From the IMG/VR virus record IMGVR_UViG_3300043399_000272, positions 124,001-188,000 of that record: a stretch of 64,000 bases of DNA. One strand, 5' to 3'. Below, piece after piece: positions 1 through 64,000 of the stretch. Within the stretch, counting starts at the first letter, position 1. The number at the start of each line of letters is the position of its first letter. The notes beneath the pieces were generated by a model that made no database searches, had not been told where the DNA came from, and saw only the letters and a list, made by a program, of their open reading frames with translations. A program made the position numbers and the translations under genes.

Positions 1-2
1 AA

Positions 3-3000
3 ACTAACAATTACGCAAATGTGCCATTTGCTAAATCAGGAGGAATGATAACAGAAACATTTGGAACAAGTGTTGCGTATATTCCTGACTTTGGATATCT
101 AGTAGGTGATAGTGCTGCTGGAAAAGTTTATGTGTTTGTACAGGCTGATAACGGAAGTTTCTTCTTAAAAGATACTATGTCATATCCTGGTACTACATTT
201 GGCACAGTAATTGCATACAGTGAACAATTGGTTGTAATTACTGCACCGGGTCCAGCCCTAGGGATCAGTCAAATTTATATTTACAGAATACCAACTACCA
301 ACAGTATCAATGGTTTGACACTACAACAAGTAATTACATTTGGTGGCACTATAGGTAAGAGTGTAACTATCTCACAAGATAGTAACTTATTGTATTTAGG
401 AAGTGAAGATAACAACCTAGTTGTAATATTCCAATTAGATCGTGTTCCAACTCACACTGGTTCAGGACTTAGTTTAGCGGCGGCTACTCAGGTCAGAAGC
501 AAACAGTTTATATGTTCCGGTAATGTAGGTAACTTAATAACTGAAGGACAGCGTGTAAGTTTCTCAACAGCTTATACTAATTTAGGAGTAACAACTTATT
601 ACCCTATAACTGAATTCATGAATGAATTTAAAGTCTTGGGTAACCAAACAGGATTATTATCCTATGGTGATCAAGTGACGTTTAATACATCTGGAACCGG
701 TAGCACAATTGCATACACAATTGGTTCTTTCTATGTTGATGAAGGTCTAACATTAAATATCACCGGCGCTGCAGGCAATGGCACCTTTGCTGCGGTATCT
801 TATGCAGCACAAGCAGTTGCACCTTTCCAAATAGGAGAGAAAATTATAATCTCCGGTATGACACCGGCAGCGTACAATGGAACTCATACCGTAGTAGCTT
901 GTACTACAACTCAAGTCACCTTTGCATCAACTGCGACTGGACCAATGACAGTTGCAGGCACGGTGTCAGCACCTACAATAACTGTATTCAGTACTATAGA
1001 AAACTTTGCTACAGGAACTAATATTAATGTAGGTAACCCAATTTACAAGATTACTTTTAGCCAAGATGATGTGCATACTGTTGTAACGAGCACCTATAAT
1101 TCGTCTACAAATAAAACTACTTTCTTGTTGCAAGATGAAATTAGTTATTCTACTCCATCTGGATCTAATATCTTTATAGTGTCAGATGCATTTAGTATTG
1201 GTGGTATACTATCATCAGTATTAGCCGCAGAAGACGACAAGTATGGTTTTAGCCTAACTACCAATTACGATGGTAGTAAATTGTTTGTTGGAGCACCGTA
1301 CACTGATTTTAGCGAAAGTCTAACAGATACAGGTGTCGTGTTCGCATATGACAGATTGATCATAAATGTAGAAGTACAGTATGATCAAAAAGAAGGTCAA
1401 CCATTCGTTATTCGTCCTCCATTCACACCTACAGACCAAACTAGAGTACTGTTAAACGGTGTATTGTTACAGAGTAATCAATATATTGTTATATTTGGTG
1501 TAATATTTATTGATGATATTGGAATGGTTGCAGGAGATATCTTAACAGTTAACAGCATTAATTTTGTGCTAACATCACAATTGTTCAGCCAAGACAATTT
1601 AAGTGATTTGCGTCAAGGTGAGTTGTTCGGGTACAGTCTTTCTTCTAACAAGTATGGTAGTGAGTTATTAGTGGGTGTACCGTTCGATGTGTCGAATAAT
1701 ACACAAAAAGAGGGTTCTGTAATACGTTTTACAAATGCAGGAAAGCGTTTTGGAAGAATACAAGGTGTAATAGAATGCAACCTATATGAACCGACTTACT
1801 TATTACTAAACGGTCAGATTGTTAATGCATTCTCTGAAACACCATTGCTAGCTACTATAAGTACAGGTGCAACAACATGTACTATTAGTGCATTAGCAGC
1901 CTCATACTTACCTAACTCAGGTGTTATCTCGTTTACGAATACGTTAACTGGTAGCATACAGTCAATTGCTTATACTAGTGTAAACGCTACAACAGGTGTA
2001 ATAACATTTGCAGTTCCGCTACCAACTAAGAATGGGTCTTCTCAAACATTTACTGCCGGAACAACTACAGTTACATTGCCATTAGGTAACGCAGCAAATG
2101 TTGCGAATGCAATTAACAATACAAATATTGATAATATCAGAGCATTCTCAACTGAAGATAACAGACTACAAATTTTCTTATTAAAGAACAATTTAGGTCA
2201 ATCTAATAACAAATTGAATTTAGGTGTGTTTAATGGTAACTTCTTAACAATGTTAGGTGTTATAGATTATGTTAAGTCACAGGTCATTCAAGACCCACAT
2301 GCACAGACACATACTCAATTTGGTTATTCTGTAAAATTTAACCAAGAAGACTCGTTTGTTGTAGGAGCTCCATCTAGTGATAGATATAATTCCACTACGT
2401 TCGATGAGCAGTATGAGGACACACATAAAAACACTGTCTTTGATAATGACTTAACTATCTTTGAAGATCGTGCATTTAATGCAGGTAGTGTCTACATGTA
2501 TGATTATATTGTTTCATACGATGAGAGTCTCACCAATATCGGAAATTACATTTATGCACAATCATGCAATTACACAACTAATGATTATGGTTCTTTCCCA
2601 TACTATGGACAAGTTGTAGATTACAATGATGGTGTTGTTATGGTCGGCGCCCCACAGTTTAAACCGGGTGTTGAAAATGGACAAACTTGGATATTCGCTA
2701 ATGACTCTATGGAACCAAATTGGCACCCATATAGAGAAAGCGATCCAATCGTTAACACAGAAAAGATTCAAAAAGCACAACTGTATGACAACGTAACTAA
2801 CGAAACTCTTGTCTCTTTAGATTACATTGATCCGTTACAAGGAAAGTTATTAGGAGTAGTAGGAGAAAACTTAGATTTTGTTTCCACGACTGATCCTGCA
2901 AACTACACAGCGGTTGACATAAACAATGGAAGTGCAACTTGGTCATGGGCACAAGTAGGTAAACTATGGTTTGATACAAGCACTACTAAGTTCTTAAATT

Positions 3001-6000
3001 ACCATCAGAACGATGTTACGTATAATAGTGAATATTGGGGTTCTGTATTCCCTGGTAGTACCGTTACTGTCTACACTTGGATCGAAAGTTTAGTATTACC
3101 GGTATTGTATGAGGGACCGGGGACAGTCTATGATTCTGGTAAGTACTCAACTGTTTATGTAACTGATAGCAATGATAACTTAGTTCCTAAATATTACTTC
3201 TGGGTAAGAGGAACTAACCAGTTATTTACTGCTGCTGGCAAAACATTGACTGACTCTATCATTGAACAGTATATTGCTAATCCTAAGAATTCAGGTATTG
3301 CATTCGTTGCTCCACTAAGACCTAATACATATGCTTTCTATAACTCTAAAGAGTATATTAATAATAAAACTACAAACTTCCACTTAGGATACAGTAGTAG
3401 TGACAACGACAATACAGGTCATCAAGAATTCCAACTAATACGCACAAACTTTACTGATGATTTCTTGTATGGGTTTGTAAACACTAGCAAAGGATATGCT
3501 GTACCCACTAGTTTATATGACAAATATATCGATAGCTTCTCAGGCACAGATGAGATGGGTGCACCTGTTCCCGATATCACTTTACCTAAGTTGATGCAAT
3601 CAGGTGTTAGTGTAAGACCTAGACAAAGTTTTTACTATAATAGGCTATTAGCTCTACAAAATTACTTAGAGTATGCTAACAACGTAGTTAAGCAATATCC
3701 CATAAATGAGATGGGAAATATTACTTTCTTGTATGCACAGGGAGAATTCTATAACACACCTAACTATTGGGAAAATATTTATTGGTGGGCAGAAGGATAT
3801 AGTAATACTACGAAGGCAAGGTTCGAAGTACCGATTTATAGTGATCTATTAACACTAACTCCTACAGAGGGATTAATAGTAGGTGTTGCTCAAAATCCGC
3901 AAGGCAAGAGAGAAGTATATGTATATCGTGAGTCTAAGTGGTCTAGAATCGGTCTTGAAGATGGTACTATACAATTCTTAGATTCTTTGTGGGATTACAG
4001 TAGCAATCAAATTGGGTTTGGTGAGAATTTCTTTGACAACACCCCATATGATTCATATCCTTCAGTTGAAACTCGCTATATCATTCGAGCACTTAACGAA
4101 CAAATTTATGTTGGATCCCTACAACAACATAGAAATAATAGTTTAACCTTAATGTTTGAATATATTCAAAGTGAAAGTGTAGAAAACCAAAACTATTTAC
4201 CATGGCTAACAAAAACCAGCTTTGTTGATGTTCATTATACCGTTAGAGAACTCACTGAAAATGAAAAATTCCAGAGAGATAATCAAACTTTATTAGAAGG
4301 ATACATCAATGAACTTAAGCCGTACAGAGTTGTATTAAAAGATTTCTACTTAAAGTATAGTAAGACTGATTTATACGCAGGAGAGATAACAGACTTCGAT
4401 TTACCTGCAGTTTGGAATGACACTATAGGTAGATTTGTTTCACCACAGTTGACATTTAACCAAGATAACGGTCCTTATAAATTTGGCGTAGAGAATAATA
4501 TTTGGAACGAATATCAGTACAGCGATTGGTTCAATAATTACGGTACTATATTCTCAGAAATTAGTAACACGTTAGTTACCGAATTATCTGAATTTATTAG
4601 TAGCACACAAACTTACTTGTATGTTAAAAACTCTAATAGTTTACCGGTAACTGGTGTTATAAGAATAGGTGAAGAAAAAATTTCTTACGGTGGTATTTCT
4701 CAACTTGAAGGTAAACTAACTGGATTAATAAGAGGGTTTGATGATACAGTGTCCAGCTCACATACTGCTAATGCGTCGGTATATATGGATGTTCCTGCAG
4801 TTGTAGTACTTGATGCTGGTAGAGACTATGCTAGTACACCTAACGTCATTGCTTATGTTGATTTGAGTAAATATCCTCCACCAAAGAGAGAAGCTAGATT
4901 GCAAGCTGTTATGGCAGTAGACAAAGTAGCTTCAATAACTGTTGTAGATCCAGGTGAAGGTTACGTAACTACCCCATCTATTGTTATAGAATCAAGTGTG
5001 GAATATACTTCTACCAAAGACGCTATCAACTTTGTTTCTAATTTGGTTCAAGTAGAAACTACTGATCTTGCTACCGGTGAGTTAGTATATGTTTCTAGCA
5101 GTGCAGATAATGGAAGTAAGAAAATTATACCTGATGGATATTACTATATTAATGTAATTGAAATTTCATTGCTATCAGTAACAGGTACGTCCTTAGTCAG
5201 TTTCTATACCACTTTAGCAGATAGTATTAAGGGTATAAATCGAGTAGACTTTACAAACTCTGAATATATAAGTAATTCCTATACTATCACGGTGGGAATT
5301 CGAGCAAGAGCTAGAGCCACAATGGATAGCTTACAAGTTCGCTCATTAAAGCCAACTCTACGATTCGATAGAACTAGCTATCGTCCTATGATAACTCCAT
5401 GGACACCTAACGAGTATTATTCTAGTCAATATATTAGTTATGGTAATGATGCTAGTTCCCCAATCAAATTGTATGACAGTTTGGTTTATGAAAATGTATC
5501 GGGAACGGTTTCCCCTGCAGGCGGAACAGGTGCTACATTTACTGTATATGTAGTAGTTACTGGTGTCGAGTACAACGTTTCAGTAGAAGACTTGGGACAA
5601 GATTATGATATAGGTGACGTAATCACTATCTTAGGAACTTCTTTGGGCGGAACTACTTCAAATAATTGCATTATTACAGTAGATGCAGTTGACGGTGACG
5701 GTGGTATAACTGATGTAAGTGTATCCGGCACACCATTCATCTCAACTGAAGGGATTTACATTAATCCTAGTTATGCAAGTTTACAAGGTGCATTGTTACC
5801 AGTAACTGATTTGTCTAGTGTTGATGGTTCTGCAGTGGTTACAGTTGATTTAAACTACAGCGGATTAAAGCCAGGCCAAATTAATAATACTTATATGTAT
5901 TTCTTCACTGAGCCAACTGAAGCTAACCAAGGTATTTATGTTTACGATGATAGTTTATCAGGCGGTGCTGTGATTAGAATCAGTCGTCCTAAATTTAACC

Positions 6001-9000
6001 CTTCTGACCTCAGTAATCTATATGAAATATTGATCGAAGATGCTGGCTTAGGATACGCTGAGGGCAATGAAATTAGAATATCCGGAAGTTTATTAGGTGG
6101 ACAGAATGGTATTAACGATGCGATTATTGTTATTACCAAAGTAAACCCTGATACTTCTATTTTCTCAGCAACTATTTCAGGCACTGCGAATGGTGATTTT
6201 GGACGTTATTATGTAAGAGTAAATTCATACGACTCCGCATTGAACCAGTGTGAAATGTCAATATTCTCTGATCAAAATTTACTAATTCCTGTTTCTTATG
6301 CATCATTCATTTGGAACGGAACTAATACAAGTTACGGATACTTACCAGAACAAATAGTAGACAATTACACATTTAATTATAACGTTGGTTCTGTTGTATC
6401 TTATGCGGGATATGTGTGGAAATGTATCAACGCAAATAATGATAGTGAATTCAACGTCAATAACTGGATAATTATATCCAGTGACAATTACATCTTAAAT
6501 GCGCTTGATAGAATTGAAGCATACTATGAGCCTACTATCAATATGCCAGGAAAAGATCCTCAGCAATTGATGAAGGGTATATCATATCCTAATAACACTT
6601 ATCTAGGTAATAAGTTTGCTCCTGAAGATGAAATCCCATTAGATTTCATCTTACGAAATAATACGTTCTACCCTAGAACTATTAACATCAAGGGAGTCGT
6701 ATTCAATGGTAATACTGTTGTTGCAGTCGGTGACTCAACCTCTGGAAGCTCTGTATTAATATACGACAATGAAACGTCCTTGTTCTCTAACTATAATATT
6801 TCTGAAGTATCTTTGGGAATAACAGATTTATCATTCTCTAATGGTAGATATGTGTTGACTACAACAAATCAAAATCAATCAGTGTGGATCAGTGATGATG
6901 CAGTTAACTGGTTCACAGTTGGTACATATAGTCCTTATGATTTTATGGATTATGATGAATTACAATATGATTCTTCTGGTTTGGTCGTAGAAAGTTATCC
7001 TAAGAACGGCGCGCTTGCTGCCGATGAATTCTCACTAGTTACAGGAAATCAATCTATTTCTAAATCTACTGATGAAGTAGTTTGGGAAGAAATATTCAAC
7101 ATTCAATCTAACTTAAATCAGATACTAAAAGATATTATCTATGTAGATATTTCAGCATTCACTGGCTACATGGCATTTGGTGTCGGAGAAGAAGTTACAT
7201 CTGGTGCAGGTACTGCTGCACCAGTGATAAGTAGTTGTTCCTTAATTTACACAAGTGATGACACTACTGTTTGGACAAAGCAAACTCCTACACTAAGTAC
7301 ATTGGGTATTTACGGTGCGGTTGCAACTACCACGTCTGTTATAGTAGTGGGAGAATCAGGGTTAATATACTCAACAACAAATATGTCTACATGGACCGCG
7401 GGAGTAATTTCAGGGTCACCCGTGACTACAAATATAAATTCTGTTGCATTTGGTAACGGTGTCTTTGTTGCAGTAGGAGATAAAACAGGTACAAGTTCTA
7501 CTGATCCTGGATTAATATTACGTTCTACTAACGGCACAACTTGGACACAAGTTTCCAGTGTATTCTTTACGAATAACAACCTAAACAAGGTTACTTATGG
7601 TGAAGATGGATACTTCTATGCTGCAGGTGAAAACGCAACAATACTAAGAAGTTTGAATGGGTCAAATTGGGAAAACATGTCTAATATTCAAGTTGACGAT
7701 CCTTACTATATTGTACAAGGTAATGACTTCTTGTTTGGTTACGGCCCTGAAGAATTAGTCCCTGGAATAGTAACAGACACGTTATCTATGTATGTAAGAA
7801 GTGCACCTGGTGCATATTGGGACTTGGATACCGTCACTACTATAAATCCAGATGTTCCGTATTGGTACAAGCACACTGGATTTAACATGCAGACAGTCGT
7901 TGCTAAACCTGACAATGACAATGTTGTTAGTTTTGCAGGTTTAGTAGTAAACCCAATGACATTGAGCGTATTCGTCATAGATGATGAAACTCAATTAGGT
8001 ACTAGAATTTATACTGACCTAAGTTCTAATACACCGGTCACAACCAGTAGTAATCCTATAGGATACTCTATTGACTGGATAACAGAGACAATTACATTGT
8101 CTGGCGCAATTTCTGCCACTGAATCTATCATGATTGAAGTTTATGAAGTTGGTAATGGTCAAGAACTCGTGAGAGCGAATTCTAAGATTTACCCAATGAA
8201 GACAGATGGAAATGGAAAAACTATTATTGTATTTGAACAGTTGTACCAAGAAATCGTAGCAGATCCTGTAGTATTTGTTAATGGTGTAAAATTTGAATAT
8301 GTTACTACATTTACGGATACAAACCAATTTACTGTAACAAACACATCTGAAAACTTCTTGATGTTGCAGTTTAATACCGCGCTCTCATCAGAAACTGACT
8401 ATGTAGTGTATGCAATATTGGCAACAGGTTCTACTCTCAGAAACCGTAATCAAGTATTAAACTATAGTATTCCAGAAACACAAGTTTATGTACCTACAGG
8501 AACTGAGACAACGATTGATTTAGATTTTGATATATCGATCGGCACCAATGAAGACAATGCAATTGTTGAAGTTAATGGTGAACGCCTAATACCAGTCACT
8601 GAATATTCATTTAACACATCAACTAATCAACTTGTTTTAGTAAATTCAGTCACTAGTGACGATATTGTAGCCATTACTACTTACAATGATACTTCTAGAC
8701 AATGGTTAGTAACTGATACCTACACTGGCATTTCAGTGTACCCTATAAGTTATATAGATACTTCATTGGCTGTAGCGACAATTACATTTGAAACTGATCC
8801 AGCATATAGTTCAGGGACAATGGTGTATATTAATGGCACTAACGGAACTGTAGAACTAAATAGAAACGCTTATTATGTAAAACCAGTTGAAGTGGATAGT
8901 GTCTATTATTATGAAATATACACCGATGCTGATTTATACTATCCAGTTACTGGTCACGATATCGGCACGTATACTGGTGGTGGTGTAGCAAGTGAAAGTA

Positions 9001-9878
9001 CATTCTCAGTACCCTACCCAGATGTTCCGTTCGGAATGGATCCAATGACATATACTGAAGGAAGTAGAACATGGATCACTGTAAATAGCAAGAGAATAGA
9101 CCCTTCACTTGTAATTTTTGGTGAGAATAATCAGTTGAGTATAATCAGTGATATTTCTAGCAGTGACCAGGTAGTAATAACTGCTATGGTTACAGGAGCA
9201 AGTCCAAACCCAATGACGTTTGATATTAACATCAATAAGTATTCAACTCCGGTGGCATATAGAACTAACTTGCAAGATGGTTCTTGGTTAACTGAAGAAT
9301 TTACAGGTGAAACGGATTATATGACGTTCTTTAACGTAAGCAACTTAGTAGAATCTATTTCTAAGACACTAACCGTAATTGCAAATGGTACAGAGTTATA
9401 TACATTATTGCAAGTTAATATCAACCAGATTAAGGAAGTTATTGTATATAATAATACTACTCTTACTACACTAAGCAGTAATGATTTCACTTTGAGCTTG
9501 ATTTCAGGCGCAAGTGGGTTGACATTCACAAACGGTGCAGAAGAAGGTGACTCAATAACAGTAACGTTAATATTGGGAGACACTGTAGAAATTAACGGAG
9601 AGCGTATTAGATTCAGTACAATTTCTATTGAAAATAATACTATTTCTGGATTGACTCGCGGTGTTGACGGAACACTAGTAGCTCCGGTTCATCCTCAATA
9701 TGCTATAGGATATGGTATCAACGATGCAAGAAGATTGACGCCTGAGCAATATAGTGTAGTTTGGGAAAGTACAGATATTGTATCTACTTCATATTATGAC
9801 GAGATTCCTAAAACAGATCCATTACAGATCAGTACAACGGAAATTGCTCAGTTTTTACAAAGTAGCGCATCAAATTGA
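3..9878 (+). CDS. Giant virion structural protein (baseplate/tail-associated), 5'-partial
   Basis: The frame is open to the window edge. It has FG-GAP-like repeats (FGYSL..GS.L.VG.P), Asp-box repeats (RSTNGTTW, RSLNGSNW) and a CBM-like YNVGSVVSYAGYVWKC. It is T/S/N-rich and followed by tail genes. Confidence 0.75.
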   Translation, partial: TNNYANVPFAKSGGMITETFGTSVAYIPDFGYLVGDSAAGKVYVFVQADNGSFFLKDTMSYPGTTFGTVIAYSEQLVVITAPGPALGISQIYIYRIPTTNSINGLTLQQVITFGGTIGKSVTISQDSNLLYLGSEDNNLVVIFQLDRVPTHTGSGLSLAAATQVRSKQFICSGNVGNLITEGQRVSFSTAYTNLGVTTYYPITEFMNEFKVLGNQTGLLSYGDQVTFNTSGTGSTIAYTIGSFYVDEGLTLNITGAAGNGTFAAVSYAAQAVAPFQIGEKIIISGMTPAAYNGTHTVVACTTTQVTFASTATGPMTVAGTVSAPTITVFSTIENFATGTNINVGNPIYKITFSQDDVHTVVTSTYNSSTNKTTFLLQDEISYSTPSGSNIFIVSDAFSIGGILSSVLAAEDDKYGFSLTTNYDGSKLFVGAPYTDFSESLTDTGVVFAYDRLIINVEVQYDQKEGQPFVIRPPFTPTDQTRVLLNGVLLQSNQYIVIFGVIFIDDIGMVAGDILTVNSINFVLTSQLFSQDNLSDLRQGELFGYSLSSNKYGSELLVGVPFDVSNNTQKEGSVIRFTNAGKRFGRIQGVIECNLYEPTYLLLNGQIVNAFSETPLLATISTGATTCTISALAASYLPNSGVISFTNTLTGSIQSIAYTSVNATTGVITFAVPLPTKNGSSQTFTAGTTTVTLPLGNAANVANAINNTNIDNIRAFSTEDNRLQIFLLKNNLGQSNNKLNLGVFNGNFLTMLGVIDYVKSQVIQDPHAQTHTQFGYSVKFNQEDSFVVGAPSSDRYNSTTFDEQYEDTHKNTVFDNDLTIFEDRAFNAGSVYMYDYIVSYDESLTNIGNYIYAQSCNYTTNDYGSFPYYGQVVDYNDGVVMVGAPQFKPGVENGQTWIFANDSMEPNWHPYRESDPIVNTEKIQKAQLYDNVTNETLVSLDYIDPLQGKLLGVVGENLDFVSTTDPANYTAVDINNGSATWSWAQVGKLWFDTSTTKFLNYHQNDVTYNSEYWGSVFPGSTVTVYTWIESLVLPVLYEGPGTVYDSGKYSTVYVTDSNDNLVPKYYFWVRGTNQLFTAAGKTLTDSIIEQYIANPKNSGIAFVAPLRPNTYAFYNSKEYINNKTTNFHLGYSSSDNDNTGHQEFQLIRTNFTDDFLYGFVNTSKGYAVPTSLYDKYIDSFSGTDEMGAPVPDITLPKLMQSGVSVRPRQSFYYNRLLALQNYLEYANNVVKQYPINEMGNITFLYAQGEFYNTPNYWENIYWWAEGYSNTTKARFEVPIYSDLLTLTPTEGLIVGVAQNPQGKREVYVYRESKWSRIGLEDGTIQFLDSLWDYSSNQIGFGENFFDNTPYDSYPSVETRYIIRALNEQIYVGSLQQHRNNSLTLMFEYIQSESVENQNYLPWLTKTSFVDVHYTVRELTENEKFQRDNQTLLEGYINELKPYRVVLKDFYLKYSKTDLYAGEITDFDLPAVWNDTIGRFVSPQLTFNQDNGPYKFGVENNIWNEYQYSDWFNNYGTIFSEISNTLVTELSEFISSTQTYLYVKNSNSLPVTGVIRIGEEKISYGGISQLEGKLTGLIRGFDDTVSSSHTANASVYMDVPAVVVLDAGRDYASTPNVIAYVDLSKYPPPKREARLQAVMAVDKVASITVVDPGEGYVTTPSIVIESSVEYTSTKDAINFVSNLVQVETTDLATGELVYVSSSADNGSKKIIPDGYYYINVIEISLLSVTGTSLVSFYTTLADSIKGINRVDFTNSEYISNSYTITVGIRARARATMDSLQVRSLKPTLRFDRTSYRPMITPWTPNEYYSSQYISYGNDASSPIKLYDSLVYENVSGTVSPAGGTGATFTVYVVVTGVEYNVSVEDLGQDYDIGDVITILGTSLGGTTSNNCIITVDAVDGDGGITDVSVSGTPFISTEGIYINPSYASLQGALLPVTDLSSVDGSAVVTVDLNYSGLKPGQINNTYMYFFTEPTEANQGIYVYDDSLSGGAVIRISRPKFNPSDLSNLYEILIEDAGLGYAEGNEIRISGSLLGGQNGINDAIIVITKVNPDTSIFSATISGTANGDFGRYYVRVNSYDSALNQCEMSIFSDQNLLIPVSYASFIWNGTNTSYGYLPEQIVDNYTFNYNVGSVVSYAGYVWKCINANNDSEFNVNNWIIISSDNYILNALDRIEAYYEPTINMPGKDPQQLMKGISYPNNTYLGNKFAPEDEIPLDFILRNNTFYPRTINIKGVVFNGNTVVAVGDSTSGSSVLIYDNETSLFSNYNISEVSLGITDLSFSNGRYVLTTTNQNQSVWISDDAVNWFTVGTYSPYDFMDYDELQYDSSGLVVESYPKNGALAADEFSLVTGNQSISKSTDEVVWEEIFNIQSNLNQILKDIIYVDISAFTGYMAFGVGEEVTSGAGTAAPVISSCSLIYTSDDTTVWTKQTPTLSTLGIYGAVATTTSVIVVGESGLIYSTTNMSTWTAGVISGSPVTTNINSVAFGNGVFVAVGDKTGTSSTDPGLILRSTNGTTWTQVSSVFFTNNNLNKVTYGEDGYFYAAGENATILRSLNGSNWENMSNIQVDDPYYIVQGNDFLFGYGPEELVPGIVTDTLSMYVRSAPGAYWDLDTVTTINPDVPYWYKHTGFNMQTVVAKPDNDNVVSFAGLVVNPMTLSVFVIDDETQLGTRIYTDLSSNTPVTTSSNPIGYSIDWITETITLSGAISATESIMIEVYEVGNGQELVRANSKIYPMKTDGNGKTIIVFEQLYQEIVADPVVFVNGVKFEYVTTFTDTNQFTVTNTSENFLMLQFNTALSSETDYVVYAILATGSTLRNRNQVLNYSIPETQVYVPTGTETTIDLDFDISIGTNEDNAIVEVNGERLIPVTEYSFNTSTNQLVLVNSVTSDDIVAITTYNDTSRQWLVTDTYTGISVYPISYIDTSLAVATITFETDPAYSSGTMVYINGTNGTVELNRNAYYVKPVEVDSVYYYEIYTDADLYYPVTGHDIGTYTGGGVASESTFSVPYPDVPFGMDPMTYTEGSRTWITVNSKRIDPSLVIFGENNQLSIISDISSSDQVVITAMVTGASPNPMTFDININKYSTPVAYRTNLQDGSWLTEEFTGETDYMTFFNVSNLVESISKTLTVIANGTELYTLLQVNINQIKEVIVYNNTTLTTLSSNDFTLSLISGASGLTFTNGAEEGDSITVTLILGDTVEINGERIRFSTISIENNTISGLTRGVDGTLVAPVHPQYAIGYGINDARRLTPEQYSVVWESTDIVSTSYYDEIPKTDPLQISTTEIAQFLQSSASN

Positions 9879-9894
9879 AGATAAATAAAATATT

Positions 9895-10041
9895 ATGAGT
9901 GAAAAACCTGAAAAAGAAGAACCCGTAAAAGAAGAAAAAAGGCCCGTAAATGAGCTTTCGGGCTTCTTTTTCAGTTCTGCTATCAAAATATACGACCCAA
10001 ATACAAAAGAAGTATTAGTACAACAACGAGGCGATAACTAA
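9895..10041 (+). CDS. 48-aa small protein resembling the N-terminus of the next gene
   Basis: MSEKPEKEEP...IKIYDPNTKEVLVQQRGDN; TAAATA at 9882-9887; TAATG overlap with the next ORF. Confidence 0.7.
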   Translation: MSEKPEKEEPVKEEKRPVNELSGFFFSSAIKIYDPNTKEVLVQQRGDN

Positions 10042-10661
10042 TGTCACAGACCATGATTCCGATTCAAATTGAAGGCTTTATTAAGATCCATGATCCTAAT
10101 ACAGGCGAAGTATTAGTGGACAAGAAAAATGCTATCCACTATGAAAATATTAGTGTAGCGATAGCACAAACACTAAGCAACCGAGGTTTTGGTGCTATTT
10201 ACAAAATGGCTTTTGGTAACGGTGGATCCAGCGTTGACTCAACTGGTATAATCACGTACTTGCCACCGAATACAACAGGTGAAAATGCTAGTTTATACAA
10301 TCAAACATATGCCAAAGTTGTCGATGATACAAACATTTTAAACTTTAATCCTACATTAAACAAGATGACAGTCGCACACTCTTCTGGTAAAGTTTATACT
10401 GATATTATTGTTCAATGTTTGTTAGATTACAATGAACCATCAGGACAAGACGCATTTGATAATGCAACATATTCAGATTCTACATTTGTGTTTGATGAAC
10501 TTGGTTTATTATCATATAACGGAACTGATAATGCTGGTGTAGAACTAACAAAATTGTTAACACATGTAATTTTTCACCCAGTTCAAAAGAGTTTGAATAG
10601 ACAAATACAAATTGACTACACAGTTAGAATTCAAAGTTTGACTAACTTAGTAACAGTATAA
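10041..10661 (+). CDS. Virion structural protein (tail/baseplate)
   Basis: MAFGNGG...FDELGL...IDYTVRI pattern typical of phage tail-associated proteins; structural context. Confidence 0.6.
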   Translation: MSQTMIPIQIEGFIKIHDPNTGEVLVDKKNAIHYENISVAIAQTLSNRGFGAIYKMAFGNGGSSVDSTGIITYLPPNTTGENASLYNQTYAKVVDDTNILNFNPTLNKMTVAHSSGKVYTDIIVQCLLDYNEPSGQDAFDNATYSDSTFVFDELGLLSYNGTDNAGVELTKLLTHVIFHPVQKSLNRQIQIDYTVRIQSLTNLVTV

Positions 10662-10689
10662 GATAAATATTTTATTAGCGGAGCAATAA

Positions 10690-11883
10690 ATGGCATACAC
10701 AATCATCAAAACTGACGGCAATATTCTAACTACAATCGCCGACGGTACAATCAACACATCCAGTACTTCACTAGGTTTACCTGGCAGAAACTACGCAGGT
10801 TATGGTAACGTTTTAGACACTAATTTTGTTCGTCTACTTGAAAATTTTGCTTTCTCGGATGTTCCTAGCAACCCAATTCGAGGACAGTTGTGGTGTGATA
10901 CAACCACGACTCCACCTGTATTGCGTATGTGTCCTTCAGACGGGGAATTAAACGCTAGCAACTGGGTTGTATTAAGTTCAATTAATAGTGGAAATTCAAA
11001 CTTTGGTAACATTTCAGCATCCGGTACAGCTACCATAGGTGCTAATCTTGGTGTAGCAAATACAATTACTACAGATAACATTGTTGCTAATACTGCAACA
11101 ATCAACGCTAATTTAGCAGTAGCAAATATTTCTGTTACCACTGCTAACTTAGCAAAAATCTTTACAGGTAATGTCAATACTATTTCAGGTAATGCTACAA
11201 TAAACGGTAATTGGACAATTACTAGCTCACCCACATTTAATGCTAACTTGCTATTTGCTAATGCAAACGTAGGTATTAGATGTGACAACTACATGTACGG
11301 AAATGGTCAACCATTCAACCCAGCTGGTACATATAGCAACTCTAACGTAGCTAGCTATATTGTTACATATAACGGTAACGTCGGTGGAGGAACAGCGACA
11401 TTTAGTGGTACAACATTAAGTGCAGGAGCAAACACTACTGCCGGTACTATTACTGGTAACTGGACACTGTCTGCCGGTTCTAGATTGAATTCTACATATG
11501 CTGACTTGGCAGAACGTTTTGAGGCTGATACATACTATGAGCCAGGCACAGTTGTTGAATTAGGTGGCGAAAAAGAAATTACTGTAGCTAAAGAAGAATT
11601 AAGCGAATCGGTATTCGGGGTTATTTCTAACACAGCCGGTTACGTTATGAACGGTATGGCAGGTAGTGACGAAACACACCCACCAGTAGCTGTAACAGGT
11701 CGAGTATTTGTTAAAGTTAAGGGCAAAGTCAAAAAGAATGATAGACTAGTCAGTGCAGGTAAAGGTTATGCTAGAGCCGCACAAAAACACGAAGTAACTC
11801 CATTCAACACTATCGGTCGAGCACTAGCAAACAAAGAAGATTCTGGATTAGGAACTGTAGAAGCCATTGTTATACTTAGATAA
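10690..11883 (+). CDS. Tail fibre/spike protein with C-terminal intramolecular chaperone (peptidase G2/IMC-like) domain
   Basis: Asn-rich beta-helix-like middle; C-terminal YADLAERF...PGTVV..GG...VAVTGRV.VKV.G.V...D.LV...IGRAL. Confidence 0.7.
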   Translation: MAYTIIKTDGNILTTIADGTINTSSTSLGLPGRNYAGYGNVLDTNFVRLLENFAFSDVPSNPIRGQLWCDTTTTPPVLRMCPSDGELNASNWVVLSSINSGNSNFGNISASGTATIGANLGVANTITTDNIVANTATINANLAVANISVTTANLAKIFTGNVNTISGNATINGNWTITSSPTFNANLLFANANVGIRCDNYMYGNGQPFNPAGTYSNSNVASYIVTYNGNVGGGTATFSGTTLSAGANTTAGTITGNWTLSAGSRLNSTYADLAERFEADTYYEPGTVVELGGEKEITVAKEELSESVFGVISNTAGYVMNGMAGSDETHPPVAVTGRVFVKVKGKVKKNDRLVSAGKGYARAAQKHEVTPFNTIGRALANKEDSGLGTVEAIVILR

Positions 11884-11891
11884 GGATTACA

Positions 11892-12848
11892 ATGTACGAT
11901 CAGTATAATCAGGTATTAGCATCCGACTTTAACACGTTTGTTGGTACTGTTAACGGAAACACAGCTAACGCATTAAACACGTTTTGGGGTGTTGGATTCG
12001 GCAACGTAGGATATGGGCAACCACAGGTAAGTCAGATAGAAAGCGGTGGCAAAGTAAATGCTACATCTTGGAGTGGCCTCTTTACCGGCATGACTTCTGC
12101 TAGCGCACATCAAGGCACTTCAATAACTGCATTGCCTACTGTAACTACTGGTTCTAGACTAAATGCCGTTAACACTGTTAGTACTGATTTAACTAGTTGT
12201 TACGCAAACAGATTGAATGCGGTTACGCAGGGCACGACTTCTACGACCGCCGGACAACGCACAACCTCATGGTCAAATGCAGTATCTATTACACATACTG
12301 TTACATTTGAATCCGGTGACAAGGCTAGATACTTTTTTAATTCAGGTGGCCAAATCTCTTTGAACTTTTCACTGTCTGGTGGAACAACTTCAATCTATTC
12401 TTTGTTTCAAACTCTTGCCTCACGTTGCGGAACTATATATCTAAGTGCCCCTACATCAACTAACACAGCTTCTATTGCAGGAACAACATATACTGGTATT
12501 CAGAAAATAGGCGGTAGTGGCACCCCATCTGATTTACTAACATCAAATGGATATTATGCTTTAACTACTACTGACACCTTAGTGTTCAAGCAGTTAGCTG
12601 CTGGGTTGACTCCGTCGGGGTACATTAATTCTTTTATCAGTGTTAGTATGCGATCCAATGGTGTTCAAGGAAGTTACGGAGATGCAGGAAGTATTATAAC
12701 TATTACAACTACGTTTGATGAGGTACCGAATAATTTAGTAGTCGACGGGACTACGACAGTTAATTGCACTATCCGTCCTCCCGAAACAACAAACCTTACC
12801 AATTCATGGGGGTCTGTAATAGTAAATGCTACTACAATAGGATCATAA
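11892..12848 (+). CDS. Virion structural protein, paralog 1 of 3
   Basis: Shares TVTF.SGD.ARYFFN.GGQI, DEVPN.L and the NxWG...GS end with the next two ORFs. Confidence 0.65.
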   Translation: MYDQYNQVLASDFNTFVGTVNGNTANALNTFWGVGFGNVGYGQPQVSQIESGGKVNATSWSGLFTGMTSASAHQGTSITALPTVTTGSRLNAVNTVSTDLTSCYANRLNAVTQGTTSTTAGQRTTSWSNAVSITHTVTFESGDKARYFFNSGGQISLNFSLSGGTTSIYSLFQTLASRCGTIYLSAPTSTNTASIAGTTYTGIQKIGGSGTPSDLLTSNGYYALTTTDTLVFKQLAAGLTPSGYINSFISVSMRSNGVQGSYGDAGSIITITTTFDEVPNNLVVDGTTTVNCTIRPPETTNLTNSWGSVIVNATTIGS

Positions 12849-12849
12849 T

Positions 12850-13788
12850 ATGACATACAGCGCAAATAGTCTAATAGAAGCAACTGATTACAACACATTA
12901 GTTGGTGCATATAATACATTATGGGGTACGGGTTTGGGGAGTACAGGTTTAGGACAAACTACAACTCTAAGCGAAGTCCTACAAGAATCTAGTGTATTAA
13001 ACACCGAATGGAAAAATTTAGCCGCAGGCATAACTAATTTAGGTGTATTTCAGGGCAGTGTTGTAGCCTCTTTACCTGCTTTTAATAAAGGTGACTTAAT
13101 TGCCTATGTAGCTGGACTACAGACTAGTTTAACTACGTTGAATGCAAACAAGGGAAGCGCCGCAGAACAGGGGACTATGATAGTTAATTCAACTGAGACT
13201 ACTTCGTCTTGGTCAAATAGTTTAACTTTCACTCAAACTGTTACATTTGCATCCGGTGATTCTGCTCGTTACTTCTTTAATGCAGGTGGTCAAATAGTAA
13301 TACAGCCTAGTATGGTCAATAGCAATCAAGCAACTGGCTCTGTCTTTTTCAATCGTTTAGCAACACAATGTGGGTCTTGGGTAATTAGTGGTCTAGGTGG
13401 AAAGATTGTAGGTACTACCTATACACCATTTACTAAACTAGGTGGCAGATCAAACGTATCACCTAGCAACATAAACACGACTTTGGGTTATTATAATCTA
13501 ACTACAAATTATCAAGAAGCAGTTAAAATATTCAGCGATGATACATTTGGCGGCGCCTATAGTTCTGGATCATATATTAATTTAAGTATTAAAACTGATG
13601 GTCCAGATGGCATCAATAATGACAACGGTAGTACATTGACATTCAGAATAGTGTTTGATGAAGTTCCCAATGGCTTAACTGTTTCAGGAACTACAAAAGT
13701 TTCTTGCTTTGTAAAACCACCTAGAAATTTATATATTAGGAATACCTGGGGAAATATTTCTTTTGCAGGAACAGTAACCGGCAGCTAA
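12850..13788 (+). CDS. Virion structural protein, paralog 2 of 3
   Basis: Same ARYFFNAGGQI and DEVPNGL motifs. Confidence 0.65.
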   Translation: MTYSANSLIEATDYNTLVGAYNTLWGTGLGSTGLGQTTTLSEVLQESSVLNTEWKNLAAGITNLGVFQGSVVASLPAFNKGDLIAYVAGLQTSLTTLNANKGSAAEQGTMIVNSTETTSSWSNSLTFTQTVTFASGDSARYFFNAGGQIVIQPSMVNSNQATGSVFFNRLATQCGSWVISGLGGKIVGTTYTPFTKLGGRSNVSPSNINTTLGYYNLTTNYQEAVKIFSDDTFGGAYSSGSYINLSIKTDGPDGINNDNGSTLTFRIVFDEVPNGLTVSGTTKVSCFVKPPRNLYIRNTWGNISFAGTVTGS

Positions 13789-13791
13789 TTT

Positions 13792-14745
13792 ATGACATAC
13801 GCTAAAAACAGTAAAATTACAGCCGCTGACTACAACAGTTTGGTTTTAGATGTAAACAAAGTCTATTCAGTGGGTTTTGCTGAGACCGGTTTAGGTCAAA
13901 CTGCATTGACTCAAATCAGTGAGGGCAACACGGTTGATAATACTGAATGGGATAATCTAGGAGATACAATAACTAAAGTAGCGGCACACCAGGGCACCGC
14001 TATAACTACTATACCCTCAATAAATGAAGGTGATCTTATACAATATCTGTCATCGATAGAAAATGGCAAGAATGCAATTCTTAACAAGAATTGGAAAGCA
14101 GCAGCGCAAGGTTCTACAACTACTGTAACGACCCCGTTTTCTTCTAGTTGGAGTAATTCATTAACGTTTACACACATAATAACCTTTGCTTCAGGTGACG
14201 CTGCACGTTATTTTTTCAATGCCGGCGGACAAATCGCAATGAGCTTTCAAAAAAATGGCTCTGCACCAATGGATATAGTTTGGCAAAATTTAATATCTAA
14301 AATGGGTACATTAGTAATTAGTGCAGGTGCAAAAACAGGTAGTCCAACAGCAACTGTTGCGGGCACCGCATATACTGGATTTACGCAAATTAGTAGTTCT
14401 TCTATTAAAACCCTAGGTAGATCAGTGTACCAAACCGATTACGGATATTTTAGATTATCATCAGTTGATTCTGTTTTATATTCACAAACTGCACAAACCA
14501 CTACAGCTACTACTGGATACGGTGTTTCCTACATTAAAGTAAGTGCAAAGGCTAACGGACCTAGAGGAATTAACGGCGACAACGGTTCTACTATTACTAT
14601 CACTACAATTTGGGATGAAGTCCCCAATGGCTTAGTAGCATCTGCAGGTACGTTTACTACTGTCACTATCAGACCTCCTAGCACAGCTAACATAAATAAT
14701 ACTTGGGGAATGGTTACTGTATCTGGATTCGTTACCGGCTCATAA
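13792..14745 (+). CDS. Virion structural protein, paralog 3 of 3
   Basis: Same ARYFFNAGGQI and DEVPNGL motifs. Confidence 0.65.
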   Translation: MTYAKNSKITAADYNSLVLDVNKVYSVGFAETGLGQTALTQISEGNTVDNTEWDNLGDTITKVAAHQGTAITTIPSINEGDLIQYLSSIENGKNAILNKNWKAAAQGSTTTVTTPFSSSWSNSLTFTHIITFASGDAARYFFNAGGQIAMSFQKNGSAPMDIVWQNLISKMGTLVISAGAKTGSPTATVAGTAYTGFTQISSSSIKTLGRSVYQTDYGYFRLSSVDSVLYSQTAQTTTATTGYGVSYIKVSAKANGPRGINGDNGSTITITTIWDEVPNGLVASAGTFTTVTIRPPSTANINNTWGMVTVSGFVTGS

Positions 14746-14769
14746 AATTTTCACCCAACACTTCTTCAG

Positions 14770-14775
14770 TAAATA
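14770..14775 (+). promoter_or_regulatory. T4-late-like promoter core TAAATA (representative; also 9882, 28068, 29628, 29707, 32133, 36610, 37409, 50604, 51794, 53724, 54006, 56515 on +; 31124-31129 and 51779-51784 on -)
   Basis: The hexamer recurs in short intergenic gaps before structural/late genes and resembles T4 TATAAATA. Confidence 0.7.
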
Positions 14776-14780
14776 TTCAG

Positions 14781-15086
14781 ATGAATACTGAAGATTTGAT
14801 AAAAGAAGCCAAAGCCAGGTTTCATCACAACTACCAAAAAATACAATTATCACAAAAATACAATAGTAAATTGTTGTTCGCCTCTCAGGGCGGACTTTGG
14901 GCAGCAGGCCCAGAATTATTTGGAACACTACATTGTCTAACATCAGATGAAGTTGTGTTATTAGATAACTATAAAAATCCAGTGAAAATAAAACGAGATG
15001 AATTGCGTGTAAAAGCAATCGAAGTTTATGAAGCTGTCATGCGAGAGTGGCATGCTGAATATGAGTCATTGAAGAATAATAGATGA
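14781..15086 (+). CDS. Hypothetical protein (start revised to ATG 14781)
   Basis: MNTEDLIKEAKARF... lies 5 nt after TAAATA; ATGA overlap with the next gene. Confidence 0.6.
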   Translation: MNTEDLIKEAKARFHHNYQKIQLSQKYNSKLLFASQGGLWAAGPELFGTLHCLTSDEVVLLDNYKNPVKIKRDELRVKAIEVYEAVMREWHAEYESLKNNR

Positions 15087-15862
15087 AGGGCGTTCTCCTT
15101 TTTGCATTTAATAGTCCTACCGTAGACTATTTTAGTTTAGCTGTATATACTGCAAAACGAGCCAATCGATTTTTGGGCTTACCTGTATCGGTAGTTACAG
15201 ATAAAAATACTGATTTATCACTGTATGACTATAAGTTTGATAACGTGTTTTTAGTTAGCTCAGACTCTACCAATACAAAGAATAAAGACATTTGGATAAA
15301 CAAAGGTAGATACCAAGCATATGACCTTTCCCCATATGATGAAACGTTACTAATTGATGTAGATTACCTAATAAACTCTGACAGACTATTAACTATATTT
15401 GATATATACGATGATTTCATGTGTCCCAAAGAAGCATCATATGTTTTGTATGAAAATCAACCAGATGAAATGTTAAGTCAAAAATCACATCAGTCGTTGT
15501 GGGCTACTGTCATTGCTTTTAAGAAAACTAAAAAAGTAAAACAAATTTTTGAATGCATGAAAATGGTTCAAGAAAACTATAGCTACTATGTACAGCTACA
15601 TAATATTTTAGGATACACGTACAGAAATGATTTTGCATTAACAATTGCATTGAATATTGTTAATGGTCAAACAGAAAATTCTGTAAATTATCTGCCTTGG
15701 GATTTGCTTCACGTGACAAAGGATGTAAAAATTCTTAGAAAAACAGATACATCTTATGTTGCAATAGAAGATATGACCGATAAAAAGCGTTATTGTATGT
15801 TGAACGATACTGACTTTCATTGCCTAAATAAAGATACTTTCATTGGACTAATTAATGAATAA
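15083..15862 (+). CDS. Nucleotide-diphospho-sugar transferase (GT-A)-like protein
   Basis: KGVLLFAFN start; SPYDETLLIDVDY DxD motif; RNDFA. Confidence 0.6.
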   Translation: MKGVLLFAFNSPTVDYFSLAVYTAKRANRFLGLPVSVVTDKNTDLSLYDYKFDNVFLVSSDSTNTKNKDIWINKGRYQAYDLSPYDETLLIDVDYLINSDRLLTIFDIYDDFMCPKEASYVLYENQPDEMLSQKSHQSLWATVIAFKKTKKVKQIFECMKMVQENYSYYVQLHNILGYTYRNDFALTIALNIVNGQTENSVNYLPWDLLHVTKDVKILRKTDTSYVAIEDMTDKKRYCMLNDTDFHCLNKDTFIGLINE

Positions 15863-16667
15863 AGGATTTGTAATCTTAGCCCAAAATACAATTAGCACTA
15901 ACTACGTTGAATGTGCTGAGGCTTTAGCCTATTCGATTAAAACAGTAATGCCTAACGTAAGTGTTACTTTAATATCTAACGAGCATGTTACTTCTACTGT
16001 GTTTGATAATATAGTTTCATTACCTCACGGTGATACTGTACCTAACTCTGAATGGAAACTAAGCAATGACTGGCAAGTGTACGAAGCAAGCCCCTACGAA
16101 TACACTATCAAACTGGAAGCTGACATGTATATTCCTGCGAATATTGAATACTGGTTTGATATATTAAAAGATAGAGATATAAACGTATCTTCGACTATAC
16201 GTGATTACAAAAATCAACAGTCTAACGTGAGAGTATACCGACAATTCATTGATGATAACAAACTACCCGATGTTTATAACGCCATCACGTACTTTCGTAA
16301 ATCAGATATTGCTAAACAATTCTTTTCAATTGTAAGAGATGTGTTTGAAAATTGGGACAAGTACAAAGAAATATTTGTATGTAACGCTGATGAAACCGCG
16401 ACTACAGATTGGGCATATAGTATAGCATGCCATATTTTAGGTGTAGAAAACACGACAATGCCTCGCTTCACAGAGTTCAGCATGATTCACATGAAGCAAT
16501 ACATTAACAACTTGATGACCGAAGACTGGACAAATGAATTAGTCTATGAGTTCACTAAACCATTAAGAATTCACACGTTTACTCCTAATTACCCAGTTCA
16601 TTATCATATTAAATCATTTGGGAAAAAATTAAAGGACAATTATGACAGAAATGCGTCTTTACTATGA
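15855..16667 (+). CDS. GT-A glycosyltransferase-like protein (paralog of preceding)
   Basis: KGFVILAQN; SPYEYTIKLEADM (ExD); TTD; HYH at the C-terminus. Confidence 0.6.
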   Translation: MNKGFVILAQNTISTNYVECAEALAYSIKTVMPNVSVTLISNEHVTSTVFDNIVSLPHGDTVPNSEWKLSNDWQVYEASPYEYTIKLEADMYIPANIEYWFDILKDRDINVSSTIRDYKNQQSNVRVYRQFIDDNKLPDVYNAITYFRKSDIAKQFFSIVRDVFENWDKYKEIFVCNADETATTDWAYSIACHILGVENTTMPRFTEFSMIHMKQYINNLMTEDWTNELVYEFTKPLRIHTFTPNYPVHYHIKSFGKKLKDNYDRNASLL

Positions 16668-16941
16668 TGACAACGGTAACGTTTTGTATTATACTTGTGA
16701 TAAACCTGAGGGTAATTTTATTGTCATTGATAAAGATGTTTATGCCGAATGCAGATTTGACATAAAAGTAGTAGACGGTAAGATAGTCAAACTACAAGAT
16801 AGCATTGTTGTTGAAAAAATGACAATTGATCCTGATGGTACTTTGTGTAGCAGTGACGACATTAATATTATAGTCGATAGTAGCTACACTGGTAAAACAA
16901 CCAAGTGGAAATTAAAACAATATGAGTTCAAAAATAATTGA
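16642..16941 (+). CDS. Hypothetical protein
   Basis: ORF overlapping both neighbours within the operon. Confidence 0.55.
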   Translation: MTEMRLYYDDNGNVLYYTCDKPEGNFIVIDKDVYAECRFDIKVVDGKIVKLQDSIVVEKMTIDPDGTLCSSDDINIIVDSSYTGKTTKWKLKQYEFKNN

Positions 16942-17869
16942 TATAGCAGATTTAGATTGTATCTATCTAAGCTACGATGAACCGCAGAAAGAAGAATTTT
17001 GGCTTAAAATCAAAAACATGATTCCATGGGCACGTAGAGTAGACGGTGTGAAAGGATCAGATGCCGCACACAAAGCAGCAGCCGAAGAAAGTTTTACAGA
17101 TAGATTCATTCTTATTGACGGTGATAACTTACCGGATATGGAGTTTTTCAACTTAGCGTTAGACTTCACTAACAAAGACCCTATATATGAACAAGCACAA
17201 TATAGATGGAGAGCAAAGAATCACATTAATGGTTTACGTTACGGTAACGGTGGTATTAGTTCATGGACAAAAGAATACGTCATGAACATGAAAACTCACG
17301 AAGCTAGTAACGGAGATAGTACAACGACAGTTGACTTTTGCTTAGACTATCAGAACAGTATATATTGGGCAATGCATGATTGTTATTCAACAACCTATCC
17401 TAATTACACACCATTTCAAGCATGGCGAGCCGGATTCCGTGAAGGTGTTAAGATGTGTTTAGTGGGAGGTAATGTTCCTGAAATAAATGATTTCAAACGC
17501 AATGTTGCAAGTAGAAATATGAACAATCTAACAATATGGCATAATGTAGGAGCTGACGTTGAAAATGGTTTATGGGCTATTTACGGAGCTAGATTAGGCA
17601 CATACTTAACGATGTTGCAAGATTGGGATGTTAACAAAGTACAATGGTTTGATAACTTTACTGAACTATGGGACCGATATGGCAATGTAGATCCACTAGA
17701 ACAGTCTGATATTATCGGTGAAAAATTAAAAGACAAACTTGGATTACCGATGTGTGTATTGTCACCAGAACAGTCTATTTTCTTCAAAAGACACTATAAT
17801 GCCGATAAGTATAATCTCGGACCATTAGTAAGAGAAATCGATGTTATTAGAAAGATTGAGGGTTGGTAA
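16922..17869 (+). CDS. Glycosyltransferase-like protein
   Basis: DCIYLSYDEP...VDGVKGSDAAHKAAA...FILIDGDN (DxD)...AWRAGFREGVK; homologous to the C-terminus of 25631-27964. Confidence 0.6.
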   Translation: MSSKIIDIADLDCIYLSYDEPQKEEFWLKIKNMIPWARRVDGVKGSDAAHKAAAEESFTDRFILIDGDNLPDMEFFNLALDFTNKDPIYEQAQYRWRAKNHINGLRYGNGGISSWTKEYVMNMKTHEASNGDSTTTVDFCLDYQNSIYWAMHDCYSTTYPNYTPFQAWRAGFREGVKMCLVGGNVPEINDFKRNVASRNMNNLTIWHNVGADVENGLWAIYGARLGTYLTMLQDWDVNKVQWFDNFTELWDRYGNVDPLEQSDIIGEKLKDKLGLPMCVLSPEQSIFFKRHYNADKYNLGPLVREIDVIRKIEGW

Positions 17870-19251
17870 TGACAAAGAACCTAAATCAAATGAACATAGA
17901 AAATATGTTGACCAGAATGACTGAGATAGAGAGCAAACTTGGCAGCAAAACTGTATGTACTGCAAAATGGTTACAAAGTACAATTTATCTAATGAACGGG
18001 TTTACTCACAGTTGTCACCACCCCAGCACACATAAAATACCTATTAGCGAAATAAAAAGAAGTCCTAGCGCACTACACAACACGGAATATAAAAAACAAG
18101 TTCGCGGCAAAATGCTCAACGGTGAACAACCGGATGAATGCAGATATTGCTGGAATATCGAAAACTTGGGTACCGGTAACATAAGTGATAGGACGTACAA
18201 GAGTGCAAACGTTGAATGGAGTTACTCGTTTTTAGATAGAGTTATAGATACACAAGACACAGGAGATGTAGACCCTACCTATCTTGAAGTTGCTTTTGAT
18301 AACACTTGTAATTTTAAATGCATGTATTGTACTCCTGACATTAGCAGCAAATGGATGGAAGAAATAGAACAGCATGGCCCATATTCAGTTGGGGTAGGTA
18401 ATATTGAATGGTTGCAACTTTCTGGAAAGATGCCAATTCCTCAAAGAGAATATAATCCATACGTTGACGCATTTCACGAATGGTTTCCTAAAGTTAAAGA
18501 AAACTTAACCAATTTTAGAATTACTGGTGGTGAGCCACTGTTGAGCAAAAACATGTGGCGCACATTAGACGAATTACTAAAAGAACCTAACCCTAATTTG
18601 ACGTTGGGCATTAATAGTAATATGGATGTTCCTGACAATTTAATCGATAAGTTAATTCAGTATATTCATGAACTGAAGAAAAATGTTAAACAAGTCGAAA
18701 TTTATACTAGTTGCGAAGCACACGGTGAGCAAGCTGAATATATTCGTTATGGTATGAAGTATGAACGTTTTATGGAAAACGTCAATAAGATTTTGACACA
18801 AACTGACACCCGAGTTAATTTTATGGTTACATTCAATGCATTGAGTATAACTAGCTTTACTAAGTTTTTAAGTGACATGTATGATTTGCGAGTAAAATAT
18901 AACGAAAATGATAGTATCAATCGAATTCCATTAATGATTAGTTACTTGCGTTGGCCACAGTTCCAAGATGTTAGAGTATTGCCTAATGAAATTAAACAGC
19001 GTTACATTGATGAAATCATAACTTTTATGAAACAACGGGATCGTAACAACAGTAGCAACCGTGCTGGGAGATTTTATTTGGAAGAAATAGATCAAGCCGA
19101 AAGATTGAAAAATTTTATGTATACTGATCCGGATAATATAGATACGTTGCGTGAACAATTTAGAAGTTTCTATAAAGAATATGATTCCAGAAAAAACACA
19201 AACTTTATAAAAACTTTCCCAGAATTAAAAGATTTTTACTTAGGATTATAA
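17869..19251 (+). CDS. Radical SAM protein with N-terminal Twitch/SPASM-like Cys cluster
   Basis: CNFKCMYC, TGGEP; N-terminal CTAKW..SCHH..ECRYCW; TAATG-coupled start. Confidence 0.9.
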   Translation: MTKNLNQMNIENMLTRMTEIESKLGSKTVCTAKWLQSTIYLMNGFTHSCHHPSTHKIPISEIKRSPSALHNTEYKKQVRGKMLNGEQPDECRYCWNIENLGTGNISDRTYKSANVEWSYSFLDRVIDTQDTGDVDPTYLEVAFDNTCNFKCMYCTPDISSKWMEEIEQHGPYSVGVGNIEWLQLSGKMPIPQREYNPYVDAFHEWFPKVKENLTNFRITGGEPLLSKNMWRTLDELLKEPNPNLTLGINSNMDVPDNLIDKLIQYIHELKKNVKQVEIYTSCEAHGEQAEYIRYGMKYERFMENVNKILTQTDTRVNFMVTFNALSITSFTKFLSDMYDLRVKYNENDSINRIPLMISYLRWPQFQDVRVLPNEIKQRYIDEIITFMKQRDRNNSSNRAGRFYLEEIDQAERLKNFMYTDPDNIDTLREQFRSFYKEYDSRKNTNFIKTFPELKDFYLGL

Positions 19252-20771
19252 TGCCAAAGAAGCCAGAAGAAACATACCAACAATATAGAGATAGAGTAAT
19301 CAACTCTATAAGCCCTAGCTTCTGCGGAGCTAAGTGGTACAATGCTACTATATGGTTAGGATCTGGAACAACTGCTAGTTGCCATCATCCACCTGCACAC
19401 AAAATTCCTATTGAAGAAATTAAGAGAAACTACAAAGCACTTCATAATACAGAATATAAAAAACTCGTTAGAGAACAGATGCTCAGAGGTGAAAGACCCA
19501 CAGAGTGTGATTACTGCTGGCGTATTGAGGATTTGGGCGACGATAAAGTTAGCGATAGAGTTTACAAATCAATTATATATTCTGATGACAAGTTAATAAA
19601 AGCAAAAGACATATTTGGTAGTAAATTAGATGTTGATTTGGAAACACTAGAAATTGCGTTTGATGCTAATTGTAACTTTGCATGTAGCTATTGCAATCCT
19701 AGTTTCAGCACAACATGGATGAGTGATGTTAAAGTCAATGGCCCTTATCAGAATTTAGTTAGTGACGGTGGCGGTGCGTACCAACAAGACGGTAGCTGGG
19801 CACAACCGTATGGATTAAAGAATGAAGGTAATCCATACATTGAAGCATTTTGGAAATGGTGGGAAAGCGACCTACAACATTCACTAAAAGAATTGAGAAT
19901 TACAGGTGGCGAAGCCACTATGAGTCAAGACTTTTGGAAGTTGCTAGATTGGTGGAACGAACATCCAGAGTGCCAGGTAAGTTTAGCCATTAACAGCAAC
20001 TTGGGAACAGTTACACAATTAACAGAAAGATTGTGCAAAGCTACCCATAGTCATAAAAACTTCCATTTATATACAAGTAACGAAGCACACGGAAAACATG
20101 CCGAATACATTCGTGACGGATTGAACTATGAAAATTGGTTAAAGAATCTAACATACATGATAGAAAATGGTAACTGCAAAGGTACGCATGTTATGATGAC
20201 TATTAATAGTCTTTGTTTGTTTAGCATTACTGATTTTATGGATGACATGATTAAACTCAAGAAAAAGTATGGAAGGAATCATGCTATGATGAGTTTTAAC
20301 ATTCTACGTTTCCCTAGTTTTATGAGTGCAGTTACATTACCTGAATCTATATGCAGAGCACAAGCTGATAAATTGGAAACATGGGTTAAAGATAAAACTG
20401 ACCTACACCAAATGGAGCGTGACGGAATCGCTAGACTAATTGCATATCTTAGAGAAGTACGTGAGGGTCACAGCCATACATCAAGTATTGAAAGTAGAGA
20501 ACGTGACTTTAAAACTTTCTTTATGCAATATGACACTAGAAGAAAGAAAAACTTTTTAGCAACATTTCCTGAATTAACTGAGTGGTATAACAATATACCT
20601 ATCACTAAACTAGAACCACTTAAAGAGTTCAAAGACGGTGATAGTACAAAGGGCTGGTCTCATGTGCAATTAGAGTTAGTCAAAAGAGCAAATGACGAAA
20701 AGTGGATATTAAAACCTAGTAATGTAAATCCAGGTGGAGAAAACTATGAGCGACCAAAAGAAGGTATCTGA
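19251..20771 (+). CDS. Radical SAM protein with Twitch/SPASM-like domain
   Basis: CNFACSYC, TGGEA; CGAKW..SCHH..ECDYCW. Confidence 0.9.
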   Translation: MPKKPEETYQQYRDRVINSISPSFCGAKWYNATIWLGSGTTASCHHPPAHKIPIEEIKRNYKALHNTEYKKLVREQMLRGERPTECDYCWRIEDLGDDKVSDRVYKSIIYSDDKLIKAKDIFGSKLDVDLETLEIAFDANCNFACSYCNPSFSTTWMSDVKVNGPYQNLVSDGGGAYQQDGSWAQPYGLKNEGNPYIEAFWKWWESDLQHSLKELRITGGEATMSQDFWKLLDWWNEHPECQVSLAINSNLGTVTQLTERLCKATHSHKNFHLYTSNEAHGKHAEYIRDGLNYENWLKNLTYMIENGNCKGTHVMMTINSLCLFSITDFMDDMIKLKKKYGRNHAMMSFNILRFPSFMSAVTLPESICRAQADKLETWVKDKTDLHQMERDGIARLIAYLREVREGHSHTSSIESRERDFKTFFMQYDTRRKKNFLATFPELTEWYNNIPITKLEPLKEFKDGDSTKGWSHVQLELVKRANDEKWILKPSNVNPGGENYERPKEGI

Positions 20772-22062
20772 CTATTTTTGTGTCGCGCCTTGGACTCATA
20801 CTTATCTAAGTCCCCAAAGTGAACGTAGATTGTGTTGTGCTAGTAGAGAAACTGCTAGTTTTCAAAAACAGTACATCGATAGCGGTGACAAATATAATGA
20901 ATACAGCCCCGTAACACTGGAAGAACACTGGAATAGTGAACACATGAAAAGTGTTCGCCGCCGTATATTGAATGGAGAAAGTATCCCAGAATGTCAAGTT
21001 TGCAATAATAACTTATTGAATCTATACACATATCGTCAATATTTTACTAACAATCTTTTCCCACATAAAGTTGATGAAATATTATCATCCACTGATGAAA
21101 CTGGTTATACTACAATGAAACCAATTTCATTTGATTATCGCATTTACAATCTATGTAATTTTAAGTGCAGAATGTGCGGAGAACAGCTATCTAGTTCATG
21201 GGAAACCGAAAAGCGTAAAATGAATATGTGGTCACCTACACATGACCGATGGATGCTTCCTGAAAATAAAGCTAAAATAGAAAACTTTCAACAAACTGTT
21301 GCTGAAAATGAGTTGTGGGAAGCGGTAAAGAACGGAACAATAGAAGAAATTTACTGGGTCGGTGGAGAACCATTAATGTACGAGATTCATTGGGACATAA
21401 TGAAATATCTTGTAGAAAATGATTTAGCAAAAAATGTAGTTGTTAGATATAATACCAACCTTAGTAAAACTTCATTTAAAGGTGTAGAGTTATATGATTT
21501 ACTACCGCACTTTAAGAAAGTAAACATCTGTGCTAGTATGGATGCCACCGGAGAAGTTGCAGAATATATTAGAACAGGCCTTGATTGGGATATTTGGTTA
21601 GATAACTTTAAACGCGGAATCTTTTTAAACGACATTTATGGCATGGATGCAATGGTATTAGATGTTACACTAACATTGCCCGGTTTGTTAGATATGAAAA
21701 ATTTAATTGATTTAGCAGTTGAATTAAAAGTTAAAAGTTATGTAAAGATATGTTTTGACTTTACCCCTAGCGCAATAATGAGTCCTATGTGTGTACCTAG
21801 AAATATATTAAATCCGATATTGGACGATTTAATAGAATACGAACAGACACATGGAAATGAATTCACTAAAATATATAAAGAAACTTTCAACGATATGAAG
21901 ACCAGACCGAACTTTAGTGACAAGTATCCTGATATTAATAAAGGGCTATCTGACGGTAAACATAGATATATTCGGATTGATGAATATAGAAAAGAAAAAG
22001 ATTTATTATTGAATATTTTAAGTCGGAATAAAGAATTATCAGATTGGTATAAAAATATATGA
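20746..22062 (+). CDS. Radical SAM protein with Twitch/SPASM-like domain
   Basis: CNFKCRMC, VGGEP; CVAPW..RLCC..ECQVC; ATG 20746 follows GGAG. Confidence 0.9.
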   Translation: MSDQKKVSDYFCVAPWTHTYLSPQSERRLCCASRETASFQKQYIDSGDKYNEYSPVTLEEHWNSEHMKSVRRRILNGESIPECQVCNNNLLNLYTYRQYFTNNLFPHKVDEILSSTDETGYTTMKPISFDYRIYNLCNFKCRMCGEQLSSSWETEKRKMNMWSPTHDRWMLPENKAKIENFQQTVAENELWEAVKNGTIEEIYWVGGEPLMYEIHWDIMKYLVENDLAKNVVVRYNTNLSKTSFKGVELYDLLPHFKKVNICASMDATGEVAEYIRTGLDWDIWLDNFKRGIFLNDIYGMDAMVLDVTLTLPGLLDMKNLIDLAVELKVKSYVKICFDFTPSAIMSPMCVPRNILNPILDDLIEYEQTHGNEFTKIYKETFNDMKTRPNFSDKYPDINKGLSDGKHRYIRIDEYRKEKDLLLNILSRNKELSDWYKNI

Positions 22063-23213
22063 GTAAGACATTTTGTCCATTACCTTGGATGCATTTAGCG
22101 ACACATCCTGAGGGTAAAGCTACATTATGCTGTGTGAGCGACCATACTAACAACATGTCTGTTGCAAGAACCAACGGTAAAGTTTTAAATCTTAACAGAA
22201 ATAAAGTAATTGAAATAATGAACAGCGATTATTATGTTGAGGTCAGAAATCAGATGCGTCAGGGCATTAAGCCAAAATCTTGTTTGAGATGTTACAATGA
22301 AGAAGATATGGGCATTGTTAGTAAACGAGAATTAGAAACTTCCAGATTTGGCACTGATTACAGAGATAATAATGGTATAATAGATCCTAATCTAAAGTTT
22401 ATTGAGTTGCGCCTGGGCAATTTATGTAATGTTAAATGTAGAACCTGTAACCCTGCATCTAGCACTCAATGGATTACTGAGTATAACAAACTACAAAATG
22501 AATTATCTTTTGTCACACACTATGATAGTAAGATTAATACAGATTGGACACAATCAGATCAATTTTGGGAAGATTTATTAGAAAACAGTAAAGACGTTGA
22601 GCTAATATATATCAACGGTGGAGAACCAACATTAGTAGAAAAACACTGGAATTATTTAGAAAGATTAATTGATAAAGGACTGAATAAACAAGTTAAATTG
22701 TGGTACAGTATTAACATGACAAATGTACCTGACAAACTAATTAACATTTGGAAACAATTCAAAGAAGTAGAAGTTCATGGCAGTGTAGATGATCTTGGCC
22801 AGCGCAATAGTTACATACGAAAAGGAACTAAATGGGAAGATGTTGAGAAAAGTCTAAAAAAAATAAAAGAAAATGATTGGATAAAATTTAGTGTCACTCA
22901 AACAGTAAGTTGGATGAACATCTATTACGTAGATGAATTCAAAAAATACTTTGATAATTTGAATATACCAACACAAACAAATCTGGTTTATGATCCTAAA
23001 TTTTATAGTATATGCATCCTACCAGAACATATCAAATACCAATTACAGGATAAGATATCTAACTTTGGTAATTTGTTAAATCAAGTTTCTACTGACATAA
23101 ATACAGAGTTATTTAATCAGGGGATGATATACAATAAATGGTTGGACACCCATCGAAATGAAAGATTTTCTGAAATATTTACTGAATGGTCCGCTGTACT
23201 TGGATACAAATGA
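22059..23213 (+). CDS. Radical SAM protein with Twitch/SPASM-like domain
   Basis: CNVKCRTC, NGGEP; CPLPW..TLCC..SCLRC. Confidence 0.9.
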   Translation: MSKTFCPLPWMHLATHPEGKATLCCVSDHTNNMSVARTNGKVLNLNRNKVIEIMNSDYYVEVRNQMRQGIKPKSCLRCYNEEDMGIVSKRELETSRFGTDYRDNNGIIDPNLKFIELRLGNLCNVKCRTCNPASSTQWITEYNKLQNELSFVTHYDSKINTDWTQSDQFWEDLLENSKDVELIYINGGEPTLVEKHWNYLERLIDKGLNKQVKLWYSINMTNVPDKLINIWKQFKEVEVHGSVDDLGQRNSYIRKGTKWEDVEKSLKKIKENDWIKFSVTQTVSWMNIYYVDEFKKYFDNLNIPTQTNLVYDPKFYSICILPEHIKYQLQDKISNFGNLLNQVSTDINTELFNQGMIYNKWLDTHRNERFSEIFTEWSAVLGYK

Positions 23214-23214
23214 A

Positions 23215-24054
23215 ATGAGTTATTTACTAACATCACCGTTCGGGAATGAACACTCGATAAATAAAAGTTTCGCTCATACTGATATTAAAAGTAATTTTAA
23301 TACAAACAAATTGTTGTTTGGTCCGGAATGGATTTGGTCTACCATTCCTATAAATTACAATCACAATTCTCATGGTTATAGAATGGACAAGGAGTTAGAT
23401 GAAGTAGATTTATCTAACTATATTGCCTTTTTTGGATGTAGTTTTACAGTAGGTATTGGTTTACCGTTAACATATACATTTGCATATAAATCAGCAAATC
23501 AGTTAAATGTAGACTATGTTAATGGCGCTGTAAGCGGATCTTCCTGTGACTATGCATTTCATAATATTGTGAAATTAATTTCAACTGCGAAGATAAAACC
23601 GAAAGCAATTATTATAAATTGGCCAGAGATAACTAGAACTTTTTATTGGAAAAACAATACCATGGAATTTTATCTAGTAAACGCAGATTTAGGCTCATAT
23701 TATTGGAAAAATGCATATAGAGCATTTCTTATGGAAGAATCACATCTGTATAATAGATTTGAATTTATCCGATCTACTGTAAAACTGTTATGTAGCGCAT
23801 TTAATATTAGACTTTTTGAATTTACTACATATCAATCGGATTTAAAAACTTTTTTAAAAAAATATCCTGACATTGGATTTACACATATAGTAGATCAAGA
23901 GAATAAACTAGATCCAACTTCTGTGGAATATTTAAATAATTTTAGTGCCAGGGACGTTTTGACAAAAAATGGCAGTCATTATGGTTATCATCCGGGAATA
24001 TACTTTCATAATCAGGCAACAAAACAGATAGTAGAGTGGTTTAACAATGTTTAA
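23215..24054 (+). CDS. SGNH/GDSL hydrolase-like protein
   Basis: NSHGYR, FFGCSFTVG, N.AVSGSS and a C-terminal D...HPG..H. Confidence 0.55.
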   Translation: MSYLLTSPFGNEHSINKSFAHTDIKSNFNTNKLLFGPEWIWSTIPINYNHNSHGYRMDKELDEVDLSNYIAFFGCSFTVGIGLPLTYTFAYKSANQLNVDYVNGAVSGSSCDYAFHNIVKLISTAKIKPKAIIINWPEITRTFYWKNNTMEFYLVNADLGSYYWKNAYRAFLMEESHLYNRFEFIRSTVKLLCSAFNIRLFEFTTYQSDLKTFLKKYPDIGFTHIVDQENKLDPTSVEYLNNFSARDVLTKNGSHYGYHPGIYFHNQATKQIVEWFNNV

Positions 24055-24148
24055 TTTTTTTAAAAAAATCTTTTGTAAGGTAATATTTGATATTAGATAT
24101 CGTAAAAGAATCAAAAAGCTAAAGAAAGCAGATCCGTTTATTTACTAA
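24047..24148 (+). CDS. 33-aa basic peptide upstream of the carbamoyltransferase
   Basis: MFNFFKKIFCKVIFDIRYRKRIKKLKKADPFIY fills the gap exactly and is coupled to both neighbours. Confidence 0.55.
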   Translation: MFNFFKKIFCKVIFDIRYRKRIKKLKKADPFIY

Positions 24149-24149
24149 T

Positions 24150-25631
24150 ATGAATTATATTGGAATATCATCAGGGTTTCACGATGCATCCGTAACTGTT
24201 CTTAAAGACGGACAAATTCTATTTGCGGGTCACAGTGAACGTTATAGTAAAATAAAAAATGACAAGAATTTAGACGTTGACCTCATCAAAGATGCATTAA
24301 GTTATATTGATGGCCCGCACGAATTGCATTATTATGAAAAACCCTGGTTAAAGGTTTTGCGTCAATGGTACGCTGGACAAAAAACTCATTGGTCTAATAT
24401 ATTTACTAGCAATGTGATCGGTAAGAGTTATCACGAAATGTTAGGGAAAAAGACTATTCATACACACAGTCATCATTTAAGCCATGCTGCTGCAGGGTTT
24501 CAAACTAGCCCATTTAATGAAGCAACTATTGTCGTTATTGATGCTATCGGTGAGTTTGATACTGTAACTATTTGGAGTGCTCATTATGATTATAATCACA
24601 ATGCGGTATACAAAAAACTTTATACAAAACGCTATCCAAATAGTATCGGTCTTTTCTATAGCGCAGTTACTAAGCGTGTAGGGTTGAGACCCAATGATGA
24701 AGAATACATCACTATGGGAATGTCTGCTTATGGTTCACCTGTAGTTATAAGTGAGTTATGTTCTGAAGTTTTTGATGACTTAAATGAATTAAAATTTAGA
24801 AAAAATTTACATATAGGGTTTGACGAAGATTTCTTACCAAATGCAAAAGATGAAGATATTGCCCGCTCAGCACAAGATATAGTCGAACACTCAATAATGA
24901 ATATTATGCAAAAAGCTAGAACATTGAGTGAAAGCAATAATCTTGTCTATGCAGGTGGTGTAGCATTAAATTGTTTAGCTAATCGTTTGATTGGAAAATA
25001 TTTCTCTAACCTTTGGATAATGCCCAATCCAGGTGATGCTGGCTCTAGTTTAGGAGCAGCATGTTTAGGTTACAGAAAAAAAGTAGAATTTAATTCAGCT
25101 TTCTTGGGTCACGAAATTCAAGGTGAATATCCAGTTCATAATATCTTGCAAGGATTGTTGACAGACAAGATAGTAGGTGTTGCTAGTGGTAAGGCTGAGT
25201 TCGGCCCCAGAGCATTTGGTAATAGAAGTTTATTAGCAGATCCTAGAAGTAAAGACATAAAAGATCAGGTAAACGAAATTAAGCGCAGACAGAAGTTCAG
25301 ACCTTTCGCACCTGTTATATTAGAAGAACATGCACCTAACTATTTCATTATGCCATTAAATTGGAAGAATTCACGTTATATGCAAGTTGTTGCTAAGTGC
25401 AAGAATCCTGAACGATTCCCTGCAATCGTGCATGTAGATGGCACTAGCAGAGTGCAAACTGTTCCTAAAGACGGATCAGGAATTCGTAAGCTATTAGAAG
25501 AATGGCATAAAAAGACTGGGTGCCCAATGTTATTGAACACTAGTTTAAACATTCGAGGCGAACCAATGGTTAATGATCGGGCAGATGCGGATAGATTTGA
25601 ACAGCTATATAATGTTAAAGTCTATAGTTAA
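24150..25631 (+). CDS. Carbamoyltransferase, NodU/CmcH family
   Basis: HDAS, ERYS..KND, HH.SHAA, DAIGE, GGVALN, GDAGSS.GA, EFGPRA.GNRS, FRPFAP, H.DGT.R.QTV, LLNTSLN..GEP. Confidence 0.95.
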   Translation: MNYIGISSGFHDASVTVLKDGQILFAGHSERYSKIKNDKNLDVDLIKDALSYIDGPHELHYYEKPWLKVLRQWYAGQKTHWSNIFTSNVIGKSYHEMLGKKTIHTHSHHLSHAAAGFQTSPFNEATIVVIDAIGEFDTVTIWSAHYDYNHNAVYKKLYTKRYPNSIGLFYSAVTKRVGLRPNDEEYITMGMSAYGSPVVISELCSEVFDDLNELKFRKNLHIGFDEDFLPNAKDEDIARSAQDIVEHSIMNIMQKARTLSESNNLVYAGGVALNCLANRLIGKYFSNLWIMPNPGDAGSSLGAACLGYRKKVEFNSAFLGHEIQGEYPVHNILQGLLTDKIVGVASGKAEFGPRAFGNRSLLADPRSKDIKDQVNEIKRRQKFRPFAPVILEEHAPNYFIMPLNWKNSRYMQVVAKCKNPERFPAIVHVDGTSRVQTVPKDGSGIRKLLEEWHKKTGCPMLLNTSLNIRGEPMVNDRADADRFEQLYNVKVYS

Positions 25632-27964
25632 TGATTACACAAGACGAACTACAACGCCGACAAGATTTGTGGGCACAGGGGTATTGGGAAGTACCCGAAA
25701 ATTTAGATACAAGTAACTTCAATTTCGATTGGCGCCCTGATCCATGGGATAGACCATATATTCATCAGTTCGGGACACAATGGCAAAAGACAGGTGGACC
25801 TAGATTTGTTGTCCCTCAAAATGAAGGGATAAAATATCAAACTAGTCAAACAGCAATAAGAGTACAAAACGAGAATGATAGAAGCTGGCGCCCAATGCTA
25901 GCTAATATTGAAATGGATTACTCTTGGCACCCTGACGAAACAGATCCTCCCTTTATATATGTGTTCGGCAATCAGCATTATGGTCCTGAACTCATGCCTA
26001 CAGTGATGTACAGAGTTAAAGGCGCTACTGAAAAGAAGTTTGTTGCTGATGTTACAGCGAAACTATTACCTAATAAAGAAAAGTTCAAATCACTGACAGA
26101 AGTACAGTTTGATTTTGATTATTCTTGGGTACCACATCCATATGACCCTCCCTACAACTATGTGTTCGGTAACCAACATCATAATAGTAAAGATATGCCC
26201 ACACTGATGTATTGTGTTAGCGGAGCAGTAACTGAGAAATATATAGACGATGTAAAAGCTACACTAATCGCTGATAAATCACGATGGGTAATTCCCGATC
26301 ATATAGATGATACAGAGTTTGACTACAGTTGGTATCCCAGTATACACGAACCCAAACAAACGTACCAATTTGGAACTCAATGGCAGAAGACAGGTGGACC
26401 TAAATTAGTTATAGGAGATGGTGTAACGAAGTTCATGGATTTTATGCGTGTTGTTAAATTAGCTGATCCTAATAACAGAGCATGGCGCCCAATGTTTAAT
26501 GTTGAGTTTGATTATAGTTGGCACCCAGATGATACAGAACCTGCTTATAATTATGTATTTGGCAATCAGTGGCACAGCAGTAATAAAATGCCTACTGTCA
26601 TATATAAAGTCAAAGGTGCAACAGCTACAAAATACATTGATGCTTTAAAAGCAATATTGAAACCAGACTTAACTAATTGGAATATTCCTGATGATGTTGA
26701 TGTAACACATTTTGATTTTAGTTGGGTACCTGACCCCAATGAGCCACCATACATATATCAGTTCGGTACGCAATGGCAAAAAACAGGCGGACCTCAGTAC
26801 ATAGTTAAAGGAGCTGAACATACTAAGTTCGTAGACATTCAACGAGCAATAAAGTTACCCAATTTACGCAATTGGAGAATCATTGAACCTATTGTTAAAG
26901 ATACCTTTGATTTTAGTTGGCATCCTGACGCAACAGAAGAAAACTACACGTATGTTTTCGGTAATCAGTATTTTGATGCTGAGAAAATGCCTACACTGAT
27001 GTACAAAAGTAAACAGACTGTTGGTAATAAGTATGTAACTGATATTAAGGCAAATCTGTACATTACAGTTATAAACTATACGGATTCAATTTATGAAAGT
27101 GTAATCGACAGTAAGTTTGAAACTGCATATGGATTGTTTACGAAGCCTGGTACTGAGATTGACCTTAGTAAAATTATCAGTGGTAAAATTGATACACTTC
27201 ACATTGCAGGTGATAGTGCTATTGTACCTAGAAATTGTAGAATGTTAATACATGATAAGTTAACTGATTATTATAATGTTGTAAGACATTACGATAGAGA
27301 AACTAAGCCGCTAGACATTATATTCTTCAGTAATGGTGAAGCATGTGCAGATGAAAACATGGATCATCTATTGAGTCTAAATCTACCGAATAGAATAGTT
27401 CATATCAAAGGTGTGAATGGTCGTGTGGCAAGCCAACATGCGGCAGCACAAGCTAGCAATACTGATTGGTATTTCTTAGTAAACGCTAAGTTACAAGTTA
27501 ACAAAGATTTTGATTTTAATTGGCAACCTGATATACTAAAGTCACGTAGACATTATATCTTTAGAGCAACCAATCCAGTTAACGGATTAGAATATGGACA
27601 CCAAGCTATTGTTGCTAATAACAAAATACTGACACTGAACACAGTAGTTCGAGGTCTTGACTTTACTATGGATAGCGCACATGAAGTTGTCAATATCAAT
27701 AGCGGTATCAGTAGATACAATACAAGCGAATGGGACACATACAGAACAGCATTCCGTGAATGTATTAAATTGAAGCATTATGGTGATAGTGAGAGTCTAG
27801 CTAGACTAAATATATGGCTAACAATAGCAAATGGTGATTTTGCCCAATATAGTTTACTTGGAGCTAAAGACGCTGTTGAATATTACAACTCAGTCAATGG
27901 TGATATTGAAAAACTAAAATTAAGTTATGATTGGGCCTGGATTAAAGAAAGGTTTGAAAAATGA
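25631..27964 (+). CDS. Repeat protein with C-terminal glycosyltransferase-like domain
   Basis: Seven FD(Y/F)SW.P...P.Y.Y.FG.Q repeats; the C-terminus (DIIFFSNGE..GVNGR..S..AAA..NGL.YG..AFRE..K) resembles 16922-17869. Confidence 0.6.
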   Translation: MITQDELQRRQDLWAQGYWEVPENLDTSNFNFDWRPDPWDRPYIHQFGTQWQKTGGPRFVVPQNEGIKYQTSQTAIRVQNENDRSWRPMLANIEMDYSWHPDETDPPFIYVFGNQHYGPELMPTVMYRVKGATEKKFVADVTAKLLPNKEKFKSLTEVQFDFDYSWVPHPYDPPYNYVFGNQHHNSKDMPTLMYCVSGAVTEKYIDDVKATLIADKSRWVIPDHIDDTEFDYSWYPSIHEPKQTYQFGTQWQKTGGPKLVIGDGVTKFMDFMRVVKLADPNNRAWRPMFNVEFDYSWHPDDTEPAYNYVFGNQWHSSNKMPTVIYKVKGATATKYIDALKAILKPDLTNWNIPDDVDVTHFDFSWVPDPNEPPYIYQFGTQWQKTGGPQYIVKGAEHTKFVDIQRAIKLPNLRNWRIIEPIVKDTFDFSWHPDATEENYTYVFGNQYFDAEKMPTLMYKSKQTVGNKYVTDIKANLYITVINYTDSIYESVIDSKFETAYGLFTKPGTEIDLSKIISGKIDTLHIAGDSAIVPRNCRMLIHDKLTDYYNVVRHYDRETKPLDIIFFSNGEACADENMDHLLSLNLPNRIVHIKGVNGRVASQHAAAQASNTDWYFLVNAKLQVNKDFDFNWQPDILKSRRHYIFRATNPVNGLEYGHQAIVANNKILTLNTVVRGLDFTMDSAHEVVNINSGISRYNTSEWDTYRTAFRECIKLKHYGDSESLARLNIWLTIANGDFAQYSLLGAKDAVEYYNSVNGDIEKLKLSYDWAWIKERFEK
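25690..27040 (+). repeat. Seven ~65-aa intragenic repeats of two subtypes, order A-B-B-A-B-A-B (boundaries approximate)
   Basis: Type A QFGTQWQKTGGP occurs three times; type B VFGNQ..MPT..Y occurs four times. Confidence 0.8.
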
Positions 27965-28056
27965 CTTATGTAGCTTGGATTATTGGTGGAGCGATTGTAG
28001 CCGCATGCATTTATTGGATTATGGATTGGCAAAGTCAGCACGAAGACGGCGAATGA
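27961..28056 (+). CDS. 31-aa membrane peptide
   Basis: MTYVAWIIGGAIVAACIYWIMDWQSQHEDGE; ATGA overlap. Confidence 0.5.
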   Translation: MTYVAWIIGGAIVAACIYWIMDWQSQHEDGE

Positions 28057-28077
28057 CCAAAACTGCATAAATACTTT

Positions 28078-28644
28078 ATGCGAATCAAAGACTTGACAGA
28101 ATCCAGTGGCTATAGCCTTAGGGGCAGTTTTACTAGTGACTTAGTGACTAGTAAAGTTTGGTTATTAGATGAACTATCCAAGATATCAGATAGTTTTAGC
28201 ACTATATATGTGTTAGGTTCTTGGTATGGTAACACCGCCATTCTGTTAGAACTACTTAATAATATCGACTACGACACCCTAATCAATGTTGAATCAAACA
28301 AGAAATTTTTAAGTGGTAGCAAAAAACTATTGGATAATTTAGGGGCAACCAACATACAATATATGTTAAAGGATGCCAATACCCTAGATTATCGTCAGTT
28401 GGGCAATGACGGTGTAGTTATTAATACTAGCCTTACGGACATGCAGGGTACAGATTGGTTTGATAATATACCACCTGGTACATTAGTTGTAATGCAAGCA
28501 AGAGATAATGACCCGGGAGAGAAATTTTCTAGCCCAAAAGATATTGTCAGAAAATTTCCAGTTCGTGTGTTATATCAGGGGTCAAAGAATCTAGAAGATC
28601 CTGAGGCTAAATATAATAGATTTATGGTAATTGGAATCAAATAA
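28078..28644 (+). CDS. Class I SAM-dependent methyltransferase-like protein with capsid-targeting-like N-terminus
   Basis: IYVLGSWYG, INVE, VINTS, RFMVIG; N-terminus MRIKDLTES. Confidence 0.5.
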   Translation: MRIKDLTESSGYSLRGSFTSDLVTSKVWLLDELSKISDSFSTIYVLGSWYGNTAILLELLNNIDYDTLINVESNKKFLSGSKKLLDNLGATNIQYMLKDANTLDYRQLGNDGVVINTSLTDMQGTDWFDNIPPGTLVVMQARDNDPGEKFSSPKDIVRKFPVRVLYQGSKNLEDPEAKYNRFMVIGIK

Positions 28645-29528
28645 TGAAATCAAGCGAATTTATAACTGAAAATATAATTCAAGAAATAGGACGTCTAAGT
28701 AAAAGCGGCTTTGAAGGCGGCAAAGAATACCTAGACAGCTACAGTAGAGAAAAGTCTGTTCAGCCATTGCCCGGGGGTAGCGGCCTGCTGTATTCCATAA
28801 CCACCGTCAGTGGCGGCGATTTTATCATCAAGCTATGGGACAAGGACAACAAAGATCCGTTTGAGCCTACACCTATAGATGCCGAGCGCCCGTCCTTTTA
28901 TACCAGACGAGAGTGGGAACAACGCATAGAGCGTATCAAACAACGGGATGTTGACCGCAAGCGAGTATATGATAGGTCGCCTGGTAAATTGATAGGTCAA
29001 CTCACAGTAGACGATGTCGGCGGTAGTTTCCCACTGCCCGGTGCTGTACAAGTGGGCACCATCACTGTGGACGAAGATTATCGCGGCATGGGCTTGGCCA
29101 AAGCACTGTATGGCATTGTGTTGACTATCATGCGTCGACCTTTGCTAGCTGGTTCTAGCCAAACACCCGGTGGTCGTAAAAACTGGTTAAGCCTAAGTCA
29201 AATTCCCGGCGTGGAAATGAAGGGTTATTTAAAAATAGATGACTATGACCTAGAGACCCGCGATACTTCTGATGTAAGTAACGCTCGTGACAAGCGTTGG
29301 GCAGCTAATCAGAACAAACACGCGGAACAAAGAATAGATACTATCATGGGTGAACTAGGTGGACAATATATAGGCAAAGCCTCTGACCGACATTACTTTG
29401 CCTTTGACGTAAAACCTAGCACCACTAAACAAGAATTACAAGCGTATGTAGACACAAACCTAAGCAAAGTCTACGGTAGTTATAATTCAGACACTGGTCT
29501 ATATGCAGTTTGGACAGGCATAAATTGA
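28644..29528 (+). CDS. GNAT acetyltransferase-domain protein
   Basis: ITVDEDYRGMGLAKALY acetyl-CoA motif; QTPGG..W; N-terminus MKSSEFITE. Confidence 0.65.
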   Translation: MKSSEFITENIIQEIGRLSKSGFEGGKEYLDSYSREKSVQPLPGGSGLLYSITTVSGGDFIIKLWDKDNKDPFEPTPIDAERPSFYTRREWEQRIERIKQRDVDRKRVYDRSPGKLIGQLTVDDVGGSFPLPGAVQVGTITVDEDYRGMGLAKALYGIVLTIMRRPLLAGSSQTPGGRKNWLSLSQIPGVEMKGYLKIDDYDLETRDTSDVSNARDKRWAANQNKHAEQRIDTIMGELGGQYIGKASDRHYFAFDVKPSTTKQELQAYVDTNLSKVYGSYNSDTGLYAVWTGIN

Positions 29529-29541
29529 CCGGAGTAAAATA

Positions 29542-29625
29542 ATGTATGACCCAGATGACAACATGATACACTTTGCTGTGGGAATGGTAATCTGTGCTCT
29601 TGTTTTTGCATTAGTTTTAATGTAA
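29542..29625 (+). CDS. 27-aa membrane peptide
   Basis: GGAG SD; MYDPDDNMIHFAVGMVICALVFALVLM. Confidence 0.4.
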   Translation: MYDPDDNMIHFAVGMVICALVFALVLM

Positions 29626-29635
29626 AATAAATAAA

Positions 29636-29675
29636 AGTTATTGCTGTATGAAGCAAAGAGAAAAGTGTTCTGGAC
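29636..29675 (+). repeat. 40-bp direct repeat, copy 1 (truncated copy of the tmRNA acceptor piece)
   Basis: agttattgctgtatgaagcaaagagaaaagtgttctggac is identical to 30159-30198. Confidence 0.95.
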
Positions 29676-29716
29676 GCAAGGCGCTTAACAGTTCTTCTAC
29701 CACGCATAAATACTAG

Positions 29717-30130
29717 ATGCGTATTTCGGAAATTATCACAGAAGAAATAAATCCAGATATCCTCAATCCACATTTCCGTCACGAACAAAAGATTGGGGAT
29801 TACACCTATACTGCAACAACCAGCACCAACTATGGTCTGGAGCTAGTTGTCCAAGCGTTTGATGGTAAAAAGCAAATTGGAAAATGTGACTTTGAGATAA
29901 TTGCTGACGAAAAACCACCTCGGTTGGTCAGCAACGACACCTGGGTGGACGGCCGATACCAAGAGCAAGGTGTTGCTACCACAATGTATGCCTATGCCAA
30001 GATGTTGGGCAACGACATCGTTCCGCACGAAATACAATCGGATGCTGGCAATAGAATGTGGCGTTCTTGGCATCAAGCCAAACAATCAAAGCATATCATG
30101 CCTCGTGGGTATGATCCCTTTAAGAGTTGA
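29717..30130 (+). CDS. GNAT acetyltransferase-like protein
   Basis: TWVDGRYQEQGVATTMY, QSDAG..MW; N-terminus MRISEIITEE. Confidence 0.6.
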   Translation: MRISEIITEEINPDILNPHFRHEQKIGDYTYTATTSTNYGLELVVQAFDGKKQIGKCDFEIIADEKPPRLVSNDTWVDGRYQEQGVATTMYAYAKMLGNDIVPHEIQSDAGNRMWRSWHQAKQSKHIMPRGYDPFKS

Positions 30131-30155
30131 CAACACTCAAAAATAAATATACAAT
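30127..30155 (+). promoter_or_regulatory. sigma70 promoter of the tmRNA
   Basis: TTGACA-17 nt-TACAAT, with TAAATA inside the spacer. Confidence 0.85.
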
Positions 30156-30160
30156 GTGAG

Positions 30161-30476
30161 TTATTGCTGTATGAAGCAAAGAGAAAAGTGTTCTGGACCC
30201 GGGTTCGACTCCCGGCATCTCCACCATAAGCACACTAGTTGGGACAAAACGGTTAGATGTTTCCTCGCAAGACGAACTCTAAGCGCCCATCTAGTTAGTG
30301 TGTTTATGATGGGGATGACTTTGGTTTTCGACAGGGCAAAGAGTAACAGAGTGGACAGCACATCAGCAACGATGTAAAAAGAAGAAAATCTATAACTGCA
30401 AACGCAGCCAATGATGAGGTATTTGCCCTAGCGGCATAATCTCTGGGGGAACTATCCCTTATAACCCAAAATAGTA
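30161..30476 (+). ncRNA. ssrA: Circularly permuted (two-piece) tmRNA
   Basis: The acceptor piece comes first: T-arm CCGGG-TTCGACT-CCCGG and CATCTCC-A-CCA ending at 30226. An intervening segment spans 30227-30310. The coding piece starts GGGGATG at 30311 and pairs with CATCTCC including G3.U70. Tag ORF 30398-30439 reads ANAANDEVFALAA*. Confidence 0.93.
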
Positions 30477-30499
30477 ATAGGGACTCAGTCCCTATTTTT
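30476..30499 (+). terminator. Intrinsic terminator after the tmRNA
   Basis: AATAGGGAC-TCA-GTCCCTATT followed by a T run. Confidence 0.75.
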
Positions 30500-31118
30500 C
30501 TGGATATTGCCAAGTCCAAGACCCGTCCTCTCTATATAATCTCGTTCTGCCCTTAACCTTAGTAGATAATTTAGCGGCACCTTTTCTAGCATTTTCGGCA
30601 GCCTGAGGATTTGAAAGCCCTTTATTCCAACTACTTACTCTTGGATTTTTAATTACAAGTCTCTTGCCAATATTATTTCTAGCAGTATTTCTTGCGGCAC
30701 AAGATTGACTGCAAAAAGGCTTTTCTCGTAACGGATGATGACAAAATTCTAACTTACTAAAAATCTTTGAACACTCTAAACATAAATATTGCCTACTTTC
30801 TTTTGGTTTAGTTTTTGTTCTTTTATTTTGAACAGAAAGTAATTTTGAATGTTCTAACCTTGCTCTTTCGTAATATCTGTTGGTATAGTTCTTTTTTCTA
30901 CCCATTAGATTTACAGCATGCCATTGGGTTCCTCCGTAGATTTTTGCCAAAAGAATGTGTGCTACATAATGTTCTCTGGCTGTTAAATTAACAAGATTAT
31001 CCGGGTCACCAGTCCCGCCCATAGATTTAGGAATAATATGATGGGCTTCTTTGTATCCCTCTAACAATCTTTCTTTTGCTCTTTCTATTAACAAATTATA
31101 GTGTTTGGTGTAGTTCAT
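30492..31118 (-). CDS. HNH homing endonuclease
   Basis: EAHHIIPKSMGG...NLVNLTAREHYVAHILL; C-terminal Zn finger (CLEC..FCSQSC) and NUMOD-like WNKGL. Confidence 0.9.
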   Translation of the reverse strand: MNYTKHYNLLIERAKERLLEGYKEAHHIIPKSMGGTGDPDNLVNLTAREHYVAHILLAKIYGGTQWHAVNLMGRKKNYTNRYYERARLEHSKLLSVQNKRTKTKPKESRQYLCLECSKIFSKLEFCHHPLREKPFCSQSCAARNTARNNIGKRLVIKNPRVSSWNKGLSNPQAAENARKGAAKLSTKVKGRTRLYREDGSWTWQYPEK

Positions 31119-31127
31119 AACTTTATT

Positions 31128-31211
31128 TATGCTTTAGCAGCCTGATAACGGCAGCTTGGGGTAAGACATACCTCGCAACAGAACCTCAGAAAGGGCACTA
31201 GTTGCCCTTTT
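31128..31211 (+). pseudogene. Displaced second 3' end of a tmRNA coding piece (…YALAA**) with its own terminator
   Basis: tat gct tta gca gcc tga taa, then a GGGGT..ACCTC stem and an AAAGGGCA/TGCCCTTT-T terminator (31190-31211), in the same order as 30422-30499. Confidence 0.65.
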
Positions 31212-31249
31212 CTTTTGTAAACAATATGTTATGCATATATACTTGCATC

Positions 31250-31558
31250 ATGAGCAATGAGCAAGCAAAATTTCTAAACTCACGCCGCCGTCATAAGACC
31301 GACGTTGCAATCGCAAGACAAGTCAGAATTGCAAAACAACACAATTTAGGCTTCAACGACAAGCCCATCAAAGAACCCCACAGATTAGCAAAACACCACA
31401 CAATGGATTGTGGTAATCCCAAATGCTTCTTGTGTGGTAATCCACGAAAATCTCATAAAGATAGATTGACTGCACAAGAGAAAAGATTGTTCCAAGATAC
31501 GGAACAAAAAAGAGACCGTCATAGCAACGGTCTAGAAAATTCTGATGGCTCAGAATAA
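31250..31558 (+). CDS. Hypothetical basic protein with C-x4-C-x2-C motif
   Basis: HHTMDCGNPKCFLCGNPR; start revised to ATG 31250. Confidence 0.65.
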   Translation: MSNEQAKFLNSRRRHKTDVAIARQVRIAKQHNLGFNDKPIKEPHRLAKHHTMDCGNPKCFLCGNPRKSHKDRLTAQEKRLFQDTEQKRDRHSNGLENSDGSE

Positions 31559-31590
31559 CATACTAAATAAATCTTTAAGAGGAAAACAAT

Positions 31591-32043
31591 ATGAAGAAAA
31601 TCGCAATCGCATCTATTATCGCTTTGGCTGCTACAGCAGCATCTGCCTTAGAAGTAGGTACATCAGTAACACGTGATTACTCAGGTGAACCTGACCGCAA
31701 CGGTGGTGGTGTTAGTCTAACACAGCGTTATGGTGCTGTCGGCGTCACTGCTGGTTTTGACCGCTTTACTAAGGGTTCAAACGACCAGGATCGTTATAGT
31801 GTTGTAGCTGGATACGACATGGCTAAAGTCGGTCGATTCACCGTGACTCCTAAATTGGGTGTAGCTTATTTGAACAACCAAGTTGGTCAAGACGGTTATG
31901 CTATGACTGCTGGTGTTGGTATTTCTACTCCTATCACTAAGCAAGTTAGTCTAGGTCTAGACCTAGCTAGTCAACGTGGTCAAGACCGTGTTAAGTCTAG
32001 TGATGGTAATACTGTCGCAGTTGGTCTAAGCTATAAGTTCTGA
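31591..32043 (+). CDS. Outer-membrane beta-barrel protein (8-stranded, OmpA/OmpX/Lom-like)
   Basis: Signal peptide MKKIAIASIIALAATAASA, alternating amphipathic strands, C-terminal VGLSYKF BAM signal. Confidence 0.8.
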   Translation: MKKIAIASIIALAATAASALEVGTSVTRDYSGEPDRNGGGVSLTQRYGAVGVTAGFDRFTKGSNDQDRYSVVAGYDMAKVGRFTVTPKLGVAYLNNQVGQDGYAMTAGVGISTPITKQVSLGLDLASQRGQDRVKSSDGNTVAVGLSYKF

Positions 32044-32060
32044 TATTGAACTTCTCACAC

Positions 32061-32083
32061 AAAGGCTACTTCGGTAGCCTTTT
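32061..32083 (+). terminator. Intrinsic terminator
   Basis: AAAGGCTAC-TTCG-GTAGCCTTTT. Confidence 0.9.
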
Positions 32084-32103
32084 ATTTTGGCATATTTTTC
32101 AGG

Positions 32104-32121
32104 TTGTCACAGTATTGTCAC
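32104..32121 (+). promoter_or_regulatory. Pho box
   Basis: TTGTCAC-AGTA-TTGTCAC, an 11-bp-period direct repeat just upstream of pstS. Confidence 0.8.
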
Positions 32122-32167
32122 AATTCTACAAGTAAATAATTATGTGTAACACAAAGGAGAAACACAC

Positions 32168-33172
32168 ATGAAAAAACTTATTATAGGTTTATTTGCTTTC
32201 TTAATGTCAGTTGCTTATGCTGCTGATATTACAGGTGCCGGCGCTACTTTCCCTTATCCCATTTACTCTAAGTGGGCAGAAGTCTACAAGAAAGAAACAG
32301 GTGTTGGGCTTAACTATCAAAGCATCGGTAGCTCAGGTGGTATTCGACAGATTAATGCCAAAACTGTAACATTCGGTGCAAGTGATGCACCAGTAAAAAG
32401 TGAAGATTTAGATAAGAATGGACAAGTTCAGTTTCCTGCAATTATCGGAGGAACCGTTCCTGTAATTAATTTGGATGGGTTCAAACCAGGAGAACTTAAA
32501 ATTACTGGTACTGTGTTAGCAGAAATCTATTTAGGTGAGATAACAAAATGGAATGACTCTAAACTGCAAGAATTGAATCCAGGTAAGAATTTACCTAACA
32601 TAAACATAACTGTTGTACACAGAGCAGATGGTAGTGGAACAACATTTAACTTTACTGATTATCTTAATGAAGTTAGTACTAAGTGGAAAGAACAAGTAGG
32701 AAAAGGCGCTGCCGTGAAGTGGCCCGCTTCCAGTAGTGTAGGGGGCAAGGGAAACGAGGGTGTTGCTGCCAATGTCAACCGTGTCAAGGGTGCAATAGGA
32801 TATGTTGAGTATGCTTATGTTAAGAAAAACAACATGAACTTCTTACAGTTACAAAACAAAAGCGGTAGATATGTAAGTCCTGATGATTTAACATTTGCAG
32901 CCGCTGCTAGTAAAGCAGATTGGTTCAGCGTACCGGGAATGGGAATCAGTATCGTAAACCAAGTAGGAAATGATGTATGGCCTATTTCTACAGCTAGTTT
33001 TATTATCATGTATAAAAATCCAACTGACAAAAAAGCAAGTCAAGACGTTTTGAAATTTTTTGACTGGGCATTTAAGAACGGAAAGAAAGACGCAATTGAT
33101 TTAGATTACGTCCCGCTTCCTGACTCATTAACCAAACAAATTCGTGAAAGAGTTTGGAGTCAAATCAAATAA
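32168..33172 (+). CDS. pstS: Phosphate ABC transporter substrate-binding protein
   Basis: ITGAGATFPYP, YQSIGSSGG, FGASDAP, RADGSGTT, GAIGYVE; signal peptide. Confidence 0.97.
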   Translation: MKKLIIGLFAFLMSVAYAADITGAGATFPYPIYSKWAEVYKKETGVGLNYQSIGSSGGIRQINAKTVTFGASDAPVKSEDLDKNGQVQFPAIIGGTVPVINLDGFKPGELKITGTVLAEIYLGEITKWNDSKLQELNPGKNLPNINITVVHRADGSGTTFNFTDYLNEVSTKWKEQVGKGAAVKWPASSSVGGKGNEGVAANVNRVKGAIGYVEYAYVKKNNMNFLQLQNKSGRYVSPDDLTFAAAASKADWFSVPGMGISIVNQVGNDVWPISTASFIIMYKNPTDKKASQDVLKFFDWAFKNGKKDAIDLDYVPLPDSLTKQIRERVWSQIK

Positions 33173-33176
33173 TCGA

Positions 33177-33422
33177 CTACACTGATTGAGTAGTACCGGA
33201 ACTCGTAACCGGTTGTTTATTTAAAACAAGAGGCTCATTTTGAGCCTCTATTTCCATTCCCCATTTGAATTTTAACCATATTCGTTCGTGTATGTAATGA
33301 ACAAATGTCATTGCTATATTGATTAGTATAGCTCCTTCTAACCCAGTAAAAACGGCTGTAACAGCCGTCGCAGTAACTCTCCAACTCGCCGCTCGGGCAA
33401 CTGTCCTTGTGTGTGATTCCAT
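33177..33422 (-). CDS. DUF2061-like small membrane protein
   Basis: MESHTRTVARAASWR...HYIHERIW...W; GGAGA SD. Confidence 0.7.
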   Translation of the reverse strand: MESHTRTVARAASWRVTATAVTAVFTGLEGAILINIAMTFVHYIHERIWLKFKWGMEIEAQNEPLVLNKQPVTSSGTTQSV

Positions 33423-33549
33423 AATTTCTCCCAAATCATTTTACTTATTATGGGTAAATTAACTATAATAGTCGCATACTTAGCACTCTGTAGACCACTA
33501 AGTAAATGTATAGAGTGCTCTAGTAAAGTGCTCTACGAAAGTATAGGAA

Positions 33550-33921
33550 ATGTCAAATTTAGGTTGTTTTACTTGTTTAAATTGTGGGAAAGTCAATCCG
33601 ATAAAGGGTCACAGTTATACAAACAAATACTGCAATAACAGTTGTCAGCAAGAACATCAAAGACGCCACAAAGCGTTTGAAAATGTTCAGCGTTGGAAAG
33701 AAAGCAAAGAGCCACAAGCCTGGGCAAAAATTCCCGATTGGATTAGGAAGTATTTGATTGATAACAGAGGGCACAAGTGTGAATCATGTAGCAATGAAAC
33801 ACACAATGGGAAAGAGATTCCACTAGATGTAACTTATCGTGATGGTGATAGTTACAATACAAAGGAAGACAACTTAATGTTGATATGCCCCAATTGTAGG
33901 GCACAGAGAAAATTTCATTAA
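33550..33921 (+). CDS. Zn-finger/HNH-like endonuclease with degenerate active site
   Basis: CLNC..YCNNSC; CESC...LDVTYRDGD..N...NL..ICPNC (canonical His residues replaced). Confidence 0.6.
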   Translation: MSNLGCFTCLNCGKVNPIKGHSYTNKYCNNSCQQEHQRRHKAFENVQRWKESKEPQAWAKIPDWIRKYLIDNRGHKCESCSNETHNGKEIPLDVTYRDGDSYNTKEDNLMLICPNCRAQRKFH

Positions 33922-33939
33922 CACACAAAGGAAACACAA

Positions 33940-34485
33940 ATGAAAACAATCGGCGATAAAATTACAAGTTTTGCAGTTACTGGCGTTAAGCCCGGCGCAC
34001 TTACTCCAGAGGGCGCATTCGAAACTATTACTGACAAAAGTTTCGAAGGAAAATGGAAAGTTATTGTTTACTATCCTAAGGACTTCACTTTCGTATGTCC
34101 TACTGAGATTGTTGCTTATGACAAGCTCAATGGTGACTTTAGTGACCGTGACGCAGTTCTATTGATCGGTAGTACTGACAATGAATTCTGTAAACTAGCA
34201 TGGCGTAATGCACACGCGGATCTAAAAGAGACAAACTCTTGGTCATTCGCTGATGTTGCACGTGACGAAAACAGTCTAGCACAACAACTAGGTATCTTCT
34301 ATGGTCCAGCAGGTGCGGCACTTCGTGCTACATTCATCGTTGACCCTGATAACGTTATCCAGCACGTTACAGTAAACAACTTGGACGTTGGTCGTAACCC
34401 AGATGAAACATTGCGTATTCTTGACGCATTGCAAACCGGTGAACTATGCCCATGCTCACGTCCAATCGGTGGTGAGACACTATAA
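33940..34485 (+). CDS. ahpC: 2-Cys peroxiredoxin
   Basis: YPKDFTFVCPTE, RATFIVDP, VGRN..E.LR..DALQ..ELCPC. Confidence 0.96.
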   Translation: MKTIGDKITSFAVTGVKPGALTPEGAFETITDKSFEGKWKVIVYYPKDFTFVCPTEIVAYDKLNGDFSDRDAVLLIGSTDNEFCKLAWRNAHADLKETNSWSFADVARDENSLAQQLGIFYGPAGAALRATFIVDPDNVIQHVTVNNLDVGRNPDETLRILDALQTGELCPCSRPIGGETL

Positions 34486-34820
34486 TGTATTATCACGCAC
34501 ACATCTACTGGCAGAATGAAGCGCAAAGGTTTGAAGCACTAAAACTAAGACAACCTTTGCAAGAGTTGGGTTGCCAACTCGGCTCGATGCATGATGAACC
34601 AATTGGTCCTCATCCTTATGCAATGTATCAAGTTAATTACAATAGCAATATTGCAGAAGACGTTGAAGAATTTCTTTCTAAAACTAAACTAGATATTCTG
34701 TTGCATGAAGATACAGGAGATGATGTGCGTGATCATACAACTGGTGCAAGGTGGATTGGGAACAAACTTACTCTAAACATTGAGTGGTTAAGAAACTATA
34801 TGAGAGGAGAAAGAAAATGA
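34485..34820 (+). CDS. DOPA 4,5-dioxygenase family protein
   Basis: YHAHIY, PIGPHP..MYQ, ILLH..TG...RDH..GA.W.G. Confidence 0.85.
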   Translation: MYYHAHIYWQNEAQRFEALKLRQPLQELGCQLGSMHDEPIGPHPYAMYQVNYNSNIAEDVEEFLSKTKLDILLHEDTGDDVRDHTTGARWIGNKLTLNIEWLRNYMRGERK

Positions 34821-34882
34821 ACTTTCGTGATTTATTTGAGTATCTAAAAAGAGAACACTGCCCTACTTGTCAAGGTAAATAA
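34817..34882 (+). CDS. 21-aa CxxC micropeptide
   Basis: MNFRDLFEYLKREHCPTCQGK; GGAG SD; ATGA and TAATG overlaps at both ends. Confidence 0.55.
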   Translation: MNFRDLFEYLKREHCPTCQGK

Positions 34883-35505
34883 TGTTAGAAACTATTTGTG
34901 ATACATTAGTAGAAGCATATAAACGTAATTGGATTACCAGTCGTGATGGCAATGTAAGCATTCGTCACCATGACAGAAATCATTTTTATATTACTCCTAG
35001 CGGCGTGCGTAAGCAAACTCTACAGCCCGATCAATTCAAGAAAATTAGTATTCATGGGTTGCTTTGGCAAGAGGAACATTATACAGACATAAGTGCTAAA
35101 TTAAAACCTAGCGGCGAATTACCACTGCATTTTGGTTTGCAAAGAGCAATGGGGCAACATCGCAATGATGTTAGAGTTGTAGTACATCTACATCCCACAT
35201 ATTGTGTTGCTGCAATGCATAGGGGAATTGAGTTGGGAAATCTTGCAAAAGATTTTCCTGAACTTAGTCGCTATACAAAAGTTGCACCTAACGTAGGAGA
35301 TGTTCCTCCAATTAGTCAAGAACTGGCTGATGCTTGTCATAAGAATTTGGAACTTGATGAATATTCAGGTAACATAAAGTATGATATTGTTGGCATTAAA
35401 GGTCATGGAGTTGTAGCTATTGATACAAGTCCATGGAGAGCGTTTGAGCATATCGAACGACTAGAACACATTTGCCAAATCGTATTGGCGTCCGGAAAAT
35501 ACTAA
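34882..35505 (+). CDS. Class II aldolase/adducin family protein
   Basis: DGNVS, ITPSG, KPSGE..LH, VVHLHP, GHGV. Confidence 0.88.
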   Translation: MLETICDTLVEAYKRNWITSRDGNVSIRHHDRNHFYITPSGVRKQTLQPDQFKKISIHGLLWQEEHYTDISAKLKPSGELPLHFGLQRAMGQHRNDVRVVVHLHPTYCVAAMHRGIELGNLAKDFPELSRYTKVAPNVGDVPPISQELADACHKNLELDEYSGNIKYDIVGIKGHGVVAIDTSPWRAFEHIERLEHICQIVLASGKY

Positions 35506-35514
35506 GGAAATAAA

Positions 35515-35682
35515 ATGCAAGTAAGAGTAGCAGAAGAAGGTAAAAGAATTGGTACGTGTGGTTGCGGTCGTAGCCCCACCGGTGACTGTATCGGTTGGCA
35601 CGGTCTAACAGAAGATCAATTTCAATTAGAATTATCAAAATATAAAGAAACAGTTTTAGAAGAAAAAACAAGAGAGGAATAA
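35515..35682 (+). CDS. CDGSH-type iron-sulfur-like small protein (55 aa)
   Basis: AAGGA SD; CGCGRSPTGDCIGWH approximates the C-x-C-x2-S...C-x-G-x-H ligand set. Confidence 0.65.
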   Translation: MQVRVAEEGKRIGTCGCGRSPTGDCIGWHGLTEDQFQLELSKYKETVLEEKTREE

Positions 35683-35684
35683 TT

Positions 35685-36203
35685 ATGACACAATGGGTAG
35701 ACGCATTAAAAGAACAAAGTATCCCTGATTATGCAAAGGATACAAAGTTAAATATGGACGCAGTTATCAAGCGTTCAGCACTTCCCGTAGAAGAGGCAGA
35801 AGCGGTTGCATTAGCAGCAGCATTTGCAACAGGCAATAGCAAACTATGGACTTGGATGGAAAGTCAGATTGCTAACAAGACTGAGACACATGCAGCACTT
35901 ACAGCGGCAGCATTGATGGCACAAAACAACGTTTGGTATCCGTTTGTTGAAATGGCTGATGACGAAAATCTAAAAGGTCTTCCTGCTCAATTACGTATGA
36001 ATGCTATTAGTACAAGCGGTGGTACAACTAAAGAACGTTTTGAAGCATATAGCTTGGCAGCAAGTATTGTTGGTAAGTGCCACTTCTGTGTAAAAGCACA
36101 TTATGAAGGACTAAAGAAAATGGGCTATACAGTAGAACAACTACGTGATATAGGTCGCATTGCAAGTGTCATTAACTCAGTATCTAAAGTAGTAGCAAAC
36201 TAA
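35685..36203 (+). CDS. ahpD: Alkylhydroperoxidase AhpD (CMD family)
   Basis: IPDYAKD.KLN, MAQNNVWY, FE...LAAS...KCHFCV..H. Confidence 0.92.
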   Translation: MTQWVDALKEQSIPDYAKDTKLNMDAVIKRSALPVEEAEAVALAAAFATGNSKLWTWMESQIANKTETHAALTAAALMAQNNVWYPFVEMADDENLKGLPAQLRMNAISTSGGTTKERFEAYSLAASIVGKCHFCVKAHYEGLKKMGYTVEQLRDIGRIASVINSVSKVVAN

Positions 36204-36204
36204 T

Positions 36205-36612
36205 ATGGCAAGTCTAGCTGAATATTTTGAGAAGAACCGTCCTCAACCTTATTTTGAGTTCGGTACACGTGTGTTCGGTAAATGGAATAAGATTCCTTTT
36301 GTTGGCACAGTATACGGGGATGGTATGATCAATGAAGAAGACGGCCCACGCCTAACAATTCATCTAGACTTGCCCATTAAAGTTGATAACACAGTTAAAA
36401 CAATTATAATTGATACGTATGACAAATTTAAGGGTCTAGTAGAATTATCAGACCCGGATGCGCCCGTAGCTGATCGGAAAGCAAGAGCCTCTAAAACTCA
36501 AGGTAGTGGGTTCGACTCCCACCGAGCGCACCAAACAAAACCTAAAGCTAAGGAGAAATCTAAGTCAACTTCTCTATTAGAGAATTTGAAAAAGCTCAGG
36601 GAAAAGAAATAA
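36205..36612 (+). CDS. Hypothetical protein whose C-terminal part overlaps a tRNA gene
   Basis: Globular N-terminus (GTRVFGKWNKIPFVG..IHLDLP); the tail DAPVADRK...HRAHQ is encoded by the tRNA sequence. Confidence 0.65.
   Translation: MASLAEYFEKNRPQPYFEFGTRVFGKWNKIPFVGTVYGDGMINEEDGPRLTIHLDLPIKVDNTVKTIIIDTYDKFKGLVELSDPDAPVADRKARASKTQGSGFDSHRAHQTKPKAKEKSKSTSLLENLKKLREKK
36460..36533 (+). tRNA. tRNA with CUA anticodon (amber suppressor type), imperfect stems, nested in a CDS
   Basis: Acceptor GCGCCCG/CGAGCGC (6/7 pairs) plus A-CCA; T8A9; D-stem GCT/AGC with GG; anticodon loop CT-CTA-AA (CTA at 36491-36493) on AGAGC/ACTCA (3/5 pairs); perfect T-arm GTGGG-TTCGACT-CCCAC. Confidence 0.8.
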
Positions 36613-36620
36613 ATATCTGT

Positions 36621-36773
36621 ATGATTAAGTTACCTTTTATAGGATTAATGGGAGTAGGAAGCGATAACATGCTTTATACTCCTAATGGCGAAGCTCTATT
36701 CAGAGCGCCCGAATGGGCAGCGTGGCGCATCCAGCGCATTCAACATTGGATTGCACAAAAAACTTGGAGATAA
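36621..36773 (+). CDS. 50-aa hypothetical protein
   Basis: ATG 5 nt after TAAATA; MIKLPFIGLMGVG...QKTWR. Confidence 0.55.
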   Translation: MIKLPFIGLMGVGSDNMLYTPNGEALFRAPEWAAWRIQRIQHWIAQKTWR

Positions 36774-36775
36774 AA

Positions 36776-37378
36776 ATGGCATAGATTGAATTTGATTGTA
36801 AAGACATAGTGTTTCACTTCAACAAGAAACACCTAGAAGATCAGACCATTCCCATGTGGGTCTTAAAATTTCATGGTGAAACATATTATGTGAATCATGT
36901 GGAATGCAATGTTCCATGGTCTACTAAAGAGACTCCTGACAATTCACATACTAAAGGCTCTATTAAAGTCAGAGACTGTTTGTTACAGATTGCCGATAAC
37001 AACGAAGCCAAAATATCACCCATCACAGAAATTGACAAAGCACGAATCCGTAATACCAAAAAAGGTATCACCCGCGTTACAGTTAGTGAGCGTAACTGGG
37101 GAGGACAAAAGTTGCGTAAGTTGTTACGAGAAAAGAAAATCAAGCATGGCCCTATCAAAACTATAGGTGGCGCATGTACAACATCTTTCCATATCACTGA
37201 TATTTTTAACGAACAGGATGTAACTTATCTTGCGTTAATGTTGTCTGATACTGACTTTAGAAAACTCATGCCTAATGAAGGATACTACAGGATGTACGAT
37301 GACCCAAAGTATCAAGGGACCGGCGATATCGATTTGGATGCTGAGGACTGGTCCGATGATGACGAGAACGACCAATAA
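36776..37378 (+). CDS. Hypothetical protein with in-frame TAG at codon 3 (MA*IEFDCKDIVFHFNKK...)
   Basis: GGAGA SD plus ATG at 36776, in frame with the ORF called from GTG 36809; TAG at 36782-36784. Confidence 0.65.
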
Positions 37379-37487
37379 TCTTTAAAATATCAAAGCCCTA
37401 TGCTACACTAAATACTGTTGAAGCATGGGGCTTCACCTAACACTCTTTAAATATTATGGTCTTAGAGTGTGACCAGAAAAGGAAAAT

Positions 37488-38324
37488 ATGATGTACAATC
37501 AAAAGCTGGTGGCCAGCCTAAAAGCCAATGGTAAAATCCTTCGTGAATTCAAGGATACTGTCTACTGCCCATTCGGAGCAGAATACTCAATCTTACTCAA
37601 GAACCTAAACACAGTCCGAGCACTAGTCCATGTTTACATTGACGGTGAAGACATGGCACCTGGTGGTATCGTATTAAACGCACATCAAGAAATTGATCTT
37701 GAGCGTAGCATTAAGAACGGCAATCTTAATGAGGGCAATCGCTTCAAGTTCATTGAGCGTACAGGAGCAGTTGAACAACATCGCGGTATCAAATTAGAAG
37801 ATGGATTGATTCGCATTGAGTATCAGTTTGAAATGCCTCGTCCTATTATCAGTAATGCTTATGATAATTTTAGATACACTGGTATAAAAGACACTTATAC
37901 TAATGCATCCTACAATGTTAACGGCATGTTGCGTAGTGTAGACTATAGTGCTGGTGAATCAATGAAAGCGGCAGCATCTAGTGCTATTCAAGATACATTG
38001 AACAGTATGAATATTAGTGCGACATCAGCATCATTACATGACGGCATGGCTACAATGGATTCGTATGTACCAAAGAACGAAACGGGTATCACTGTGCCTG
38101 GCTCTAAGAGTGAACAGAAGTTTCAGACAACTTATATCGGTGCGCTAGATCCAGTCAAGCATTCAATCGTATTGAAGATTCTAGGCGAGACTCCTGACAA
38201 CGAACCTGTTCGTAAGCCTATCACAACAAAACACAAACCCAAATGTGTTACATGCGGTAAACAGAACAAAGCAACAGCTAAGTTCTGTACCGAATGTGGA
38301 ACTGCATTGGAAATCTTTGCTTGA
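37488..38324 (+). CDS. Hypothetical protein with C-terminal double zinc ribbon
   Basis: CVTCG...KFCTECG; AAGGA SD. Confidence 0.7.
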   Translation: MMYNQKLVASLKANGKILREFKDTVYCPFGAEYSILLKNLNTVRALVHVYIDGEDMAPGGIVLNAHQEIDLERSIKNGNLNEGNRFKFIERTGAVEQHRGIKLEDGLIRIEYQFEMPRPIISNAYDNFRYTGIKDTYTNASYNVNGMLRSVDYSAGESMKAAASSAIQDTLNSMNISATSASLHDGMATMDSYVPKNETGITVPGSKSEQKFQTTYIGALDPVKHSIVLKILGETPDNEPVRKPITTKHKPKCVTCGKQNKATAKFCTECGTALEIFA

Positions 38325-38349
38325 TATAAATACTCGGATACGATATAAT
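38321..38349 (+). promoter_or_regulatory. sigma70-like promoter overlapped by a 10-bp inverted repeat
   Basis: TTGATA-17-TATAAT; ATACTCGGAT (38330-38339) / ATCCGAGTAT (38348-38357). Confidence 0.65.
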
Positions 38350-38355
38350 CCGAGT

Positions 38356-38610
38356 ATGGAAATCAAAACTTCATTAGATTGGATGCAAGTAAGCATTCCG
38401 CTATTAGAACAGCAGAATGCTTTGCCATATAATCGTGACCTACACAAAATGTATAGAAATATCGGGAATATGGTCAAAGAATTATCTCAGTTAGAAGTCG
38501 AAGCACGTAGACTTAACGCACCCTATATGACAGCCGAAAAAATAGCAGAGATAAACTCTGCTATTGATAGATTAGAAAAACTAATGTTAATGGCTAAGTT
38601 GATGAATTAA
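38356..38610 (+). CDS. Hypothetical helical protein, probably leaderless
   Basis: MEIKTSLDW...; the ATG starts 7 nt after the end of the -10 box. Confidence 0.6.
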   Translation: MEIKTSLDWMQVSIPLLEQQNALPYNRDLHKMYRNIGNMVKELSQLEVEARRLNAPYMTAEKIAEINSAIDRLEKLMLMAKLMN

Positions 38611-38617
38611 GCGTATG

Positions 38618-39688
38618 TTAAAACAAAGGTATTCCATTACTAGTGCCGCTAAGACCGCCCCTGGATAACGACAATGCACCCCTAGTTTGTATAGTTGAAG
38701 TATCAGATGCATATACTATTCGATTAACTACAGAAGTAACAACAAACGAAGGACTTGGCCCTGTCACACCACCGCCGAACCATCCGTAATCATAACTTGT
38801 AGTAGCAGATAAACTATGCTTTGCTGCACTTAACGGCGCTCTGCCAGAAGCCACCTGAGAGTCGTTTGAATAATCTATTCGATCAACTGTAGACACGAAT
38901 ACATTCGTGAATCCACCACCGATCCATCCATAATTATTGTTTCCAGTAGCACTACCTCCCCATCTAGCTAAACTCAATTGTCCTACTTGAACACCGCTAA
39001 CATCATTACTTAAGTCTATTCGATCTACTCTATTCTGTGGGTTTGACGATCCGGTAGTAGTACCACCTTGAAAATAACCAAAAGTTGGACTTGCACTACC
39101 GGTTAAGTTCGCTCTAGCTATTGTCAGTGTAGCAGGTCGTGATGCCGCAGTGTCTGATGCATATGTATATCTATAAATAGTACTTGCATATGGTGGGCTA
39201 ATACTACTACCACCGCCACCGTACCATCCGTACGTGCTGTTGCCGAAAGAACCAGCGTCCCCTCTCGATGCACTAGTCGAACGTGACGTTGCACTTGCGA
39301 GATCATTAGTGTAGGTAATGCGATATACACGACTGGCATTTGAAGTTCCGCCTCCTATAAATCCTCCACCAGCCCACCCGTAATCATACGTTCCGAAACT
39401 AAACATACCATCTAACTCTAACGGCATAGGACCTCGAACACTTGCTGTTACATCATCATTTGACTGATCTATTCTATCAATTGTGCTTGCATTAACTGTA
39501 GCAGTAGTACGGCCACCTATGTTCCACCCATACGCAGGTAATCCTGCAGGCGGAACAACCCCTGTACCGGTAACCCAAAAAGAATTCGTTGACGCAGTGT
39601 AAATGTCACCCATAGACCATACGCCCGATGCACTTAACGTAGATATGGATGCTATTTGTCCTATTAACCCACCATTATTAGATTTCAT
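38618..39688 (-). CDS. Kelch-like beta-propeller repeat protein (virion-associated)
   Basis: About six repeats of YGW.GGG....S..DRIDY.ND....R..L...R. Confidence 0.65.
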   Translation of the reverse strand: MKSNNGGLIGQIASISTLSASGVWSMGDIYTASTNSFWVTGTGVVPPAGLPAYGWNIGGRTTATVNASTIDRIDQSNDDVTASVRGPMPLELDGMFSFGTYDYGWAGGGFIGGGTSNASRVYRITYTNDLASATSRSTSASRGDAGSFGNSTYGWYGGGGSSISPPYASTIYRYTYASDTAASRPATLTIARANLTGSASPTFGYFQGGTTTGSSNPQNRVDRIDLSNDVSGVQVGQLSLARWGGSATGNNNYGWIGGGFTNVFVSTVDRIDYSNDSQVASGRAPLSAAKHSLSATTSYDYGWFGGGVTGPSPSFVVTSVVNRIVYASDTSTIQTRGALSLSRGGLSGTSNGIPLF

Positions 39689-39701
39689 GTTTATTGCCTT
39701 A

Positions 39702-40742
39702 TTACCCTGGTCTACCGCCCACACCTGGTTGTGAATCTATTAAAAATGGCATAGGTCCTCTAGTAGCCGCAGTATCTGTGTCATTTGAATAGTCTAGCCG
39801 ATTTATTGAACACGTCCTACTAGTTATGCTTGGGGCAGTACCGTATCCTCCGGAACTATATCCATATTGATCACTTCCCATGCTAGCACCGTCATATCTA
39901 GTTGATGGATAACTACTGCGGTTTAATATAGTACTAGTGTCTGCTGAATATATAAGCCGAGATATTGTACTTGTTGCCTCGCCGAAATTAGCGCCTTGTC
40001 CACCTCCCCAGTAACCATTGATTTCTGTACCATATGTAAATAAATTATATACCGAATTCGGTAACGGGCTACGAATTACAAGAGCTGAAGTATCCTGAGA
40101 ATATTCCATCCTCTCAATGAACGAGATTGCTGTACTCAAAGGACGCAATCCTCCACCTATGTAGCCAAACGTAGCATTTCCTATGGCATTAGCGGACTCT
40201 CGTGGTAGTAATACACTATTTTGAACTGTTGCAGTTACTGTGTCATTATTGTAATCAACACGGCTAATTGATGAATTTATTAGTCCAGATGCAGCAAGAC
40301 CGGAACCAAACCAACCGTATGCGTCAATACCTATTCCGAATAAGGAACCTAGTCCCGCGGATAAGGGTCCTCTTACACTCGCAGAACCTAAATCATTGGC
40401 GTAGTCAATACGGTCTATTCTATTAATACCGCCAGCACCGCCAGCTACCCAACCGTAACTATTATTACCTGCAGCGGCGCTGGAATTCCTTGATTGCGAT
40501 AAAGTCCCCCTGGATGAAGCAGTAGTAGAATCATTAGTATAATCAATACGGTATAATCTTGATGTTGATCCAATATCAACGCCACCGCAATTCCATCCAT
40601 ATGTTTGTTGAATTCCAGAGTCTATCATCCATTGATTGATAGATGCTGCCAGTGGAATGTATCCTAAGGACCAGACACCTGGTGACCAAGTTCTAGCTGA
40701 TACTGCTAATTTACCTATTACGCCGGCATTGTTGTGCTTCAT
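39702..40742 (-). CDS. Kelch-like beta-propeller repeat protein, paralog
   Basis: Same repeat and the same MK.NN.G.IG...GVWS.G N-terminus. Confidence 0.65.
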   Translation of the reverse strand: MKHNNAGVIGKLAVSARTWSPGVWSLGYIPLAASINQWMIDSGIQQTYGWNCGGVDIGSTSRLYRIDYTNDSTTASSRGTLSQSRNSSAAAGNNSYGWVAGGAGGINRIDRIDYANDLGSASVRGPLSAGLGSLFGIGIDAYGWFGSGLAASGLINSSISRVDYNNDTVTATVQNSVLLPRESANAIGNATFGYIGGGLRPLSTAISFIERMEYSQDTSALVIRSPLPNSVYNLFTYGTEINGYWGGGQGANFGEATSTISRLIYSADTSTILNRSSYPSTRYDGASMGSDQYGYSSGGYGTAPSITSRTCSINRLDYSNDTDTAATRGPMPFLIDSQPGVGGRPG

Positions 40743-40752
40743 TAATAAGTCC

Positions 40753-41112
40753 TTAACTTATTATTTCATATGAACAAACACCTGTTAGGTATGAATTGTT
40801 GCCTGCAGTTAATCTTATAGAATCACCTTCTTCTAAATATACCATTGCGTCTTTGCTGATTAACACGATTGTTGCGTCATTGGGAACTACAATAGTGTAA
40901 GCTATGCGATATTCTACTGATCCTCTGTAGATACTAGCAGTAATAGTAGATGTTGCGGTGCCGTTTATATTTGCAATTATTAATGAATTAACTTTATAAA
41001 TTTTACCACTACCGCTTGAATTAGTTACGATATCTGTCGGAGTTGTTGAAATATCTTGAACCGCAGTTTTTCCGTATATCTCTGTTACGTTAACAATATT
41101 AGGGTTTGCCAT
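40753..41112 (-). CDS. Small tail-associated structural protein
   Basis: MANPNIVNV..IYGK...IIAN..G...YLEEGD.I...SYE.I. Confidence 0.6.
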   Translation of the reverse strand: MANPNIVNVTEIYGKTAVQDISTTPTDIVTNSSGSGKIYKVNSLIIANINGTATSTITASIYRGSVEYRIAYTIVVPNDATIVLISKDAMVYLEEGDSIRLTAGNNSYLTGVCSYEIIS

Positions 41113-41122
41113 TTTTTTTTCC

Positions 41123-42235
41123 TTAACCAAAAATCAAAGCCATTGCAATGGCTTTACCTGTTGTTATTCCACCTGAACCTGAACTAGTGATCCAATTTAA
41201 ATTACCTGAACCATCAGTTGATAATACTTGTCCATTAGCCCCACCTGTAATGCGAACATTAGCTACTGGTCCTAAACTTACATTGCTTGCACCTGTTAGA
41301 TTTACTGTGCCAGTGCTTGTTAAACCAGTTAATGTACCAACACTTGTAATATTAGGTTGTGCTGCGGTCGTCACAGTGCCTGCAGTTGTTGCTGCACCAC
41401 TTAACGTACCAACAAAAGTTGTAGCTGTAATAGAAGCATTACCTAAATTAGCACTGATACTTGTATTAAACACCGCAGACGAATTACCATTTGCAGATGA
41501 TGTAGTAAATGTTGGATAAACCGTAGTAGAAGTAGAAGTGTTTTGTAGTAATGCACTAGCATTTGTTGCGCTACCAACAGTACCTAAAACATTAGCACCT
41601 GTGATAGAAGTTAAAGAAGATCCGTTACCGCTAAAGAAATTAGCAATTGCTAAATTACCTAAATTGGCGTTCCCTGAAAGTAAGTTTCCTGTTCCTGTAT
41701 TAAGAATCCCTGCGACATTGACACTAGTGCTGGAAATAGTAAGTACCCCGCTTGTACCACCTACACCCACAGTCACATTACCGTTTGTTGTAGCAATAGA
41801 CACGTTGCTAGTACCATTGGATATAGAACTGGAACTGATTGTTGCCCATGACAATGTTCCGGAACCGTCAGTAGTTAGATATTGACCGGAAGAACCACCA
41901 GTGATACGAACATTTGATATTGCTCCTAAAGTTACGTTTGATGCAGAAGAAAAGTTTATAACCCCTGAGCTAGTGATGTTAGTAACTGAAAGTGTGTTTG
42001 TTGTCTTGTTGAATGTTAGATTTGCACTACCTGCAAATGAGTTGCTATCGTTGAACTGGATTTGGGTATTAGAACCACCCGCATTTGAAGAAAATGAGTA
42101 TGGTTGTCCGTTAGCATAATAAATGTTATTTGTTCTGATGTTTCCGGCTGTAATTGTATTGGAAACATAGGAATCAGCAAACGTAAAATTTGCGGATGTG
42201 TTTACTGCAATTGGCTCTACGAATGTTAGTGACAT
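41123..42235 (-). CDS. Tail fibre-like protein (start revised to MSLTFVEP)
   Basis: GGSNTQIQFND, AAQPNITSVGTL, duplicated NVRITGG..GQ.L.TDGSG.L.W, end GKAIAMALIFG; AAGGA SD. Confidence 0.65.
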   Translation of the reverse strand: MSLTFVEPIAVNTSANFTFADSYVSNTITAGNIRTNNIYYANGQPYSFSSNAGGSNTQIQFNDSNSFAGSANLTFNKTTNTLSVTNITSSGVINFSSASNVTLGAISNVRITGGSSGQYLTTDGSGTLSWATISSSSISNGTSNVSIATTNGNVTVGVGGTSGVLTISSTSVNVAGILNTGTGNLLSGNANLGNLAIANFFSGNGSSLTSITGANVLGTVGSATNASALLQNTSTSTTVYPTFTTSSANGNSSAVFNTSISANLGNASITATTFVGTLSGAATTAGTVTTAAQPNITSVGTLTGLTSTGTVNLTGASNVSLGPVANVRITGGANGQVLSTDGSGNLNWITSSGSGGITTGKAIAMALIFG

Positions 42236-42279
42236 AAATCTATCCTTATATGTATTTAGCTTTTTCATTCTATTTAAAG

Positions 42280-42308
42280 TTGACAAAAAAACCAAAACAT
42301 CGTACAAT
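42280..42308 (+). promoter_or_regulatory. Early sigma70 promoter
   Basis: TTGACA-17-TACAAT. Confidence 0.85.
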
Positions 42309-42314
42309 TCACGC

Positions 42315-42722
42315 ATGGAATACAAAATTGAAGCTAGCAAACGTAATACCAAATACATCGAAGCACTACTGCCGTCGATGTTGAAGCAACTGAACCTGGA
42401 AAGTAGCAAAAAAGTACTACTTATTAGGGTTGCTGATGAATGTGGGACGAACCAGGGTATTACTATGGATCTTGGTAAAAATATCGGGATTGTCGTTGTC
42501 ATCAAGCCCCGCAGGAATCTCCATCAAATCGGGCTGACTTTGGCCCACGAAATGGTTCATGTAAAGCAACTGGCCAAGGGTACACTAAAAACCCGTAAAA
42601 CTGGGTCATTTATTTGGTCTGGTAAACGCTACGGTAAAAAAACTGAATACTTGAGTATGCCCTGGGAAATTGAAGCATTTAGTAAGCAAGAATTGATTCT
42701 CCGTCGTGCGTACCAGGCTTGA
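42315..42722 (+). CDS. HExxH metallopeptidase-like protein, probably leaderless
   Basis: TLAHEMVHVKQ...PWEIEA; the ATG starts 7 nt after the end of the -10 box. Confidence 0.7.
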   Translation: MEYKIEASKRNTKYIEALLPSMLKQLNLESSKKVLLIRVADECGTNQGITMDLGKNIGIVVVIKPRRNLHQIGLTLAHEMVHVKQLAKGTLKTRKTGSFIWSGKRYGKKTEYLSMPWEIEAFSKQELILRRAYQA

Positions 42723-42747
42723 CAATAAATAGTTTTGGGCATACAAT
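42719..42747 (+). promoter_or_regulatory. Early sigma70 promoter
   Basis: TTGACA-17-TACAAT. Confidence 0.85.
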
Positions 42748-42777
42748 ACATATATTGATTCATTAAAGGAGCTTTGA

Positions 42778-43062
42778 ATGTCTGATGTTTCTTACACCGT
42801 GATTGTGTTCAAAACTGACAAGCGTACCAAGTCTGGCAAGCGTCAGGTTCGTGTGTTTGAACACAAAGCAGACCGCAAGGGCATGAAGGAAGAACTCAAG
42901 CACCTGTATGAAACTTCTTGGTTCGCCAAAGACGGTTACAGTTTTGAGATCCACGAAACCTTCGTGACCCGAAAGAACCTGATGACTGGTAAAGAGTACG
43001 AGGAACGCTATGACACCCCGTATTTCTGCTCTCCGTCTAGCGAATCTTTCTGGTCAAATTAA
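42778..43062 (+). CDS. Hypothetical early protein
   Basis: AAGGAG SD; ends TPYFCSPSSESFWS. Confidence 0.7.
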   Translation: MSDVSYTVIVFKTDKRTKSGKRQVRVFEHKADRKGMKEELKHLYETSWFAKDGYSFEIHETFVTRKNLMTGKEYEERYDTPYFCSPSSESFWSN

Positions 43063-43063
43063 T

Positions 43064-43092
43064 TTGACAATAATTCCCAAATCTGACACAAT
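43064..43092 (+). promoter_or_regulatory. Early sigma70 promoter
   Basis: TTGACA-17-CACAAT. Confidence 0.7.
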
Positions 43093-43125
43093 ACTTGTAT
43101 TGACACTGAAATAGAGGACAACGAA

Positions 43126-43434
43126 ATGGCACTGACTCCCCTGACCGAACGTCAAAAGGCTCTGATTGTTTCCAATGTTGTTAAGGCATGTAAGAATATT
43201 GACAGCCTTAATCGTACTGGTTACAAGTTTCTCTACCTGTGCAGTGGCTTTATTGCTCACTATGACCTGTATGGTTTCATTGCAACCTACAGCGAACCCG
43301 GTAGCCTCAAGCGTGATATTCTTTCCTATGCTGGTCAAAATCAGTGGAAGAATTTTCGCCCCGGTGAACGTGATTACGATTATTACATGAGCAAGGCTGA
43401 TGTGTACAACCGCATTCTTGCCCAAATTATCTAA
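43126..43434 (+). CDS. Hypothetical early protein
   Basis: GAGG SD; own promoter. Confidence 0.7.
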   Translation: MALTPLTERQKALIVSNVVKACKNIDSLNRTGYKFLYLCSGFIAHYDLYGFIATYSEPGSLKRDILSYAGQNQWKNFRPGERDYDYYMSKADVYNRILAQII

Positions 43435-43440
43435 AATAGT

Positions 43441-43469
43441 TTGACAATAAATCCGTTATCACATACAAT
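43441..43469 (+). promoter_or_regulatory. Early sigma70 promoter
   Basis: TTGACA-17-TACAAT. Confidence 0.85.
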
Positions 43470-43509
43470 CAAGTTTCTTTCTTAACTAAGCCATAATCAA
43501 TAGGAGAAA

Positions 43510-44616
43510 ATGATGGCATCACATGTTTCTGACAATCTGACTATTACTTCCGGTCAAGTACGCAAAGCCTTGCTGACTGCGTTTAAATCAAAACGTCCTG
43601 TATTTTTGTGGGGTCCTCCCGGTATCGGTAAGTCTGAGGTCGTTGCTGAAATCGCTGAGGAACTAGGCGGTATTGTATATGACTTGCGTATGGCGCAAAT
43701 GGAACCTACTGATATTCGTGGTATTCCTTACTTCAACAAAGATATCGGCAAAATGGATTGGGCTCCCCCAGTTGACCTGCCCGATGAAGAAACTGCAAGT
43801 CAGTATCCTGTGGTTGTATTGTTCCTTGATGAAATGAACTCTGCTCCGCCCGCAGTGCAGGCTGCAGGTTATCAACTGATTCTGAACCGTCGTGTCGGTA
43901 AGTACAAACTGCCCGATAACGTTGTTATCGTTGCGGCAGGTAACCGTGACAGTGACAAGGGTGTGACTTATCGTATGCCGATGCCCCTCGCTAACCGATT
44001 CGTTCATATTGAAATGCGAGCCGACTTTGCTTCTTGGCAAAACTGGGCTGTGAACAAAGGCATTCACAAGGACGTTGTTGGTTACTTGTCTTTCGCTAAA
44101 CAAGACCTGTACGACTTTGATTCTAAGTCTGCAAGCCGTGCGTTCGCTACTCCCCGTTCTTGGTGTTTCGTTAGCGACCTGCTGAATGACGAGGATAATG
44201 TTGATACTGATACCTTGTTCAACTTGGTTGCAGGTGCAGTTGGTGAAGGTCTTGCTGTTAAGTTTGCCGCTCACCGTAAGATTGCAGGTAAGATGCCAGA
44301 ACCCACTGACATTCTGACTGGTAAGGTCAAGGATCTTTCTGTTAAAGAAATTTCAGCAATGTACTCCTTGACTATTGCAATGTGTTACGAACTCAAGGAT
44401 GCTGTCACCAACAAGAAAGCGGATAACAAAAAGTTCCACGAAATGGCTGATTATTTCTTCAGCTACATGATGACTAACTTCGAGACTGAGTTGGTTGTTA
44501 TGGGTGCTAAGATTGCACTGAAAACGTATCAACTTCCGATTGAACCTAGTCAACTTAAGAATTTTGACGAGTTCCATAAGAAGTATGGTAAGTACATCGT
44601 AGAAGCAGGCAATTGA
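43510..44616 (+). CDS. MoxR-like AAA+ ATPase
   Basis: Walker A GPPGIGKS, Walker B LFLDE, AAGN, LANRF, ATPRSW. Confidence 0.9.
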   Translation: MMASHVSDNLTITSGQVRKALLTAFKSKRPVFLWGPPGIGKSEVVAEIAEELGGIVYDLRMAQMEPTDIRGIPYFNKDIGKMDWAPPVDLPDEETASQYPVVVLFLDEMNSAPPAVQAAGYQLILNRRVGKYKLPDNVVIVAAGNRDSDKGVTYRMPMPLANRFVHIEMRADFASWQNWAVNKGIHKDVVGYLSFAKQDLYDFDSKSASRAFATPRSWCFVSDLLNDEDNVDTDTLFNLVAGAVGEGLAVKFAAHRKIAGKMPEPTDILTGKVKDLSVKEISAMYSLTIAMCYELKDAVTNKKADNKKFHEMADYFFSYMMTNFETELVVMGAKIALKTYQLPIEPSQLKNFDEFHKKYGKYIVEAGN

Positions 44617-44630
44617 TTCTACGACTCCCG

Positions 44631-44689
44631 GGGGACTTATACTCCCCTTTTACAGGGTGAGAGTATAAAAATATTCTCACCCTTTTTTT
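44631..44689 (+). terminator. Tandem intrinsic terminators
   Basis: GGGGA..TCCCC-TTTT, then AGGGTGAGAGTAT-AAAA-ATATTCTCACCCT-T6. Confidence 0.75.
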
Positions 44690-44702
44690 CTAAGGAATAA
44701 AC

Positions 44703-44855
44703 ATGTCTGGTAAAAAGTATTTTTATGCTCTTGGTCAAAGTGTCCGAGCACGTGGTCTTACCAAATCACAAGGTGAGGAACGGTACTCATTAGATAGTGC
44801 ATTGCCCTATGCAAGGATTGCGTTTGATGCGGGTTTTCGCGGGCTTAGTCTTTGA
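44703..44855 (+). CDS. 50-aa hypothetical protein
   Basis: AAGGA SD; MSGKKYFYALGQ...FDAGFRGLSL. Confidence 0.55.
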   Translation: MSGKKYFYALGQSVRARGLTKSQGEERYSLDSALPYARIAFDAGFRGLSL

Positions 44856-44880
44856 CAATAAATCGTTTTGCTGTTATAAT
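44852..44880 (+). promoter_or_regulatory. Early sigma70 promoter
   Basis: TTGACA-17-TATAAT (consensus). Confidence 0.9.
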
Positions 44881-44903
44881 ATTCACATTGTTAAGGAGTA
44901 ACC

Positions 44904-46190
44904 ATGAGCGAAGTCATCGACAAATCTAAGTCAAAAAAGAAGCGTAGCGAAAAGTTTGAAAAACTAGTGGGACCTATGGATCCTAAAGTAGACGCACAAG
45001 CACGTGAGCGTTTGGTTACTGCTCGTGTCGGTCTGTTGTTGCGCCAAAGTTTCTATGGTAACCTTGCTACCCGAATGAAGTTGATTAACGCAGACGAATG
45101 GTGTAGCACTGCGGCAACTGACGGTCTCAATTTCTACTACAACTCTAGATTTATTATGATGCTGAAAACCAAAGAGGTTGAATTCCTTTTTGGTCACGAA
45201 GTGTTGCACGTAGTCTACGACCACATCGACCGTCGAGGCAGTCGTGATCCTCAAATCTGGAACATCGCAAACGATTATACAGTTAACGCAGACTTGAAGC
45301 GACACAAAATTGGTCAGTTTATTACTACTGTGCCGTGTCTGTACGAACAAAAATATGACGGAAAAACTTCTGAGGAAATCTATGACGACCTCATGAAGAA
45401 TCTTCCTAAACTTGATCTTGACCAACTCATTGACCAAATGATTGACGATCATATGGACAATGAAGGTGATTCCGATGACGAAAACGGAAACGAGGGTAAA
45501 GCTAAACGTCCTAAGATGAGTGCGGAAGAACGTGAACGTGTCCGTCAAGAAATCAAGCAGGCTGTAATTGCTGCCGCACAAACGGCTGAAGCAGGTCAAC
45601 TCCCTAAAGGTGTTGAGCGCATCATTAAACAAGCAACAAATCCTATCATGCCTTGGCGTGAACTGTTGCAAGTTAACCTGACTAGCGCAATTCGTAACGA
45701 TTACTCTTGGATTCGTCCTAGTCGTAGAAGTTGGCACATGGATGCAGTCATGCCTGGTATGACTCCGGGTGAAGAAATTGATGTTACTATTGCAATCGAT
45801 ATGTCTGGTTCTATCAGCGACAAGCAAGCCCAGCAGTTTCTTGCTGAGATTGCTGGTATGATGAATGCATTTGATGGCTATAAGGTGCATGTGTTCTGTT
45901 TCGACACTGACATTTATAATCCTAAAGATTATACCTCTGAGAACATGGACTCTATTGAGGAATATGAACCGAAAGGTGGCGGCGGCACAGATTTCGATGC
46001 TATCTTTGACTACCTTAAGAAAGAAGCAATCGAACCTAAGCGATTGATTGTGTTCACTGATGGTTATCCCTGCGGTTCATGGGGTGATGAAAACTATTGT
46101 GATACTACTTGGATCATTCACGGAGATCCTGATCCGAATCCCCCGTTCGGTACTTGGGCTATCTATGATGACCATAGGAAAGGTAACTAA
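44904..46190 (+). CDS. Metallopeptidase-vWA protein (DUF2201-like), MoxR partner
   Basis: TAATDG, HEVLH, WNIA.D; MIDAS DMSGS, GGGTDF, FTDGY. Confidence 0.88.
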   Translation: MSEVIDKSKSKKKRSEKFEKLVGPMDPKVDAQARERLVTARVGLLLRQSFYGNLATRMKLINADEWCSTAATDGLNFYYNSRFIMMLKTKEVEFLFGHEVLHVVYDHIDRRGSRDPQIWNIANDYTVNADLKRHKIGQFITTVPCLYEQKYDGKTSEEIYDDLMKNLPKLDLDQLIDQMIDDHMDNEGDSDDENGNEGKAKRPKMSAEERERVRQEIKQAVIAAAQTAEAGQLPKGVERIIKQATNPIMPWRELLQVNLTSAIRNDYSWIRPSRRSWHMDAVMPGMTPGEEIDVTIAIDMSGSISDKQAQQFLAEIAGMMNAFDGYKVHVFCFDTDIYNPKDYTSENMDSIEEYEPKGGGGTDFDAIFDYLKKEAIEPKRLIVFTDGYPCGSWGDENYCDTTWIIHGDPDPNPPFGTWAIYDDHRKGN

Positions 46191-46312
46191 TGGAACTCTT
46201 TTTAGATATTTTAGGCTACGGATTCATTGCAGTAGTATTACTTGTTATTGCATATCTGTTTGTAAAAATTTTTATTGGTGGTCTAGAGGCACTAACTAAA
46301 GATAATGATTGA
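46190..46312 (+). CDS. 40-aa membrane protein
   Basis: TAATG-coupled; MELFLDILGYGFIAVVLLVIAYLFVKIFIGG... Confidence 0.55.
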   Translation: MELFLDILGYGFIAVVLLVIAYLFVKIFIGGLEALTKDND

Positions 46313-46538
46313 CCAAGAAGCGGGTGTAGTATACGAATCTCCTGATGGAGGTAAGACTATCTACGCCCGCACCATCGGCTCTGCTACCAGAACTCTAGTT
46401 AGTGTAGATGAACTTGTTGTCAAGGAACAACAGTTATTAGATCGATGGAAAGGTTTGAAACGTGCAGTGTTCATGGATGATCCGGTAATCAATGACCTAC
46501 TTAGTAAGATAGACGTTCTTGTAGAATTGAAAAGATGA
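46305..46538 (+). CDS. Hypothetical protein
   Basis: YESPDGGKT.Y.R motif; coupled ORF. Confidence 0.65.
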   Translation: MIDQEAGVVYESPDGGKTIYARTIGSATRTLVSVDELVVKEQQLLDRWKGLKRAVFMDDPVINDLLSKIDVLVELKR

Positions 46539-46798
46539 TGGATTCTATTAATCCTATCACGTGGTTTAGTACACGTGAAGTTCCATTTGTACCAAAACAT
46601 TTCGTAAAGGCAAGCACCCCTCTAACTACTAAGTCTTTGTTTTGGGTAAAATCAACACTCACCGGTAGATACAGCTATCAGGCTAACTATGAGAACTCTA
46701 TTGTATTCAACGAATCAATGGTGATATTTTTCGAAGATCCTGCCGAACTTACGATATATGAACTACGTTGGTCGGGCACAAATATTTTTTCATCATAA
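46535..46798 (+). CDS. Hypothetical protein
   Basis: Coupled ORF with FEDP.E...YEL.W. Confidence 0.6.
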   Translation: MMDSINPITWFSTREVPFVPKHFVKASTPLTTKSLFWVKSTLTGRYSYQANYENSIVFNESMVIFFEDPAELTIYELRWSGTNIFSS

Positions 46799-46837
46799 AA
46801 CTCACGTTAAATATATACATCCTTAAGGAGATATATT

Positions 46838-47530
46838 ATGAGTTTTTTACGCCATATCGGTAAAATAGGTGATCGTAAGGTTGCTATTTTATTCAGAGAA
46901 GTGCCCGGAGAACCACATATGTGCTTAGTCGCATATACGGAAACATTGAATCAGCACATACATGATCCTATGATGGCATGTATTGAAAGTGACATTGGTC
47001 AAAACAGTGAGAATCTTGCTGACGCATTGAATAGAACATATACCAAAGACGGTAAGATTATTTTACAAGTGTTGCATTCACAGGGGTTGATTAAAAAAGT
47101 ACAAACACAACAGGTACTTGCTACTCCCACCCCTACTACTAACATTAAGTTGAATGAGTTGAACAAAATACTTGATGAAATGAAACAAGGTGAAGATGCT
47201 GTTAAGCGTTTGGCTGAACTTGATGCAAGTCGTGGTTTGCAAGATCCTGTGGATGTTGCACGTAGAATGCGCGGAGAGTCTACATTACCTGCATCGCAAC
47301 CAGTTTCACCAGCACAAGGAATATTAGGTGACGCACAGATAGCTAATAACCTCAGGCAACAGGCTGAACGTATGGCTGCAGAAGCAAAGGGCTTGCTAGC
47401 AGAGTCTAGCAGATTGATGAAGGAAGCAGCACAACTAGAAGGTGTTATGCCTGAAACAACCCACGCAGTACCTGTTGTTAGTGAAACTAAAAAAAGAGGT
47501 CGTCCTGCAAAGGCAAAGATTTTATCATAA
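46838..47530 (+). CDS. Hypothetical protein with C-terminal AT-hook-like KKRGRPAK
   Basis: AAGGAG SD. Confidence 0.7.
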   Translation: MSFLRHIGKIGDRKVAILFREVPGEPHMCLVAYTETLNQHIHDPMMACIESDIGQNSENLADALNRTYTKDGKIILQVLHSQGLIKKVQTQQVLATPTPTTNIKLNELNKILDEMKQGEDAVKRLAELDASRGLQDPVDVARRMRGESTLPASQPVSPAQGILGDAQIANNLRQQAERMAAEAKGLLAESSRLMKEAAQLEGVMPETTHAVPVVSETKKRGRPAKAKILS

Positions 47531-47538
47531 GTAATTAG

Positions 47539-47835
47539 ATGACACCTGAATATTTAAGAAAATGGGAATCTATTATAGAGGACATTGATAAAGTAAAAGT
47601 ACCAGTTCAGTTCATCAAAAAAATTATTGTTAAAATGACTGGTAAAAAACAACATACTATCAATATTCAAAATTTGCTAAAGCAAGGATTAGACCCTGAA
47701 GAAATCGAAGAATTAGTAAGTCGCAAGCTACATGAACTCGACCCGCTGATAACAAGTTTTGAATTTATTTTAAATATTGAAAGTATTGCTGAAACGGTAC
47801 AACCTCAAACAGATAAACTATTGAATAAGTTATGA
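47539..47835 (+). CDS. Hypothetical protein
   Basis: ORF coupled to folA. Confidence 0.65.
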   Translation: MTPEYLRKWESIIEDIDKVKVPVQFIKKIIVKMTGKKQHTINIQNLLKQGLDPEEIEELVSRKLHELDPLITSFEFILNIESIAETVQPQTDKLLNKL

Positions 47836-48275
47836 AATTAATCATTGCTTGTGATCCTAAAGGAGGAATAGGCTTTGATGGTAAGTTGCCCTGGAGTAAA
47901 ATCGAGGGCGATTTGCCAAGATTCAAGGCATTAACAACTGGTAAGATTGTACTGATGGGACGCAATACATATGACAATTTACCGAAGAAACCTCTACCCA
48001 ACAGAGTTAATTGGGTAAAATCAACACGCCCTATCAATGATGTTGTTAATCCTGATGATAACATGATTAAAACAGAAAAAGATGTTTGGTTAATAGGCGG
48101 CGCAAAGATGGTTGAAAGCTATTGGCAATATATCGATGAAATACATCTATCTAGGACCTTTGCCGAATATACTTGTGATACTTTTATAAGTCTAGTACAA
48201 TTAGAAAATGAGTTTATGTGCTGGTTTAAAGAAAATCAATCAGACCATTCTTATGAAATTTGGAAAAGAAGATGA
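47832..48275 (+). CDS. folA: Dihydrofolate reductase
   Basis: IG..G.LPW...GD..RFK.LT, MGR.TY, PLPNR.N, IGGA, CDTF. Confidence 0.95.
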   Translation: MKLIIACDPKGGIGFDGKLPWSKIEGDLPRFKALTTGKIVLMGRNTYDNLPKKPLPNRVNWVKSTRPINDVVNPDDNMIKTEKDVWLIGGAKMVESYWQYIDEIHLSRTFAEYTCDTFISLVQLENEFMCWFKENQSDHSYEIWKRR

Positions 48276-48505
48276 TAGATATAAAATGGTATAATGATCA
48301 AACTGCTAAGATTGCATACGACCAAATGCGTTCTAAATTAGATCCTCTTGTCGTTGAAATGTTTCCTGAATATGAATTAAGTCACTTCGGTATTAATAGG
48401 AACAATGATACAGAAGAAGTTATAATTAAACTGCACTTGAACAAATTAGGAACAGTTAAGGTTGTTGGAACAGAACCCTGGAATGATTATACGAGATTAA
48501 AATGA
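48272..48505 (+). CDS. Hypothetical protein
   Basis: ATGA overlaps with both folA and thyA. Confidence 0.55.
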   Translation: MIDIKWYNDQTAKIAYDQMRSKLDPLVVEMFPEYELSHFGINRNNDTEEVIIKLHLNKLGTVKVVGTEPWNDYTRLK

Positions 48506-49401
48506 AACAATATCACGATTTACTACAAGATATATTAGACAACGGAATTGAAAAAGATGATAGAACTAGTGTTGGGACTTATAGTGTTTTTGGACGTCAT
48601 CTTCGCTTTGATTTGCGTAGGGGCTTTCCCGCAGTCACTACTAAAAAATTGGCATGGAAGGCTTGTGTCGGTGAGCTTCTATGGTTTATTGAAGGATCTG
48701 GTGATGAGCGTAGATTGGCAGAACTCACCCATGGTACTACCGAAGGCAAGGTTACTATCTGGACGCCGAATGCGCTTGCGCCCTACTGGAAACCTAAAGC
48801 GAAATTCGAGGGGGATTTGGGTAGGGTCTATGGCGTACAATGGCGCCACTGGAACAAATATACGGAAGAGAAAGACTACGGCGAGGCGCACAAAGGTGGG
48901 CAACGCCTAGCAGTAGATAAGACAGAAATCGATCAGTTAGCAAATTTAATTGAAGGTTTGAAAACTGACCCTAATAGTCGCAGACATATACTAAGCGCAT
49001 GGAACGTTGCAGAACTAGACCAAATGGCATTGCCTCCGTGTCATGTAATGTGTCAATTCCATGTTAGCAAATATAGAGAACTTAGTTGTCACATGTATCA
49101 ACGAAGTGTTGATGTGTTCTTAGGTCTACCATTCAACATTGCTAGTTATGCTCTACTCACACATATGATTGCACAAGTATGTGATTTCACTGTAGGTGAT
49201 CTAATCATCAGCACCGGTGATACACATATCTATAAGAATCATGTTGAACAAGTTAAAGAACAATTGTCACGCCGTGCATTCGGTATGCCCTCGTTGATTC
49301 TCAATCCTGAGATTAAAGACATTACAAAATTTACAATGAACGACATTCACCTTGAAGGATATGAAAGTCATGGACCAATTAAAGCAATCATGGCAGTCTG
49401 A
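48502..49401 (+). CDS. thyA: Thymidylate synthase
   Basis: DRT.VGT, ELLWF, LG.VYG.QWR, LPPCH, YQRS.D.FLGLPFNIASY, MAV end. Confidence 0.97.
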   Translation: MKQYHDLLQDILDNGIEKDDRTSVGTYSVFGRHLRFDLRRGFPAVTTKKLAWKACVGELLWFIEGSGDERRLAELTHGTTEGKVTIWTPNALAPYWKPKAKFEGDLGRVYGVQWRHWNKYTEEKDYGEAHKGGQRLAVDKTEIDQLANLIEGLKTDPNSRRHILSAWNVAELDQMALPPCHVMCQFHVSKYRELSCHMYQRSVDVFLGLPFNIASYALLTHMIAQVCDFTVGDLIISTGDTHIYKNHVEQVKEQLSRRAFGMPSLILNPEIKDITKFTMNDIHLEGYESHGPIKAIMAV

Positions 49402-49651
49402 CAATGAAGATGCCGTAACATCTTGTTGTGTGGTACATACATTCAATATGGGTGATGTAGAAGATCCCGATTTGTTGGCGGCTCAGAGTTTGTTTGAATT
49501 TGAAAAATCAGAAAAAGGTGAGTGGGTAATGAAAAATTCAGCACCTGTTGCTAGTTGGCATAGGATGCCCAAAGACTACGGATGGCAATATCAAATTCGT
49601 GCGTATCTGACACCCGAAAAAATGACATATTATAAATTGAAGTACGAATGA
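49361..49651 (+). CDS. Hypothetical protein (start uncertain)
   Basis: F.MGDVEDPD...G.WVM..S; coupled to the next gene. Confidence 0.55.
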   Translation: MKVMDQLKQSWQSDNEDAVTSCCVVHTFNMGDVEDPDLLAAQSLFEFEKSEKGEWVMKNSAPVASWHRMPKDYGWQYQIRAYLTPEKMTYYKLKYE

Positions 49652-50610
49652 AAATTTTAGTAACAGGTGGATTAGGTCTTATAGGCCACCACGTTGTAAA
49701 ACGTTTGCAAAACATGAGTCACCAAGTATCTATCATGGATACACGGACTACATATGGCGTTATCCCACGTGAAGAAATCACTTATTTGATGGGCGAACGT
49801 CTTAAACAGATTCCGTCAATTGAAAGGTTATATGACTTTGATATTGCAAATCAAGGACAAGTAAATCACGTATTTTATAAAGAAGAACCTGAACTTGTCA
49901 TCCACATGGCTAGTTTCCCTCGACAAAAAGTTGTAAATGCAAATCCTGCATTAGGTTCAAGAACTATGTCAGAGGGATTATTGAATCTATGTGAAGCTAG
50001 TGTAGAATACGGAGCCAAACGTTTCTTGTATATCAGCTCCAGTATGGTGTACGGAGATTTCAAAGATGATGTTAAAGAGGATTATAATTGCAAACCTCAA
50101 GGTCAATATGGAATAATGAAACTAGCAGGAGAACACCTTGTCAAAGACTACAGCCGTCGTAATTGCTTCACTCACACTATCATTCGTCCTAGTGCTGTTT
50201 ACGGGCCACTTGATGTTGAAGATAGAGTCATATCAAAATTCATGCTCACAGCAATGCGAGGAGAAGTGCTCAAGGTCAATGGAGCGACGGAAACCTTGGA
50301 CTTCACCTACGTTGAAGATGCCGCAGACGGTATAGTTGCCGCAGCACTATCAGACAATACACACAACAAAACTTATAACATAACTAAGAGCCATAGCCAT
50401 AGTTTATTAGATGCTGCTAACCTTGCAGTAAAGATTGTGGGTAAAGGCACAGTTAATGTCAGGGATAGAGATCCTGACTTTCCTAGCAGGGGAGCGTTAA
50501 ATATCGATGCCGCACGTAAGGACTTTGGATTTGATCCAAAAGTAGACGTTGAAGAAGGCTTTCAGAAATACTATGATTGGTTAAAGGATTCTACATACTA
50601 TAATAAATAA
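49648..50610 (+). CDS. NAD-dependent sugar epimerase/dehydratase (extended SDR)
   Basis: VTGGLGLIG, SSSMVYG, YGIMK, DFTYVED. Confidence 0.92.
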   Translation: MKILVTGGLGLIGHHVVKRLQNMSHQVSIMDTRTTYGVIPREEITYLMGERLKQIPSIERLYDFDIANQGQVNHVFYKEEPELVIHMASFPRQKVVNANPALGSRTMSEGLLNLCEASVEYGAKRFLYISSSMVYGDFKDDVKEDYNCKPQGQYGIMKLAGEHLVKDYSRRNCFTHTIIRPSAVYGPLDVEDRVISKFMLTAMRGEVLKVNGATETLDFTYVEDAADGIVAAALSDNTHNKTYNITKSHSHSLLDAANLAVKIVGKGTVNVRDRDPDFPSRGALNIDAARKDFGFDPKVDVEEGFQKYYDWLKDSTYYNK

Positions 50611-50614
50611 CAGT

Positions 50615-51064
50615 ATGTGGATCATTAGCTTTGCACCCGAATGGGTATTTCATGTTATCTTTGGGTTAGGTGTACTTGGTACCATTGCGGGGTTTGTGCT
50701 TGGGTTCATACCTGTAATCAGACAATATAAGCTACCTATACAGATAATTAGTATTTTGACATTGATTTTAGGTGTATACCTTGAGGGTGCATTAGCAGAT
50801 TACCGTGAGTGGGAAATGAAAGCTGCTGAATTAAAAGTTAAAATTGCTGACATGGAAACCAAATTAGCCCAAAGTGACACAAAAATTGTTGAAAAAGTTG
50901 TAGTTAAAACCGAACTTGTTAAACAAAAGGGCAAGGATGTTGTAAAATATGTAGACAGAGAGATTGTCAAATACGACACTAAATTCTTGCCAGGGGGACA
51001 ATGCGAGATTCCACAAGAATTTTATAAAGCGTACAACGATTCACTGAGCTTAGATTTAAAATGA
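50615..51064 (+). CDS. Putative inner-membrane spanin (Rz-like)
   Basis: N-terminal TM helices, coiled coil and a C-terminal Cys; overlaps a lipoprotein gene. Confidence 0.6.
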   Translation: MWIISFAPEWVFHVIFGLGVLGTIAGFVLGFIPVIRQYKLPIQIISILTLILGVYLEGALADYREWEMKAAELKVKIADMETKLAQSDTKIVEKVVVKTELVKQKGKDVVKYVDREIVKYDTKFLPGGQCEIPQEFYKAYNDSLSLDLK

Positions 51065-51330
51065 AACCACTATTATTACTAACACTTGTGCTTGCGGGCT
51101 GCTCTACTGCGGTTCCAGTAACTATGAACAATCCTTACGAGATTCCGCAATCATTAATGCAAGATTGCAGGGATCCTGAAATGCTGAATCCTGAAGCTAA
51201 ATTCAGCGATAATGTCAAAATTATGATAGACAATAACACAAAAGCCACCGAATGCAGGGTGGCTAAACGTGCTCTAAATGAACTTATTCAACAAAGAAAA
51301 GAAATCTTTGATAAGTCGATGAAGAAGTAA
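51061..51330 (+). CDS. Putative outer-membrane spanin lipoprotein (Rz1-like)
   Basis: Lipobox LAGC; P..LM..C..P; second Cys. Confidence 0.7.
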   Translation: MKPLLLLTLVLAGCSTAVPVTMNNPYEIPQSLMQDCRDPEMLNPEAKFSDNVKIMIDNNTKATECRVAKRALNELIQQRKEIFDKSMKK

Positions 51331-51771
51331 TCAGTCACACCAAGACTGTTTTGCTTCCCCGAAATATTCTCGGGCAAATCCGTTCTTAATCAACATTGAA
51401 CGTAGACTTTGACCATTTAGGATAACGTCTCCTAATACACGGCCACCGAATTTATCCCACGCATATAACGTGACCTGTCTCTTTTGACTGGCAGCAACTG
51501 TGTCTTTTGTGAATTTAGTTGCTGCTTGACCTTTAGCATCCTCGGAAGCGCATTTTGCTCTGAATCCCTTTTCAGGCGTGTCGACCCCGTATATTCTTAC
51601 AGCTAATTCTGGTTTTAGCGGTGCAGGAAGAAAGGGTGCAGATATCACAATAGTATCCCCGTCATTTACACGGATAATTTGTGCGTCATATGTGACTCCT
51701 GTGGGCGTTTTTTGTGCAAAAACACTGGATGCAACGGATGCTAGTAATAAAGATAATAGTAATTTGTTCAT
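51331..51771 (-). CDS. Thermonuclease (SNase) family protein with signal peptide
   Basis: DGDT, VRIYGVDTPE, DKFGGRVL, LIKNGFAREY. Confidence 0.9.
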   Translation of the reverse strand: MNKLLLSLLLASVASSVFAQKTPTGVTYDAQIIRVNDGDTIVISAPFLPAPLKPELAVRIYGVDTPEKGFRAKCASEDAKGQAATKFTKDTVAASQKRQVTLYAWDKFGGRVLGDVILNGQSLRSMLIKNGFAREYFGEAKQSWCD

Positions 51772-51820
51772 AGTAAGATATTTATTCCGACGATAAATAC
51801 ACTATACGCGGAATCATAAC

Positions 51821-52600
51821 ATGACAGTTACCACAGCAAATATTGACATAGGTTCTTTACCGAACGACGGAACAGGTGATCCGTTACGTACGGCGTTTGA
51901 AAAGATCAATGATAATTTTTTAATATTAGAAGAATTAGCACCCCAAGGTCCTAATGGATCATTTCAATTCAATAACGATGGCATACCTAACGGAACCGGG
52001 AATTTTACTTATGTTTCCAGTGATAATGTCATACAATTAGGAATAGATGTACGATTATTAGGAAATGTTTCTATTGGTAATACGACTAATAGACTGAGCA
52101 ATTTGTATGTAGGAAACTCTGCACTATATTTAGGTAATGTAAACATAAGAGAATCGGCAAACGTAGTAAGTTTTCCGATATCAGTGTTGCCTTCTAGTAA
52201 AGCAAGTTTAGCTGCTGATAATATCAATGCTGACGGAAATGTAGTAGCAGTTGGTAAAATTCAGACTGCAAATTTAGCCATATCTGAACTCCAAGTAACT
52301 ACCTCAAATAATAGTACAAATCAAGTTTTATTCCAAATCCCTGCAACTGAATTTGTAAATGGAATTGTCTACGTCCACACTAGAGAAGTCAATTCCAATA
52401 ATAGCCAGTCTGTTACATTAGCGGTGAATAAAAACAACAATAATAACACCGTAGGTTATAGCGTTTATGGTACTATTTTCGTTGGCACAGTATTAACAGA
52501 CTATGACGTAGACATAGGTTATGGAAATGTTAGGGTAATGGTAAATCCGTTATTAAATGCTAATATGGTTCATACGGTATCTTATCAATATACAATTTAA
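51821..52600 (+). CDS. Baseplate/tail structural protein with T4 gp9/gp10-like N-terminus
   Basis: IDIG..PNDGTGDPLR.AF.KIN.NF. Confidence 0.7.
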   Translation: MTVTTANIDIGSLPNDGTGDPLRTAFEKINDNFLILEELAPQGPNGSFQFNNDGIPNGTGNFTYVSSDNVIQLGIDVRLLGNVSIGNTTNRLSNLYVGNSALYLGNVNIRESANVVSFPISVLPSSKASLAADNINADGNVVAVGKIQTANLAISELQVTTSNNSTNQVLFQIPATEFVNGIVYVHTREVNSNNSQSVTLAVNKNNNNNTVGYSVYGTIFVGTVLTDYDVDIGYGNVRVMVNPLLNANMVHTVSYQYTI

Positions 52601-52601
52601 T

Positions 52602-52976
52602 ATGAGAGCATCTGAATTTATAACAGAATCGAAAAAAAGAGCAAAGGTTACTAAACGCCAGGCACAGTCTAGTGTTGGGCTAGATGTTTTCCGTGATGTT
52701 GAATTTGCTGACAGATTTTACGAACTCAACAGAGTGATGATGGCAGTTGCAGCATCAGATGGAATTAATCCAGTAAAAATTGACCAAGAATCTTGGATCG
52801 GTCGTTTAAATCTTGCAGCACCCTACAGTAGTATCGAACAAAAAATGCTTTCGGATGCGTTTAAAGCAGTTGGTGCATATCATGAAGATTTGGTACAAGG
52901 CGATTTACGTAGTCAAGAACTATCTGACGTTAACAAAACTAGCCCAGTAACTGGATTCAAGGGATTTAAAAAATAA
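52602..52976 (+). CDS. Hypothetical protein with capsid-targeting-like N-terminus
   Basis: MRASEFITES. Confidence 0.6.
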   Translation: MRASEFITESKKRAKVTKRQAQSSVGLDVFRDVEFADRFYELNRVMMAVAASDGINPVKIDQESWIGRLNLAAPYSSIEQKMLSDAFKAVGAYHEDLVQGDLRSQELSDVNKTSPVTGFKGFKK

Positions 52977-53027
52977 ATTAATACTTCTTTGTTTGTGACT
53001 AAGTAATTTATATTTCTTAGGAAAAAC

Positions 53028-53726
53028 ATGGAAAAATTATTAGATATTAATAAAACATTAGACCTAGTAAAGTTGAAATTTTATAATGAGTGGTTATACA
53101 CTGCTCACATATACGATGAGGGAGATAGTGGTCTACACTCTTCCCTAACTAAGCAAGTTGTCTCAGCATACATAGATCCCTTAAAGTTACCCAAAGATGC
53201 AGTAATTTTAGATATGGGAGCAGGCCCCGGATATTTCTTAGATGAAATGAAAGAACGGGGATATACCAAATGTATTGGGGTCGGTCTTAGTACCAAAGAC
53301 AACGAAATAGCCCGAAGCAAAGGGCATGTTATTAAAGAATACGATTTCACTTTCATCCCCCAACAAGAAGGGTGGTATGATGAATCAGTTGATTTTATAT
53401 TTGCTAGACATTCATTAGAACATAGTCCTTATCCTATTTTCACACTAATGGAATATAATCGCTTGTTGAAACAATTTGGCAAAATGTACATCGAGCTTCC
53501 GGCACCCGGTGCGCAACGTAAATTTGAATATAATCTAAATCATTACAGTGTTTTAGGTGAAGATATGATAGTTGCTTTATTAGAGAGAACTGGTTTTAAG
53601 ATTGATTTCTTTAATATCATGGAATTTGATGCCGAGGTGAACGTTTCAGAAGATAAAAGAGAACAGATCAAAGAAAAGTATTTCTCAATCATGGTCACTA
53701 AACAAAAACCATTGGATATCAAATAA
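53028..53726 (+). CDS. Class I SAM-dependent methyltransferase
   Basis: ILDMGAGPG, VDFIFARHSLEH, RLLK..G...IELP. Confidence 0.88.
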   Translation: MEKLLDINKTLDLVKLKFYNEWLYTAHIYDEGDSGLHSSLTKQVVSAYIDPLKLPKDAVILDMGAGPGYFLDEMKERGYTKCIGVGLSTKDNEIARSKGHVIKEYDFTFIPQQEGWYDESVDFIFARHSLEHSPYPIFTLMEYNRLLKQFGKMYIELPAPGAQRKFEYNLNHYSVLGEDMIVALLERTGFKIDFFNIMEFDAEVNVSEDKREQIKEKYFSIMVTKQKPLDIK

Positions 53727-53733
53727 ATACTTA

Positions 53734-54012
53734 ATGACCTTTGATCCCTGGAAACAGCGAAAAATAATGAATGGTCTGGATAAACTTCAGACCATTCCTT
53801 TACCTGCAGAAGTTAATGATACTGTTGAAGACATGAAAAGACTTGCTGGAATATCTTCAAATCATGTACCCGAGGGGTCAAATATTAGCTTTACGGGAAA
53901 TCAAAAGGGTGAATTAATGAAAAAACATAATATTCAACCCGGAACACCTGAATGGTTTCAGCTATGGTTTAGTTTACCCTATATGACTGGTGAGAAGCCA
54001 GTTGATAAATAA
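53734..54012 (+). CDS. Hypothetical late protein
   Basis: MKRLAGI, IQPGTPEWF.LWF; 4 nt after TAAATA. Confidence 0.65.
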   Translation: MTFDPWKQRKIMNGLDKLQTIPLPAEVNDTVEDMKRLAGISSNHVPEGSNISFTGNQKGELMKKHNIQPGTPEWFQLWFSLPYMTGEKPVDK

Positions 54013-54016
54013 TAAT

Positions 54017-54292
54017 ATGAGAGCTACTGATTTTATTCGCGGATTACTCGATATCATTGACGGTGTCCAAACACAAGAGAATCCTATAGTGGATTATGCT
54101 GAAGAAAATTCGGCTGATTGCGATATGGATGAAATCGCACAGGATACCTATAGTAATACGCCTGATGAACAGATCACGCCCACTGATACAATCATGAGTA
54201 TAGGTAATGATGTACATAAACCTAAAAATCCAGCAGATATAAGAGTATCGACAGTAGCATTGTATCCAGAAACTGCATATAAAGGTAAGTAA
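54017..54292 (+). CDS. Hypothetical acidic late protein
   Basis: MRATDFIRG..; 5 nt after TAAATA. Confidence 0.6.
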   Translation: MRATDFIRGLLDIIDGVQTQENPIVDYAEENSADCDMDEIAQDTYSNTPDEQITPTDTIMSIGNDVHKPKNPADIRVSTVALYPETAYKGK

Positions 54293-55152
54293 TGGCTACG
54301 ATTAATGTTGATGTACAGAGTTTAATTAACGCAGCAGAATATGATACCTACTCTGTTGCAGATACCACAACAGTTGGTACGTTTAAAACAACAATTCAAA
54401 CAGCGACTGGATGTAGCGTTGATTGGTTTGATTTGGTATATAACAACACTATTCTAGATGTTTCCAAAACCTTAGCATTTTATTCTATACCCACTGGTGC
54501 TAGTATAAGAACTCATAATAAAATTTCTCGACTCGCTACGCTGGAACTAAGACAGAAAAGCAAATTAGATTTGGCTGCATTGGATAGAGAGTATTCAGAT
54601 AATCCTCGAAGCACATACGATATTACAGAGTTGCCTACTCAATACATTGATGATTCTGTATATGACAATCCAAATCCAGGTGGGTTAACTGAAGGCCGCC
54701 CCTGGATTGACACTAAAACTCCGTTCTCATTCTATGAGGCAATCAATACTACATCAGCATTGCAAACAACGCAGTATGTAAGTGGTAATAAGATTTATGC
54801 ATATTCCTCGAGTCTTGATGTCCCTAGTTATCAACCGGCTAGGGTAATAGTCAATGATATTGAATTAGCAAACACTACGCTTCGTGGACACACCATGGTA
54901 GTCACAAATAGTTTTGGTGATTTAGTAAGTGTTACAAATTATGATACTTACGGTTCATCATCGGCAGTAACTGCATTAGCATCTGCATTGGGCGGAGTAG
55001 CAAGTGAAAATATTGTTATATTAGTAGTATATGATGCTAGTGCATTCAATGCAGCGTGTAGGTCTGCCTTAACTACGGGGTATGGTGATACTAACAGCAA
55101 CACCTGGACTTCTTCTAGGGTAGATCATATCTTTATCGGAATTAAAATATAA
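54292..55152 (+). CDS. Ubiquitin-like domain plus ILEI/FAM3-like domain protein
   Basis: The first ~77 aa align by eye to ubiquitin (TV..K..IQ...G...D...LVY....L....TL..Y.I); the C-terminus RGHTMVV...G.......YDTY.....L...L.......IVILV..D is ILEI-like. Confidence 0.6.
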   Translation: MATINVDVQSLINAAEYDTYSVADTTTVGTFKTTIQTATGCSVDWFDLVYNNTILDVSKTLAFYSIPTGASIRTHNKISRLATLELRQKSKLDLAALDREYSDNPRSTYDITELPTQYIDDSVYDNPNPGGLTEGRPWIDTKTPFSFYEAINTTSALQTTQYVSGNKIYAYSSSLDVPSYQPARVIVNDIELANTTLRGHTMVVTNSFGDLVSVTNYDTYGSSSAVTALASALGGVASENIVILVVYDASAFNAACRSALTTGYGDTNSNTWTSSRVDHIFIGIKI

Positions 55153-56507
55153 TGGCAGGCGAAGATACCTCACAGTTATACACACCTGAACATCACTCGG
55201 GGTCGATGGATAAGCGCCTTAACTCAACTAACTACATTCATCCACAAGAGACAAATTTATTGAATCTTGCGAAGGCAATGGAGTATAATGTACAAGGTCA
55301 ACCTGTATTAAGAACTACATCAGGTGCAAGTCCGGCATCTAACGATGCGTTCGGTAGATTACGTGTAAGCAATCCATTAACATTATTTGATAGTTTTCAT
55401 CGTTACAACGATAACGGAAAGATTAACACGTACACGAATGGTACTGCATCTGCGGTAGCTAATACCAACGCCGGGCTTATTGATTGCACAGTGGGTACTG
55501 ATTCAGGTGATGCAGTATATAGGGAAAGTACAAAAGTATTTTCCTATCAACCGGGAAAAAGTTTACAGGTACTTACAACATTTTGTATGGCACCTGGTAA
55601 AACAAATCTAAGACAACGCATCGGGTATTTTGACACTAGCAATGGAGTGTTCCTAGAACAAGATGGGACAACATTACGTTTTAGAATTCGCTCATCTGTT
55701 ACTGGCTCAATACAATACGAAAGTGTAGATCAGGCTGATTGGAATGTTGATCCGTTAGATGGATCAGGAGAATCGACAATAACATTAGATATCACTAAGG
55801 CTCAAATTCTTTTCTTTGATATTGAATGGCTGGGTGTTGGTAGTGTTCGTTGTGGATTTGTTATTGATGGTCAATTTATATTAGCGCATGTTTTTAACCA
55901 CGCTAACATCATCACTGGTACATACATGACTACTGCTTGTTTACCTGTAAGAATGGAACTAGAAAATACAGGACCAACTGAGAGTTCTAGTTTATATAAG
56001 CAAATTTGCACAACTGTGATATCCGAAGGTGGATATGCACTAACCGGTAGACCACTTAGTATAGGTCATACTCTCAGTGCACCTTATGTTTTAGCAACTC
56101 CTAACACAGTATATCCTATTTTCAGTATGAGATTAAAATCCAATCGGCTAGGTGCTATAGTTTTACCTAAAAACTACAGTGTAGGACTAACCGGTAATCA
56201 CAACTTTAGATTTATGATTATAATAGGTGGTACTACTACAGGCGGCACTTGGGTAGATGCGGGATCATCAAGTTCAGTAGAATATAACTTAACAGCAACT
56301 AGCATTTCCGGTGGTAGAATAGGTGAGTGGAAACAAATCATTGGTAGCAATCAATTTGCAGGAGTTGCTGACGTTGCGGACCCATTTCAATATCAACTGG
56401 AAAGAAACACGTTTACTGACACAGCTTCAGAATTAACTATCTGTTTAACTACAAGTGGTAATAATGTTAACGTCTACGGTGCAGTAAATTGGGAAGAGAT
56501 AACTTAA
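55152..56507 (+). CDS. Virion structural protein
   Basis: DAFGRLRVS.P.TLF, YQPGKS, EWLGVG.VR, W.E end. Confidence 0.6.
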   Translation: MAGEDTSQLYTPEHHSGSMDKRLNSTNYIHPQETNLLNLAKAMEYNVQGQPVLRTTSGASPASNDAFGRLRVSNPLTLFDSFHRYNDNGKINTYTNGTASAVANTNAGLIDCTVGTDSGDAVYRESTKVFSYQPGKSLQVLTTFCMAPGKTNLRQRIGYFDTSNGVFLEQDGTTLRFRIRSSVTGSIQYESVDQADWNVDPLDGSGESTITLDITKAQILFFDIEWLGVGSVRCGFVIDGQFILAHVFNHANIITGTYMTTACLPVRMELENTGPTESSSLYKQICTTVISEGGYALTGRPLSIGHTLSAPYVLATPNTVYPIFSMRLKSNRLGAIVLPKNYSVGLTGNHNFRFMIIIGGTTTGGTWVDAGSSSSVEYNLTATSISGGRIGEWKQIIGSNQFAGVADVADPFQYQLERNTFTDTASELTICLTTSGNNVNVYGAVNWEEIT

Positions 56508-56525
56508 TACGAACTAAATATCGTT

Positions 56526-58073
56526 ATGAGTGGAACTCCTGCACTAATCAAAACACCCTATCAAAAGACTAAGTTTAAAAGTGATAAGGAACTTGAAGAT
56601 TTTATAAAATGCTGTGACCCTAACACGGGTCCAATGTATTTTATGGATAACTTTTTTATGATTCAGCACCCTACTAAAGGTAGTATGAATTATCATCCAT
56701 GGGACTATCAAAAAAGACTAATCGAGACATATCACAAATATAGATATTCTATTAGTTTAATGCCTCGACAAACTGGTAAGTCAACATCGGCTGCTGGATA
56801 CTTGTTATGGTATGCAATGTTCGTTCCAGACAGTACTATTCTTATAGCAGCACACAAATATACAGGTGCACAAGAAATTATGCAGCGTATTCGTTATGCA
56901 TACGAAGCCTGCCCCGATCACATCAAAGCAGGTGTCACTACATACAACAAAGGGTCGTTAGATTTTGAAAACGGGTCTCGCATTGTATCAGCGACTACGA
57001 CTGAAAATACAGGTCGTGGTATGTCTATTACACTTTTATACCTAGACGAATTTGCGTTCGTTCGACCTACAATTGCTTCTGAATTCTGGACATCTATCAC
57101 ACCAACACTGGCAACTGGTGGTAAAGCAATTATCACAAGTACGCCCAACTCCGACGAAGATCAATTTGCACTGATTTGGAAGCAAGCTAACAAATGTGAA
57201 GACTCGTACGGTAACAAAACAGAATTAGGTATAAACGGTTTCAAAGCATATCGTTCATATTGGCAAGAGCACCCTGATAGAGATGATCAATGGGCTGCTC
57301 AAATGAAAGCGCAATTAGGCGAAGACAGATTCAGACGAGAAATAGGTTGTGAATTTATTATTGCAGACGAAACTCTAATCGCCCCCACAACACTATTAGA
57401 TTTAGAAGGTATAGAACCTATACATCGTCAAGGTCAAATCAGGTGGTATAAAAAGCCCGAAAAAGGAAATATATATGTTGTTGCACTAGACCCCGCTGTA
57501 GGTACAGGCGGAGATAATGCAGCTATTCAAGTGTATGAAGCTAACACCACAACACAAGTGGGTGAATGGAAGCACAATAAAACCGACATACCTTCACAAA
57601 TACGATTGATTGCTGACATAAACAAATACATTGTAGAATGTACTAATGAGCCTGATAACATATATTATTCTGTAGAAGTCAACGGTGTCGGTGAGGCCGC
57701 GCTCGTTAGCTTAAATGAATTCGGGTATCACAATATTCCTGGTATATTTTTAAGTGAACCTGGAAGGAAGAAACGCGGATTTAATACTACTAACAAGAGT
57801 AAACTTACAGCATGTGCTAAGTTCAAAACTTTAGTAGAAAGCAGAAAGATGACCATAAACAGCAGAAGTTTAGTGTCAGAATTGAAAAACTTCATAGCTA
57901 TGGGCGGTAGCTATCAAGCTAAAATCGGAGAATCAGATGATTTAGTTACTTCTACTTTACTAGTTGTTAGGATATTTCAGCAGTTAAGTGATTTTAACTA
58001 CGCTTTAGATCAACATATACGTGACCATGACGAGATAATAGAACCCTTGCCGTTCTTCGCAGTTCTCGGGTAA
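56526..58073 (+). CDS. terL: Terminase large subunit (T4 gp17-like)
   Basis: PRQTGKST, RG.S..LLYLDEFAFV, ITSTPN, F.RE..CEF, ALDPA.G.GGD, DDLV. Confidence 0.95.
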   Translation: MSGTPALIKTPYQKTKFKSDKELEDFIKCCDPNTGPMYFMDNFFMIQHPTKGSMNYHPWDYQKRLIETYHKYRYSISLMPRQTGKSTSAAGYLLWYAMFVPDSTILIAAHKYTGAQEIMQRIRYAYEACPDHIKAGVTTYNKGSLDFENGSRIVSATTTENTGRGMSITLLYLDEFAFVRPTIASEFWTSITPTLATGGKAIITSTPNSDEDQFALIWKQANKCEDSYGNKTELGINGFKAYRSYWQEHPDRDDQWAAQMKAQLGEDRFRREIGCEFIIADETLIAPTTLLDLEGIEPIHRQGQIRWYKKPEKGNIYVVALDPAVGTGGDNAAIQVYEANTTTQVGEWKHNKTDIPSQIRLIADINKYIVECTNEPDNIYYSVEVNGVGEAALVSLNEFGYHNIPGIFLSEPGRKKRGFNTTNKSKLTACAKFKTLVESRKMTINSRSLVSELKNFIAMGGSYQAKIGESDDLVTSTLLVVRIFQQLSDFNYALDQHIRDHDEIIEPLPFFAVLG

Positions 58074-58102
58074 TTGATAAATAATAGATAAAGAGAATAA
58101 CT

Positions 58103-59545
58103 ATGTCTATACGAAAAGAAAACCTCAACCGAGAATTATATGGATTTTTAAAGTCTCACGGATACAAACCACATGGATTTTTAAGCTCCGGTGAAAGTTC
58201 CGGAGTTCCTGAAAAAGCCGACTTTTTCCAATTTGACTTTGTTTATGATGGTAAAACATACGGTAAAATTTCAGTTTCCATTGACGGTTCTGGAAACATG
58301 GTTGTTTATATAGGCAACGATGTCGAAGACGCTCCTAAAGCAGACTCACATGATAGTATAGGACTTGATTCACTAAGAAGATACTTGTCAAAGTTTAGAT
58401 ATTCTAAGGCTTTAAAATCTTTTACATACGCCGACAATGATGATTTGGAACCTGACATGAAGAAAAGAGAACATGATAAACAAGAGAGTTTAGTAGAAGG
58501 CTATTATCCAGTTAACAAGAAAACTAGCTACAGCGACAACGTTCCTGCTACTAAGATTATCATTCAACATTCACGGGTAATGGAAGAAGGTGATCAACGC
58601 TATCGTGCTGTAGAAAAGATTTTTGTAGAGAATATGCAAGGTGAGAGATTCCTTTTACCTACAACTAAGCCAGGAATAGCTCGTGTATATGCAAGACATA
58701 TCAGTGAAGGTGGTACACCGTATGATGAAAGAGGTCTACACATAACCAGTTTATGTGAAGAATATTCAAAAATGGCTGGTTTTGTAAGAGCAACAAAGAA
58801 CAAGCAGTTCAATGAATCTGTGCAACCATTAGTGCTTGAAGGTATTAACCATTACAACCATTTGCGTGAAACTCTACACAAAATGTCAGGCAAAAGAGGT
58901 TACACAGAATACTTCAACAACTATAAACCTGCATTGTTGGAAGACGAGAACACAGAAGATTTAACTGAGATGTTCAAGGAATCAACTTTAGACCCAAGAA
59001 TAGCAAATGTCATACAAGTATTAGCTAAACTAAAAAAGAATGCTCCAATGCACAAACCATTGAAGCAAGTTAATGAATTAGAAAATTGGGCAGACCAAGT
59101 TATCGAAGGTGAGCCAGGCGACCTAGAAACAGAATTAGAAAAACAAGAATACGAACAGGATCGTGCTAGAGATGAGTATGCCGAAAAATCCATGAACGAT
59201 AAAGACGAAAATGTTGATGAAGCTGTTGAAAAAATTGCTGGTAGATATGATCCAGTTGAGTTTGATGAAAAGATAAAAAGATTAAAGGCTTTGGCAAAAA
59301 AGAATCCAGTTGACACTGCTAAACTTGCACAATTACTTCGCCAAGCAACTGAAAAAGAAAAAAACAAAGAAGTACAAGAAGCTGGTCCTGCGGGTAAACC
59401 GGGTGACTACTTCGATGACGAAACAGTTAGTACAGGCCCTATTTTAGGTCATGAGCCACAGACGCAGCATGGATTACGTGGCAAACTAGTAGGTGAATCA
59501 GAAGATTTATTGAGAATCAAACAACTTTCAGGATTACAAAAATGA
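58103..59545 (+). CDS. Hypothetical acidic head-associated/late protein
   Basis: Follows terL and TAAATA; several (L/V)xE motifs; ends LLRIKQLSGL. Confidence 0.6.
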   Translation: MSIRKENLNRELYGFLKSHGYKPHGFLSSGESSGVPEKADFFQFDFVYDGKTYGKISVSIDGSGNMVVYIGNDVEDAPKADSHDSIGLDSLRRYLSKFRYSKALKSFTYADNDDLEPDMKKREHDKQESLVEGYYPVNKKTSYSDNVPATKIIIQHSRVMEEGDQRYRAVEKIFVENMQGERFLLPTTKPGIARVYARHISEGGTPYDERGLHITSLCEEYSKMAGFVRATKNKQFNESVQPLVLEGINHYNHLRETLHKMSGKRGYTEYFNNYKPALLEDENTEDLTEMFKESTLDPRIANVIQVLAKLKKNAPMHKPLKQVNELENWADQVIEGEPGDLETELEKQEYEQDRARDEYAEKSMNDKDENVDEAVEKIAGRYDPVEFDEKIKRLKALAKKNPVDTAKLAQLLRQATEKEKNKEVQEAGPAGKPGDYFDDETVSTGPILGHEPQTQHGLRGKLVGESEDLLRIKQLSGLQK

Positions 59546-60993
59546 AAGAATTACTTGAACTAGAACAATGGGCTGAGAATATTGTAGCCAATGAGGCTGT
59601 ACAAGATAGACCTTTGGCTAGAAGTCAAGATATTCAATATCAAGCAAGTAGAGAATACCCAGATCGTAGTCCTGAACAAGCTCTGCAATTGTATGTTGCT
59701 AATAAACTTGCAGCAACAGAAAAAATGGATTTAGATCAGAACAGACTAATTAACTCCCAAAAACGTGAAAATGAAAAATTACGTAGAAGCCTACAAGATT
59801 TAAGCCAAGACCTCAATAATCATGAGAAACAAGCTACCGACACCGGCGCAGAAATTGAACGCTTAAAGGCATTAAGTGCTAAATTAAAGCCTGCGGGAGA
59901 AATTCAGAAACAAGCTGCTAAAGCTAGTGCAGACAAAGTAGAAGCAATGTTAGCTGACTTAGAAAAAGTTAAAGTTGTTCCTGGTATGGATGAGAAGAAA
60001 TACAAAGAACTTTCTGATAAAGTTGATAAAATAAAAAACAATGCCGGAAACGAAGAAATAGCCAAAGTACAAAAAGCATTACAGCAAATGTCGCAACAAC
60101 AAAGTATAGACAACAATTTGTTTGACAACGTAATGCAACAGCTAACTAATACACAAGAACAGTTAGATGCTAAAGAAGCAAGGTTCAAAAAATACATAGA
60201 GAAAAAATCCAGTGAGATTACTTCTACTACACAAAGTCATGGCGAAGAATTAAAAAAATATGCTGACATTGTAAACAAATACAAAGATGATGTAGAATCT
60301 TTTAAAAATTACATGGACACTACTCGCAAAGAAGTAGCAAATACTAAAGCAGAAGTAGACCAACTTAAGAAAGATGCGGAGAATAAGATGCAAGAATTAG
60401 AATTCTTGTCTCCGACATTAAAGAAATTTGCAATGCAGAAGCCAGGTGAGGCGCCAACGCAGTCTTCTGATTTCAGCAGTGATAGAGCCTTCAAACAAGC
60501 AATGTCAGCAGCATCACCTGCTGCCGAACCAGCAACTAAATTGGCTATACAGAGTAAAAAAGATTTGCAAAATTTAGAAAAAGACTCAGAGATCCAGAGG
60601 AGCTATGCTATGGCTGCAACACCGACTGATAAGTTTGACTTGGATAAGTTAGACGAAAACCTTAAAAACAACAGTAACCCTGAATTTGTTGAATGGGCTA
60701 ACAAAAACATTCCAGTAGCATTAAGAATGTTTTTCAATCGTTATCCTGAATTAGAATCAATTTACGCTTTGGAACAAGTGCAAGCAGTAATGAGTGAGTA
60801 TTTCCCGTATCTATATCAATACGATGAGATTGATATGGAGACTATGAATAAGTTCTTAGACTTTATTAAAAATAAGATCAAGGCTCAACCAATTCAACCT
60901 ATGCAAAAGAGTTTGTTCGATAATTTAGCAGAAGCATATGAAACATCTTTGGATAAATTGATTGGGTTAGATTACATAAAAACCCATAGATAA
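59542..60993 (+). CDS. Coiled-coil protein
   Basis: Long K/E/Q-rich heptad region; ATGA-coupled. Confidence 0.6.
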   Translation: MKELLELEQWAENIVANEAVQDRPLARSQDIQYQASREYPDRSPEQALQLYVANKLAATEKMDLDQNRLINSQKRENEKLRRSLQDLSQDLNNHEKQATDTGAEIERLKALSAKLKPAGEIQKQAAKASADKVEAMLADLEKVKVVPGMDEKKYKELSDKVDKIKNNAGNEEIAKVQKALQQMSQQQSIDNNLFDNVMQQLTNTQEQLDAKEARFKKYIEKKSSEITSTTQSHGEELKKYADIVNKYKDDVESFKNYMDTTRKEVANTKAEVDQLKKDAENKMQELEFLSPTLKKFAMQKPGEAPTQSSDFSSDRAFKQAMSAASPAAEPATKLAIQSKKDLQNLEKDSEIQRSYAMAATPTDKFDLDKLDENLKNNSNPEFVEWANKNIPVALRMFFNRYPELESIYALEQVQAVMSEYFPYLYQYDEIDMETMNKFLDFIKNKIKAQPIQPMQKSLFDNLAEAYETSLDKLIGLDYIKTHR

Positions 60994-61026
60994 AAATATA
61001 TTTTCCCTTTATTGGCATAAATAATA

Positions 61027-61055
61027 TTGACGCAGGAGTTATTACTCGCTATAAT
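61027..61055 (+). promoter_or_regulatory. sigma70 promoter of the SSB gene
   Basis: TTGACG-17-TATAAT. Confidence 0.8.
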
Positions 61056-61132
61056 AACTTTTGTGTTAGTCACTCACAGGGAGTGGCGAATATTAAAACA
61101 GAGACCATCTCAATTTTTAAGGAAAATATATT

Positions 61133-62134
61133 ATGGCAAGTCTAAGCGAAATCCGCGCTCGTATCGCAGCGCAAGAAAACAAATCCCAAAACAAAAACAC
61201 AACTGCACAAGGTGATGGAGCCACGTATCCACACTGGAACATGGATGAAGGCCTAACAGCTACTATCCGTTTTCTTCCCGATGCAGACAGTAAAAATACT
61301 TTCTTCTGGGTAGAACGTCAAATTATCAAACTTCCGTTTAACGGCGTGAAGGGTGATCCAAATATGAAACGTGTTGAAGTACAAGTACCATGTATGGAAA
61401 TGTATGGTGACGTTTGTCCTATCTTGGCAGAAGTTCGTCCTTGGTATAAGGATGAAAGTCTAAAAGAAATGGCAAACAAATACTGGAAGAAGCGTAGTTA
61501 TTTGTTCCAAGGCTTTGTACGACAAAACCCATTGGGTGACGATAAAACCCCAGCAAATCCTATTCGCCGATTCATTATCAGCCCACAAATCTTCACTATC
61601 ATCAAGTCCAGTTTGATGGATCCTGAAATGGAAGAATTGCCAACTGACTACATGCGTGGTCTTGACTTCAACATTAAGAAGACCAGCAAAGGCGGCTATG
61701 CTGATTACAGCACTAGTAATTGGGCACGTAAAGAATCTGCCCTCACCGAAGCAGAACAATCTGCTATCGAAGCACATGGGCTATTTAATCTAGCAGATTT
61801 CTTGCCCAAGAAACCCACAGACGCAGAATTGCGTGTCATCAAAGAAATGTTCGAGGCATCTGTTGACGGTCAACCGTATGACGTTGAACGTTGGGGTGCA
61901 TATTACAAGCCCTTCGGTGTTGAAGCACCTGCAGGAGCGACAGCGGCTACAACACAAGCAGCACCGACCGTGGCTGCACCCGCGACAGCACCCGTAGCAG
62001 AATCTACTCCCCCGTTTGATGCTGACGAACCAGTCCAAGCAAGTTCTCCTGTTGAAGTTCCTAAAACAAGCGGAACATCAAGCGACAAAGCACAAGACAT
62101 CCTAGCGATGATTCGTGCTAGACAAGCGAAGTAA
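61133..62134 (+). CDS. Single-stranded DNA-binding protein (T4 gp32-like)
   Basis: IRFLP, C...G..CP, YWKKRSY, G.DF.I.K..KGGYADY..S.W; adjacent to uvsX. Confidence 0.85.
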   Translation: MASLSEIRARIAAQENKSQNKNTTAQGDGATYPHWNMDEGLTATIRFLPDADSKNTFFWVERQIIKLPFNGVKGDPNMKRVEVQVPCMEMYGDVCPILAEVRPWYKDESLKEMANKYWKKRSYLFQGFVRQNPLGDDKTPANPIRRFIISPQIFTIIKSSLMDPEMEELPTDYMRGLDFNIKKTSKGGYADYSTSNWARKESALTEAEQSAIEAHGLFNLADFLPKKPTDAELRVIKEMFEASVDGQPYDVERWGAYYKPFGVEAPAGATAATTQAAPTVAAPATAPVAESTPPFDADEPVQASSPVEVPKTSGTSSDKAQDILAMIRARQAK

Positions 62135-62136
62135 AA

Positions 62137-62158
62137 TCTAGGGGCTACGGCCCCTAGA
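62137..62158 (+). other. Stable cUACGg-capped hairpin (attenuator or mRNA end)
   Basis: TCTAGGGGC-TACG-GCCCCTAGA without a full U-tract. Confidence 0.6.
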
Positions 62159-62173
62159 CTTAAGGAGAAATCT

Positions 62174-62428
62174 ATGACATTACCGGACGAACGCTACCGT
62201 GCCCTTAAGCAAGGTAAAAAATTATTAGAGGAGTTATGTGACCCCGGTCGCACCCCTCGTGTCCCTAGTATTATCAGAGATAAAGCAAGAGGTGCATTGC
62301 GCCATTTCCCACAAGATTGGGAAATCGATGCGTTAGCAGATAAATGCCCAGATATGCTTGATAAAGTATCATTTACTGATAAACTATTACAAAAACAACT
62401 TGGAGATAAAATTGGCAAAACCATTTGA
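62174..62428 (+). CDS. Hypothetical protein (BPSL0761-like)
   Basis: MTLPDER.RA......L..L...TPRVP..IR..A...LRHFP. Confidence 0.65.
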   Translation: MTLPDERYRALKQGKKLLEELCDPGRTPRVPSIIRDKARGALRHFPQDWEIDALADKCPDMLDKVSFTDKLLQKQLGDKIGKTI

Positions 62429-63482
62429 TGTAAGCAAATTTAGAAAAGACATTACTAAAAGTATTGAAGGATTGAGCATTGGATTTAACGACCCTACAGA
62501 TTGGGTATCTACAGGAAATTACGCTCTTAATTATCTCATTAGTGGTGATTTTAACAAAGGTGTTCCTTTGGGCAAAGTCACTGTATTCGCTGGCGAATCT
62601 GGATCTGGTAAAAGCTACATCTGTAGTGGTAACTTGGTTCGTCACGCTCAGGAACAAGGTATTTTCGTTGTTCTAGTCGATAGCGAAAACGCATTGGATG
62701 AGGAGTGGTTGCGTAATTTAGGTGTAGATACATCAGAAGATAAACTACTAAAACTTAACATGGCTATGATTGATGACGTAGCCAAGACGATTTCAGAATT
62801 TATGAAATCATACAAAACACTACCAGCAGAAGACAAACCTAAAGTATTGTTCATCATTGACTCACTGGGTATGTTGTTGACTCCTACTGACGTTAATCAG
62901 TTTGAAGCAGGTGATATGAAAGGTGACATGGGTCGTAAGCCTAAAGCATTGACTGCACTTGTTCGCAATTGTGTTAACATGTTCGGTAGTCATAACGTAG
63001 GTCTAGTTGCTACTAATCACACATATGCTTCACAGGATATGTTTGATCCTGATGATAAGATTTCAGGTGGTCAGGGTTTCATCTACGCAAGTTCAATTGT
63101 TGTTGCTATGCGTAAACTAAAACTCAAGGAAGACGAAGACGGTAACAAGGTTAGTGAAGTGCGAGGTATTCGTTCAGCCTGTAAGGTTATGAAAACTCGT
63201 TATGCAAAGCCCTTTGAATCTGTTCAAGTTAAGATTCCTTATGAGACTGGTATGAATCCTTATTCTGGACTACTTGACTTGTTCGAAGGTCAAGGTCTAT
63301 TGACTAAAGAAGGCAATCGTTTGGCATACACAACTGAAGACGGTGAAGTATTGAAATCATTCCGTAAGGGATGGGAATCTAACGATGATGGTTGCCTTGA
63401 TAAAGTGATGGAAGAATTCCAGAAAAAAAATGCAAATAAGCTAAGTACTGTTACTGCCGATGAAGGAGCGGCGACAGAATGA
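62412..63482 (+). CDS. uvsX: RecA/UvsX recombinase (TTG start)
   Basis: GESGSGKS, DSENA, IIDSLG, NHTY, SGG.G..YASS, KTR; GGAGA SD before TTG 62412. Confidence 0.93.
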   Translation: MAKPFDVSKFRKDITKSIEGLSIGFNDPTDWVSTGNYALNYLISGDFNKGVPLGKVTVFAGESGSGKSYICSGNLVRHAQEQGIFVVLVDSENALDEEWLRNLGVDTSEDKLLKLNMAMIDDVAKTISEFMKSYKTLPAEDKPKVLFIIDSLGMLLTPTDVNQFEAGDMKGDMGRKPKALTALVRNCVNMFGSHNVGLVATNHTYASQDMFDPDDKISGGQGFIYASSIVVAMRKLKLKEDEDGNKVSEVRGIRSACKVMKTRYAKPFESVQVKIPYETGMNPYSGLLDLFEGQGLLTKEGNRLAYTTEDGEVLKSFRKGWESNDDGCLDKVMEEFQKKNANKLSTVTADEGAATE

Positions 63483-63736
63483 GTTTAGACTTGGTAACTG
63501 AAGTATGGGATGTTCTACGATCCCACATTGATTTTAATGAACGAGGCGATGCGGCTGACACACTCGTTAATTTTCTAATTGATAACAACTACGAGGCAGA
63601 GGATATCAAAGATGCCTTTAGGGGTGACAAAGAGATTATTACCGCAGTGAAAGATTACTTGTCTCAACATGAAGATGAACTAGAGTATGAAGATGAAGAT
63701 TACTACGGTGATTCGGATGACGATGAATGGGATTAA
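63479..63736 (+). CDS. Hypothetical acidic protein
   Basis: ATGA-coupled to uvsX. Confidence 0.65.
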   Translation: MSLDLVTEVWDVLRSHIDFNERGDAADTLVNFLIDNNYEAEDIKDAFRGDKEIITAVKDYLSQHEDELEYEDEDYYGDSDDDEWD

Positions 63737-64000
63737 ATGAACTGGTACACACGCATAACACAAAACTTAGGCGTGCTACCCGATTTCATTCTTCACTATG
63801 AGAATGAACTTCTCGGGGCGAAGAACGAGGTTAAAATTTTTGGCAATGTTGAAAAGAACATTGCCAATTTACCCGGTATCACTGAGCACCGTTTTAATCA
63901 ACTACAAGAAATTGAGGCTGTACTAAACTTCCTCAACATTCAACTTCGGAAAATTCGCCGAAAGCATTTTCAAAAATATTTAGAAGCGTATAATAGAGTA
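63737..64000 (+). CDS. Probable UvsY-like recombination mediator, 3'-partial
   Basis: MNWYTRIT...LPGITEHRFNQLQEIEAVL...KYLE.YNR; helical, next to uvsX and SSB. Confidence 0.55.
   Translation, partial: MNWYTRITQNLGVLPDFILHYENELLGAKNEVKIFGNVEKNIANLPGITEHRFNQLQEIEAVLNFLNIQLRKIRRKHFQKYLEAYNRV

Follow-up and report, generated by a model that had tools for sequence, protein, structure and literature searches.

A tail-fibre-linked module of predicted sugar-transferring and sugar-tailoring enzymes in an uncultivated freshwater phage

Introduction

Phages may carry enzymes that modify their own virions, their DNA or the surface of the host. Here, we asked what is made by a tightly packed set of predicted glycosyltransferases, radical SAM enzymes and a carbamoyltransferase that lies right after the tail-fibre genes of an uncultivated 260-kb freshwater phage (IMG/VR record IMGVR_UViG_3300043399_000272). 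The window, i.e., the whole stretch of DNA analysed, comprises 64,000 nucleotides (positions 124,001 to 188,000 of that record), and all coordinates below are window positions. The original prediction described about 13 abutting or overlapping genes in a "late operon" at 14770-27964, and proposed that they build an unusual glycan on Ser/Thr/Asn-rich virion proteins encoded upstream, or else modify DNA or the host surface.

Results and Discussion

The enzyme block follows virion protein genes

The block is preceded by the following genes:

21..9878 (+), giant 3285-aa virion-type protein, the start of the conserved fibre block
10041..10661 (+), 206-aa protein of phrog_11259
10690..11883 (+), tail-fibre-like protein with a C-terminal autoproteolytic chaperone domain
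11892..14745 (+), three tandem Ser/Thr/Asn-rich paralogs (11892-12848, 12850-13788, 13792-14745), here called the STN family, the proposed acceptor proteins
14770..14775 (+), TAAATA motif, 5 nt before the ATG at 14781

Segments homologous to the giant protein precede the module in 64 of 80 loci that were collected with STN as the seed, and the syntenic PA5oct protein gp355 is a virion structural protein found by ESI-MS/MS. The 206-aa protein (PHROG hit at E 5.5e-69) is present at the same position in 65 of these 80 loci. The tail-fibre-like protein carries the Pfam Peptidase_G2 IMC domain and matches virion structural PHROGs; the location beside tail genes was confirmed. Its N-terminus is shared with the N-terminus of ORF355 of the cultured Ralstonia phage RsoM2USA (E 7e-7).

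The three STN paralogs are 37-41% identical to one another, and their S+T+N content is 33-37%, in comparison to 21.8% genome-wide. The family has 2697 representatives, some of which are fused to Gly_rich_2, FN3 or Calx-beta domains, and in RsoM2USA the STN domain is fused to a fibre N-terminal module. The AF2 model (pLDDT 86) showed no known fold. The family is structural, as its PA5oct homolog gp360 (hhalign probability 99.6%, E 5.9e-25) was detected in virions by ESI-MS/MS (PMC7318152). However, high S/T/N content is common in fibres in any case, and the STN proteins have neither a conserved Ser/Thr column nor an excess of N-x-S/T sequons.

The TAAATA motif is depleted overall (70 found, 99.6 expected) but enriched in intergenic DNA: 33% of its copies lie in the 10.7% of the genome that is non-coding, and there are 73 copies within 60 nt upstream of 269 genes. 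Since it also precedes pstS and DHFR, it does not show late timing, and any promoter function remains putative.

Gene content of the block

The ORF listing and independent JGI gene calls both gave 12 plus-strand genes from 14781 to 27964, with overlaps of 1-56 nt and a single gap of 95 nt (24054 to 24150). The predicted figure of about 13 is therefore 12, or 13-14 if the two genes that follow are added:

14781..15086 (+), small conserved protein sm1 (101 aa)
15083..15862 (+), GT8-like glycosyltransferase a, GT8a (259 aa)
15855..16667 (+), GT8-like glycosyltransferase b, GT8b (270 aa)
16642..16941 (+), small conserved protein sm2 (99 aa)
16922..17869 (+), predicted GT-A-fold protein (315 aa) of a virus-only family
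17869..19251 (+), radical SAM rS1, N-terminal twitch, subtype C.AKW...SCHH
19251..20771 (+), radical SAM rS2, same subtype as rS1
20746..22062 (+), radical SAM rS3, subtype C..PW...LCC
22059..23213 (+), radical SAM rS4, same subtype as rS3
23158..24054 (+), SGNH-like protein (start at 23158 or 23383)
24150..25631 (+), NodU/CmcH-type O-carbamoyltransferase (493 aa)
25631..27964 (+), 777-aa protein with at least six ~65-aa repeats (F-D-x-S-W-x-P ... F-G-N/T-Q) followed by a C-terminal GT-A-like domain
28078..28644 (+), 188-aa conserved partner of the second GT-A domain
28644..29528 (+), weakly assigned GNAT-like acetyltransferase

Four GT-like domains had been predicted, and four were found. The GT8b family profile hits glycogenin-1 (GT8) over residues 4-106 at E 5.6e-5, and the protein matches phrog_1903. 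GT8a gave no direct Pfam or PDB hit and is assigned only as a weak paralog of GT8b (E 2e-7), although D92 and D94 are invariant in the family alignment. The AF2 model of the 16922-17869 protein (pLDDT 84) has the PBCV-1 capsid glycosyltransferase A64R as its best Foldseek hit, and in a structural comparison in which VIA Z reached 9.8 all top hits were GT-A enzymes. Its Atlas cluster is named "GT2-like", and D66 and D68 are nearly invariant. The C-terminus (561-746) of the 777-aa protein is its paralog, while a Pfam search with this protein returned no hit. No family hit was obtained for sm1 or sm2; sm1, always directly after STN, is present in 75 of the 80 STN-seeded loci, and sm2 lies between GT8b and the GT-A gene in 65 of them.

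All four radical SAM genes hit PF04055 and score 307-348 bits on NF033640 N_Twi_rSAM (rS1 343, rS2 307, rS3 311, rS4 348), whose cut-off is 170. CxxxCxxC and four N-terminal Cys (C6, C25, C75 and C78 of the 384-aa protein) are invariant in a 19-sequence alignment, and the two predicted subtypes are visible in the translations. rS2 is 38.5% identical to rS1, rS3 has a SPASM hit at the N-terminus, and rS4 has 1147 relatives with only generic source annotations. We found no reported function for any member of NF033640.

The carbamoyltransferase carries both Carbam_trans_N and Carbam_trans_C (E 1e-36 and 4e-50), matches phrog_1601 at E 3e-104, has NovN, GdmN and TobZ as its nearest solved structures and is 47% identical to RsoM2USA ORF199. 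The SGNH assignment rests only on an indirect structural lead: Pfam and NCBIfam searches gave no hit, the structure of an Atlas neighbour matches SGNH/AlgX-type proteins at TM 0.52-0.62, and two public gene calls differ in the start. The 188-aa protein has no family or PDB match. However, its homologs directly follow the second GT-A gene in RsoM2USA (ORF347) and in one of the compared loci, L002, and are fused to it in another, L030; thus the module should extend to 28644. The GNAT-like protein (Pfam Acetyltransf_1, E 6.8e-5) was not seen in related loci, and its membership is uncertain.

In summary, the observation itself was confirmed, with the gene number corrected to 12.

The transferases are linked to the STN gene in related phages

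Synteny across relatives had been named in advance as a check on this locus. The module recurs in hundreds of environmental phage contigs. Of the loci seeded with GT8b, 73/73 have STN upstream, 66/66 have GT-A and 65/66 have a radical SAM gene. Of the STN-seeded loci with at least 5.5 kb of room, 50/54 have GT8a, GT8b and GT-A downstream. So, the enzymes were never seen without STN in these comparisons, but STN occurs without the enzymes (loci L074, L091, L093 and L112, and PA5oct). The gene order is retained in the distant phage RsoM2USA, whose STN is only ~25% identical, next to its tail sheath and baseplate genes. Nevertheless, the loci compared belong largely to one phage clade, so shared ancestry explains part of the synteny.

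The number of radical SAM genes varies from 0 to 5. rS1 is the most conserved of them (54 of 80 loci), while rS4-like copies number one to five in related loci. The RsoM2USA ortholog of rS2 (54% identical) lies three genes from the carbamoyltransferase there. The record of our phage also holds a second cluster, with six more radical SAM genes and a paralog of the 188-aa protein.

Radical SAM orthologs lie among NDP-sugar genes

In other phages (loci of the type called L016 here), orthologs of rS1 and rS2 lie among an SDR (NDP-sugar) epimerase/dehydratase, an RmlC-like epimerase, a TPP enzyme, a methyltransferase and GT7-lectin fusions; in L016, the rS2 ortholog is followed by the RmlC-like epimerase. 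This points to sugar chemistry, and, together with the GT8-like and GT-A-like domains and the O-carbamoyltransferase, a carbohydrate pathway is well supported.

We also considered whether the radical SAM enzymes act directly on the STN proteins, as peptide maturases do (epimerisation, cross-links, hydroxylation-like chemistry), with glycosylation only a side activity. The core of the family profile also matches the peptide-modifying enzymes SkfB and YydG, SPASM/twitch enzymes are often peptide maturases, and a substrate encoded next to its enzyme is the usual layout for such systems. An Atlas search also listed a "tSAM target Cys-rich repeat" family near the STN query, but only at a score of 0.70, which is below the tool's own threshold for a lead. 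However, one STN paralog has no Cys and the others have 2-3, no RRE/PqqD-like domain was found in the profile searches, and the rS1 and rS2 orthologs of the NDP-sugar clusters occur without STN. We thus regard this reading as unlikely.

The enzyme set (twitch radical SAM like BtrN, carbamoyltransferase like TobZ/NovN, glycosyltransferases) also resembles aminoglycoside and nucleoside antibiotic clusters, and could make a diffusible modified sugar, nucleoside or aminoglycoside-like compound during infection. Yet no scaffold-forming enzyme, transporter or resistance gene is present in the cluster, and the strict linkage to a fibre gene is unexplained by this model, which seems very unlikely.

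DNA modification and host-envelope remodelling

A phage NodU-type enzyme makes 5-carbamoyloxymethylcytosine (Yang et al. 2021, PMC8670742), and phage GT-A enzymes glycosylate 5hmC; the carbamoyltransferase and glycosyltransferases of the cluster might decorate hydroxymethylated bases of phage DNA. In RsoM2USA, a DNA ligase gene lies next to the carbamoyltransferase/rS2 sub-module. However, the only thymidylate-synthase homolog in our record, which is estimated to be only 74% complete, is canonical (full-length ThyA match at E 1e-77 to 1e-83, with His147 and Asn177) and lies beside DHFR, about 23 kb from the carbamoyltransferase. No TET/JBP passed the search threshold. In PMC8670742, the 5hmC carbamoyltransferases sit next to Asp177 homologs, whereas carbamoyltransferases flanked by glycosyltransferases lay on unmodified contigs. 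Moreover, the cluster is in the structural block. The DNA option is therefore weakened, and we consider it very unlikely.

Alternatively, the enzymes could make modified nucleotide sugars or act on host LPS or capsule precursors at the inner face of the membrane, changing the surface of the infected cell, for example to exclude other phages or to stop progeny adsorbing to debris. GT8 enzymes are typical LPS-core transferases, NodU-type enzymes act on envelope-related glycans, and host O-chain modification was the reading given to a similar GT8 plus radical SAM content beside the tail fibres of pelagimyophages (PMC7029224). The second cluster of the same genome holds a GtrA/DUF2061-like membrane protein and an Asp/Asn beta-hydroxylase. 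On the other hand, no protein of the window cluster has a transmembrane segment, no flippase, polymerase or initiating transferase is present, and the cluster sits inside the structural block on the same strand. This model does not predict the linkage of GT8b to the STN gene. It is the strongest of the alternatives, but still an unlikely one.

A putative fibre-decoration module

The reading that we tentatively prefer, although with less than even confidence, is an accessory fibre-decoration module: a soluble, cytoplasmic pathway that would build and tailor an unusual glycan on virion surface proteins before assembly, the most likely acceptors being the STN-family fibre proteins encoded just upstream. 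In this view, the two GT8-like and two GT-A-like transferases would attach and extend sugars from nucleotide-sugar donors. The four radical SAM enzymes would abstract a sugar C-H, leading to oxidation, epimerisation, deoxygenation or branching of the donor sugars or of the attached glycan. The carbamoyltransferase would O-carbamoylate a sugar hydroxyl, and the SGNH-like protein, the 188-aa protein and possibly the GNAT would add or remove further groups. The core (STN, sm1, GT8a, GT8b, sm2, GT-A, rS1) is conserved while the tailoring set varies between phages, which would give lineage-specific glycans.

Our analysis shows the gene content, the family memberships, the synteny and the virion location of an STN homolog, whereas the glycan itself, every chemical step, the acceptor and the timing of expression are inferred. 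The assignments of GT8a, the SGNH-like protein and the 188-aa protein are weak or indirect, and a complex prediction of STN with sm1 and the two GT8-like proteins gave no answer. Thus, the interpretation originally offered is partly supported: of its three targets the virion proteins gain the most support and DNA loses support, while the "late" timing of the operon remains an inference, and the likeness of the radical SAM enzymes to the sugar-oxidising BtrN holds for the twitch domain only.

Comparison with known systems

In virus-encoded virion glycosylation, i.e., chlorovirus PBCV-1 A64R and partners and mycobacteriophage capsid/tail-tube O-glycosylation (Freeman et al. 2023, cited in PMC12801897), GT-A transferases likewise sit next to or near structural genes and act in the cytoplasm on virion proteins. 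Those systems have no radical SAM enzymes and no carbamoyltransferase, and the acceptor proposed here, by inference only, is a fibre protein of a Gram-negative-type jumbo myophage. In the serine-rich repeat adhesin loci of Gram-positive bacteria, the gene for a Ser/Thr-rich surface adhesin is followed by several cytoplasmic glycosyltransferases, including GT8 members, that glycosylate it before export. These loci are bacterial, use dedicated SecA2/Y2 export and are not known to include radical SAM or carbamoyl tailoring; no homology to the STN family was found.

Among sugar-acting radical SAM enzymes, the twitch auxiliary-cluster domain is homologous to that of BtrN (E 5e-7) and the core matches BlsE, viperin and MoaA, but the twitch domain is N-terminal here rather than C-terminal, and overall identity is low. 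The 5-hydroxymethylcytosine carbamoyltransferase (PMC8670742) is phage-encoded and has the same Pfam architecture, yet here there is no adjacent Asp177 thymidylate-synthase homolog, dCMP deaminase or MazG-like gene, and the neighbours are GT-like and radical SAM genes.

Finally, in the host-recognition cluster of pelagimyophages and cyanomyophages (PMC7029224), glycosyltransferases (GT8 most common) and radical SAM cassettes lie among tail-fibre genes, with variable content between close relatives, and Nol-like carbamoyltransferases are common in the same phage groups. The host O-chain modification put forward in that paper was a proposal without a test. Those are T4-like phages with no fixed gene order reported, whereas here a fixed core, from STN to rS1, is conserved.

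Gene content of the module

The window is bases 124001-188000 of a single 260,148-bp virus record, which was recovered from a freshwater metagenome and is estimated by CheckV to be 74% complete. Its large terminase is 50% identical to that of the Pseudomonas jumbo phage PA5oct, however, a nucleotide search of the phage collection with the 13-kb region found no relative among deposited phages. From 14781 to 27964 there are 12 genes on the + strand, which abut or overlap by 1-56 nt with a single gap of 95 nt, and independent JGI gene calls agree with this arrangement. Thus, the gene cluster described in the original prediction is really present, although it should be extended beyond the end coordinate proposed there (see below). 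The features of the window to which we refer by coordinates are as follows.

15083-15862 (+), GT8a, weak paralog of the GT8-like protein GT8b
15855-16667 (+), GT8b, GT8-like protein
16922-17869 (+), protein with a predicted GT-A fold (GT-A)
23158-24054 (+), putative SGNH-like protein
24150-25631 (+), NodU/CmcH-type O-carbamoyltransferase, from domain content
25631-27300 (+), repeats at the start of a 777-aa protein with a C-terminal GT-A-like domain
28078-28644, protein whose homologs follow the second GT-A gene in related loci
32168-33172, PstS-like phosphate-binding protein gene (phrog_5385, PBP_like_2), an auxiliary metabolic gene typical of aquatic phages
47832-49401, DHFR followed by a canonical thymidylate synthase (48502-49401)
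49648-50610 and 53028-53726, an NAD-dependent sugar epimerase/dehydratase and a class I methyltransferase

Four genes of the cluster, rS1 to rS4, encode radical SAM enzymes. All four are clear members of NCBIfam NF033640 (N_Twi_rSAM, twitch domain-containing radical SAM protein), with whole-protein scores of 343, 307, 311 and 348 bits against the curated cut-off of 170 bits, and seven matches over this cut-off are found in the whole record. In an alignment of 19 sequences seven cysteines are invariant, namely C123, C127 and C130 of the CxxxCxxC motif, and the N-terminal C6, C25, C75 and C78. The N-terminal domain is homologous to the C-terminal twitch domain of BtrN and aligns to Pfam SPASM at residues 6-79 and 16-91. 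The two subtypes of radical SAM enzymes distinguished in the original prediction are real: rS1 and rS2 are 38.5% identical, while rS3 and rS4 are about 25% identical to everything else.

The product of 24150-25631 contains both domains of NodU/CmcH O-carbamoyltransferases, Carbam_trans_N (ASKHA-like) and Carbam_trans_C (YrdC-like), at 127 and 170 bits against gathering scores of 24 and 27, and its nearest solved relatives are NovN, GdmN and TobZ. The family profile of GT8b hits glycogenin over 103 residues (E 5.6e-5), but there is no Pfam Glyco_transf_8 hit, and GT8a is linked to this family only through its weak paralogy to GT8b, as a profile search of the PDB with GT8a gave nothing. PDB profile searches were equally negative for the GT-A family by sequence and for the family of 28078-28644. 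The structural model of 16922-17869 was confident (pLDDT 84) and all its structural matches are GT-A enzymes, among them the viral capsid-glycosylating A64R, STIV A197 and Mimivirus R699. This model aligns over residues ~5-162 at Z 8.2-9.8, values which are only modestly above the background level of the method, and D66 and D68 of the DxD motif are nearly invariant. The C-terminus of the 777-aa protein is a paralog of 16922-17869. The same protein starts with at least six repeats of ~65 aa in two alternating subtypes (FGTQWQKTGGP and FGNQ...MPT..Y), which match no Pfam family and might be a substrate-recognition domain for the attached GT-A domain. For 23158-24054 we obtained no Pfam or NCBIfam hit, and the SGNH assignment rests only on an indirect lead, i.e., the structure of an Atlas neighbour cluster that matches SGNH/AlgX proteins at TM 0.52-0.62.

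A second radical SAM cluster lies outside the window, at ~25,400-38,500 of the same record (locus L032:5441-18464). It holds a tandem double GT-A protein (a paralog of 16922-17869), a paralog of 28078-28644, six more radical SAM genes (three over the NF033640 cut-off and one with a C-terminal SPASM domain), a GtrA/DUF2061-like membrane protein and an Asp/Asn beta-hydroxylase. The related viral locus L030 is syntenic with this cluster. The record has ten PF04055 hits in all.

The proteins encoded upstream belong to a virion protein family

Upstream of the enzyme genes lie a 3285-aa protein, a phrog_11259 protein and a fibre with a Peptidase_G2 autoproteolytic chaperone domain, followed by three tandem paralogs rich in Ser, Thr and Asn (33-37% against 21.8% genome-wide), which we call STN proteins. 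The STN family is large, with 2697 representatives at 50% identity. Its predicted fold has no significant match in the PDB, either by Foldseek or by the wide VIA search (best Z 6.0), and only three uncharacterised viral proteins match it in BFVD. It is nonetheless a structural family. The STN profile matches PA5oct gp360 at an hhalign probability of 99.6%, and gp360 and its neighbours carry the ESI-MS/MS note that marks the 93 virion-associated proteins of PA5oct (PMC7318152). In the cultured Ralstonia phage RsoM2USA the STN domain is fused to the same N-terminal module as the fibre of the window, and long members of the family carry FN3, Calx-beta or Gly_rich_2 extensions. In two related contigs (L005:4884-5885 and L006:4907-5923) the STN homologs carry an inserted Gly-Tyr dipeptide repeat (GYGYGYG...) in the middle of the beta-sandwich domain.

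We also considered whether the richness in Ser, Thr and Asn itself indicates glycosylation. This idea was dropped, since there is no excess of sequons and such a composition is typical of fibres; moreover, STN proteins have no conserved Ser/Thr column. Complex prediction of STN with GT8a, GT8b and sm1 (a small conserved protein) gave no answer and counts neither way.

The enzyme genes are inherited together with STN

In order to assess whether the module is co-inherited, we scanned viral sequences with three different seeds. A scan seeded with rS1 found the ordered block phrog_11259, fibre, STN, sm1, GT8a, GT8b, sm2 (a second small conserved protein), GT-A and rS1 in several diverged lineages. 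A scan seeded with STN alone returned at least 584 matches, and of the 54 loci with enough downstream sequence 50 carry GT8a, GT8b and GT-A, and 49 carry a radical SAM. A scan seeded with GT8b returned at least 571 matches; all 73 loci with upstream room have STN, 66/66 have GT-A and 65/66 have a radical SAM. The linkage is therefore asymmetric: the enzymes were never seen without STN in these scans, whereas STN exists without the enzymes in four of these loci and in PA5oct, where the strand flips right after gp360. The number of radical SAM genes within about 8.7 kb ranges from 0 to 5.

RsoM2USA, the only cultured phage with the module, keeps the order from ORF355 (STN) to ORF347, next to its tail sheath and baseplate genes, while its carbamoyltransferase (ORF199) and rS2 ortholog form a separate small block (ORF199-203). 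In this block (L001:17036-21044) three DUF6071 paralogs (ORF200, 201 and 203) surround the rS2 ortholog and abut the carbamoyltransferase, and an ATP-dependent DNA ligase gene lies next door. A relation of DUF6071 to the SGNH-like protein of the window was suggested by the Atlas but was not significant by sequence. In RsoM2USA and in the related locus L002 a homolog of 28078-28644 follows the second GT-A gene, and in L030 it is fused to it, thus the module extends past the end proposed in the original prediction. Most of these loci belong to one broad clade, so part of the synteny reflects common descent; the retention in RsoM2USA and the asymmetry are the stronger points.

Among 185,579 species genomes, a scan with a narrow alignment of the radical SAM proteins found a single contig (L033, JAIEMA010000045.1, 71 kb) in a Bacteriovoracaceae MAG. 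It carries adjacent orthologs of rS3 (65% identical) and rS4 (48% identical) and a third twitch radical SAM, and is probably a phage contig binned into a bacterial MAG, or a hint at the host.

Possible transcription signals

The original prediction placed the cluster in a late operon downstream of a TAAATA. Compared with the T4-type late promoter (TATAAATA at -10 of late transcripts), only the TAAATA core is present at 14770, whereas the full octamer occurs 18 times in the genome. TAAATA (often ATAAATA) is depleted inside genes and enriched in intergenic DNA, being frequent 5-9 or 15-29 nt upstream of start codons (e.g., window 10664, 14770, 28068, 29707, 56515 and 58078), with 73 copies in the upstream 60 nt of 269 genes. 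It is a candidate promoter core, however, it has no extended consensus and also precedes non-structural genes such as pstS and DHFR, so that late timing remains an inference on present evidence. Scans for sigma-70 promoters and terminators were at the chance level. Two wastewater libraries labelled RNA-Seq hold scattered 151-nt contigs which are 97-100% identical to window 13792-19700, but they are probably DNA. The phage, or a near-identical one, is therefore not confined to the source lake sample.

Possible substrates and targets of the pathway

In our literature search we could find no published function for any member of NF033640, but the genomic context helps. In another class of viral loci (L015-L023, L007 and L029) there are no STN or GT8 genes, and orthologs of rS1 and rS2 (41-60% identical) flank an NAD-dependent sugar epimerase/dehydratase. 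These loci also contain an RmlC-like 3,5-epimerase, a TPP-dependent enzyme, a methyltransferase, a 2OG oxygenase and three GT7-lectin fusions, which is an independent association with nucleotide-sugar tailoring. In the phage studied here, the sugar epimerase/dehydratase and methyltransferase of the window, together with an RmlC-like cupin encoded elsewhere (genome 201493-201954), are possible suppliers of modified nucleotide sugars for the module. The family profile also matches BlsE, viperin and MoaA, which act on sugar or ribose substrates, but it matches the peptide enzymes SkfB and YydG as well. Radical SAM enzymes need a reducing cytoplasm, and none of the proteins of the cluster has a hydrophobic segment; the predicted chemistry is therefore intracellular and acts on soluble substrates.

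Modification of phage DNA is weakened as an explanation. The study that discovered 5hmC carbamoyltransferase found those enzymes next to thymidylate-synthase homologs with Asp at E. coli position 177, while carbamoyltransferases flanked by glycosyltransferases were on unmodified contigs (PMC8670742). We looked for such a homolog within about 3 kb of the carbamoyltransferase and found none. The only PF00303 match, in a record that is about 74% complete, is the thymidylate synthase at 48502-49401, about 23 kb away and beside DHFR; it is a canonical ThyA with His147 and with Asn177 in the ...LGLPFN... motif. The phage makes ordinary dTMP. No TET/JBP reaches the cut-off. Modification of the host envelope remains possible and was proposed for similar cassettes in pelagimyophages (PMC7029224), however, it does not explain the strict coupling to one fibre-protein family.

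We therefore favour, though only tentatively and at somewhat less than even confidence, glycosylation of virion fibre proteins with variable tailoring, and we are rather confident that the pathway is carbohydrate chemistry of some kind. The interpretation given in the original prediction, which left open virion proteins, DNA or the host surface as targets, is thus partly supported. What our analysis establishes is the gene content and family memberships, the gene linkage and the virion location of an STN homolog, whereas the enzymatic activities (including transfer of carbamoyl from carbamoyl phosphate to a hydroxyl group), the glycan, its acceptor and the timing of expression are inferred.

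A bolder reading, which seems possible but less likely than not, is that jumbo phages of a large environmental clade decorate their tail-fibre proteins with a phage-made glycan containing rare, carbamoylated sugars tailored by radical SAM enzymes, and that its composition would be diversified by gain and loss of twitch radical SAM genes. This would be the first virion glycosylation system in myophages of Gram-negative-type hosts and the first assigned function for the NF033640 family, for which it would also provide a tractable test system, and it would mean that phages diversify not only fibre sequence but also fibre glycans. If the reading is right, host recognition or virion stability in a widespread group of environmental jumbo phages depends on a post-translational glycan made by the phage itself, through chemistry not known from any virus (four to ten radical SAM enzymes per genome). 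It would add a new layer to host-range evolution, and it would also matter for phage engineering, because fibres expressed without the module might be non-functional. Even if the target turns out to be the host envelope or DNA, the strict linkage to one fibre-protein family and the variable radical SAM content still need an explanation.

Comparison with known systems

Virus-encoded virion glycosylation is known in chloroviruses and mycobacteriophages, and cassettes of GT8 and radical SAM genes beside tail fibres have been noted in pelagimyophages. What is new here is the fixed, widely conserved core tied to a defined virion protein family, the use of an uncharacterised N-terminal-twitch radical SAM family in variable copy number, and the combination with predicted O-carbamoylation.

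What the first reader, a model, noticed from the sequence alone, without database searches (positions are those of the whole stretch)
30127..30499. Phage-encoded circularly permuted (two-piece) tmRNA with an extended tag
Seen: a consensus sigma70 promoter, then the 3' acceptor half (T-arm, CCA at 30226), an 84-nt self-pairing intervening segment, and the 5' half (GGGGATG, G3.U70 alanine identity). The tag reads ANAANDEVFALAA*, followed by a probable pseudoknot (30445-30475) and a terminator. Inter-piece pairing is visible: TGTTCTG/CAGGGCA and TTGCTG/CAGCAA. Known: permuted tmRNAs occur in Alphaproteobacteria, some marine cyanobacteria and some Betaproteobacteria. The tag has an extra ANA before ANDE, giving two possible resume codons. 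Inference: the phage supplies its own ribosome rescue, possibly against host RNase-toxin or anti-tRNA defences.
Basis: partly seen in the sequence, partly recalled or inferred. Interest (0 to 1): 0.72.

Follow-up and report, generated by a model that had tools for sequence, protein, structure and literature searches.

The report
Phage two-piece tmRNA gene, extended tag
A large uncultivated freshwater phage carries an intact, circularly permuted (two-piece) tmRNA gene, a ribosome-rescue RNA; it is real, but it is a new member of an already described class of phage tmRNAs and differs mainly by three extra tag codons seen only in a clade of related phages.

Summary
ARAGORN calls a permuted tmRNA at 30134-30530 with the tag ANAANDEVFALAA*. 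Rfam gives tmRNA_permuted at 119.8 bits (cut-off 47) and beta_tmRNA at 99 bits (cut-off 84).

The host record is a 260-kb viral contig with a large terminase, virion proteins, UvsX, SSB and 46 tRNAs. The true partner of that leader is ACAGCA at 30355-30360.

The nine extra tag bases occur in 23 other viral contigs and in none of 185,579 bacterial species genomes. An invariant UAA at -5..-3 marks the first GCA (30398) as the resume codon. Neither this phage nor 16 other tmRNA-bearing phage records encode SmpB, so the RNA would need the host's.

Phage two-piece tmRNAs are already published, and some are annotated in isolates. I call this a new member of a known kind. Function during infection is untested. 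The same phage lineage also carries a GGQ-only release-factor-like protein and a conserved tRNA(CUA).

The parts
30127..30155 (+). Sigma70-type promoter: TTGACA (30127-32), 17-nt spacer, TACAAT (30150-55). The expected transcription start is near 30161-63.
   Evidence: 11 of 12 matches, the best in the region. The 5' columns of Rfam beta_tmRNA align here. About 28 of 95 relatives have a site with at least 10 of 12 matches in the same place.
30162..30226 (+). Acceptor piece, the 3' half of the tRNA-like domain: distal-helix strand 30165-70, P2 strand 30189-95, T-arm 30199-203/30211-15, acceptor 3' strand 30216-22, discriminator A 30223, encoded CCA 30224-26.
   Evidence: All helices are 85-100% paired with compensatory changes in 74 distinct phage sequences.
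30227..30310 (+). 84-nt intervening segment, presumably excised during processing. A 17-bp closing stem (30227-43 with 30290-306) is followed by UGAU (30307-10) directly before G1.
   Evidence: MFE -26.1, z -3.3; the closing stem has a median of 9 contiguous bp in 74 relatives against 3 in mismatched controls, and UGAU precedes G1 in 57 of 74; segment lengths run 24-203 nt with a median of 86.
30311..30397 (+). 5' part of the coding piece: acceptor 5' strand GGGGAUG 30311-17 (G3 = 30313), D-loop-like GGUUUUCGA 30323-31, P2 strand 30332-38, distal-helix strand 30355-60, hairpin CAUC/GAUG 30361-64/30371-74, A-rich linker, and resume context U30393 A30394 A30395 C U.
   Evidence: G3.U70 is present in 74 of 74 sequences, and UAA at -5..-3 is invariant.
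30398..30439 (+). Tag reading frame GCA AAC GCA GCC AAU GAU GAG GUA UUU GCC CUA GCG GCA UAA, reading ANAANDEVFALAA*. It is 9 nt (ANA) longer than the canonical ANDExFALAA.
   Evidence: ARAGORN; comparison with canonical and extended relatives.
30445..30475 (+). H-type pseudoknot downstream of the tag: S1 is GGGGG 30445-49 with CCCUU 30456-60; S2 is ACUAU 30451-55 with AUAGU 30471-75.
   Evidence: 98.7% paired against 43-58% for slid controls, 3 pairs with changes on both sides, and 0 of 500 shuffles reach the covariation score.
30478..30500 (+). Intrinsic terminator hairpin AUAGGGAC-UCA-GUCCCUAU followed by a U run. It also reads as a terminator on the minus strand for the convergent HNH gene.
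   Evidence: hairpin in the MFE fold; scored on the minus strand; aligned to the terminal hairpin of RF01850.
30492..31118 (-). Free-standing HNH homing-endonuclease gene, convergent with the tmRNA gene and abutting it. It has no counterpart next to the tmRNA genes in the held flanks of 120 related viral contigs.
   Evidence: phrog_655, E 2e-43; Pfam HNH; no blastx hit in the 120 viral loci of the first tag scan.

Best explanation
This is an intact, selectively maintained two-piece tmRNA (ssrA) gene of the betaproteobacterial structural type, resident in a jumbo-phage genome.

Inferred mechanism: host RNA polymerase transcribes one precursor from the sigma70-type promoter. The 84-nt hairpin between the CCA and G1 is then removed, by RNase P at G1 and a 3' endonuclease or trimming at the CCA. 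This leaves an acceptor piece of about 65 nt and a coding piece of about 190 nt, held together by the acceptor stem, P2 and the distal helix.

Host AlaRS would charge the RNA through G3.U70 and discriminator A73. Host SmpB and EF-Tu would deliver it to stalled ribosomes. Translation would resume at GCA 30398 and append (A)ANAANDEVFALAA, a ClpXP-type degradation tag.

The likely benefit to the phage is to keep ribosomes free while host mRNA is being degraded and host ssrA is no longer made.

Shown here: the gene anatomy, its structural conservation and its residence in a phage. Inferred: processing, charging, SmpB use, the resume site and the benefit to the phage.
For: Detection: ARAGORN; Rfam RF04321 at 119.8 bits and RF01850 at 99 bits.

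Structure: covariation supports the acceptor stem, T-arm, P2 and distal helix in 74 phage sequences, with G3.U70 in 74 of 74. The pseudoknot covaries and so does the spacer's closing stem. The precursor fold has z -4.97.

Phage residence: TerL, virion proteins, UvsX and SSB, 46 tRNAs, and an identical copy in a second IMG/VR contig, L182.

Selection on the tag: 14 distinct DNA versions of the extended tag differ mostly by synonymous changes in codons 4-13.

Resume site: UAA at -5..-3 is invariant. This agrees with the published -6..+1 determinant (PMC3985003).

Canonical bacterial beta-type tags (ANDERFALAA, ANDENFALAA) share the FALAA end.

A sigma70 promoter placing a phage tmRNA gene in early transcription was also proposed for phage Melnitz (PMC9004378).
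Against: There is no expression or processing evidence. The only 'RNA' runs holding parts of the region are probably DNA and mostly hold other organisms' T-arms.

No SmpB was found in this contig (74% complete) or in 16 other tmRNA-bearing phage records, so function depends on an unknown host's SmpB.

The RF01850 score of 99 bits is low compared with bacteria (160-296 bits). The middle helix of the model is mismatched in the window.

No clear PK1 exists upstream of the tag, only a 4-bp hairpin.

The three extra codons show no synonymous variation. Their translation therefore rests on the upstream-context rule, not on codon evidence.
Confidence: 0.8

Rival explanations
1. The RNA is a decoy or competitor. 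It sequesters host SmpB, EF-Tu or AlaRS, or replaces the host tag with a longer one, in order to alter host trans-translation rather than simply boost rescue.
For: No phage SmpB was found. [quoted passage not shown] The extended tag is confined to phages: 24 viral contigs against 0 of 185,579 bacterial species genomes.
Against: The tag frame, the resume context and the FALAA degradation end are all conserved, with synonymous variation. A pure decoy would not need them. The extension keeps an A directly before ANDE, so the AANDE..F motif survives.
Confidence: 0.08
2. The tmRNA is one part of a termination and rescue toolkit of this phage lineage. The conserved tRNA(CUA) reads through UAG stops, which are rare in the phage (12 of 208). 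Ribosomes then reach mRNA 3' ends, and the tmRNA, perhaps together with the GGQ-only release-factor-like protein, rescues them and marks the extended proteins for degradation.
For: tRNA(CUA) lies at 36460-36533. Homologues that keep the CUA anticodon occur in three other phage contigs, two of them in the extended-tag clade. There is no in-frame TAG recoding in the genome. A GGQ protein lies in the tRNA array. It is found in 8 of 17 extended-tag contigs and in 0 of 18 canonical-tag phage records. Suppressor tRNAs are known to raise tmRNA tagging (Ueda 2002, as cited in PMC3985003).
Against: The co-occurrence may simply reflect shared ancestry of related phages. Most tmRNA-bearing phages lack both extra genes. 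The window's tRNA(CUA) has mismatches in its acceptor and anticodon stems. Its amino-acid identity is unknown.
Confidence: 0.1
3. The gene is a passenger: a recently captured host ssrA, a remnant of an integration site, or host DNA misjoined in the assembly, with no role for the phage.
For: tmRNA genes are common integration sites and fragments of them occur in prophages (PMC9004378). The record is a metagenomic assembly.
Against: The gene is complete, with its own promoter and terminator. No integrase was found. It lies about 26 kb from TerL among phage genes. An identical copy sits in a second contig. Related phages keep the gene near the same PstS, AhpC and CMD neighbours. Sampled bacterial beta-type tmRNAs align only over the T-arm and acceptor region, whereas phage relatives are 70-94% identical.
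Confidence: 0.02

Closest known systems
Betaproteobacterial two-piece tmRNA (Rfam RF01850; Sharkady and Williams 2004, cited from PMC3985003 and PMC11915505)
   Same: Same gene order: promoter, acceptor piece with CCA, spacer, coding piece. The T-arm, G3.U70, P2 and distal helix match. The tag core ANDExFALAA, one pseudoknot after the tag and the terminal hairpin also match. The model aligns end to end (1-331).
   Different: The score is 99 bits against 160-296 bits in sampled bacteria. The middle helix is mismatched. The spacer is 84 nt where the model consensus has about 30. There are nine extra tag bases. The gene sits in a phage, and no sampled bacterial sequence aligns outside the tRNA-like domain.
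Two-piece tmRNAs of isolated phages: OM43 phage Melnitz and 53 others (PMC9004378); Stenotrophomonas Menderavirus phages such as Marzo, annotated as tmRNA
   Same: These are also complete permuted ssrA genes in lytic myophage genomes with no SmpB reported. An early, sigma70-type promoter was proposed for Melnitz. The Marzo gene also scores as beta_tmRNA (94.6 bits).
   Different: Melnitz's gene is of the alphaproteobacterial type and carries a glutamine riboswitch; none is found here. Marzo's tag is VAANDDSYTVRIAA and its gene lies inside a tRNA cluster. Here the gene sits among auxiliary metabolic genes, 130 kb from the tRNA array.
Caulobacter crescentus two-piece tmRNA (Keiler et al. 2000, as cited in PMC3985003)
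   Same: The same permuted architecture, and the only one for which processing into two pieces and tagging activity were shown experimentally.
   Different: It belongs to the alphaproteobacterial lineage, is chromosomal and has a different tag. Nothing has been shown experimentally for the phage gene.
Mycobacteriophage tmRNAs (cluster C1 one-piece; DS6A CDS-less form, PMC11915505)
   Same: They are also phage-borne ssrA genes that accompany large tRNA sets.
   Different: They are one-piece or lack a tag. DS6A's form acts as an inhibitor. The window's gene has a full tag frame.

Membership tests
tmRNA (SsrA), permuted / two-piece form | tRNA-like domain: a 7-bp acceptor stem with G3.U70, discriminator A, a 3' CCA and a T-arm with a UUCGA-type loop | tested here: met
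   G3.U70 is present in 74 of 74 related sequences, and the acceptor stem and T-arm covary.
tmRNA (SsrA), permuted / two-piece form | Circular permutation: the 3' acceptor half lies upstream of the 5' half and tag region, separated by an intervening segment | tested here: met
   CCA at 30224-26, spacer at 30227-30310, G1 at 30311. ARAGORN reports it as 'tmRNA*'.
tmRNA (SsrA), permuted / two-piece form | Covariance-model score above the curated threshold | tested here: met
   RF04321 scores 119.8 bits against a threshold of 47. RF01850 scores 99 bits against 84. Both match over the full model length.
tmRNA (SsrA), permuted / two-piece form | A tag reading frame with an alanine resume codon in the conserved upstream context, ending in a hydrophobic ALAA-type tail and a stop | tested here: met
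   GCA at 30398 is preceded by UAACU, and the frame ends ...FALAA-UAA.
tmRNA (SsrA), permuted / two-piece form | Pseudoknots flanking the tag (PK1 upstream, PK2 downstream; PMC3985003) | tested here: inconclusive
   The downstream pseudoknot is supported by covariation. Upstream there is only the hairpin at 30361-74, as in the Rfam beta model. I found no second stem.
tmRNA (SsrA), permuted / two-piece form | Processing into two RNAs, charging with alanine, SmpB binding and tagging activity | not testable with these tools
   No usable RNA data. The phage is uncultivated.
tmRNA-SmpB system | A dedicated SmpB partner encoded in the same genome | tested here: not met
   PF01668 is absent from the contig and from 16 other tmRNA-bearing phage records, 9 of them at least 90% complete. 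A host SmpB must be assumed.
ArfB/YaeJ-type rescue factor (considered for the 128-aa GGQ protein at genome 19834-20220, outside the window) | A GGQ peptidyl-tRNA hydrolase domain plus a basic C-terminal tail; a match to the family model | tested here: inconclusive
   The GGQ motif and RF-1 domain are present (50.3 bits). NCBIfam hits are only sub-threshold matches to RF1, RF2 and PrfH. The C-terminus is not conspicuously basic. I do not file it as ArfB.

The most novel reading that the evidence does not exclude
The nine-base tag extension marks a tmRNA lineage that lives only in phages: 24 viral contigs and no bacterial species genome. In these jumbo phages it travels with a GGQ-only release-factor-like protein and a conserved amber-suppressor-type tRNA. 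Together they could form a phage toolkit that rewrites what happens at UAG stops and at non-stop mRNA ends, for instance readthrough of host genes coupled to tagging and degradation.
Probability: 0.12. Interest if true: 0.6.

Novelty: new member of a known kind. Interest (0 to 1): 0.3.

Why it matters
Phage-borne tmRNAs are catalogued, but their role in infection has never been shown. This locus adds a clean, complete example with a host-type promoter.

It also shows that beta-type two-piece tmRNA genes are common and structurally conserved in large freshwater phages. More than 120 IMG/VR contigs carry one, including complete genomes of 99-365 kb, and none of the 16 large phage records searched encodes SmpB.

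The phage-only extended tag gives a handle for mass spectrometry, because tagging by the phage RNA could be told apart from tagging by the host RNA. The find does not change current understanding. Because the phage is uncultivated, it is not directly testable yet.

Tried and rejected
- **Expression and processing.** One read-laying run used four runs labelled RNA-Seq. The runs are probably DNA, and the contigs over 30195-30230 are other organisms' T-arms. This gives no evidence either way.
- **Riboswitch, as in phage Melnitz.** None was found at E<=1 in 29900-30700.
- **TAG recoding as the reason for tRNA(CUA).** Rejected. ORF coverage is 90% under code 11. No pair of ORFs of at least 100 aa is split by a single TAG.
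- **Genes sought in the contig and not found.** SmpB, integrase, RtcB, CCA-adding enzyme and RNA ligase. The contig is only 74% complete.
- **Host identification.** No bacterial genome has the extended tag. ANDE[VIM]FALAA occurs in only 4 MAG contigs, three of them short and in unlikely phyla. Sampled bacterial beta-type tmRNAs align only over the tRNA-like domain. The host is therefore left open; the habitat is freshwater, pond or wastewater.
Rejected in favour of 30165-70 with 30355-60.
- **A small peptide ORF inside the spacer.** Some relatives have one; the window does not.
- **General linkage of tmRNA with tRNA(CUA) or the GGQ protein.** Not supported outside the extended-tag clade.
- **Unavailable resources.** Sharkady and Williams 2004 (PMC516066) is not held. 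The supplements of PMC11915505 and PMC9004378 hold no matching tags.

Full report
**1. What the record is**

The window is bases 124001-188000 of a single 260,148-bp IMG/VR viral contig. It is linear, with a CheckV completeness of about 74% and 37.8% G+C.
- It encodes a large terminase (window 56526-58073). The best matches, at 50% identity, are PA5oct-like Pseudomonas jumbo phages.
- It also encodes virion proteins, a UvsX-like recombinase, SSB, PstS, a carbamoyltransferase and radical-SAM enzymes.
- The genome carries 46 tRNA genes in one array at 8.6-24.6 kb.
- K-mer searches place the phage in freshwater, pond, aquaculture and wastewater metagenomes.
- A second IMG/VR contig (L182, 147.6 kb) is 100% identical across the tmRNA region and its neighbours. 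The locus is therefore not an artefact of one assembly.

**2. The observation**

ARAGORN reports a permuted tmRNA at 30134-30530 with the tag ANAANDEVFALAA*. Rfam reports tmRNA_permuted (RF04321) at 119.8 bits, E 8e-23, and beta_tmRNA (RF01850) at 99 bits against a gathering score of 84, E 7e-29. Both match end to end. Reading the sequence gives this layout:

| Element | Coordinates |
|---|---|
| Promoter TTGACA, 17 nt, TACAAT (11 of 12) | 30127-32 / 30150-55 |
| Distal-helix 5' strand UGCUGU | 30165-70 |
| P2 5' strand UGUUCUG | 30189-95 |
| T-arm | 30199-203 / 30211-15 |
| Acceptor 3' strand CAUCUCC | 30216-22 |
| Discriminator A | 30223 |
| CCA | 30224-26 |
| 84-nt spacer | 30227-30310 |
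| Acceptor 5' strand GGGGAUG | 30311-17 |
| D-loop-like GGUUUUCGA | 30323-31 |
| P2 3' strand CAGGGCA | 30332-38 |
| Distal-helix 3' strand ACAGCA | 30355-60 |
| Hairpin | 30361-74 |
| Resume context UAACU | 30393-97 |
| Tag | 30398-30436 |
| Stop UAA | 30437-39 |
| Pseudoknot | 30445-75 |
| Terminator | 30478-30500 |

The spacer folds to -26.1 kcal/mol (z -3.3). The whole precursor folds to -109 kcal/mol (z -4.97) and recovers the T-arm, the acceptor stem and the spacer hairpin.

**3. Relatives and covariation**

ARAGORN calls nearly all of them permuted.

Many are internal to large phage genomes. These include records of 99-365 kb that IMG/VR or CheckV rate 100% complete, three of them with direct terminal repeats. 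Their neighbours are phage genes such as PhoH, ribonucleotide reductase, a PD-(D/E)XK nuclease and a cell-wall hydrolase. Several close relatives of this phage keep the tmRNA gene next to the same PstS, AhpC and CMD genes. All those tested score as beta_tmRNA at 95-155 bits.

I aligned the acceptor and coding pieces of 74 distinct sequences.
- Every helix of the tRNA-like domain and both inter-piece helices are 85-100% paired, with compensatory changes.
- G3.U70 is invariant.
- The distal helix joins 30165-70 to 30355-60.

The spacer varies from 24 to 203 nt, with a median of 86. Its closing stem starts directly after the CCA and ends four bases (UGAU in 57 of 74) before G1. That stem is kept by covariation, with a median of 9 contiguous pairs against 3 in mismatched controls. 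The post-tag pseudoknot is 98.7% paired in 15 relatives against 43-58% for slid controls. It has three pairs with changes on both sides, and no shuffle out of 500 reaches the covariation score.

**4. The extended tag**

Compared with the nearest canonical relative (L080...UAUAAAC GCA AAC GAC GAA...), the window has nine extra bases...UAUAACU GCA AAC GCA GCC AAU GAU GAG....

A full scan finds the pattern A-x-A-A-N-D-E-x-FALAA in 23 viral contigs besides the window. It finds the pattern in none of the representative genomes of 185,579 bacterial and archaeal species. The tags read ANAANDEVFALAA in most contigs, ANAANDEIFALAA in two and ATAANDEIFALAA in one.

Among 14 distinct DNA versions, codons 4-13 vary almost only synonymously. 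This is partly imposed by the search pattern. Codons 1-3 do not vary at all except for one N-to-T change.

The resume codon can be inferred from context. In 58 of 58 canonical relatives A-4 and A-3 are invariant, and U-5 is present in 54. In all 24 extended sequences the same UAA lies before the first GCA, whereas the fourth codon is preceded by AACGCA. This agrees with the published dependence of frame setting on positions -6 to +1 (PMC3985003). The extension keeps an alanine in front of ANDE, so the AANDE..F motif is preserved.

The window's gene also looks mosaic. Its 5' two-thirds are closest to canonical-tag genes (L080: 94% and 82%). Its tag and 3' domain are closest to the extended-tag clade (76-83% and 56-64%).

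**5. How it probably works**

The anatomy is that of a working two-piece tmRNA. It has a host-type promoter, a processable precursor, alanine identity elements, an SmpB-binding D-loop-like region, a tag with a ClpXP-type end, one pseudoknot and a terminator.

No SmpB is encoded in this contig or in 16 other tmRNA-bearing phage records, nine of them at least 90% complete. The RNA must therefore use the host's SmpB, AlaRS, EF-Tu and proteases. The sampled bacterial beta-type tags share the FALAA end, which fits degradation by host machinery.

The most economical reading is that the phage tops up ribosome-rescue capacity early in infection. All steps after transcription are inferred. I could obtain no RNA evidence.

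**6.

The contig shows no RtcB, RNA ligase or CCA-adding enzyme. There is therefore no visible RNA-repair module to pair with an anti-tRNA-defence story, although the 46 tRNAs are compatible with one.

Two other items do touch on termination and rescue.
- **A GGQ protein.** A 128-aa protein consisting only of a GGQ (RF-1) domain lies in the tRNA array at genome 19834-20220. It occurs in 8 of 17 extended-tag contigs and in none of 18 canonical-tag phage records.
- **A tRNA(CUA).** A tRNA with anticodon CUA lies at window 36460-36533 (54 bits). Homologues in three other phage contigs keep the CUA anticodon.

The genome is not TAG-recoded, and TAG ends only 12 of 208 long ORFs. Suppressor tRNAs are known to increase tmRNA tagging (Ueda 2002, via PMC3985003). 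A combined readthrough-and-tagging role is therefore conceivable. The co-occurrence may equally be shared ancestry.

**7. Comparison with what is known, and novelty**

Permuted tmRNAs are established in Alphaproteobacteria, Betaproteobacteria and Cyanobacteria, and the merged Rfam model dates from 2025 (PMC11915505).

Phage-borne copies are also established. Buchholz et al. found 53 two-piece forms among 133 distinct phage tmRNAs and described Melnitz's gene in detail (PMC9004378). The tmRNA database lists 79 phage sequences (PMC11915505). Stenotrophomonas Menderavirus phages carry an annotated permuted, beta-type gene.

The window's gene meets every sequence-level criterion of the family. It is a new member, from an uncultivated jumbo-phage lineage, with a modest phage-specific tag variant.

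Noticed in passing
window 36460-36533 (+): A tRNA with anticodon CUA (amber-suppressor type; Rfam tRNA 54.3 bits, encoded CCA). It lies inside ORF 36205-36612, whose homologues elsewhere align only over about 72-76 aa, roughly its part upstream of the tRNA. Homologues in three other phage contigs (77-84% identical) keep CUA and have cleaner stems. The window's copy has one mismatch each in the acceptor and anticodon stems. The genome shows no TAG recoding.
   Followed up: partly
genome G000:C1:19834-20220 (-), outside the window (L191:1411-1797): A 128-aa protein that is only a GGQ (RF-1) peptidyl-tRNA-hydrolase domain, embedded in the 46-tRNA array. It occurs in 8 of 17 extended-tag phage contigs and in 0 of 18 canonical-tag phage records. 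It is not a clear ArfB or PrfH by NCBIfam.
   Followed up: partly
related loci: L063, L088, L060, L048, L015/L091 (spacer between the CCA and G1 of their tmRNA genes): In 6 of 79 relatives the tmRNA spacer holds an AAGGAG-type ribosome-binding site plus a 21-29-aa hydrophobic ORF (for example MNDDLTNVGIGVVVVLVVFALVLL). The ORF ends at the TGA of the conserved UUAUGAU just before G1. It could be a real small membrane peptide or a by-product of the T-rich stem strand. The window's spacer has no such ORF.
   Followed up: partly
window 30492-31118 (-): A free-standing HNH homing-endonuclease gene convergent with the tmRNA gene and sharing its terminator hairpin. No homologue turned up in the held flanks of 120 viral contigs that carry a canonical or extended ANDExFALAA tag, which suggests a recent insertion beside a conserved RNA gene.
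   Followed up: partly
window 30161-30500 compared with L080, L088, L063, L082 and L008: The tmRNA gene looks recombinant. The acceptor piece and the 5' part of the coding piece are closest to canonical-tag phage genes (94% and 82% to L080). The tag and the 3' pseudoknot domain are closest to the extended-tag clade.
   Followed up: partly
window 3-9878 (+): One open reading frame of more than 3,290 aa runs off the window's start. It was not examined.
   Followed up: no
L122, L123 and L125 (short contigs in MAGs labelled Rubritalea, Flavobacteriales and Flavobacteriaceae): Beta-type permuted tmRNA genes with the tag coding sequence ANDE[VIM]FALAA sit on 1-7-kb contigs binned into non-proteobacterial MAGs. 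These are probably phage or foreign contigs that were mis-binned.
   Followed up: no
window 30156-30377 (+): A 73-aa ORF overlaps the tmRNA gene and gives blastx hits to the same region of related contigs, purely because the RNA is conserved. Gene callers may annotate it as a hypothetical protein.
   Followed up: no

Follow-up and report, generated by a model that had tools for sequence, protein, structure and literature searches.

The Mob and Seg families of T4-like phages are free-standing homing endonucleases that spread by intronless homing. The nuclease gene lies outside introns, beside or within conserved genes, and the enzyme cuts the allele of a co-infecting relative that lacks the nuclease gene, whereupon repair copies the gene plus its flanking markers (PMC2330249, PMC2988022, PMC2790892; reviewed in PMC10448857). 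In the mitochondria of arbuscular mycorrhizal fungi, mobile endonuclease ORFs (mORFs) carry a substitute gene terminus (PMC3630166). Allomyces atp6 is another case of an endonuclease ORF that has a substitute gene terminus. Group I introns, some with LAGLIDADG genes, occupy the T loop of tmRNA (PMC11915505), and permuted two-piece tmRNA is known in large aquatic phages such as the Methylophilales phage Melnitz (PMC9004378). We found no description in the searchable literature of free-standing endonucleases that replace the ends of phage tmRNA genes.

The sequence analyzed here (the window) is a stretch of 64,000 nt, positions 124,001-188,000 of the 260-kb IMG/VR virus record IMGVR_UViG_3300043399_000272. 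It comes from a large freshwater phage and contains one tmRNA body and two non-identical tmRNA 3′ ends with an HNH endonuclease gene between them. The original prediction, made from the sequence alone, was that the endonuclease had arrived together with a replacement tmRNA 3′ segment and had displaced the original end. This claim is supported by a breakpoint within the gene, by linkage of one end to the endonuclease and by decay of the other, and an end swap is likely to be the correct explanation as a whole, with the cleavage site, the resistance to cleavage and the repair route remaining inferences.

A permuted tmRNA gene and a second tmRNA 3′ end

The region contains a single tmRNA gene, an intact permuted two-piece gene of the beta type on the plus strand (30134-30498). 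The permuted call of ARAGORN spans 30134-30530, with the tag ANAANDEVFALAA and its stop codon encoded by a tag ORF at 30398-30439. Two Rfam models matched at full length, the beta-proteobacterial model RF01850 with 99 bits (cut-off, 84) and the general permuted model RF04321 with 119.8 bits (cut-off, 47). The criteria for a two-piece tmRNA are satisfied in that the T arm and CCA acceptor end lie upstream of the coding piece, the resume codon is GCA and the tag ends in ALAA. A strong sigma-70-like promoter is present on the plus strand at 30127-30155 (TTGACA, 17 nt, TACAAT; 11 of 12 matches). This promoter also falls within the 5′ leader of the Rfam beta_tmRNA model, and its -35 box overlaps the stop codon of ORF137.

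The resident part of the gene, assigned by Rfam and ARAGORN (30159-30390, plus strand), comprises the acceptor piece to CCA (about 30159-30226), the intervening loop (30227-30310) and the start of the coding piece. The remainder (30391-30498, plus strand), which we consider to have been swapped in for the reasons given in the next section, contains the tag ORF with its TAA stop codon, a G run, a pseudoknot hairpin having a CCCTTATAACCCAAA loop (about 30444-30475) and a terminator hairpin (30476-30496). The same arrangement is present, identical, in a second viral contig (L002/L123), and thus the layout is not an assembly accident. The gene has probably remained complete with a foreign 3′ end, although its transcription, two-piece processing and trans-translation activity are inferred only.

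Facing this gene on the minus strand (30492-31118) is a gene encoding a protein of 208 residues, which Pfam, PHROG and DNA similarity identify as a free-standing HNH homing endonuclease. The Pfam HNH score is just above threshold (21.9 bits; cut-off, 21.4), whereas residues 1-122, the nuclease domain, match PHROG 655 (“homing endonuclease”) with an E value of 2e-43. The HNH catalytic motif is visible (HHIIPK...N...H), and the gene is similar at the DNA level to genes annotated as homing endonucleases in T4-like Klebsiella and Escherichia phages. The last ~45 residues form a conserved module (...SWNKG.PNP..NARKGAAKLS..GR.RLYREDGSWTWQYP), and the TAG stop codon of the gene sits in the 3′ arm of the tmRNA terminator hairpin stem. 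The gene is located within neither an intron nor an intein; it lies on the strand opposite to the tmRNA, and a search of 29500-31400 detected no intron family even at E values up to 10. It is the only ORF within the insert, and no tyrosine or serine recombinase was found there.

Just past the HNH gene start, the plus strand reads TAT GCT TTA GCA GCC TGA TAA from 31128. This had been taken to be a second tag terminus, YALAA followed by two stop codons, with a GGGG-containing stem and a terminator beyond it, and all of these elements were found in place. The piece that we interpret as the displaced original 3′ end (31131-31211, plus strand) was delimited by an nhmmer profile, BLAST, alignment to the intact genes of loci L209, L269 and L073, and its predicted fold. 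It consists of ALAA codons (31131-31142), the stop codons TGA TAA (31143-31148), a hairpin GGGGUA/UACCUC (31158-31174), a conserved CGCAACAGAA and a terminator-like hairpin plus T run (31189-31211). The profile, built from 101 distinct phage two-piece tmRNAs, matched the main gene over profile positions 3-345 (182.8 bits) and matched 31126-31238 over positions 263-361, the last tag codons to the terminator (E 1.5e-5). As the tag ORF occupies profile positions 250-282, the downstream piece takes in the tag from about its fifth codon onward and extends to the terminator. BLAST of 31119-31215 returned 121 loci, the best of which was L209 (86% over 85 nt, E 9e-19), and the fold of the piece is that of the intact ends in L073 and L209. 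The likeness of the downstream piece to a tmRNA end is therefore far above chance. It has no gene body of its own, and we take it to be a remnant that is, in all likelihood, nonfunctional as a tmRNA.

The YALAA reading held only in part. Clear tmRNA homology starts only at 31131 (GCT TTA GCA GCC), and 31119-31130, which includes the TAT codon, lacks clear homology to intact tags; for this reason a candidate uninterrupted ancestral tag, ANDNFIYALAA (30404 joined to 31117), was dropped. The origin of this junction segment is uncertain. On the minus strand it contains CATAAATA, 5 nt and ATG upstream of HNH, and the motif CATAAATA-N4-5-ATG also precedes ORF188 (28078) and ORF137 (29717). Probably the segment belongs to the cassette and serves the endonuclease as an expression signal or leader, in which case TAT may be a piece of that leader. 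Alternatively, it could be left over from earlier tag codons.

Intact counterparts of the remnant were found in other genomes. When the viral collection was scanned for the core of permuted tmRNAs, 120 loci were found, and one of them (L073) has an intact endonuclease-free gene with GGGGTAAGACATACCTCGCAACAGAA in place after the tag, a string identical to that in the downstream piece of the window. A scan of the metagenome collection for the GGGGTAAGACATACCTCGCAACAGAA string (Y at one position) gave at least 120 contigs, nearly all of which are from freshwater. Wherever the contig allows a judgment, almost every one proved to contain a complete tmRNA gene that has the string at its usual place after the tag. 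The terminator of the remnant is also found in L209, L265 and L284, and its double stop codon and spacer in L269. Endonuclease-free tmRNA genes had been predicted to carry an end of the 31128-31211 type in place, and this was seen (L073, L209, L269, among at least 120 metagenome contigs). The outcome that would have refuted the prediction, HNH-less relatives having an end of the 30422-30499 type and no similarity to 31128-31211, was not seen.

No endonuclease-free allele of this very phage was found by exact remnant-string searches of the viral and metagenome collections or by a synteny search with the upstream GNAT-like protein. The exact remnant string was absent from the metagenome collection and occurred in the viral collection only in the identical contig L002. 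The GNAT-like protein (28644-29528) has a homologue in 63 viral loci, but of these the identical contig alone has a tmRNA at a distance of 6 kb or less, and hence the synteny route gave no such allele. A 25-mer of the displaced type was not found among 185,579 bacterial and archaeal species genomes, which suggests that ends of the remnant type are carried by phages and not by their hosts.

Origin of the two 3′ ends

The two ends were searched separately and have different relatives. BLAST of the attached end (30405-30500) found only six loci, the endonuclease-free L039, L091 and L109 plus the cassette-bearing L187, L195 and L197. In a sliding comparison the tmRNA body was closest to L047, L025, L017 and L004, with 36 of 36 bases identical at 30330-30365. 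Just short of the resume codon (30398), in the interval of about 30385-30400, L109, L039 and L091 become the best matches, and from 30450 L187 takes over. Identity between the window and the L047 group is 81% and 76-78% for the two segments of the body, but only 45% for the tag and 35% for the 3′ end. The 3′ ends of this group give local scores of 17-20 to the remnant vs 7 to the attached end. The anatomy of the locus, the homology of both ends and the switch of relatives are direct observations.

The attached end is linked to the endonuclease. The 3′ half of the pseudoknot, the terminator and the first ~60 nt of the coding region for the endonuclease C terminus form one conserved block in the window, L187, L195, L197, L284 and L196, whereas the tags and bodies of these block-sharing loci differ. 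Because tags differ among cassette-bearing loci, the left edge of the transferred tract is either variable or diverged. The remnants of cassette loci have differing terminators, each typical of a different endonuclease-free allele, and it is the remnants that degrade whereas the attached ends stay complete. The L187 remnant has a 22-nt deletion that includes the G run, in L197 all that is left of the endonuclease gene is its final ~100 nt, joined to a partial remnant, and in L088 only a stub of the remnant is left. L196 has two stacked (nested) insertions and two remnants. Every stage of decay of the remnant and the endonuclease is covered by the relatives L187, L197, L321, L342 and L088. Given the breakpoint, the linkage, the diversity of the remnants and their decay, the attached end is likely to be the newcomer and the remnant the displaced original.

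The converse reading is that the attached end is native and that the HNH gene landed downstream of an intact tmRNA gene, bringing the remnant as cargo from a previous host. Two observations favor it. The first 29 nt beyond the HNH start are near-identical in the window and L187 (27 of 29 positions), as if they moved with the endonuclease, whereas the HNH genes are only 69% identical, and ends of the attached type are present in the endonuclease-free L039 and L091. Against this reading, the closest relatives of the gene change from one group of loci to another exactly at the tag, and the last endonuclease codons are built into the attached terminator within a block that is conserved across loci. 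Moreover, the distal parts of the remnants vary by locus and match different endonuclease-free alleles, and the remnants are what decays. We consider the native-end reading unlikely. Attached-type ends in L039, L091 and L109 could be those of donor-type or formerly invaded lineages, where they would be expected, and so understood they do not contradict the swap model.

A further proposal, which is compatible with the swap, is that the downstream copy is retained for a role as a promoter or leader for the endonuclease, as a terminator or as the right homology arm for homing. The conserved proximal 29 nt, the CATAAATA-N4-5-ATG motif shared with two other gene starts and the intact hairpin and terminator of the window remnant speak for such a role. 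As the 29 nt are more conserved than the HNH gene itself, this part of the “remnant” is under selection, probably as a leader, and is not a pure fossil. In contrast, remnants are partly or almost wholly deleted in L187, L197, L196 and L088, and hence most of the remnant length is dispensable. A retained role remains possible.

On the swap model, the events at this locus would have been as follows. A cassette of ~740 bp (about 30391-31130) would have entered a two-piece tmRNA gene inside its tag-coding region, carrying a foreign tag ORF, pseudoknot and terminator on the plus strand and, on the minus strand, the HNH gene preceded by a short leader. The endonuclease of a co-infecting donor phage is proposed to have cut the recipient tmRNA gene between the resume codon and the ALAA-stop codons. 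The tract of donor DNA then copied by repair would have begun at a crossover within the shared tmRNA body, immediately 5′ to the resume codon, and would have taken in the donor tag end, the terminator and the endonuclease gene. Rejoining just before the ALAA codons of the recipient may have been illegitimate the first time or may have used homology with a remnant already present in the donor. The outcome would be a gene that is complete with a foreign end, with the end of the recipient (31131-31211) left as a downstream fossil and ~20 nt of the original tag lost. The altered codons of the new tag end would shield the invaded gene from recutting. Note that the best body relatives are merely ~72-81% identical and that the family is highly mosaic with frequent recombination; the donor and the recipient are therefore inferred from a mosaic family.

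Recurrence of the layout and the putative target site

The same layout is found in other viruses. L187 has a full-length HNH homologue (62% identical) in the same position and layout, with synteny extending through the AhpC gene, and the C-terminal module is common to the GIY-YIG-type endonucleases of L195, L196 and L284 (metagenome set). Searching the viral collection with an alignment of the module gave 34 loci, 28 of which have a permuted tmRNA on the opposite strand with its 3′ end at the ORF stop. The six loci lacking a tmRNA were the weakest, partial matches. The module is joined to an HNH domain in the window, L187, L319 and L324/L328, to a GIY-YIG domain in others (in L334, for example, a NUMOD3 motif accompanies a Pfam GIY-YIG match of 22.8 bits) and to another GIY-YIG-like form in L322, L323 and L339, whereas the gene is degraded in L197, L321 and L342. 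The recurrent association of the module with tmRNA genes is thus established. Loci that have the HNH nuclease domain alone (L188-L194) have no tmRNA nearby. This difference is the reason for proposing that the module is the DNA-binding part that recognizes tmRNA genes.

A displaced end is present in at least 14 of the 28 tmRNA-adjacent loci (about 8 distinct arrangements after merging of identical contigs). Only hits that include tag codons were counted as remnants, because a class-1 hairpin without tag codons was also seen behind an unrelated ORF in L084 and L115. A motif count of second pseudoknot loops was rejected as a remnant detector owing to its many chance hits. A group I intron as the cause of the split profile hits in L239, L312 and L257 was also rejected, as Rfam found complete tmRNAs and no intron. 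Whatever the nuclease domain, the displaced ends start at profile positions 261-269, just before the ALAA codons. A different GIY-YIG-like gene lies on the same side in L046, L051 and L088, where the junction is just upstream of the resume codon. The tmRNA site is therefore polymorphic for the presence of the gene, with gene-free intact tmRNAs on the one hand and the 28 tmRNA-adjacent loci on the other, and has a mosaic breakpoint.

From the constancy of the junction, the insertion site can be assigned to the tag-coding region, where the cut is probably made as well. The original prediction had gone further in suggesting that the HNH enzyme may target the tag-coding region of tmRNA genes and that the replacement segment is resistant to cleavage, and both suggestions have only indirect support. 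For the target, this is the common starting position of the remnants of many independent loci. For resistance, it is the distribution of the GCAGCCTAA ending, found in none of 17 distinct cassette-linked tag ends vs 35 of 101 genes in a pattern-selected viral set and 8 of 11 remnants; the common tag ending TT[AGC]GCAGCCT[AG]A is likewise kept in 8 of 11 distinct remnants. The prediction that the second terminus has the same residue order as the attached end but different codons fits these counts. Avoidance of GCAGCCTAA in cassette-linked tags also fits target-site immunity, but the counts are uncorrected for shared ancestry. On balance we lean toward the view that the tag-coding region is the target and that the attached end resists cleavage, although the evidence is indirect and both cleavage and resistance are inferred in the absence of enzyme data. 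The last tag codons around GCAGCCTAA provide a concrete candidate for the recognition site.

A second remnant lies on the 5′ side of the gene. Positions 29636-29675 (plus strand) are a 40-nt perfect copy of the tmRNA gene start (30159-30198), recognized as a repeat and by a profile match (29635-29677, profile positions 10-52, E 1.4e-6). The copy is truncated at GGAC just before the T arm and is followed by ORF137 (29717-30130). Analogous 5′ remnants precede related ORFs in L083 and L239 and another HNH gene in L011, L044 and L239. The site of this second HNH family is at the T loop, and the fragment it displaces is the 5′ one.

The nearby 5′ duplication and the common orientation of the two 3′ ends could suggest that the 3′ end was duplicated in tandem, that the copies diverged and that an HNH gene was later inserted between them. 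This is very unlikely, as the ends differ in pseudoknot class, each has its own relatives elsewhere, and the same junction position recurs with unrelated nuclease domains. Integration of a genomic island or prophage by an integrase, with the two ends as attL and attR, would give the geometry known from bacterial tmRNA genes that contain islands, in which the gene is regenerated and a fragment of it displaced (PMC4383910). However, the insert is ~0.7 kb, contains only the HNH gene and lacks an integrase. The two ends are of different sequence classes with different BLAST relatives rather than near-identical att repeats, no repeat between them having been reported, and in other loci GIY-YIG nucleases occupy the same site. 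An integrase origin is thus also very unlikely.

A bolder reading of these data is that aquatic phages harbor a guild of modular homing endonucleases specialized on phage tmRNA genes, one module with HNH or GIY-YIG domains acting at the tag end and a second HNH family at the T loop, with repeated end replacement driving mosaic evolution of the tag, the pseudoknot and the promoter-proximal region. We put this forward as a hypothesis that is less likely than not to be correct. If it is true, the variety of phage tags and their deviant T loops would be footprints of an arms race between recognition and escape rather than adaptations of trans-translation. An extension, that the nuclease also cuts the tmRNA gene of the host during infection, is conceivable. 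Short of the guild reading, sequence differences among phage tmRNA tags need not reflect host adaptation, and in annotation stray tmRNA ends near phage tmRNA genes should be read as invasion fossils and not as extra genes.

Comparison with known mobile endonuclease systems

The closest case among T4-like phages is SegB, which lies in the T4 tRNA gene cluster (PMC2330249) and resembles the window in having a nuclease gene outside any intron, with intronless homing being inferred for the window. The window differs in that the target is a tmRNA gene and in that the outcome is not a clean intergenic insertion but a gene duplicated in part, one 3′ end being the replacement and the other the displaced original. 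Its family differs further in combining one putative DNA-binding module with either HNH or GIY-YIG at the same site, cleavage being inferred. At least 22 distinct loci thus form a natural series of one module with different nuclease domains and the same target, which should be useful for studies of endonuclease retargeting or rebuilding.

Tyrosine-integrase islands and prophages in bacterial tmRNA genes share with the window an element-borne 3′ replacement and an original fragment at the far end of the insert (PMC4383910), but in the window the 0.7-kb insert lacks an integrase, the two ends do not form near-identical repeats, and what has been invaded is a phage genome. The group I introns of tmRNA genes likewise make the tmRNA gene a target of endonuclease-driven mobile DNA. 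In contrast to these, no intron was detected in the window, the free-standing endonuclease is encoded on the strand opposite to the tmRNA, and it is the tag region that has been invaded. The paper on phage Melnitz reports neither endonuclease invasion nor gene-end remnants (PMC9004378), unlike the situation in the window.

The mitochondrial mORFs share the combination of an endonuclease gene and a foreign gene end, a functional hybrid gene and an original terminus that persists downstream as a remnant. They are found in protein-coding genes of organelles, whereas the gene invaded in the window is a phage gene for a structural RNA, in which a tag ORF, pseudoknot and terminator have been substituted. 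Intronless homing and terminus replacement are themselves already known; what is new here is their probable combination on a phage tmRNA gene. The phage tmRNA gene is thereby added, as a structural RNA gene, to the known targets of free-standing homing endonucleases, and an RNA gene, it seems, can be kept working by a substitute end that the element supplies, as some mitochondrial mobile ORFs do for protein genes.

Probable replacement at the tmRNA 5' end

The bases that open the two-piece tmRNA gene (30134-30498, + strand) are duplicated perfectly over 40 nt at 29636-29675, 523 nt 5' of the gene. This remnant ends at GGAC, ahead of the T arm. Next come a conserved leader and ORF137 (29717-30130), whose small product has a GNAT-like motif but no Pfam match; the ORF137 stop codon is overlapped by the real tmRNA promoter. 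Comparable 5' remnants precede related or different ORFs in two other contigs (L083:1-770, - strand, and L239:74-590). Given these three remnants, the window tmRNA gene seems to have had its 5' end, too, exchanged for that of an incoming cassette, which in this case lacks an endonuclease.

A second HNH family (168-183 aa, PHROG 655-like) was found at L011:2618-3225, L044:1824-2433, and L239:593-1174. In all three loci the HNH gene is directly preceded by a tmRNA 5' fragment broken off in the T loop (GGGTTCGACT), and a complete tmRNA gene lies further along, past the HNH gene. This layout is the mirror image of the 3' end replacement seen in the window and suggests that the second family targets the T loop. 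Apparent upstream tmRNA 5' fragments were also seen in L214, L235, L278, L312, and L257.

Several phage tmRNAs have T loops unlike the usual TTCGA (TGCGAAT, TGCAAAT, and GGCAGTG; L187:2880-2900, L195:2960-2985, L197:2890-2915, L083:190-215, and L284:2395-2420), and ARAGORN fails to call some of these. Such genes could be decaying, or they could be variants that escape a T-loop-targeting endonuclease.

Nested invasions and variant 3' ends

Nested invasions lie 3' of a single tmRNA gene in L196 (1484-2650), where a GIY-YIG-like gene is followed by a short tag-end remnant and then by a second HNH gene, an unrelated one of 113 aa (Pfam HNH E 3.6e-7). The stop of this last gene overlaps another displaced, complete tmRNA end. 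At L084:2404-2453 and L115:8839-8891, 3' of a conserved downstream ORF (MTPFEIRLEL...), the tmRNA 3' end contributes a repeat of its class-1 pseudoknot hairpin (loop CCTCGTAACAGAA) that lacks any tag codons. Rather than remnants, these copies may represent a terminator or processing element that has been put to use again. Some intact phage tmRNAs (L268:1115-1312 and L263) encode an unusually long tag (~28 residues, ending ...KASLAV) and have the displaced-type 3' end.

Downstream genes, an amber-type tRNA and a start-codon motif

Downstream of the tmRNA locus are auxiliary genes encoding a PstS-like phosphate-binding protein (32168-33172; PBP_like_2, E 2e-36) and an AhpC/TSA peroxiredoxin (33940-34485; E 3e-22), between which lies a cysteine-rich 123-aa ORF (33550-33921) lacking a Pfam match. 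In L187, which carries a 62% identical HNH, the AhpC gene is immediately 3' of the tmRNA remnant, and thus the phage of the window has an additional block at 31250-33900. At 36460-36533 there is a tRNA of the amber-suppressor type, with anticodon CTA (ARAGORN label tRNA-Pyl; Rfam 54.3 bits). In code 11 the surrounding ORFs read normally, and the window HNH gene itself terminates in TAG.

Three window ORFs are preceded by CATAAATA and then 4-5 nt before the ATG: ORF188 (28066-28080), ORF137 (29705-29719), and the HNH (31118-31131, - strand). The motif resembles the T4 late-promoter box TATAAATA, although it is unusually near the start codon.
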